The translations under genes and the position numbers were made by a program. The notes below the pieces were generated by a model. It had not been told where the DNA came from. It made no database searches and was given only the letters and a program-made list of their open reading frames with translations. A DNA stretch of 21,363 nt, the filler included, from Candidatus Woesearchaeota archaeon B3_Woes (lineage in GTDB: Archaea; Nanobdellota; Nanobdellia; Woesearchaeales; B3-WOES), in assembly GCA_005222965.1 (NCBI GenBank). It is 3 parts of 3 records of this genome, joined end to end, with 100 filler letters (N's around TTAATTAATTAA, not from the genome) between each part and the next. Parts side by side here need not be neighbours in the genome. Positions count along the whole stretch, not along the records: positions 6,825 to 13,139 come from NJBG01000004.1; positions 13,240 to 21,363 come from NJBG01000002.1; 1 more part is not named here. The stretch is one strand, 5' to 3'. Positions 1-21,363 of the stretch are shown piece by piece. Each line of letters opens with the position of its first letter. The first letter of the stretch is position 1.

Positions 1-45
1 TTAGATACTAACTTAAAAACTGGACTAAAGAATGGGGTAAGGTCA
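1..45 (+). mobile_element. Probable IS3-family right terminal inverted repeat (element lies upstream of the window)
   Basis: TTAGATACTAACTTAAAAACTGGACTAAAGAATGGGGTAAGGTCA is a near copy of 2418-2458, which directly follows a transposase C-terminal remnant. It ends in CA, as IS3 ends do. Confidence 0.55.
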
Positions 46-286
46 CAAGGATAATGTTGAAATGACTTACTTGTTTAAACTTTTTGTATTTTTAAACTTT
101 AACTATTTTTTAACAAGCTTCATTTAAGAACAGATATTAATTTTATTTCAGTGACGCATTATTGGGTTTGAACGGATCATTAATTAACTTTAATAACAAT
201 AAAAATAAAAAACTAATATAATATTTGTGTTGTATACAATTTATTAGAGATAATTAAAATTATTTTTAAAAGGATTAAATTATTAG

Positions 287-1399
287 ATGAATATTTTACA
301 TATTACAAGAAGGTTTTATCCAGGAATCGGTGGAGTTGAAACTTATATTAAAGATATTTCCGAAGAGTTAATAAAACAAGATATAAATTGTAGTGTTTTA
401 ACTATAAATTATGATATTTTTAATAAAAAGAAGAAATTTAAAGCTTATGAAAATTTAAATGGAATAGATATTTTCAGGATTCGGTCTTTTGGTAGTTATA
501 AAAAACCAATCCCTCTTAAAATACCCTTTAGAATTCTTAAATGGGCTGATGTAATTCATATACATGATGTGAGGTTTTTATTTGAGTCTGTTTGTTTTTT
601 AAAAATTTTTTTTAAATATAGGATTGTTATTTCCACTCACGGCTTCATTCTGCATACAAACGATTTAAAACTAATAAAATTATTAATGATCCCACTTTAT
701 TATAAACCTATGCTTAAATTATTTTCTGATAAAATATTATGTGACAGTCCTCAGGATTATAAGTATTTTTTTAATATTGGACTAAAAAAAAATAGTATTT
801 TAATAGAAAATGGATTAAATTTAAAAAAATTTTTAAATGTCAATAAAAAAATAATACCGGGAAAGTTGCTTTATTTCGGAAGAGTAGACAAAAATAAAGG
901 ACTTGATTTACTTTTTCGTACTTTAGCTAAAGTACAATTTAAAGATTGGTTTTTAGATATTATTGGAGATGGTTTTAACGATTATGTTTCGGAATTAAAG
1001 ATTATGATAGAGACTTTGAATATTTCTCATCAAATCAGGTGGCATGGTTTTGTTAGTAATGAAGAGCTTTTAAAGAATCTTAAAGAAGCACATATATGTT
1101 TTTTCCCATCAAGATACGAAGGTTTTGGATTTACTCTTGTGGAAGCTATGGCATCAAAAAATGTATGTATTGCAAATGATATAGAAGCATTAAGGAATAT
1201 CATAAGTAAAAGTAAGACTGCATACATAGTTAATTTTAATGATTCTGAAAAATGCTCACAACTAGTAGATTCTGTTCTTTCTGAAGGATTTTATTTATTT
1301 GAAGAAATTGGCAGAAAAGCAAGGGAAAATTCGAAGAGATTCAGCTGGTCAGCAAAAATTTTTGAAATTATAAATTTATATAAGAATATTTTATCCTGA
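287..1399 (+). CDS. Glycosyltransferase family 4 (GT-B)
   Basis: N-terminal MNILHITRRFYPGIGGVE, GRVDKNKG, and the ExFG...E motif PSRYEGFGFTLVEAMA. Confidence 0.93.
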   Translation: MNILHITRRFYPGIGGVETYIKDISEELIKQDINCSVLTINYDIFNKKKKFKAYENLNGIDIFRIRSFGSYKKPIPLKIPFRILKWADVIHIHDVRFLFESVCFLKIFFKYRIVISTHGFILHTNDLKLIKLLMIPLYYKPMLKLFSDKILCDSPQDYKYFFNIGLKKNSILIENGLNLKKFLNVNKKIIPGKLLYFGRVDKNKGLDLLFRTLAKVQFKDWFLDIIGDGFNDYVSELKIMIETLNISHQIRWHGFVSNEELLKNLKEAHICFFPSRYEGFGFTLVEAMASKNVCIANDIEALRNIISKSKTAYIVNFNDSEKCSQLVDSVLSEGFYLFEEIGRKARENSKRFSWSAKIFEIINLYKNILS

Positions 1400-1429
1400 T
1401 TTAACAAATTTTTAAGTATAACATTTTTT

Positions 1430-2218
1430 ATGGAAAATAAAGAAAATGAGATCCTGGAATTATTCGGCTTAAACTTTAATAATCTTTCATTTAATGAAGC
1501 TTTGGATAAAATCACTTTTCTTATTGATTGTAATAAAAAGATAGTTATTTTTACAGTAAATGTAGCTCACATAACTAAAATAAATGAAGACCCTAATATA
1601 AGAAATATTTATTACAAAGCAGATTTAATTTTAAACGACAGTCAGGTTCTTTATTTTGCTTCAAGAATGCTTGGCAAACCCTTAAAAGGGAAAATTTCTG
1701 GTTCAGACCTCCTGCCTGCCCTGTGTAAGGTTGCATCATTAAAAGGTTACCATATTTTTTTTCTAGGTGGGCGTAATAACGCTTCACATTATGCTGCAGA
1801 GAAATTAAAACAGACCTATAAATCAGTTCAAATTGTAGGTACCATATCACCTGCTTTTGGATTCGAGAAAGAGGCTTATGAAGTTGATAAAATTATTAAG
1901 GAAATTAATAAAGTCAAACCTCAAATTTTATTTATAGGATTGGGATTTCCTAAACAGGAAGTATTTATAAATGAATATAGAGACAGGTTAAATGTTAATT
2001 TAATTATTGGTATTGGTGCATCTTTTGAATTTGCATCAAGTATTATAAAGAGGGCGCCAAAATGGATGCAGGATTTTGCTCTTGAATGGTTATATAGACT
2101 TATCAAAGAACCAAAGAGATTATGGAAAAGATATCTTTTCTCAAATACATTATTTATTCTGCTTTTTGCAAAGATGTATTTTAAAAAAGTTTTTAGACAA
2201 AACAAAAACAAATTATGA
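1430..2218 (+). CDS. WecB/TagA/CpsF family glycosyltransferase (GT26)
   Basis: TVNVAH, KISGSDL, FIGLGFPKQE, IGIGASFEF and KRAPKWMQDFALEWLYRL..EPKRLWKRY motifs. Confidence 0.93.
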   Translation: MENKENEILELFGLNFNNLSFNEALDKITFLIDCNKKIVIFTVNVAHITKINEDPNIRNIYYKADLILNDSQVLYFASRMLGKPLKGKISGSDLLPALCKVASLKGYHIFFLGGRNNASHYAAEKLKQTYKSVQIVGTISPAFGFEKEAYEVDKIIKEINKVKPQILFIGLGFPKQEVFINEYRDRLNVNLIIGIGASFEFASSIIKRAPKWMQDFALEWLYRLIKEPKRLWKRYLFSNTLFILLFAKMYFKKVFRQNKNKL

Positions 2219-2270
2219 CATAAAATTTGGTATTATGGGAATGTTGTCATACTCCCTATAACCTTATAAA

Positions 2271-2458
2271 TGCAAAATCTTTGACACCATGCAGAAAACT
2301 AAGATACTAATTGAAAGATGTAGGACCTATTACAATATCATAAGGCCTAATAGTGCTATCGAATATAGCAAGGGCAGCTCCGGAATGTAAAGTATTAGAT
2401 ATTTGTTTAAATATGGCTTAGATATCTTAAAAACTGGACTAAAAAAGGGGTAATGACA
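2271..2458 (+). mobile_element. Degenerate IS3-family remnant: transposase OrfB C-terminus plus right inverted repeat
   Basis: From 2271 it translates as KIFDTMQKTKILIERCRTYYNIIRPNSAIEY, then AAPE after a frameshift. This resembles the IS3 motif 'IFxTLxEAKVLIERWRxxYNxxRPHSxLGYxPPAPE'. It is followed by a repeat (2418-2458) also found at 1-45. Confidence 0.7.
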
Positions 2459-2560
2459 CTTCAATAAATTAAAAATAGCAGAAGAATAATTGAAATTGTT
2501 TAAAATTTTATTATAATTTTTAGAAAAAAGTATAATCTTATCCTGGTAAATTAGAAAAAT

Positions 2561-3673
2561 ATGGAATTTTCTTCTTTCTCAAATAGAACAAATATAAAAC
2601 CTAAAAAGATATGGCTGGATGCCTCTACAGTCTGTCAGCTTAAATGTCGCTCTTGCCCAACAGCAACCGGAGAAATAGGTAAAAAGCTTGGTAAGGGTTT
2701 TCTGCAATTCAAAGATTTTAAGGAGATAGTAGACAAGAACCCGCAGATACATAGTATTGAATTGTCTAATTGGGGAGAGATTTTTTTAAACAAGGAATTG
2801 CCCGAAATAATAAAATATGCATATATGCACAATGTTGCCTTAAATGCTGTAAATGGCGTAAATCTCAATAATGCCGATGAAAATGTCCTGGAGGCACTGG
2901 TTAAATATAAGTTTAGACAAATAACATGCGCCATAGACGGGGCAAGTCAGAAAACTTATTCTGTTTATCGTGTTAATGGTAATTTTGACCAGGTCATTGA
3001 GAATATAAAAACGATTAACAGATTCAAAAATAAATATAATTCCTTTTTTCCGGTATTGAAATGGCAGTTTATCATTTTCGGGCATAATGAAAACGAGATT
3101 GGTGAAGCCAGAAAAATGGCCAGGAATCTGAATATGATATTTAATTTGAAACTTAATTGGAATGATCTCTATGTAGAGTCTTTTTCACCTATAAAAAATG
3201 CTGAATTGGTTAGAAAAGAGAGTGGTTTGGGTGTAGCCACCAGAGAAGAATTCAGGCAAAAATATGGGAGAGATTATTGTAATCAGTGTTTGAGGATGTG
3301 GACCGAGCCACAGATTAATTATGATGGAAGACTTCTAGGGTGTGATGTGAACTATTGGGGTGGTGATTATGGTAATATTTTAGAAGATGGACTGTATGAA
3401 TGTATTAATTCCGAAAAAATGAATTATGCAAGAGAAATGTTAATGGGAAAGGCAGAAGAAAGAGACGACATTCCATGCATCCACTGTAAAAACTTTGGCT
3501 GGAAAAAAGAATATAAAACCTGGGTTACCAATAAAGATATTAAATATGTCATTATGGAAAGTAGAAAATTGGTTATGATCGAGAATAAATTGTTTGAATA
3601 TAAATTAATAAATAAAATAGCTGAAAAGATGCTTACTGCAAGACAATGGTTAAAACAAAAAAAGATTTGGTGA
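2561..3673 (+). CDS. Radical SAM protein with C-terminal SPASM/twitch-like domain
   Basis: CxxxCxxC motif CQLKCRSC, NWGEIFLN, IDGASQKTY..YRVNG, and Cys-rich C-terminal region CLRMW...GC...CIHC. Confidence 0.9.
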   Translation: MEFSSFSNRTNIKPKKIWLDASTVCQLKCRSCPTATGEIGKKLGKGFLQFKDFKEIVDKNPQIHSIELSNWGEIFLNKELPEIIKYAYMHNVALNAVNGVNLNNADENVLEALVKYKFRQITCAIDGASQKTYSVYRVNGNFDQVIENIKTINRFKNKYNSFFPVLKWQFIIFGHNENEIGEARKMARNLNMIFNLKLNWNDLYVESFSPIKNAELVRKESGLGVATREEFRQKYGRDYCNQCLRMWTEPQINYDGRLLGCDVNYWGGDYGNILEDGLYECINSEKMNYAREMLMGKAEERDDIPCIHCKNFGWKKEYKTWVTNKDIKYVIMESRKLVMIENKLFEYKLINKIAEKMLTARQWLKQKKIW

Positions 3674-3817
3674 AATAAAAGGAAAAGATAAAAAAATTAG
3701 GCTAAATGTTCTTTGACTTCAAACCCATTAATTAACAGAAAATATAAAGTGTTATTAAAAATATTTAAGATAAATTTCGAGCTTGGTTATTTATTTTTTT
3801 ATCATTATTCAGATTTG

Positions 3818-4650
3818 ATGAAATTGAGGGAATACTATAGTCTCCTTCCGTTTGGATATCTGCGTATTCAAAAACTGGTAACACGAGTTTTAGGCCTTAA
3901 GTATCAGCGCAGCCGAAAATTTATTGAAATTGATATACCTATGCTTGTAACCTTAAATGCTACAATTGTGACCGCTCCTGCAGCCAGGCGCCTTCTCAGG
4001 AGCGAATGACAGTGGAGCAAATCAGGCTATTCCTTGATGAGAGTATTGCAGGCAAAATCCGCTGGGAACGAATTAGAATACTAGGGGGAGAACCTACGCT
4101 GCATCCAAACCTTTTAGAAATCATTGATATGATACGTAACTGGCGTCTAGATTATGCTCCAGAGGCTTTAATCGAGCTTAATACAAACGGTTATGGACAT
4201 CGAGTTAGAGAAGTCCTGAGATTTATTCCAGATGATATTATAATTAAAAATAGTAATAAAAATTGTCGAGAGCAATTATTTGATTCATTCAACATTGCCC
4301 CATCCGATAAAATTGCCTATCAATTCGCCGATTTCCGAAATGGGTGTTATCTCGCTAAGATGAGTGGTATTGGTCTTACTCCATATGGATATTACCCTTG
4401 TGCTCCTGCAGGGGCAATAGACCGAGTATTTGGGTTTGACACCGGTCGTGATAGACTACCCACCGAAGATGATGACCTTTATGACCAGCTTAAGAAGTTC
4501 TGTCGCCTTTGTGGCCACTTTGAGCGGCGTTTTCATTCGAAAGTTCACCGTCCTACCATGTCCAAAACTTGGGAAAATGCCTACGAGCTTTATAGCATCA
4601 AGCGACCAATACTCCACCGATATGGAGAAAGAGACATAATAGTACACTAG
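3818..4650 (+). pseudogene. Radical SAM protein split by a 1-nt frameshift near 3935-3937 (pseudogene or sequencing error)
   Basis: The frame from ATG 3818 gives ...SRKFIEIDI. The -1 frame from 3937 continues TYACNLKCYNCDRSCSQAPSQERMTVEQ...ILGGEPTLHP...TNG, restoring the CxxxCxxC and GGEP motifs. Confidence 0.85.
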
Positions 4651-4696
4651 TATAAATTTTAAAAATTATAAATTATTTTCTATTTTCTGTTTTTGA

Positions 4697-5526
4697 TTAA
4701 AACCTTAAAATTTTTTTAAGTTTACTTTTCCAGAATTTCAATTTTATTAATTTATGGAAATAATAACTTAAGAGGTAAGGAATTCTAATAATCAAACTTA
4801 CTTTATTTGTGTGGAATTCAAATGCAACCTCTCTGGCTGCATTATTCCCTCGATTATATATACTATGAGGTTTACCAGTTGCATAAAAAATTACATCATA
4901 TGGTGTGGCTTTTTTACCAAGTGTTTCTACTTCGCCTTCCAGTATTATAGAGACTACATCATAAATATCACGATGAGTCTTAACGCCACCACCAGAATTC
5001 ATTACTGACATATGGCAATGAAGTTTCTGTAAAAGTAAAGTGTTGAACCTTCAAATACAGGTTTAATGAAGAACTTATTGTTTTTTTGATTATCCTTATT
5101 GTCCGGTATACTAAAATAAGCAAAATTTAGTCCTGAATTTTTGTTTTTTGAGTTAGTTTTCCATTTTAACGTTAAGCAATTAGCAGGTATATCGCTTGTC
5201 GTTTTAAGTGTGTGAGAAAAATGTGCCGGATAGTAGACAAATTGGCCTTCTTTTAAATCCATATTTCCATTTTTTACCAAATCATTACTATCCGGATGTA
5301 TAAGATTTGCACTTCCGGATAAAAGGAATAATATTTCTTCTTCGTCATGATTATGCTGATCATGCTGGCTATGGTCTTTTGCCAGCGCTAATACATGGCA
5401 GGAAATTTCCAGTAATCCTGCTGTCATACCTTCAAATATTGGAAAAGATTTCCATTTCTCATTCTTTGAAAGAGTTAATGGTATCTTTAGATTGCAAACA
5501 CTGCTGGTTAACTTATTTTCTAACAT
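4697..5526 (-). pseudogene. Bicupin (two cupin domains) split by a frameshift at about 5031-5034
   Basis: Domain 1: FEGMTAGLLEISCH...HDQHNHDEEEILFLLSG...YYPAHFSH. After the shift: FEGSTLY/LQKLHCHMSV...HRDIYDV..ILEG...FYATGKPH. SD AGGAGA precedes ATG 5526. Confidence 0.8.
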
Positions 5527-5613
5527 TATATATCTCCTGCTTCTGTTATAAAAAGAGATTTTATCTTAATAGCTGTAAATACAACTTTTAGATAGTGCAA
5601 ATAATTTATAATT

Positions 5614-6723
5614 TTACTTTTTACTGGATAATAAATTTTTATATAAGCCGATATATTTAATAGCAATTTCTTCAGCTGAATACTGCTTTGCCTTGTAAAT
5701 ACAATTTTCCGACATGCTAAAAATCAGCTCCGGGTTGTCAATAAAAAGTGTTATTTTACTTTCCAGGTCTCCATTTTTATCAGGATCAAAAATAAATCCG
5801 GTTTTACCATCTTCAATTAATTCGGGAATACCGCCTCCGTTAGAACCGATTACGGGGACCCCATATGAATATGCTTCTATGATTACTCTACCAAAAGGTT
5901 CATTCCATAAAGAAGGCATAATCAGTACATCTATTTTTGACATAAATTCCGAAATATTTAAAAACCCTAAAAACTTAATATTTTTAGCAGAAAATTTTAA
6001 TCTAAGATTTTCTTCAGAATTCTTATTTTTAGCTTTACCCAATATTATAAGATTTGCATTACTCTGCATGCTGCTAAAAGTCTCCAGGAGTTTTTCTATT
6101 CCCTTTGTCTGACTTATTAAACCGATAAATGCAAATGTTAATGGTTCATGGATCATTTCTTTCTGGCTAATACCTGTGTTGATTCTAACAGGAGAGCCAA
6201 TTATAAATTTTTTAGAAAAAGGAAAAAACCCTTCGTTGGTATGCCTTATTAAGATATAGTTTGTTAGTCCGACAACGACATCAACATTTTTTGAGAAAAA
6301 TTTCTTGGGAAATGAAAAAAGCCTGCATGTATAACATAATGAGGTGCAATTTCTATTTTTTGAAAACATGGTTGATTTCCAGCACAATAAATAATAATCA
6401 CGTAAAGTATGAACTGATGGTATATTATTTTTTTTGATTACTGTCCAAAAAGAGTAAGATAAGCCTATAAGGTTATTGGTATAAACAATATCAGGATTTT
6501 CAGATTTAAGTATTTTATTCAATTTTCTGTCAATGACAGGATTTTTTATACTTAACAGATGCCGTAAAGGAATTAATAATTTTATATATCTATTAGATTT
6601 AAAAAGCCAGAAAAAATTTGAATGATAAATATAATAAACTTTTACACCATTAACGAAGTCTATATAATTTTTATTTGATAAAGTAATGACCACGATTTCA
6701 ATGCCCTTTTTTTGCTGTTCCTC
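5614..6723 (-). CDS. Glycosyltransferase family 4, 5'-truncated by the contig edge
   Basis: HTLRDYYLLC, KG, and PSLWNEPFGRVIIEAYSYGVPVIGS..GGIPE. The frame stays open (EEQQKKGIEIVVIT) up to the N run. Confidence 0.9.
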   Translation of the reverse strand, partial: EEQQKKGIEIVVITLSNKNYIDFVNGVKVYYIYHSNFFWLFKSNRYIKLLIPLRHLLSIKNPVIDRKLNKILKSENPDIVYTNNLIGLSYSFWTVIKKNNIPSVHTLRDYYLLCWKSTMFSKNRNCTSLCYTCRLFSFPKKFFSKNVDVVVGLTNYILIRHTNEGFFPFSKKFIIGSPVRINTGISQKEMIHEPLTFAFIGLISQTKGIEKLLETFSSMQSNANLIILGKAKNKNSEENLRLKFSAKNIKFLGFLNISEFMSKIDVLIMPSLWNEPFGRVIIEAYSYGVPVIGSNGGGIPELIEDGKTGFIFDPDKNGDLESKITLFIDNPELIFSMSENCIYKAKQYSAEEIAIKYIGLYKNLLSSKK

Positions 6724-6724
6724 G

Positions 6725-6824
6725 NNNNNNNNNNNNNNNNNNNNNNNNNNNNNNNNNNNNNNNNNNNNTTAATTAATTAANNNNNNNNNNNNNNNNNNNN
6801 NNNNNNNNNNNNNNNNNNNNNNNN
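6725..6824. other. Artificial contig linker (44 N + TTAATTAATTAA + 44 N)
   Basis: Six-frame stop linker within N runs; genes are truncated on both sides. Confidence 0.97.
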
Positions 6825-7049
6825 AGTACTTTAAGCAGGGCATTTTGGTTGGGGAATAGGATGCTTTTACATGGTAGACCTTCAACTTTTGACGAAATAA
6901 AAGAAAAAATTGAAGAAGTAAAAGTGAAAGATGTTCAAAAAATGGCTCAAAATATTTTTACCAAAGATAAAATAAATTTATCTATTGTTGGCCCCTTTAA
7001 AAAAAAGGATAAGGAAGAATACAATTCTCTCCTGCAGAAATTATGTTAG
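6825..7049 (+). CDS. M16 (pitrilysin/insulinase) family peptidase, C-terminal fragment
   Basis: STLSRAFWLGNRMLLHGRPSTFDEIKEKIEEVKVKDVQKMAQNIF...LSIVGP is a typical M16 C-terminus. The frame is open from the contig edge. Confidence 0.8.
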   Translation, partial: STLSRAFWLGNRMLLHGRPSTFDEIKEKIEEVKVKDVQKMAQNIFTKDKINLSIVGPFKKKDKEEYNSLLQKLC

Positions 7050-7229
7050 TCGATAATGAATAGTAATTCGTACCACGTATCGAGTATCGCGTCAAAATAC
7101 AGTAATAAGTGATATGTAATGAGTAATAAGTTTATGATCTTAAGTTTACAAAAACAGGTTACTTGTCACACATTACATATTACAAAACTTACTGGCTAAC
7201 TGGTAAACCGGGTAACCGGCTCACTAACG
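7047..7229 (+). repeat. Cluster of short-period arrays, including inverted GTAATAA-type heptamer arrays (7102-7131 / 7159-7192)
   Basis: TAGTCGATAATGAATAGT, CGTATCG-type array, GTAATAA/GTGATAT/GTAATGA versus TTACTTG/TCACACA/TTACATA, and an 8-mer AAC(T/C)GG(C/G/T)(T/A) array. Part of it is repeated at 13007-13134. Confidence 0.8.
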
Positions 7230-7262
7230 TAATTGACAAATCGGGAATAAGGATACAATAAC

Positions 7263-7451
7263 ATGCCATTAAAATTAGGGATGGGAGATATTATTAGATT
7301 AAAGAAGAAACATCCTTGTGGAGGTTTCCATTGGGAAATTACCAGGACCGGTATTGATATTGGCTTAAAATGTCTTTGTTGTGGCAGAAAAGTGTTAGTT
7401 CCTCGGGTAAAATTAGAGAAGAAAATTAAAGAAATTATTCCCAGAGATTAA
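7263..7451 (+). CDS. DUF951 (YyzM-like) small protein
   Basis: GDIIRLKKKHPCGG..WEITRTGIDIGLKCLCCGRKVLVPR..LEK. Confidence 0.9.
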   Translation: MPLKLGMGDIIRLKKKHPCGGFHWEITRTGIDIGLKCLCCGRKVLVPRVKLEKKIKEIIPRD

Positions 7452-7510
7452 GAAAAAAAATGATATTTTTTAATTTTGTATCCCAAACCTTTTCTTTCTC
7501 TTTAACTTTT

Positions 7511-7678
7511 TACGCAATATCCAATACGATATACAAATTCACAGTTTTCAGTTTACGGTTTTCAGTTAATAGTTGCAAGATATAAATTCATCTAGTTAGT
7601 TATAGTTACCGGGCTAATTGGTTTGATATTAATTTATTAACTAGCTAACTAAATGGATACGCAATATGCGATACGAAT
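7511..7678 (+). repeat. Intergenic short tandem arrays (CAGTTTT-type, AGTTAG/TAACTAG inverted pair, GATACGC-type)
   Basis: CAGTTTTCAGTTTACGGTTTTCAGT is the inverse of the GAAAACTGTCAACTG unit at 10208 and 10967; also TACGCAATATGCGATACGAA. Confidence 0.6.
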
Positions 7679-7684
7679 ATAAAC

Positions 7685-7712
7685 TTGATATCGAAAATAT
7701 CTGTGATATAAT
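7685..7712 (+). promoter_or_regulatory. Sigma70-type promoter for rpsF-rpsR
   Basis: TTGATA-16 nt-TATAAT with extended -10 (TGnTATAAT). Confidence 0.6.
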
Positions 7713-7734
7713 ATAAATCGTTTTATATTTCTAA

Positions 7735-7790
7735 TTTCCTTGCTCCTGAAAAATCTTTCAGGGGCTGATTAAACCGAAAGGAGGTGGTAA
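7735..7790 (+). promoter_or_regulatory. S6:S18 ribosomal protein leader RNA
   Basis: TTTCCTT can pair with the AAGGAGG SD. Inner stem GCTCCTGAAA/TTTCAGGGGC. Unpaired CCG at 7774-7776 just 5' of the SD, upstream of rpsF. Confidence 0.8.
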
Positions 7791-7793
7791 CAG

Positions 7794-8105
7794 ATGAGAA
7801 GTTATGAAGTAATGCTTGCCATAAATCCCCAGTTAGAAGACGAAGAGTTAGATTCCTTATTGACTAAATTCAAAAAGCTTATTACCGACGCAAAAGGAGA
7901 AATAACCAAAACAAATAAATGGGGCAAAAGGAAGTTAGCTTACGAAATTAAGGATTTTACAGAGGCGAATTATGTGGTCTTAAATTTTAATGTGGATGAA
8001 AAAATTATTTTAGAACTTGAAAGAGTTGTAAAGTTAGAAGAGAGAGTTATCAGATATTTATTGACCTTACAACATGAAGGAAAAAGTCAAAATAAGAACA
8101 GTTAA
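7794..8105 (+). CDS. rpsF: 30S ribosomal protein S6
   Basis: MRSYEVM...WGKRKLAYEIK...ELER...VIRYL; strong SD. Confidence 0.97.
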   Translation: MRSYEVMLAINPQLEDEELDSLLTKFKKLITDAKGEITKTNKWGKRKLAYEIKDFTEANYVVLNFNVDEKIILELERVVKLEERVIRYLLTLQHEGKSQNKNS

Positions 8106-8169
8106 TTAATTATTTAAACAAATACCGAAAAGAGAAGGTAGATTATTAAAGGAGGAAAAATATAAATTA

Positions 8170-8400
8170 ATGGCACGATACGGTTTTTTTAGAAGACCAC
8201 AAAGGAAAGTTTGTCTTTTTTGTAAAGAAAAAATATTAGCTGATTATAAGGATGTAGATTTATTAAGAAAATTTATTACTGAACAAGGTAAAATGCTGCC
8301 TCGTAGAGCAACCGGAAACTGCGCAAGACATCAACGTACACTGGCTATATCTATAAAAAGAGCAAGAGAAATAGGGCTTCTCCCTTATGTGGCGAAATAA
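8170..8400 (+). CDS. rpsR: 30S ribosomal protein S18 (zinc-binding C+ form)
   Basis: [51 protein letters not shown]. Confidence 0.97.
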
Positions 8401-8406
8401 GTAAAT

Positions 8407-8670
8407 TAGTATATAGTATGTAGTATTTCGTATATCGTATTTCGTATATCGTTAGGATCTGAATGTTACGCGCCGGTTTATATTCTGGATTCTGACTACT
8501 GGCTCCTGACTTCTATTTTCTTCACGAGATACGAGATACGAATTTATTCTGTATCATGATTTCTATGCTCTTCACGGGATATAACTCACAACATAAAATA
8601 TATAAGATGTGATTTTGATTTTACCATCTTAACTTTTTGTTTTTCACGATATACGATATACTATATACGA
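8407..8670 (+). repeat. Inverted heptamer arrays (T(A/C)GTATA)n ... (ACGATAT)n enclosing further arrays
   Basis: Left arm 8407-8452, right arm 8646-8670. Interior has TTCTGGATTCTGACTACTGGCTCCTGAC and CACGAGATACGAGATACGAA. Confidence 0.85.
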
Positions 8671-8714
8671 AAAAAGTTTTAAACTTTTTTAATACAAAGG
8701 AAGAGGCTTGTTTA

Positions 8715-9677
8715 TTGACTGAACAAATTCCAACTAAATCAATAGTTGAGGGTGCATTTTTAGCCGCAATTACTGCCGTTTTATTTATTATTAGTATTTA
8801 TATTCCCTTACTAGGTACACTGGTAAGTTTTTTGTGCCCTCTCCCGATTATAATTTTATGTTTACGCCATAGCATAAAGTTTGCTATTATCGCAACTTTT
8901 ATATCAGGGATTTTGGTAACTATTTTAGCTGGTCCCCTGCAAGGGCTTATGGTGCTGTTAGGTTTTGGAATATTAGGGCTAACTTTAGGTTTTGGTATAA
9001 AAAAAGGATTATCTTTAACTGATATTATTATCATTGGAAGCATAGCTTCTCTTATTTCTAAAGGTTTAATCCTTTTAATCGGTTTTTGGGTTTTAGATCT
9101 CAACACCGTGTTATTTGACATAGAAGAAATAGATAAAATTATAACTCAATCTTTGAATTTTTATAGCAATATGGGACTATCTCCGGAACAATTAGCTTCC
9201 CTGAAAGATTCCCTAACTCAAACCATTAGTATTGTTAGAATAGCATTCCCGGGAATGATTATTCTTGCTTCAATTTTTGATACTATTTTAAATTACTGGG
9301 TAGCTCGCTTAATCTTAAGGAGATTTGGATATAAGTTAACGAACTTTACTTCCTTCTTTAACTGGAGAGCTTCCAAGTCTTTTTTTTGGAGTTATCTTTT
9401 AGGGATGGTATTGATAATTCTGGGAACAACTTATAAGATACCTCTTTTAAATAAAACTGGAATAAATATACAAGTTTTTTTTGCAGTGGTATTTTTGATT
9501 TATGGTCTTTCTTTAACCGGTTTTATATTAGAGCGGTTTAAAATTAAAAATTTTTTAAAGTGGGTTATATATATTCTGGTATGCTTTCAACCACTTTTAT
9601 CCCAAATTGTTACCTGGGCAGCCATGTTAGATATATGGATAGATTTTAGAAGATTACTTACTGCAAAAAAAGAATAA
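8715..9677 (+). CDS. yybS: YybS/DUF2232 family membrane protein
   Basis: TKSIVEGAFLAAITAVL...PLPIIIL..RH...DIWIDFRR with many hydrophobic segments. Lies between rpsR and rplI. Likely TTG start at 8715 after GAGG. Confidence 0.88.
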   Translation: MTEQIPTKSIVEGAFLAAITAVLFIISIYIPLLGTLVSFLCPLPIIILCLRHSIKFAIIATFISGILVTILAGPLQGLMVLLGFGILGLTLGFGIKKGLSLTDIIIIGSIASLISKGLILLIGFWVLDLNTVLFDIEEIDKIITQSLNFYSNMGLSPEQLASLKDSLTQTISIVRIAFPGMIILASIFDTILNYWVARLILRRFGYKLTNFTSFFNWRASKSFFWSYLLGMVLIILGTTYKIPLLNKTGINIQVFFAVVFLIYGLSLTGFILERFKIKNFLKWVIYILVCFQPLLSQIVTWAAMLDIWIDFRRLLTAKKE

Positions 9678-9682
9678 TTTGA

Positions 9683-10263
9683 TATATCGTATATCGTATA
9701 TCATATATCGTTTAGCAGCAGTTAGCTGGTTACCTGGTTAACTAGTTAAGAAAATAAAAGATAAAAATAAGTAGTCAGGAGCCAGAATCCAGGAGCCAGA
9801 AGATTATTAGCGTATAGCGGGTAGCGTTTAGAGTATAGTTATAGCGAAAAACGAAAAACGAAAAATGAAAAGCGCAAAGCGCAAAACTATATTCGTATCT
9901 CGTATCTCGTGAATCGTATCTCGCAAAAAAACAAATAATTAAAAATATTAAAAAATTAAAAAGTTATATGTTTGAATTTATTTTTCTTTCGAGATACTAG
10001 ATACGAGATACGAACAACGAAATTGTATCTCGTATCTCGCAGATAAGATAGAAGCCAGAAGACAGAATCCAGTATTCAGAATATTTTAGAATATAAGACT
10101 ATATTATCTTGTTAACTTATTTTATATTCTTCTGACTCGTGACTACTGACTCCTGAATTCTTAAATAATAATTATAGCTTTTCGCTTTAAGTTTTTAGTT
10201 ACATGCTGAAAACTGTCAACTGAGAACCTGTATTTGATGCTAACGACTATTCACTAACGACTA
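9683..10263 (+). repeat. Nested cluster of at least seven short tandem-array families
   Basis: TATATCG, GGTTA(G/C/A)CT, AG(G/A)A(G/T)CC, TAGCGTA, AAAA(A/G)CG, CGTATCT and CTAACGA arrays, several with inverted partners. Confidence 0.9.
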
Positions 10264-10270
10264 ATAAATG

Positions 10271-10299
10271 TTGCTAAAATTGATGGAAGAATTTATAAT
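10271..10299 (+). promoter_or_regulatory. Putative sigma70 promoter for rplI-dnaB
   Basis: TTGCTA-17 nt-TATAAT. Confidence 0.5.
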
Positions 10300-10330
10300 A
10301 AATAGAGAATAGAGCAGGGAGGCTTAGAAT

Positions 10331-10816
10331 ATGAAAATAATTTTAAAGCAAAATATTGAAAAAATTGGACAAGTAGGAGATGTAGTTGAAGTAAGCAACG
10401 GCTTTGCCCGTAATTTCTTGATTCCTCAAGGCAAAGCAATTTCTTTTACCATAGGTAATTTTAAACAAGTAGAATATTTAAAGAAACGAGAAATAGAACA
10501 AAAAGAGGGGGAGTTGAAGGAAGTTAAGGAATTAGCAGAGAAAATTAATAATATTTCCATGGAAATTAAAGTTAAAGCCGGGGAAGAAGGGAAGCTTTTC
10601 GGTTCTGTAACAAGCAAAGATATTGTTGAAACTCTGTTAAAGGAACACGGAATTGAATTAGACAAAAAGAAACTTAATTTAAAAGAATCCTTAAAAAAAT
10701 TGGGTGTTCATACTGTATCGGTTAACTTATATAAAGATATAACTCCTCAAATTAAAGTTAATTTAATTTCTGATTCTGCATCTGAGCAGAAAGCAGAGGT
10801 AATAAAAAAAGAATAA
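10331..10816 (+). CDS. rplI: 50S ribosomal protein L9
   Basis: MKIILKQ...GDVVEVSNGFARNFLIPQGKA...GKLFGSVTSKDI. Confidence 0.97.
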   Translation: MKIILKQNIEKIGQVGDVVEVSNGFARNFLIPQGKAISFTIGNFKQVEYLKKREIEQKEGELKEVKELAEKINNISMEIKVKAGEEGKLFGSVTSKDIVETLLKEHGIELDKKKLNLKESLKKLGVHTVSVNLYKDITPQIKVNLISDSASEQKAEVIKKE

Positions 10817-10845
10817 TTTAGTATATAGTATATGGTTACCGTATA

Positions 10846-10958
10846 TAGCGAAAAACGAAAAGCGCAAAACGTAAAACTATAACTAAAAATTAAAAATTTA
10901 GAAAAAAGTTTTGAGTTTTGAATTATGGTTTTTCACTTTTAGCCTTAACTTTTTAGTT
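10846..10958 (+). mobile_element. Empty inverted-array mini-element (TAGCGAAAAA...TTTTTAGTT)
   Basis: Two ~53-nt imperfect inverted arms separated by ~6 nt. 10906-10934 is a 29/29 reverse-complement match to 17752-17780. Confidence 0.7.
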
Positions 10959-10966
10959 GTTATACC

Positions 10967-11029
10967 GAAAACTGTCAACTGAAAACCTGTATTTAATGCT
11001 AACGACTAACGACTATCCACTATCGACTA
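10967..11029 (+). repeat. Direct repeat of 10208-10263
   Basis: GAAAACTGTCAACTGA(A/G)AACCTGTATTT(A/G)ATGCTAACGACTA is 40/42 identical between the copies. Confidence 0.9.
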
Positions 11030-11049
11030 TTTAACAGGGAGAAAAGCAA

Positions 11050-12381
11050 ATGGAATTAGGCAGGAATCCTCCACAAAATATTAGTGCAGAACAGGCTGCT
11101 TTAGGTTCAATGTTGCTTCAGGAAGATGCCATTTTACATGGTGTGGATATTTTAAGACCTGAAGATTTTTACAAAAAATCTCACCAGATTATCTTTAAGT
11201 GTATTCTTGAATTGTTTGAAAAGAGCAGTGGTGTTGATTTAGTTACTTTAACTGAGGAATTAAATAGGGTAAATTTATTAGAAGAGATCGGGGGAGTTAC
11301 CTACCTAACTAATCTAATTAATAGTGTCCCTACTGCAGCAAATGTTGAGTACTACATTAAAATTATCGAAGAAAAATCTATTTTACGTAACTTAATTAAT
11401 AGTGCTACTAAAATTATTTCTATGGGGTATGAAGAAAAAGAAGATGCCAAAGTTTTACTGGATAAAGCAGAACATTTAGTATTCGAAATATCACAGAGAA
11501 ATATAAGGCAATCTTTTGTTCCTATTAAGGAGCTAATTACGGATAGTTATGAAAAAATTGAAGACCTATATCACCGGGAAGAATTTATTACCGGAGTTTC
11601 CAGTGGATTTGACGAATTTGATGAAATTACTACTGGTTTTCAACCTTCTGAGTTTATAGTCATTGCTGGAAGACCTGCTATGGGTAAGACAGCATTTTGT
11701 ATGAGTATTGCTCAATATGCAAGCATATCCAAAAATACACCGGTAGCAATTTTTAGTTTAGAGATGTCAAAGTCTCAATTAGTGCAAAGGATGCTTTGTT
11801 CAGAAGCTCGGATTGATGCCCATAATTTAAGAAAAGGACGATTAGCGGAAAAAGATTGGGCTCCACTTTCTATGGCAGCTGGTCGGTTAGCTTCTGCTCC
11901 CATTTTTATTGATGATACAGCCGGGATTACTTGTTTAGAAATAAAAGCTAAGGCCAGGCGTCTAAAAGCTCAATACAATCTTGGTTTAGTAATTATAGAT
12001 TATTTACAGCTTATTTCAAGTTCCGGCAGAATAGAAAATAGACAGCAGGAGATTTCAGAAATTTCTCGTTCTCTTAAAGGTCTGGCCAGAGAATTAAATG
12101 TCCCGGTAATTGCAGTTTCCCAATTATCCAGAGCAGTAGAACAGAGAATTGAAAGAAGACCCCGTCTTTCTGATTTACGAGAAAGTGGTGCTATTGAACA
12201 GGATGCTGACTTAGTAGTTTTTATATACCGAGAAGAATACTACAAACCTAAGACGGAAAAAAAGAGAATTGCTGAGGTAATTATTAGCAAACAGAGAAAC
12301 GGGCCAACAGGTAAGGTGGAATTAACCTTTATAAAGGAATATGCTAAATTTGAAAATTTAGCCCGTATTTCTGAAGAATAA
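11050..12381 (+). CDS. dnaB: Replicative DNA helicase
   Basis: PPQNISAEQAALG, Walker A GRPAMGKT, IIDYLQL, SQLSR and SDLRESGAIEQDAD; no intein. Confidence 0.98.
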   Translation: MELGRNPPQNISAEQAALGSMLLQEDAILHGVDILRPEDFYKKSHQIIFKCILELFEKSSGVDLVTLTEELNRVNLLEEIGGVTYLTNLINSVPTAANVEYYIKIIEEKSILRNLINSATKIISMGYEEKEDAKVLLDKAEHLVFEISQRNIRQSFVPIKELITDSYEKIEDLYHREEFITGVSSGFDEFDEITTGFQPSEFIVIAGRPAMGKTAFCMSIAQYASISKNTPVAIFSLEMSKSQLVQRMLCSEARIDAHNLRKGRLAEKDWAPLSMAAGRLASAPIFIDDTAGITCLEIKAKARRLKAQYNLGLVIIDYLQLISSSGRIENRQQEISEISRSLKGLARELNVPVIAVSQLSRAVEQRIERRPRLSDLRESGAIEQDADLVVFIYREEYYKPKTEKKRIAEVIISKQRNGPTGKVELTFIKEYAKFENLARISEE

Positions 12382-12533
12382 TTATTTAATAATAACAAAA
12401 TAATAAGTTAGTGTAAACTTTAATGGGGTAGTTAGATAGAAAGAAGAATGCTACTTTTTCTATCTTTTCTTTCGCTTTCTTAGCTCAATACTCAATACGA
12501 ATTTATTCTAATTTCTGGTTTATATTATCTTTA

Positions 12534-12566
12534 CGAGATACGATTCACGAGATACGAGATACGAAT
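12534..12566 (-). repeat. CGTATCT-type heptamer array, exact inverted copy of 9891-9923
   Basis: CGAGATACGATTCACGAGATACGAGATACGAAT is the reverse complement of ATTCGTATCTCGTATCTCGTGAATCGTATCTCG. Confidence 0.9.
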
Positions 12567-12573
12567 CAAGTTA

Positions 12574-12602
12574 TTGACAGGTAGTAAAAAATATAGTAAC
12601 AT
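12574..12602 (+). promoter_or_regulatory. Sigma70 promoter for the tRNA cluster
   Basis: TTGACA-17 nt-TAACAT ending 36 nt upstream of tRNA-Lys. Confidence 0.65.
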
Positions 12603-12638
12603 TTAGAAGCAAAAATTCTTTAATTTTAAATATTTTTA

Positions 12639-12711
12639 GGGCCGTTAGCTCAGTTGGTAGAGCATCTGACTCTTAATCAGAGGGTCGCAGGTTCGAAACC
12701 TGCACGGCCCA
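12639..12711 (+). tRNA. tRNA-Lys(CTT), CCA not encoded
   Basis: Acceptor stem GGGCCGT/ACGGCCC; anticodon arm TCTGA-CTCTTAA-TCAGA; T loop TTCGAAA. Confidence 0.96.
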
Positions 12712-12719
12712 TCGAAAAT

Positions 12720-12794
12720 GCCCCCATCGTCTAGGGGACAGGACACCGCCCTTTCACGGCGGCGACAGGGGTTCAAATCCCCTTGGGGGCACCA
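12720..12794 (+). tRNA. tRNA-Glu(TTC)
   Basis: GCCCCCA/TGGGGGC; CCGCC-CTTTCAC-GGCGG; TTCAAAT; ACCA. Confidence 0.95.
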
Positions 12795-12814
12795 ATTGAT
12801 TTATTGTAAAAAAT

Positions 12815-12890
12815 GGGCGGATAGCTCAGTTGGCAGAGCACCTGCTTCACATGTAGGGGGTCACAGGTTCAAGTCCTGTTCCGCCTACCA
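12815..12890 (+). tRNA. tRNA-Val(CAC)
   Basis: GGGCGGA/TCCGCCT; CCTGC-TTCACAT-GTAGG; TTCAAGT; ACCA. Confidence 0.95.
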
Positions 12891-12910
12891 TTTTTTTATA
12901 AGGATATGAT

Positions 12911-12986
12911 GCCGGCGTAGCTCAATTGGAAGAGCAACGGAATCGTAATCCGTAGGTTGTCTGTTCAACTCAGATCGCCGGCTCCA
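12911..12986 (+). tRNA. tRNA-Thr(CGT)
   Basis: GCCGGCG/CGCCGGC; ACGGA-ATCGTAA-TCCGT; TTCAACT; TCCA. Confidence 0.92.
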
Positions 12987-12993
12987 AATGATA

Positions 12994-13134
12994 GTATCGC
13001 GTATCGCGTATCGAGTATTGCGTTAAAATACAGGAAAAATTAGTAGGGGCAGACCTCGTGTCTGCCCGTAATAAGTAATGAGTTTATGATCTTAAATTTA
13101 TAAAAATAGGTTACTTGTCACACATTACATATTA
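12994..13134 (+). repeat. Second copy of the 7076-7182 repeat, interrupted by a REP-like palindrome
   Basis: CGTATCGAGTAT(T/C)GCGT(T/C)AAAATACAG and AGTTTATGATCTTAA...AGGTTACTTGTCACACATTACATATTA are shared. Confidence 0.88.
13043..13067 (+). repeat. GTAG-family REP-like palindrome
   Basis: GTAG + GGGCAGAC-CTCGT-GTCTGCCC (perfect 8-bp stem). Confidence 0.75.
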
Positions 13135-13139
13135 AAAAA

Positions 13140-13239
13140 NNNNNNNNNNNNNNNNNNNNNNNNNNNNNNNNNNNNNNNNNNNNTTAATTAATTAANNNNN
13201 NNNNNNNNNNNNNNNNNNNNNNNNNNNNNNNNNNNNNNN
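13140..13239. other. Artificial contig linker
   Basis: 44 N + TTAATTAATTAA + 44 N, same as 6725-6824. Confidence 0.97.
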
Positions 13240-13263
13240 ATCACTTCCTATCGCTATCTTCAT
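13240..13263 (-). CDS. rpiB: Ribose-5-phosphate isomerase B, first 8 codons only (truncated by the contig edge)
   Basis: MKIAIGSD with SD GGTGAG, directly downstream of the LMW phosphatase as in the conserved ywlE-rpiB order. Confidence 0.75.
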
Positions 13264-13280
13264 CTAATATCTCACCACCA

Positions 13281-13784
13281 TTATTTATTATTTTCTTCAA
13301 GAATTTTATCTAATATCTTTTCTAAGTTTTCTTTCAACTCTCTTGCTACAATTCGATAAAATTCTATAGGTCTACCAAGAGGGTCAACTATTTCATAGTT
13401 CTCGTTAGTTTTTTGTATACTTTTAAATTCGCCAATCTGAGCAAATTCTTTAATCAAATAAATTTTATCTTGAGCAAAGGTAAATTTTGTTCTAATATAA
13501 TCTTTATGTGTATTGGACATAACCAAAATTATATCTGCCTTTTTAACCAAATCTTCTTGTACTTGGGTGGCTATTTGTCGCGAAATATCAACACCTTGCT
13601 CAACCATAACCTTAATTGCTTCAGAAGTGGGTCGCATACCCTGCAGAGCAAAAATTCCAGCTGATATAATATTAAATCTGGTATCATCCTCTGTTCTTTC
13701 TTTTAACATTTTTTTAAATATACCTTCCGCCATAGCGCTTCGGCAGGTATTACCGGTACAGATAAATAAGATGGTTTTGATCAT
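13281..13784 (-). CDS. Low-molecular-weight protein (arginine/tyrosine) phosphatase, YwlE-like
   Basis: ILFICTGNTCRSAMAE P-loop and DPLG acid loop; lies between prmC and rpiB. Confidence 0.92.
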   Translation of the reverse strand: MIKTILFICTGNTCRSAMAEGIFKKMLKERTEDDTRFNIISAGIFALQGMRPTSEAIKVMVEQGVDISRQIATQVQEDLVKKADIILVMSNTHKDYIRTKFTFAQDKIYLIKEFAQIGEFKSIQKTNENYEIVDPLGRPIEFYRIVARELKENLEKILDKILEENNK

Positions 13785-13854
13785 TTTAAATTACCTTTAT
13801 CCTTTGGCAATATAATTGCAACATACTTAATGACTTAATTTTTCACACCTTCTA

Positions 13855-14117
13855 AACTAAAAAACTTAAAGCGAAAAGCGCAAAACCATAATTTAAAATT
13901 CAAAACTTTTTATTTCGTATCGTATGATGTTTATTGCGTATTGCGTTTGAATTTGTTTTTATAGATTATTCTATTCATTTCTAAGGTTCGGTAAACGGAC
14001 CACTATTAAACTAAAACGTATAATTATAAGCGATAAACGTAATTTAAAACTTAAAAATTTCCTCAATTTTAAATTTTGAGCTATAGCTTTGCGTTTTGCG
14101 CTTTTCTTTTTTCGCTA
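13855..14117 (-). mobile_element. Inverted-array mini-element (TAGCGAAAAA...TTTTTAGTT) with ~150-nt decayed interior
   Basis: Arms 13855-13909 and ~14065-14117 resemble those at 10846-10958 and 17728-18006. A TAGCGTA array lies at 14120-14154. Confidence 0.7.
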
Positions 14118-14159
14118 AATACTCTATACGCTATACGCTAAACGCTCTACGCTAGTTAT

Positions 14160-15046
14160 TTATTTTCTGTATGCTATTACTACTCTCTCTATCCCCAAAT
14201 AATCATTTATAACTTCTATATTTTGATTAAAGCTATTCTCTCTAATAATTAATTCTTCAACTATTTTCGACTGATTTATACCTACTTCTAATGCTATAAA
14301 ACCGCTTTTTTTTAAATAATAAGGGCTTTTCTTTATAATTTTGCGATAATAATCTAAACCGTCAATTCCTCCAGATAAAGCAATCTTAGGTTCATTATCT
14401 TTTATTTCGGGTGGCAATAATTTAAAATTGTAAGAATCTATATAAGGAGGATTTGAAATAATTCCATCTAAGCTGTTTTTTTCAATTCTACCGATAAAAG
14501 GTTCAAATAAGTCTCCCTGTAGAAATATAATTTTATCTTTACTATCATGTTTTTGAGTATTTTTTAATGCTACTTGCAAAGATTTTTTAGAAATATCGGT
14601 TGCGTAGATGATAATATTTTCTATAAATTTAGCTATACTTATAGCAATTATACCTGTACCGGTTCCTAAATCTACTACCTTTAAATTATTAGAATATTTA
14701 TAATTTTTTAATCTTTTGATAACTTCGTCTACTAAAATCTCTGTTTCCGGTCGAGGGATTAAAACTCCTTTTTCTACCAAAAAATCCATCCCCATAAATT
14801 CTTGATGTTTAGTTATATATTGGAGGGGAATTTTATCTATTCTTTTTTGAATCTTTTTCCCTAATTGTTTTTTTTCTATATCTTTTAATATTCTTTCAGA
14901 ATTCAAATATATTTCACTTCTGCTCATTCCTAGAAAATAATTTAATAGAATTTCCGCTTCTCTTCCTGGATTTATTATTCCCTTATTTTTAAATATTTTA
15001 CGAATATTTTTTAAGGCTTGCCCTACAGTTTGAAATTTATACTCAT
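14160..15046 (-). CDS. prmC: Release factor glutamine methyltransferase; start uncertain (first in-frame ATG 14927, out-of-frame ATG 15046)
   Basis: LIPRPETE, DLGTGTG and NPPY motifs. The N-terminal domain FQTVGQAL...GREAEILL is encoded in frame upstream of 14927. Confidence 0.9.
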
Positions 15047-15059
15047 TTACCCCATTATT

Positions 15060-16118
15060 TTATACTTCGCTGCTCTTTTTTAATTTTTCTGAAAGATTGA
15101 CTACCAAATCATTTAAATTTCCTTCTAATACTTCTTCTAAATTATGTAAATTTAAACCAATACGATGATCGGTTATTCTATTTTGAGGGAAATTATAAGT
15201 TCTAATTCTTTCACTTCTATCTCCTGTGCCCACCTGGCTTTTTCTCTTCTTAGCAAGCTCATTATGTTTTTCTCTTTCTGCCATATCTAAAAGCCTTGCT
15301 CTTAATATTTTTAAAGCCTTAGCTTTGTTCTTATGTTGGGATTTCTCATCCTGGCAGGTGACTACCAATCCGGTGGGAATATGGGTAATCCTTATTGCTG
15401 AATCTGTAGTATTAACGCTTTGCCCTCCAGGACCGGTAGAACGAAAACGGTCAATTTTTAAATCATTTGGACTAATTTCCAGTTCTACCTCTTCTACCTC
15501 AGGAAGTATAGCCACCGTAACAGTTGAAGTATGTATCCTTCCGCTTGATTCGGTAACAGGAACACGTTGAACTCGATGTACTCCACTCTCGTGTTTTAAC
15601 TTTCCGTATACTTCTTTTCCTATTATGTCAAATATTATCTCTTTAAATCCTCCGATTCCGGTAGGACTAGAACTCATTACTTCAGTTTTCCATCCATTAT
15701 TTTCTGCAAATCGAGAATACATTCTAAAAAGGTCACCGGCAAAAAGTGCAGCTTCGTCACCTCCGGCGCCAGCTCTTACTTCTACTATGCAATTTTTTTT
15801 ATCGTAAGGGTCTTTGGGGAAGATAATTTCTTTTAACTCAATTTCTAAATTTGATTTCTTCTCTTTTAATTTTTCTAATTCTTCATTTATTAATTTTTTA
15901 AATTCTACATCTTTTTCTTTTGGTAATAATTTTGAATTTTCATCAATCTCTTCTATTATGCCCTTATATTCCTTGTATTTTAAAACTGCTTTAGAAATAT
16001 CAGAGTGCAACTTTGCACATTTCTGAAATTCAACTTGATTAGCAATAATTTTTGGGTCAGAAAGATCTTTATTCAATTCTTCGTATTTTTTCTCTAATTC
16101 TTCTAATTTTTCAAACAT
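15060..16118 (-). CDS. prfA: Peptide chain release factor 1
   Basis: GGQ motif, RF1-specific PVT ([10 protein letters not shown]), [17 protein letters not shown]. Confidence 0.98.
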
Positions 16119-17013
16119 TATTTACCACTTCAGATTTTATATTTTTATTTTCTTCGGGCAAAACACCTTTTAATGCGTTTATAGCCACCTCAATCTGAGC
16201 ATCATCAGGTTCGCTGGTAGTGAGTTTTTGAAACCATAATCCGGGCATCACCGCCCATTTTACAAAAGTTTTATTCATGTTTTTTGCTGATAATTTTAAA
16301 ATTTCATAAGACAAACCGGCTATTAGAGGAATTATAGCAATTCTATAGGCTATTCTTAAAAGCAATGTTTGCTTCCCCAGCAAAGAAAATACTAAAATAC
16401 TTATTACTAAAACTATAAAAATAAAGCTTGTTCCACATCGAGGATGTAAAGTACTGTATTTTTTCACATTAATTATGTTAAGTTCTTCGCCTGATTCATA
16501 GGTATATATCACTTTATGTTCTGCTCCATGATATTCAAACACTCTTTTAATATCTTTTATTTTAGATATAAAAAACAGATAAGTTATAAATATTCCAATT
16601 CTTAACATTCCTTCGAACAAATTATATACAATTAAATTAGCAAGATATTTATCTAAGTATCTAGCTATTGCCGTAGGAAAAGCTATGAAAAAAACTATAA
16701 ATAGCCCAAAAGCAATTAGAATTGTAAAAAACATTTCTACGCTATTTATTTTTTCTTCTTCACCTGTTGCCTGTTCTGCAGAATAAGTTAATGCCTTCAA
16801 ACCAAGAACCAAAGACTCAATTAAATTAATTATTCCTCTAAAAATAGGCCATTTAAGAAATTTCATCTTATTGGATAATGATTTTAATTTACCTATTTTT
16901 AAAATTATTTCTTTATCTGGTTTACGAACAGCAATGGCATATTTTAAAGGAGATCTCATCATTACTCCTTCAATTACCGCTTGACCACCATAATTACAGT
17001 CAGCATTTTTCAT
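16111..17013 (-). CDS. DUF1385 membrane protein (putative metal-dependent)
   Basis: [29 protein letters not shown] and LTTSEP motifs. Confidence 0.93.
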
Positions 17014-17015
17014 TA

Positions 17016-17711
17016 TTATCCATTTACTCCTTTTTCTTTATTTTTAGACCAGGGTTTACCACAGGATAATTCCCCTTCGGGGCAAGGTCCTAAAATGCAA
17101 GGCGGCCCGGCATTTTCAAATATAGTTGGGGCAATTTTTTTAACTTCTCTTAACATATTCATAGCAACTTCTCTAATCTCCCATTGAGCTCTATTGCAAC
17201 ATCTTAATTTAAAGATAAGCAGTAATTCCCGTGCATTTGCAGATATTATCATTTTAGTTGTAACCGCCTGTGGCAAAATATATCTTGCATCTTCTGCTTC
17301 TATATTATGATCTAATAATATATGGTAAATTCTGTCTAATTTTTTAATAGCATTGATAAATATTTTATTTAATTTTTCTTCCTGCGCAATAGATTTTGGA
17401 ACAATATAAGGAAATCCTTTTTCACTTATTTTAACGTACCTTTGGCTTTGTTGAGAAAAAGAAGCAAGCCGATGTCTTACTAACTGATGAGAAGTGACCC
17501 GGGAAATTCCTTCTATAGCAAAAGTAAAAGTGGCATGCTCTAAAACAGAATAATGTCCCAATTTTATTATCTTTTTAATTAAGTTTGTTCTGGATTTATC
17601 AGTAAACTTTTCATTTAATTCATCAATACCTAATTCAGAATAACATAATCTTGCTGACTGAGCTACTATTTTTTCAGGGTCTTTAGTGTAATTTATCAAC
17701 CTAACTTTCAT
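17016..17711 (-). CDS. thyX: FAD-dependent thymidylate synthase
   Basis: HYSVLEH, RHRLASFSQQSQRY, EDARYILP, AQWEIR. Confidence 0.97.
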   Translation of the reverse strand: MKVRLINYTKDPEKIVAQSARLCYSELGIDELNEKFTDKSRTNLIKKIIKLGHYSVLEHATFTFAIEGISRVTSHQLVRHRLASFSQQSQRYVKISEKGFPYIVPKSIAQEEKLNKIFINAIKKLDRIYHILLDHNIEAEDARYILPQAVTTKMIISANARELLLIFKLRCCNRAQWEIREVAMNMLREVKKIAPTIFENAGPPCILGPCPEGELSCGKPWSKNKEKGVNG

Positions 17712-17727
17712 AGAATTAAACTCCTGT

Positions 17728-18006
17728 AACTAAAAACGTAAAGCGAAAAGCGAAAAACCATAATTCAAAACTCAAAACTTATCTTCCTCTTGAGAGTTAA
17801 TATACTTGAACGCAATATATTTGCTAATTCTTTTATTTCGTTTAAAAGTATTCTTCTGTTTGTTATTTATTTTCTTAGTATCTTTCGGTAAATTAGTCCA
17901 ATATATATTCTCTATTATAAGATTTAAAGTAATAATCAAAAAAACCGTCCTAATATTTTAAGTTTTAAGCTAGGGTTTTGCGTTTTGCACTTTTAGTTTT
18001 TCGCTA
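17728..18006 (-). mobile_element. Inverted-array element carrying a decayed four-helix-bundle gene
   Basis: Arms 17728-17780 and ~17958-18006 are imperfect inverted repeats shared with three other copies. Confidence 0.72.
17779..17945 (-). pseudogene. Four-helix-bundle protein (TIGR02436 / 23S rRNA IVP-like) C-terminal remnant
   Basis: Reads FLIITLNLIIENIYWTNLPKDTKK, then in a shifted frame ILLNEIKELANILRSSILTLK(GR*). This resembles the family C-terminus 'F..IALKSANETxYWLxLLRD...LLxExxELxxILxSSILTLK' as recalled from memory. Confidence 0.65.
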
Positions 18007-18079
18007 ATTCTGCTCTCACTTCATGCCCGCGCCTATACGCTATACGCTCTACGCTAGTTCCGCGATACGATATACGAAA

Positions 18080-18658
18080 CTATTTCTTTAGTACTACATG
18101 GCATTTCCGACATCTCGCTTCATAACTTTCTTTTGCTCCAATCAATATGGTTGGATCGCTATACTTTGCTGGCTGACCATTTACTAATCTTTGAGTCCTG
18201 GAAGCAGTATTACCACAAATTATACATATTGCTTGTAACTTATCTACATATTCTGCTACTGCAAGCAATTTAGGTATCGGGCCAAATGGTTCTCCCCTAA
18301 AATCCTGGTCTAAACCTGCAATGATTACCCTTTTCCCTTGATCTGCAAGTTCTTGGCAAATGGATACAATATCATCATCATAAAATTGAGCTTCATCAAT
18401 AGCGATTACCTCAGTATCCGGTTCAATACTTTCTAAAATTTCTTTTGGCTTAGTAATATTTATAGCTTCAACCTTAGTGCCATTATGTGAGTAAATATAC
18501 TGAACAGCGTATCTATTATCAATTGTTGGTTTAAATACCTGAACCTTTTTTTTAGCAATTTGAACTCTACGCACTCTTCTTATTAATTCTTCACTCTTCC
18601 CGCTAAACATACTCCCACATATAACTTCGATCCAACCAGTATTTTCACCTTCACGCAT
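18080..18658 (-). CDS. tdk: Thymidine kinase
   Basis: [32 protein letters not shown], CxxC...[11 protein letters not shown] 18658 follows SD GGAGG. Confidence 0.97.
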
Positions 18659-18684
18659 TTTTTCCCTCCTCTGCACTATAAAAT

Positions 18685-18716
18685 TAGTCGATAGTGAACA
18701 GTCGTTAGTCTTTAGC
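18685..18716 (-). repeat. CTAACGA-type array upstream of tdk
   Basis: Minus strand GCTAAAGACTAACGACTGTTCACTATCGACTA matches 10998-11029 upstream of dnaB. Confidence 0.8.
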
Positions 18717-18758
18717 TTAAAACTTAAAACTTTTTTCGTATAAAGTACTGCTTTTAAA

Positions 18759-18847
18759 GTAGGGGGTCGGATTTATCTGACCCGTTTTCATTGCGGATTC
18801 GATGCCTGCCTGTGTGTTTCCGCACGCTGACAGGCATCGAATCCTAC
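18759..18847. repeat. Inverted pair of GTAG-type REP-like palindromes (REPIN-like) with an extra hairpin in the second
   Basis: Starts with GTAG and ends with CTAC. Stem GGGTCGGA/TCTGACCC; perfect 14-bp stem 18795-18808 / 18831-18844. Confidence 0.7.
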
Positions 18848-18882
18848 GAAAAAAGAAAATTCCTATACAATTAAATTAACAT

Positions 18883-18920
18883 AAAAAAGACAGAACCCTA
18901 TAAAAGCTCTGTCTTTTTTT
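18883..18920 (-). terminator. Intrinsic terminator downstream of rpmE (possibly bidirectional)
   Basis: Minus strand GACAGAGC-loop-GTTCTGTC-TTTTTT, with an A-tract on the other side. Confidence 0.65.
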
Positions 18921-19079
18921 AAATAGATTCATCATTTTATTACAAATGTTCTTGAATAATATCTTTTTCTCTTTCATACTTTTTATTCTTGTAATCATTT
19001 ATCAAAAACTTTTTTATTTCTTTTTTAATGGTATATTTATTTTTGAAATTATTTAAATATTTTTATGGCAACACCTTAA

Positions 19080-19301
19080 TTAATTATCACTATCTTCATC
19101 ATTGGTTAAATTATATTTTTTATTAAATCTCTCAACTCTTCCCGCAGTATCAATCATCTTTTGTTTACCGGTAAAAAAGGGGTGACAGACAGAACATATT
19201 TCTACTTTCATGTTCTTTTTGGTAGAACCGGTTTCAAAGCTGTTACCGCAAGCACAACTTATTATTGATTTTTCATATTTTGGATGTATATCTTTTTTCA
19301 T
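19080..19301 (-). CDS. rpmE: 50S ribosomal protein L31 (zinc-binding type)
   Basis: MKKDIHPKY...CACG...[24 protein letters not shown]. Confidence 0.97.
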
Positions 19302-19356
19302 TTTTCCTTTCCTCTAACTTCCTTTTCTTTATATTTAATAGATTAAAAATATAGAA

Positions 19357-19385
19357 ATTATAACATATAATTATTTTAAGGTCAA
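19357..19385 (-). promoter_or_regulatory. Sigma70 promoter for rpmE
   Basis: TTGACC-17 nt-TATAAT with extended -10 TG. Confidence 0.7.
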
Positions 19386-19392
19386 AGTTTAA

Positions 19393-19712
19393 TTCGTATC
19401 TCGCTAAAAATTAGTTAGTTAGTTACCTGGTTAAGAAAATAAAAGAAAAAAACCAGGAGTCAGAATAAATTCGTATCGCGTAAAGAGAAAAAACTCAAAA
19501 AAAATAGTAACCATCATATTCGTATCGCCTATATTATATCAGCTATTTCCGTAAAAAAAAGATAAAAACAATAATTACAACTATTTTTTCTATATATCCT
19601 ATTAAAGTTTACACTAACTTCGTATCTCGTGAATCGTATCTCGTTTTTTTAATGTACAGCCTATAGAATATAGAATAATAAAAATTACAAAAGTCATAGA
19701 AGTCAGAATCCA
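19393..19712. repeat. Decayed short-array cluster between rho and rpmE
   Basis: TTCGTATCTCG; AGTTACCTGGTTAAGAAAATAAAAG (cf. 9730-9760); CCAGGAGTCAGAA; TCGTATCTCGTGAATCGTATCTCG (19620-19643, same as 9900-9923); AGAAGTCAGAATCC. Confidence 0.75.
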
Positions 19713-19845
19713 AAATAAAATTGGTATTGTGTATTGATTAAATAAAAAAATAAAAACAATAAAAAAACTATTATCTCCTTTTTCTAGGTGCCACACTAAA
19801 TTTACACTATCTAAAATTTTTTTTGTTTCTACTTAAAATATTTTA

Positions 19846-21096
19846 TTAAATATCCTGTTCTTTAATAGAATCTAAAAACTCTTGATTGTTCTTTGTCTTT
19901 TTTAATTTATTAATCACTAATTTTACCGCACCCAGAGATGATTGCGAAGACAGCGCTCTTCTTAGTAACCATATTTTCTGTAAATTTTCTTTTGGTAGTA
20001 ACAATTCTTCTTTTCGAGTACCTGATTTCCTAATATCAATTGCCGGAAATATTCGATTTTCAGAAAGTTCTCTATCTAACCTTAATTCCATATTGCCAGT
20101 ACCTTTAAATTCCTCAAATATTACATCATCCATTCTGCTTCCTGTCTCTACTAAAGCGGTTGCAAGTATAGTCAAGCTACCTCCCTCTTCAATATTTCTC
20201 GCTGCTCCAAAGAATCTTTTTGGTAAATAAAGAGCACTTGAATCTAAACCACCAGATAGAGTTTTTCCACTTGTTGGAATAGTTTGATTGTAAGCGCGCG
20301 CTAATCTCGTAATGCTATCTAATAATATGACTACATCTTTTTTTTGCTCTACTAACCTTTTAGCTCTTTCCAAGACAATTTCCGCTATTTTTATATGATT
20401 ACTTACAGGTTGGTCAAAAGTAGAGCTTATTACTTCAGCTTTCACTGATCTTTGCATGCCAGTTACTTCTTCTGGTCTTTCATCAACTAATAAAACCATA
20501 AGGTTTATTTCTGGATGATTAGCAGTTATCCCATTTGCAATCTTTTCCAGTAAAATTGTCTTACCTGCCTTTGGAGGGGAAACTATTAGACCTCGTTGAC
20601 CTTTTCCAATTGGTGAAAATATATCAATAATTCGTGTTGATAGTCCGCCTAATTTATTTTCTAATTTTATCATCTCTTCGGGAAAAAGAGGAGTAAGGTT
20701 TTCAAAATCTATTCTTTCTTTAGATAATTCTGGATCTTCATGGTTAACTGCTTCAATTTTCAATAAAGCATAATATCTTTCTCCTTCTTTAGGAGGTCTA
20801 ACCTGGCCTGACACAAGATCACCAATACTAAGATTAAATCTTCTTATTTGAGAAGGAGAAATATAAATATCATTTTCGCCTGGTAAATAGCCTCCTGTTC
20901 TTAAAAAACCAAATCCCTCATTCATAATCTCCAAAATCCCTTCAGAAAACATATAACCCTTCTTCTCTGTTTCAGCTTGTAAAATTTTGAAGATCAAATC
21001 CATCTTTTTTACTCTGGAAAAATTGTTAATATTATATTCTTTAGCAATTTTACATAAATCGTTAATCTTTTTTTCCTTTAATTCTGTTAAGAGCAA
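19846..21096 (-). CDS. rho: Transcription termination factor Rho
   Basis: [51 protein letters not shown] start after GGGAGG. Confidence 0.98.
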
Positions 21097-21363
21097 ATTG
21101 CAAGACCTCCCTTTTAATATAATTAGAGTTTATAAATATTTTTGCATTTTTTCAGACATTAATATATTTTTAAATTAACATAGTATCTATTTTTATAATG
21201 AATTTATCAATAAATTGCTTATGTGAAAAGCTATTTATAGCTTGTAAGAGTAACTAATACTTTCCCATCGTACTTTTTAATAAAAATGATAAACTTTAAG
21301 TAGTAATAATTTTTAGAAAATTCATTAAAAAGGGTGCTATTGAAGATTTATCCTTTTTATATA

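Follow-up and report, generated by a model that had tools for sequence, protein, structure and literature searches.

REP/BIME elements of bacteria are stem-loops that protect or terminate the upstream message. The intergenic heptameric repeats of Xanthomonas keep their sites constant across species while their length and sequence vary, and some are inverted, according to the available part of PMC4692102; a regulatory role has been proposed for the heptamer repeats near promoters in Nostoc (bioRxiv 10.1101/2022.06.06.494920, in the portion available); and the TAACTGA repeats of Beggiatoaceae are described as forward-oriented and just 5' of the RBS in the accessible text of PMC4679880. The arrays described below probably belong, as one kind of DNA, with these repeats of Xanthomonas and Nostoc and with the short tandemly repeated heptamers (STRR) of cyanobacteria, and they would match REP/BIME elements in their position within spacers. 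A literature search found no description of such arrays for Atribacterota.

The window, that is the whole stretch of 21,363 nucleotides analysed here, consists of three contigs from the genome of an uncultured bacterium of the Atribacterota. Period-7 arrays lie between its housekeeping genes, confirming what the earlier note had observed. TRF reported 57 rows on the window. Period 7 accounts for 30 of them, and in five more these arrays reappear under a period of 14 or 21. All 30 period-7 rows are intergenic, 29 being in the spacers of contigs 2 and 3 and one at 4674-4693 in contig 1; none was found in the coding DNA of the window. In 50 neighbour-preserving shuffles of the contig 2 and 3 spacers (4,318 nt), with TRF settings unchanged, the mean was 0.68 rows and the maximum 3, compared with the 29 observed. 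The base identity at lag 7 in this intergenic DNA (4,292 nt) is 0.426. Lags 3-6 and 8-13 give 0.29-0.34, and there are harmonics at lags 14 (0.377) and 21 (0.350); in coding DNA the lag-7 value is 0.283-0.284. Within families, three or four unit positions are fixed and the others are variable (CTAnnnA, CAGnAnC).

Nine of the eleven intervals in which the earlier note placed arrays contain at least one TRF period-7 row. TRF left the other two unscored: 7047-7229 has only degenerate arrays below the TRF score, with a lag-7 excess of +0.18 in its spacer, and 18685-18716 has a CTAnnnA-type array on the minus strand, adjoining a TRF row at 18716-18732. All of the unit types named there were found, including the 8-nt GGTTAnCT type. 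It is indeed period, rather than sequence, that defines the arrays; many of them are in a fold-back arrangement, and they fit no IS or CRISPR pattern. The claim that contig 1 has none is incorrect, and would carry no weight, because the non-coding DNA of this contig amounts to only 831-861 nt and one array is present.

On contig 2 (plus strand), an inverted CTAnnnA-type array (I') and then a degenerate GTATCG-type array (A) lie directly after the stop codon of an M16-like ORF (7047-7092), with an inverted match to 11005-11029. The F hairpin, a dispersed module of about 85 nt, is at 7101-7183; its arms, GTAATAA/GTGATAT-type heptads at 7109-7131 and their inverse at 7161-7183, match over 23 nt (83%), and nine copies were aligned, seven of them elsewhere in loci of the same clade. 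At 7192-7229 is an 8-nt array of the CTGGCTAA type, which is the GGTTAnCT family inverted. Between DUF951 and rpsF (7512-7681), ATAC-type arrays (7512-7537 and 7659-7681) and CAGTTTT x3.7 (7542-7567) are all upstream of a promoter-like site at 7685-7712; a weak match to an RpsF leader is present at 7720-7796. An A array (xGTATxx, 6.3 copies, 8407-8452) begins 7 nt past the rpsR stop codon. It is followed by a composite block (8480-8546), consisting of the inverse of the CAGGAGC/CAGAATC family and then ACGAGAT x2.6 and complementary to 10020-10084 and 9739-9804, and by an A' array (ACGATAT x3.6, 8646-8670), the inverted partner of 8407-8452 and of 9683-9711.

The spacer between DUF2232 and rplI has a left half (9683-9923) that reads TATATCG x4.1, the 8-mer GTTAACTG x3.6, an A-rich linker, CAGGAGC x3.4, TAGCGTA x5.7, CGAAAAA x6.1 and TCGTATC x4.4, and a right half (9990-10263) that reads CGAGATA x3.4 (the inverse of TCGTATC), GTATCTC, AAGACAG/CCAGAAG, CTGACTC x3.6, the inverse of CGAAAAA, a CTGAAAA-type array and a CTAACGA-type array at 10240-10263. 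The rplI promoter-like site (TTGCTA, 17 nt, TATAAT), 5' UTR and RBS (10271-10330) are outside the arrays; they hardly differ across the clade, in contrast to the variable arrays upstream of them. Between rplI and dnaB (10819-11030) are TAGTATA x4.4, CGAAAAA x4.1, the inverse AGTTTTG x3.9, a CTGAAAA-type array and CTATCGA/CTAACGA x4.6, the last stopping just 5' of the dnaB RBS. CTCAATA x2.1 and TACGAGA x4.7 (12484-12564), in a region complementary to 9885-9957, stop 10 nt before the promoter-like site of a tRNA cluster (12574-12602). At 12994-13134, after tRNA-Thr, GTATCGC x4.3 is followed by an F hairpin, interrupted at about 13043-13067 by a GC-rich, GTAG-tagged hairpin.

For the minus-strand genes of contig 3, the arrays follow the genes' own sense direction. 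In sense order, the spacer between prmC and LMW-PTP (13855-14154) has AGCGTAT x5.1 (14119-14154) directly behind the prmC stop codon; next are a GCGAAAA-type array (14071-14116) and that array's inverse (13860-13908). The spacer between tdk and thyX (17728-18079), again in sense order, has a CGTATAG-type array x6 (18033-18076) directly behind the tdk stop codon; a GCGAAAA-type array (17956-18001) comes next, followed by its inverse (17732-17779). A minus-strand CTAACGA/CTATCGA-type array plus CTTAAAA x2.4 (18685-18732) is just upstream of the tdk RBS. The minus-strand spacer between rho and rpmE (19393-19712) reads, on the plus strand, TCGTATC, GGTTAnCT type, an A-rich linker and CAGGAG, with weaker arrays at 19614-19645 and 19662-19677. 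This block is antisense to the genes and directly upstream of the rpmE promoter-like site (19385-19357); the block search gave a contig-3 match for it at 6175-6224.

From the stop codon to the next promoter or RBS, about eleven unit families are arranged in a recurrent order that is polarised by the genes and mirror-symmetric. The stop codon is followed by GTAT-type, TAGCGTA, GGTTAnCT and CAGGAGC arrays; the reverse complements of these lie towards the next gene, and the final position, ahead of the RBS or promoter, is taken by CTAnnnA or AATTGGnn arrays. Over the 80 nt that follow stop codons (190 flanks), GTATx3 occurs 14 times and ATACx3 twice, and TAGx4 10 times and CTAx4 once; in the 80 nt before start codons (193 flanks), the counts are 17 for CTAx4 against 0 for TAGx4, and 13 for ATACx3 against 0 for GTATx3. 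The median relative positions in sense and antisense (166 spacers) are 0.11 and 0.81 for family A, 0.07 and 0.78 for B, 0.24 and 0.70 for C, 0.25 and 0.79 for E, and 0.79 and 0.12 for I.

The arrays are a trait of a whole clade, a group within Atribacterota at family level. The analysis covered the dnaB neighbourhood and one further contig, and distinguishes an array-rich clade A (window contigs 2 and 3 and 26 loci) from an array-poor clade B. In clade A, coding DNA (211.8 kb) contains 5 period-7 arrays and non-coding DNA (86.7 kb) contains 160, along with 30 of period 8 and 7 of all other periods from 4 to 12 together, these counts not being independent events because orthologous spacers of 26 related loci were pooled. 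A lag-7 excess of at least +0.03 is seen in 23/26 loci of clade A and 2/16 of clade B. In clade A the five array-bearing spacers have median lengths of 198-268 nt, as against 16-165 nt in clade B; the array-free spacer between rpsF and rpsR stays near 63 nt. All species of clade A have about eleven unit families in common, and named records of the group are Ca. Sediminicultor and Ca. Phoenicimicrobium. The same orthologous spacers are occupied in all relatives, which counts against the mobile cassettes proposed in the earlier note.

Array differences between relatives are mainly whole units. Nineteen orthologous spacer pairs that align well have between them 63 internal indels, of which 17 are multiples of 7, 9 are of 8 or 16 nt, 22 are of 1-3 nt and 15 are of other lengths; 15 of the 41 indels of at least 4 nt are not whole units. 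The segment of promoter, UTR and RBS is conserved and the array zone hypervariable between close relatives, which may carry different blocks between near-identical flanks, with the break falling inside an array. The flanks of the window and locus L001 are 99.6% identical, and the spacer downstream of the M16-like ORF is common to both for its first 33 nt and differs in content beyond; in the spacer between DUF2232 and rplI, some 500 nt present in the window are absent in L001, and the last 65 nt or so are near-identical. Array blocks, 60-180 nt long and 75-97% identical, are found again in non-orthologous spacers in either orientation. The ACDE block has 25 matches in 11 sequences, the J-J'-H-I block has 47 in 19, and the module 7072-7190 has an inverted counterpart with 97% identity at 1778-1877 of L009, in another spacer.

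On balance, we take the arrays to be heptanucleotide (some octanucleotide) simple-sequence repeats akin to the STRR of cyanobacteria, with slippage changing their size and recombination reshuffling them into a hypervariable, quasi-palindromic filler. Mrazek (2007), cited here from the summary in the PMC4679880 Introduction, counts for this reading. The arrays would arise and change size by 7-nt slipped-strand mispairing, and would serve as short homologies for template switching, ectopic recombination or gene conversion at the DNA level, giving the inverted copies and the block exchange. Polarity would be kept in two ways: exchange would run between spacers of like orientation, and a gene inverted between the inverted arms that flank it would take the inner half-spacers along. 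It is worth adding that slippage alone leaves the one order and one polarity of about eleven families in unrelated spacers unexplained, and that a 97%-identical module between genomes whose DnaB is 89% identical could mean selection or recent transfer and not neutral filler.

The inverted partners described in the earlier note are present (8406-8452 with 8646-8672, 9892-9931 with 9982-10021, 7109-7131 with 7161-7183, and 13868-13908 with 14071-14111), and inverted pairing exceeds controls. The enrichment is only moderate: among 84 same-spacer array pairs in the window's clade, 10 are inverted-only and 3 direct-only. The 5' half of a spacer aligned to the reverse complement of its 3' half (score at least 36) in 33 of 155 spacers, compared with 22 for direct alignment and 3 and 5 for the mirror and complement controls. 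One alternative, which we consider unlikely, is that the arrays are selected RNA elements, the outer arrays pairing in the 3' UTR or intercistronic RNA to form a long stem-loop that protects or terminates the upstream message, and the unpaired C/A-rich CTAACGA or AATTGGnn arrays acting, in the manner of the Beggiatoaceae repeats, as a leader or standby site. The mean duplex energy between the first 60 and last 100 nt of a spacer is indeed -20.7 kcal/mol; the reverse-complemented control gives -14.0 (n=145, p=1.5e-15), and pairing with other spacers of that locus is slightly weaker (-18.9 kcal/mol, p=0.015). Array polarity tracks gene direction, few classical terminators are predicted in the spacers, and the CTAnnnA arrays, forward-oriented just 5' of the RBS, resemble the Beggiatoaceae TAACTGA repeats as described in the part of PMC4679880 available. 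However, of five window spacers only two have folds well under the shuffled level (z = -4.38 and, for DUF2232 to rplI, -3.77), the other three being at shuffle level (z = -1.06, -0.45, -0.11). In the 33 arm-to-arm alignments, 71 mismatches would be G.U pairs in sense RNA and 76 in antisense RNA, with no sense excess, and a further 195 mismatches are transversion-type; in the F-hairpin alignment, compensatory pairs are 1/18. The hypervariability of the array zone beside a conserved promoter and UTR also argues against this reading, and in at least four spacers the arrays are not in the leader of the next gene, because they end upstream of its promoter-like site. For a function as RNA stems, the wobble test gives no support, and the folds give it in only two of five cases.

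It is quite unlikely that the composite blocks are non-autonomous mobile elements, MITE- or REPIN-like and moved by a transposase encoded elsewhere in the genome, a reduced form of the earlier note's idea. That idea is partly supported, in that array blocks turn over, differ in presence among close relatives and reappear in other spacers in either orientation. In addition, the same spacers hold GTAG-tagged GC-rich hairpins, of a kind proposed as RAYT transposase cargo in the available text of PMC3733652. Against this, the copies have no fixed length or defined ends, what lies to the left and right of the conserved F core varies from copy to copy, breakpoints fall inside arrays, and the order and polarity relative to genes are unlike free insertion. 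No target-site duplication was seen in the few junctions inspected, and no transposase among the 25 of 29 neighbouring protein clusters scanned; the sole serine recombinase is beside the tRNA cluster of L002. The suggestion that arrays are the ends of mobile cassettes is not supported: what the paired arms bracket is the spacer, between the stop codon and the next promoter, and they enclose no consistent gene family.

Arrays acting on DNA, as tandem sites for a nucleoid or regulatory protein or by their shape upstream of promoters, are very unlikely. Tandem binding sites would likewise have three or four fixed positions and a variable remainder, a regulatory role has been proposed for the Nostoc repeats, and in four spacers the arrays end 6-10 nt before -35-like hexamers (7685, 10271, 12574, 19385); but these promoter predictions are consensus matches only, close in number to shuffles (31 vs 25.0 and 49 vs 40.4), about eleven families would require many binding proteins, and orthologous sites are hypervariable.

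Finally, integron-like or other cassettes, with a gene and its flanking inverted arms as the mobile unit, are already contradicted and were rejected: every spacer begins GTAT-type and ends ATAC-type, so that each gene is formally flanked by inverted arms (for DUF2232, 8648-8672 and 9678-9702, 88% over 25 nt), but a spacer's 5' end pairs almost equally with any other spacer's 3' end, so the arms are generic, there is no integrase nearby, and the core housekeeping genes DUF951, rpsF, rpsR, DUF2232, rplI and dnaB keep one order in 39/39 informative loci (Atribacterota loci extending beyond dnaB, array-rich and array-poor alike) and are therefore not cassettes.

Read as simple-sequence repeats, the arrays may have a function at the RNA or DNA level, although a putative role as a 3'-end hairpin or unstructured leader would be secondary. 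The product would be a tolerated, self-renewing filler, occupying in this group of Atribacterota the terminator-side zone of the spacers.

The 7-nt tandem arrays that the earlier note described between the housekeeping genes are a real feature of the sequence. In the intergenic DNA of contigs 2 and 3 the lag-7 identity is 0.426, whereas neighbouring lags give about 0.31; lags 14 and 21 show harmonics, and the coding DNA is without this signal. TRF gave 30 period-7 rows in the window, of 2.1-6.3 copies each, and 30/30 are intergenic. In the spacers of contigs 2 and 3 there are 29 such rows; 50 shuffles gave 0.68 on average and never more than 3. All of the unit types listed in the note were found, and its statement that most long spacers carry arrays holds, at least one TRF row being present in 10 of the 13 contig 2 and 3 spacers of at least 130 nt. 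Spacer 7050-7262 has degenerate arrays only, with a lag-7 excess of +0.18. The note was mistaken in reporting none in contig 1, where one array lies at 4674-4693; the contrast with contig 1 is uninformative, because its spacers total only about 850 nt and do hold that one array.

Contig 1 (1-6724) has genes for glycosyltransferases and radical-SAM proteins. Contig 2 (6825-13139, plus strand) carries the last part of a gene for an M16-like peptidase, followed by DUF951, rpsF, rpsR, DUF2232, rplI, dnaB and four tRNAs, and contig 3 (13240-21363, minus strand) carries rho, rpmE, tdk, thyX, DUF1385, prfA, prmC and a low-molecular-weight phosphatase gene. The N runs that join them are at 6725-6768, 6781-6824, 13140-13183 and 13196-13239. 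Two ORFs of contig 1, at 3713-4009 and 4006-4650, overlap by 4 nt, the second starting partway through a radical-SAM domain (profile positions 28-95); they may be a single gene broken by a frameshift. Judged from the relatives of its DnaB, the organism belongs in Atribacterota, an abundant and nearly all uncultured group of anoxic sediments and oil reservoirs. Orthologues were compared in the dnaB neighbourhood, that is, for contig 2. Clade A consists of 26 loci with a DnaB at least 83% identical to that of the window, including Ca. Sediminicultor and Ca. Phoenicimicrobium, and clade B of 16 loci at 68-72% identity, including Ca. Stramentimicrobium and Ca. Oleihabitans; the remaining 38 loci, from other phyla, served as outside controls. 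The NCBI taxonomy puts Sediminicultor and Stramentimicrobium in one class and in different families. Individual loci are referred to below by L numbers.

The arrays are a general property of clade A. A census of window contigs 2 and 3 together with the 26 loci, with non-coding DNA defined by an ORF rule of at least 80 aa, gave 160 period-7 and 30 period-8 arrays in 86.7 kb of non-coding DNA, all other periods from 4 to 12 totalling 7, and 5 period-7 arrays in 211.8 kb of coding DNA. A lag-7 excess of at least +0.03 was found in 23/26 clade-A loci versus 2/16 clade-B loci. Clade B has 17 arrays, nearly all of the GTAT type, several of them identical dispersed copies inside L024. An identical 24-nt GTAT-type array stands there five times (8515, 11969, 15571, 15713 and 15814) and is also listed at L027 270; the L024 arrays are one dispersed copy, not five independent arrays. 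The non-coding share of the sampled DNA is 29% in clade A versus 22% in the sister clade by an ORF-based estimate, and the excess is mostly repeat filler. Heptad arrays, some with inverted partners, were also found in the Nitrospinota loci L041 and L042 and in L053, L060 and L078, so that the phenomenon as such extends beyond this phylum. The hosts outside Atribacterota are Nitrospinota MAGs and unclassified 'bacterium' MAGs (as at L041 5020-5080), and in one such locus the spacer before rplI contains an inverted pair of heptad arrays, back to back. Literature searches on Atribacterota and JS1 returned no account of such intergenic repeats, the near matches being judged unrelated by their titles and the opening of their abstracts.

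The genes on either side of these variable spacers are fixed. The order M16-like, DUF951, rpsF, rpsR, DUF2232, rplI, dnaB is identical in all 39 Atribacterota loci that reach beyond dnaB (L008, L030 and L039 are dnaB alone and stand outside this count). The five array-bearing spacers have median lengths of 198-268 nt in clade A (with ranges up to 57-653 and 60-656) and 16-165 nt in clade B. The spacer between rpsF and rpsR is about 63 nt throughout and never acquires arrays. The two genes are neighbours, about 60 nt apart and without an intervening gene, in the window (8106-8169) and in all Atribacterota loci; in many Firmicutes ssb stands between them. Between DUF2232 and rplI the final 65 nt or so are near-identical across clade A, consisting of a promoter-like site (TTGCTA, 17 nt, TATAAT), a UTR and the RBS, and the stretch from the stop codon to this promoter is a mosaic that differs in every clade-A species. 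The best promoter-like site of contig 2 begins at 7685 (TTGATA, 16 nt, TG-TATAAT; 11/12). After it, at 7720-7796, there is a sub-threshold RpsF-leader match (23.4 bits, the gathering score being 37; E 0.32). At gathering scores Rfam found four tRNAs over the window and nothing else; relaxing to E<=1 adds only this weak match and chance matches on the tRNAs. The one classical terminator-like hairpin seen in any spacer is at 18883-18919 on the minus strand, after rpmE, with 17 pairs and then a T run, and a classical terminator-like site is absent from most array-bearing spacers. In L002 a large serine recombinase gene (7565-8956, minus strand) lies immediately past the tRNA cluster downstream of dnaB, and may mark an element integrated at a tRNA gene.

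Alignment of orthologous spacers indicates how the arrays change. In 19 well-aligned spacer pairs, which are not independent of one another, 26 of 41 indels of at least 4 nt have a length that is either a multiple of 7 nt or else 8 or 16 nt, and therefore entire units are gained and lost; the census used strict alignment settings, looser ones having over-gapped. Copy number thus changes by whole units, as slippage in STRR-like repeats would have it. Larger pieces also move. Blocks of 60-180 nt reappear in other spacers with 75-97% identity, some in the same and some in the opposite orientation. For the module at 7072-7190 there is a 97% identical inverted copy in the spacer between rplI and dnaB of L009, a locus with a DnaB protein at 89% identity. 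This module is the best conserved, and seven copies of it, when aligned, have a common core of about 85 nt, with differing neighbours and no shared ends, and blast matches cover different portions of each block from copy to copy. Over 257 nt that reach into the spacer between the M16-like gene and DUF951, the window and L001 are 99.6% identical; beyond this they have wholly different blocks, the break falling within a GTAT-type array.

The AT-rich spacers also contain GC-rich hairpins of several sequence families that begin with GTAG and continue with GGGC (for example the GTAGGGGCAGACC type). In the window they lie at about 13043-13067 and 18757-18850, and they are also present in L003, L004, L013, L014, L016, L018, L033 and L044. 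The hairpin at 13043-13067 splits a copy of the F hairpin (a dispersed module of GTAATAA/GTGATAT-type heptads) that is left intact at 7101-7183 and at the orthologous site of L018. These GC-rich hairpins look like GTAG-tagged REPs, for which RAYT transposases are proposed as the movers in one account (PMC3733652).

The families follow a common order. The layout was derived from the spacers between rplI and dnaB of 19 genomes and from mapping the motifs in 166 co-directional clade-A spacers, and since orthologous spacers are pooled, the counts that follow overstate the number of independent events. The GTAT type (A) stands directly past the stop codon (57 spacers, median relative position 0.11), with TAGCGTA (B) at 0.07, the 8-mer GGTTAnCT (C) at 0.24 and CAGGAGC/CAGAATC (E) at 0.25, an A-rich linker (D) being placed between C and E. 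The reverse complements lie nearer the next gene (A' 0.81, B' 0.78, C' 0.70, E' 0.79). CTAACGA/CTATTCA (I) comes last, in sense (58 spacers, 0.79), and its inverse is found right past stop codons (21 spacers, 0.12). The 8-mer AATTGGnn (K) is nearly sense-only, with a median of 0.58, and adjoins the RBS in the spacers between the M16-like gene and DUF951; CArGTT (G; 13 vs 1 spacers) and CyGAAAA (H; 14 vs 1) are almost sense-only. Past stop codons GTATx3 occurs 14 times and ATACx3 twice, and in 193 flanks upstream of start codons CTAx4 occurs 17 times and TAGx4 never, ATACx3 13 times and GTATx3 never. Of the 11 gene or tRNA 3' ends in the window, 6 have a GTAT-type array, always in sense, within 8 nt. 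Among 12 minus-strand ORFs listed in clade-A loci, 6 have arrays in their own sense past the stop codon, these 6 amounting to at most three independent genes, and by eye none of the 12 is followed by the opposite orientation. The polarity therefore tracks the gene and not the contig strand.

The note's further claim, that many arrays have an inverted partner, holds: explicit pairs exist, and inverted pairing exceeds mirror and complement controls, but the tendency is only moderate, 10 of 84 same-spacer pairs being inverted-only and 3 direct-only. Alignment of one half of each spacer against the other, for 155 spacers at a score of at least 36, gave 33 reverse-complement, 22 direct, 3 mirror and 5 complement matches. 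Counts of 9-mers with at least 3 G/C in clade A gave 955 reverse-complement, 512 mirror, 135 complement and 686 direct matches; a count of 8-mers (291 reverse-complement versus 409 mirror) was swamped by A/T-rich words and was dropped. The duplex between the two ends of a spacer is predicted at -20.7 kcal/mol, compared with -14.0 for a reverse-complemented control (n=145, p=1.5e-15). The ends are nearly as complementary to those of other spacers (-18.9), which implies that the arms are generic.

Such folds could be put to use in the transcript, and this is the weaker rival to an origin at the level of DNA. Of five window spacers, two do fold well below their shuffles (z = -4.38 and -3.77); the other three do not, at z = -1.06, -0.45 and -0.11. 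In the 33 arm alignments, G.U-compatible mismatches number 71 for the sense RNA versus 76 for the antisense RNA, with 195 more of transversion type, and hence there is no sign of pairing upheld in a transcript. The consensus fold of nine F-hairpin copies, with 18 pairs and 1 compensatory change, is not informative. A more ambitious reading, which we consider improbable, is that the spacers carry a genome-wide cis 'grammar', in which some 11 heptad and octad families are arranged around every transcription unit, in an order that is fixed, mirror-symmetric and gene-polarised, and kept up by a dedicated mechanism, for the shaping or protection of transcript or DNA. That mechanism may be a repeat-writing or repeat-copying enzyme, or proteins that read the arrays, and the use may lie in very slow-growing subsurface cells. 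If true, this would be a cis system without a described counterpart, and more than a set of tolerated slippage products.

The arrays were also compared with known mobile and palindromic elements. They share with MITEs their small size, non-coding, multi-copy and intergenic character, inverted symmetry, and presence or absence among relatives. Unlike MITEs, they lack, as far as we could find, defined termini, a fixed length and a target-site duplication, their breakpoints fall inside arrays, and their order follows gene polarity. That the blocks are MITE- or REPIN-like elements is improbable; their ends speak against it, there being no defined terminal inverted repeats or characteristic length, with flanks and ends that vary among copies. 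No target-site duplication was seen at the junctions inspected by eye, and a Pfam scan of 25 of the 29 neighbouring protein clusters, from about 300 kb around dnaB in relatives, found no transposase; the clusters outside the scan (DnaB, DUF2232, S6 and L9) are the window's own families. BIMEs of enterobacteria are mosaics of units. REPs are described as extragenic; most of them follow a coding region and precede another gene of the same direction, with units in opposite orientation and larger folds (PMC3733652). The arrays are placed similarly, in the stretch that leads from a stop codon to the following promoter-like site and in a mirror-symmetric map, and their composition is likewise mosaic. 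However, REPs are single GC-rich palindromes of 20-40 bp with a GTAG or CGTC tag, whereas the arms here are AT-rich, untagged tandem heptads, and the true GTAG-tagged hairpins of the array spacers are separate items. The cassettes proposed in the note would, if integron-like, have attC sites, with R and L boxes and imperfect inverted repeats. The arrays resemble attC in forming structure-defined imperfect inverted repeats between co-oriented ORFs, but their arms consist of tandem arrays in place of R/L boxes; the core gene order is the same in 39/39 loci and the window has no integrase, and such cassettes are rejected. CRISPR is rejected, the units being 7-8 nt and directly abutting, versus repeats of about 23-50 nt with unique spacers of similar size, and so is an assembly artefact, the pattern recurring in 23 of 26 clade-A records from many differently named isolates and bins.

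The kind of repeat is already known, from Nostoc, Xanthomonas and Beggiatoaceae. The name STRR, for short tandemly repeated heptanucleotides, has its history in heterocystous cyanobacteria. The intergenic heptameric repeats of Xanthomonas and Nostoc are described as occupying conserved sites with variable length and sequence and as including some inverted pairs, and three tandem heptanucleotides are reported from Calothrix (PMC4692102). Polymerase slippage is proposed there and elsewhere as the origin (PMC4692102, PMC4679880), and Mrazek 2007, as cited in PMC4679880, reported heptanucleotides to be the most abundant long simple-sequence repeat in most surveyed prokaryotic genomes and proposed that a 7-nt polymerase footprint favours slippage. 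The arrays here likewise show head-to-tail 7-nt repetition (30 TRF rows; 160 clade-A arrays) and an intergenic excess over chance and over other periods, and they share with STRR the presence of several families, confined to intergenic DNA, at shared sites, variable and sometimes inverted. They differ in their AT-rich units, in having at least 11 families side by side per spacer with 8-nt families mixed in, in their fixed, mirror-symmetric and gene-polarised order, and in phylum. We claim a similarity in kind with the cyanobacterial repeats and not homology, and identity of units would not be expected. TAACTGA direct repeats of marine Beggiatoaceae, some Cyanobacteria and Bacteroidetes (MacGregor 2015, PMC4679880) are described as 2-6 forward copies right upstream of start codons, including those of ribosomal-protein operons. 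The CTAACGA/CTATTCA family is likewise forward and upstream of start codons. Its units differ (CTAACGA, CTATTCA, CTATCGA) and are followed by a normal GGAG-type RBS, whereas the TAACTGA repeats of Beggiatoaceae overlap the expected ribosome-binding site; it is also only one of about 11 families here, and its inverse occurs past stop codons as well.

We hold to a DNA-level origin of the arrays, and not a cassette origin. The arrays would form and resize by slippage, inverted copying and block exchange would occur at array homologies, and the product would be a hypervariable quasi-palindromic filler in the stretch that runs from a stop codon to the following promoter. The unusual features of these spacers are how many families each one contains, the order they share, their mirror symmetry and their polarity with respect to the genes. 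In metagenome assemblies the arrays have consequences for gene calling, for binning and for where contigs break, and being hypervariable they could be used as strain markers. They also provide a natural system of many families in which to ask what makes a 7-nt step the preferred one for slippage in bacteria. Should the ordered, polarised layout prove functional, it would represent a new kind of intergenic organisation.

Follow-up and report, generated by a model that had tools for sequence, protein, structure and literature searches.

How the remains of a protein-coding gene came to lie between two inverted arrays of seven-nucleotide repeats, in the short spacer that separates two genes of nucleotide metabolism, is the question raised by this locus. 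Four-helix-bundle proteins of the "23S rRNA intervening-sequence protein" family are common in bacteria and, to our knowledge, have no known function. Intergenic heptamer repeats are likewise a long-standing unexplained feature. The two meet in the window, which is the whole stretch of DNA analysed here (21,363 nucleotides, filler included). The initial annotation of the window described a decayed four-helix-bundle gene enclosed by inverted arrays. It also proposed that such array-bounded cassettes are mobile units with no transposase of their own, and that the other intergenic arrays are their emptied shells.

The reading favoured in this work, to which a probability of about 80% is given with the proposed steps of spreading and processing included, is that the element is an internally deleted copy of a dispersed cassette composed of an arm, a gene and a second arm. 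The locus and its relatives would join the protein family and the heptamer repeats as one unit. Gene and arms appear to descend together, to point with the host operon and to decay to bare hairpins, and every stage is found in one clade.

Contigs of the window and their host

Runs of N at 6725-6768, 6781-6824, 13140-13183 and 13196-13239 divide the window into three small contigs. These are C2 (1-6724), C3 (about 6825-13139) and C4 (13240-21363). The remnant sits on C4, in a spacer of 368 nt between tdk and thyX, both of which are encoded on the minus strand. Records with Atribacterota, Atribacteria or Caldatribacteriota in their titles share 77-92% identity with the ThyX of the window, and the gene order rho-rpmE-tdk-thyX-DUF1385-prfA-prmC-phosphatase is common to C4 and Atribacterota records. 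An archaeal contig of 1.0 Mb, C1, is part of the same bin and holds both eRF1 matches, whereas the sole bacterial RF-1 domain, Rho, DnaB, S6, S18, L9 and L31 are present on C3 and C4 only and are absent from C1. Judged by gene content and order, C4 is an Atribacterota contig that was mis-binned with an archaeon. The same is true of C3, because it has the same repeat arms as C4. The quality figures of the bin are 96.23% completeness and 0.46% contamination.

Tandem repeats of period 7, 14 or 21 account for 25 TRF rows on the 6.3-kb C3 and nine on the 8.1-kb C4; the 122 such rows on the 1.0-Mb C1 are mostly A/T-only. The crowding of the small contigs with heptamer arrays is explained by their being mis-binned Atribacterota DNA. 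A genetic code 25 with TGA read as sense, considered in view of the missing RF2, became superfluous once the mis-binning was recognised. For annotation, two warnings follow from such loci. Heptamer spacers break assemblies, with contigs that end in arms, and small repeat-rich bacterial contigs may be binned with an unrelated archaeon.

Structure and lesions of the element

The element occupies 17727-18006 on the minus strand, with two inverted heptamer arms placed around the 3' third of a four-helix-bundle gene (Table 1). The arms pair 17727-17777 with 17956-18006, measure 51 nt each, are 75% complementary and are separated by 178 nt. The enclosure of a decayed gene by inverted arrays, as first described, was borne out. 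In the 3' arm, TRF detects period 7 at 17732-17756 and at 17754-17779. This arm ends 16 nt short of the thyX start codon, beside the AGGAG ribosome-binding site.

Table 1. Positions in the window of the tdk-thyX element, its neighbours and the gene-less pairs of the same arms. "Intact" positions are those of the intact cassette
Feature	Position	Strand	Remarks
thyX, downstream flanking gene	17016..17711	-	Pfam Thy1 E 2.3e-71; best relatives are Atribacterota records
3' arm	17727..17779	-	Heptamer array holding the ancestral stop codon
Gene remnant, about codons 69-125 and ancestral TGA	17772..17941	-	BLASTP and DNA match to intact positions 296-511
Deletion junction	17942..17955	-	Gap in the alignment with intact L136, L137 and L158; same in nine truncated copies
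5' arm (sense of the tdk-thyX transcript)	17956..18006	-	About 7 heptamer-like units with many A4 runs; forms the inverted repeat with the 3' arm
Outer heptamer array, CTATACG type on the + strand	18033..18076	-	TRF period 7, 6 copies; left-flank module
tdk, thymidine kinase, upstream flanking gene	18080..18676	-	Pfam TK E 1.7e-60; tdk-thyX synteny conserved
Same arms around nested arrays of other heptamers, DUF2232-rplI spacer	9842..10200	+	9842-9888 is intact 1-46; 10154-10200 is intact 465-511
Gene-less hairpin, loop of about 4-10 nt, rplI-dnaB spacer	10846..10958	+	Intact 1-65 and 455-511
Same arms around about 135 nt of unrelated sequence, phosphatase gene-prmC spacer	13855..14117	-	13855-13916 is intact 451-511 at 92%; 14052-14117 is intact 1-66 at 80%

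Both minus-strand reading frames quoted in the initial annotation are present. The peptide beginning FLIITLNLIIENIYWTNLPKDTKK belongs to an open stretch at 17775-17957, and the peptide ILLNEIKELANILRSSILTLK lies at 17768-17866 in a different frame. Some details of that description had to be corrected. The TAA at 17781-17779 lies in a third frame, and the ancestral stop is the TGA at 17774-17772, within the first heptamer of the 3' arm. In place of one frameshift, the alignment reveals three 1-nt deletions, near 17855/17854, 17849/17848 and 17787/17786. The loss, described as the 5' half of the gene, amounts in the alignment with intact copies to about 243 nt, which corresponds to the 5' leader and codons 1 to about 68. 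A single deletion would have taken away the leader together with two thirds of the gene from its 5' end, and the three 1-nt deletions would have come later.

A complete ORF of about 110-125 codons is absent from the window copy, and the element is a pseudogene remnant. As far as its reading frames tell, this is a dead, internally deleted copy of a cassette which codes for nothing now. A promoter and terminator scan of the spacer returned 2 promoter-like sites, against 2.8 expected, and 0 terminators. Rfam, run at the gathering threshold over the whole window, gave four tRNAs and nothing else.

The parent cassette and the origin of the remnant

Intact copies with the same arms are found at five loci (L136, L137, L158, L207 and L208). 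The intact cassette is about 511 nt long and comprises a 52-nt heptamer arm, a short leader, a gene of 125 codons for a four-helix-bundle protein and an inverted second arm, the first heptamer of which includes the stop codon. In L136, L137 and L158 the 5' arm is located about 245 nt farther upstream than in the window, and the extra DNA completes the 125-codon ORF. The 5' arm of the window matches positions 1-52 of the intact cassette at 81%, and its 3' arm is 94% identical to that of L158.

On TIGR02436, with a cut-off of 24, the proteins of the intact copies reach 87-93 bits, and on PF05635, with a cut-off of 33.8, they reach 76-81 bits. Their dN/dS ratios are 0.04-0.26 in six pairs drawn from four copies, and by this measure the intact cassette genes are under purifying selection. 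The nearest solved relative by sequence is PDB 2rld (E 7.8e-19, residues 12-120), an "uncharacterized protein" of five chains deposited without an attached function.

The assignment of the remnant to the family, made by eye in the initial annotation, stands through these intact relatives; the family models alone would have rejected it, as the Pfam and NCBIfam models (TIGR02436/PF05635) gave no match to the remnant fragments even at E<=10. At the DNA level the remnant is 82% identical to the intact cassette over 218 nt. BLASTP against the intact L137 protein gives 68% identity over residues 79-97 (E 3e-7) for the first frame and 67% identity over residues 93-125 (E 3e-9) for the second. With a custom profile built from nine Atribacterota four-helix-bundle proteins, the first fragment ranks 1st of the 1215 six-frame fragments of the window, at 7.1 bits, a score that is matched by one in 1000 dinucleotide shuffles of the spacer. 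On this profile the first fragment aligns to positions 69-112 and the second to positions 99-120, in collinear order and with the right spacing. By these alignments the remnant is a descendant of a gene of the TIGR02436/PF05635 four-helix-bundle family.

That the spacer is plain non-coding heptamer DNA, with a protein resemblance accidental in AT-rich sequence, might be argued from the silence of the family models on the remnant and from the PF05635 search of the genome with which the window is binned, which gave no match, yet this is practically impossible and is refuted by the comparisons made: the 82% identity is to genes that pass both family cut-offs, the BLASTP and shuffling results agree with it, and the blank search is uninformative because the cassette-bearing contig was mis-binned with an archaeon.

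Cassettes across the Atribacterota

PF05635 matches occur in 48 of 86 Atribacterota genomes, and many of them are partial or interrupted by stops. The loci examined number 42, made up of 12 initial ones, 27 new ones and three intact copies of the window-type cassette. At 36 of these there was at least 100 nt on each side, and these were used for a flank test, in which the upstream flank is locally aligned with the reverse complement of the downstream flank. The median score is 20.5 for the cassettes, against 8 for 163 control genes at the same loci and 9 for 1260 cross-pairings. Scores above the 95th percentile of the control genes were obtained for 29 of the 36 cassettes, and 24 exceed that of the cross-pairings, counts that overstate the independent events because related genomes share cassettes by descent. 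The initial annotation let its proposal stand or fall with a likeness of the remnant to four-helix-bundle proteins and with inverted arrays beside the intact members of the family, and both were found.

The co-variation of array type with protein clade, suggested there as a check, was recovered among 35 complete cassettes. For pairs from different loci the correlation between arms and proteins is rho 0.38, a value reached in 0 of 2000 permutations, with p-values inflated by the same shared descent. Between loci, similar arms are restricted to pairs whose proteins share at least 70% identity (median 15.5 versus about 8).

The orientation of the cassettes follows that of their neighbours. The upstream neighbour is on the strand of the cassette in all 39 cases, and 28 of 33 downstream ORFs share that strand. 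Of the five downstream exceptions, at least that in L112 is a spurious antisense ORF; the orthologous L107 has clpX there on the same strand.

Truncated copies, short derivatives and gene-less hairpins

A DNA search with the 280-nt window element against the 86 Atribacterota genomes returned matches in 29 of them, and the 3' arm alone is present in many places at 92-98% identity. Nine truncated copies, the window included, align end to end across one deletion junction. By their flanking ORFs they occupy five spacers: tdk-thyX (the window), clpP-clpX (L129 and L130), hrcA-hemW (L131), dnaJ-mtaB (L132 and L133) and ecfT-truA (L134, L135 and L139). The other eight copies lie away from tdk and thyX, since tblastn with the proteins of the window matched nothing there. 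One junction in nine copies and five contexts indicates that the truncated form was copied after the deletion had taken place. The left flank of the window copy is homologous to the left flank of L130. The truncated architecture is found at further loci (L201, L202, L203 and L205) and, in part, at L204 and L206.

In ten shorter derivatives (L191-L200) the breakpoints differ, and what is left is the arms and 90-130 nt from the end of the unit. All of them retain the 3' end of the ORF adjoining the arm, and three (L192, L193 and L194) are 97-99% identical to an intact copy from another genome. Among the 17 loci fetched for a solo 3' arm, six are hairpins formed by arm, loop and arm, with a loop of about 9 nt, and five have a GC-rich hairpin module upstream of the arm. 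Three more gene-less pairs of the same arms are present in the window itself (Table 1), oriented with the flanking genes. The other array types of the window match the arms of gene-bearing cassettes in relatives.

Taken together, the truncated form behaves like a dispersed non-autonomous derivative, comparable to a transposon miniature, whose further decay would lead to gene-less hairpins. The graded series from intact cassettes through deletion derivatives to bare hairpins supports the notion of emptied shells for the arm family of the window. Some arrays may never have contained a gene.

The arms are far more abundant than the genes. In four public runs, three of DNA and one of RNA, contig depth summed over the 3' arm exceeds that of the flanking genes by a factor of 70 to several hundred. 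Contigs from these runs join both arms directly, or with 8-12 other letters between them, or after shorter remnants; they come from many loci and organisms, and indicate abundance and forms rather than excision at tdk-thyX. Because the 3' arm is far commoner than the gene, arms may also spread without it.

Two GC-rich sequences accompany the arrays. One is a dispersed module that replaces the gene between the arms or next to them; its paired GC-rich hairpins are enclosed by GTAGGGG...CCCCTAC (L025:1-210), and it is also seen upstream of the 3' arm in L140, L147, L150, L151 and L154. A GC-rich palindrome of the form cattgcgag...caatc is placed among heptamer arrays at L117:1365-1400 and upstream of the arm in L144. 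We take it to resemble a repeat that is widespread in anaerobe metagenomes.

Turnover of the tdk-thyX spacer

The distance between tdk and thyX is 38 nt in L026, 12 nt in L029 and 41 nt in L032, against the 368 nt of the window. This comparison marks the insertion as secondary and the spacer as unstable. In further relatives, 300-440 nt made up of hairpin modules and very different heptamer arrays separate the two genes. The 3' arm is kept beside thyX in L025, with GC-rich hairpins where the gene remnant would be. In L161 the left flank of the window and the first 25 nt of the 5' arm are kept and other arrays come after them, and in L159 the arm is flipped.

The whole spacer of L160 and L162 is bounded by inverted (ATAGCGT)n and (ACGCTAT)n arrays, which are of the type of the outer array of the window (18033-18076). 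The 38-nt spacer of L026 resembles these arrays reduced to a single unit each (ATAGCGT, one base, TCGCTAT), and it may be either the seed or a collapsed form of the outer hairpin. The bounding arrays and the one-unit form suggest that hairpins take up new material in their middle, and the unit would spread preferentially into the centre of repeat hairpins already in place. Certain spacers seem to be repeatedly occupied, because the clpP-clpX spacer holds an intact cassette with TATATCG arms in L107 and L112 and a truncated cassette of the window type in L129 and L130.

Origin of the dispersed copies

The arms themselves may be the primary part: a processing or terminator signal, or a REP-like or MITE-like repeat, whether selfish or of the host, that is able to spread independently. 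The gene would then be a passenger in one loop, and most gene-less arrays would never have held one. The depth of the 3' arm in the four runs and its many places per genome fit such an origin, as do hairpins nested inside hairpins and the GC-rich module that takes the place of the gene at five of the 17 solo-arm loci and in L025. It is nevertheless unlikely, since each protein clade has its own arm type and arms are alike only between closely related proteins. Clade-specific arms are expected if gene and arms descend together, and are not what repeated insertion of genes into a shared hairpin would give. The deletion series, in which the 3' end of the ORF always remains beside the arm from the intact gene to the short remnant, and the position of the stop codon within the arm argue in the same direction.

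The present distribution could also have arisen without active mobility, from ancestral cassettes in several spacers that were inherited vertically, decayed, were differentially lost and exchanged sequence through recombination or gene conversion between arrays. The copies at different loci are 77-90% alike, a divergence of 10-23% that is similar to that of thyX (85-93% identity between the same genomes), and for this reason part of the spread could stem from old paralogues that were lost differentially. Inspection of the 70-nt flanks of 12 copies revealed no target-site duplication; a short one could be masked by the heptamer arrays that often make up these flanks. The orthologous site of G103 keeps the left flank of the window and the first 25 nt of the 5' arm, by which part of the tdk-thyX insertion is old, and the flipped arm of L159 points to recombination between arms. 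Against descent and exchange alone stands the single deletion junction that nine truncated copies share in five gene contexts. Solo arms are 96-98% identical across genomes whose thyX genes are 85-88% identical, three short derivatives are nearly identical to the intact copy of another genome, and the clpP-clpX spacer contains different cassettes in different genomes (L107/L112 versus L129/L130). Dispersal without any active movement is on this evidence quite unlikely.

For the dispersed cassette as such, the earlier proposal of a mobile unit is supported, as one deleted derivative lies in five spacers. The proposal that the unit has no transposase of its own agrees with the parent cassette, whose sole ORF is that of the 125-aa four-helix-bundle protein, with no transposase, integrase or adjacent reverse transcriptase; an enzyme of the host may be the mover. 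A reverse transcriptase in this role is neither supported nor excluded by RVT_1, which is found in two of the five genomes with intact cassettes (all incomplete) and never beside the cassettes.

The four-helix-bundle protein could itself be the trans-acting factor of the element, which would bind the heptamer stem as RNA or single-stranded DNA and direct the copying or insertion of units with matching arms. This role is doubtful. If it were correct, copies that are truncated or have no gene would parasitise intact cassettes, and the cassettes would represent a class of mobile element without a transposase, integrase or reverse transcriptase of its own. The rRNA intervening sequences, the intergenic heptamer repeats of several phyla and a protein family without function would then be explained together. 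The natural non-autonomous copies provide a built-in test of action in trans.

The arms as a putative RNA stem

The arms of the window pair in both the MFE and the centroid folds. In the intact copy the arms are also paired in both folds (z -3.58), and the window copy, with its 75% complementary arms, folds no better than its shuffles (z -1.43; 9 of 100 fold as well). Across the nine truncated copies, double changes occur in six of 47 predicted pairs, two of the six being in the arm stems, a number too small to speak on an RNA stem either way. Of the five related genomes searched, four contain RNase III genes. The RNA run contains relatives of thyX and tdk and many copies of the arm, with DNA carry-over possible. 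Neither transcript ends nor cuts by RNase III were observed in the four runs, which consist of contigs, a form of data that does not display ends, strand or level and in which gaps in coverage have no meaning.

The cassette would be co-transcribed with its host operon, and the two arms would then pair into a long RNA stem in the operon transcript. This stem may be cut by RNase III in the way known from intervening sequences of 23S rRNA that contain an ORF. At the window locus, a cut by RNase III would part the tdk and thyX messages just upstream of the ribosome-binding site of thyX. The cut would leave thyX a short leader still with AGGAG, because the 3' arm ends before this site.

Comparison with known systems

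By analogy, the closest of the known systems appears to be the ORF-bearing intervening sequence (IVS) of 23S rRNA. In Coxiella burnetii, according to the part of the source available, the IVS of helix 45 is 428-444 nt long, with a terminal inverted-repeat stem that is cut by RNase III and an S23p ORF in decay (PMC4990558). The same part describes tandem GACAGAT heptamers next to the start of the ORF, in a number that varies between strains, and also names Leptospira, Brucella and Xanthomonas (PMC4990558). As far as this description extends, the IVS and the cassette have in common a small gene of the same family in a loop, terminal inverted repeats that form a stem (as those of the element do), tandem heptamers by the start of the ORF, and an ORF that decays while the RNA element persists. 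The Coxiella heptamer GACAGAT/GACAGAA also makes up the arms of the Atribacterota cassette L115 and long arrays in L117. In contrast to the IVS, the cassette is located in the spacers of protein-coding operons, here tdk-thyX, and not in a helix of 23S rRNA. Its arms are heptamer arrays of about 50 nt, with many copies per genome and several arm types, and its deletion derivatives and gene-less hairpins are dispersed. Cutting by RNase III would apply to the cassette by analogy only.

MITEs are non-autonomous deletion derivatives of transposons with terminal inverted repeats. The cassette resembles them in its terminal inverted repeats, in deletion derivatives that share their ends with a gene-bearing parent and in the occupation of several unrelated intergenic sites. 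It differs in that the only gene of the parent encodes a helical bundle of 125 residues without known catalytic activity and not a transposase, that no target-site duplications were seen among the copies, and that the orientation of the cassette is strictly that of the host operon.

The STRR of cyanobacteria are short tandemly repeated repetitive heptamers. The TAACTGA repeats of Beggiatoaceae are intergenic tandem heptamers with many sets per genome, and the part of the source available mentions one inverted set only and does not contain the terms "intervening sequence", "four helix" or "IVS" (PMC4679880). Within what that part covers, these repeats share with the cassette arrays the restriction of tandem heptamers to intergenic DNA and the many sets per genome, but are mainly direct repeats upstream of genes, whereas the cassette arrays come in inverted pairs that enclose a gene or what is left of it. 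Avd, the accessory protein of diversity-generating retroelements, belongs to the same fold superfamily as the cassette protein. The intact protein, however, reaches just 20.7-25.9 bits on NF033474 (cut-off 80), and no reverse transcriptase stands beside the cassette.

The protein family, the rRNA intervening sequences and the intergenic heptamer repeats are each already known separately. A literature search, with subscription journals mostly outside its scope, found no description of heptamer-armed cassettes of this family outside rRNA or in mRNA spacers, and no account of their deletion derivatives; it returned only the Coxiella IVS and papers on unrelated heptamer repeats.

Other features of the window

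The three contigs differ in content away from the element. C2 carries a cluster of a glycosyltransferase, WecG and radical-SAM/SPASM genes, and heptamer arrays are nearly absent from it (2 TRF rows). At the end of C3, four tRNA genes are arranged in tandem at 12639-12983. They are followed by a heptamer array at 12994-13023, of a type that matches the arms of the cassettes L164, L166, L173 and L176.
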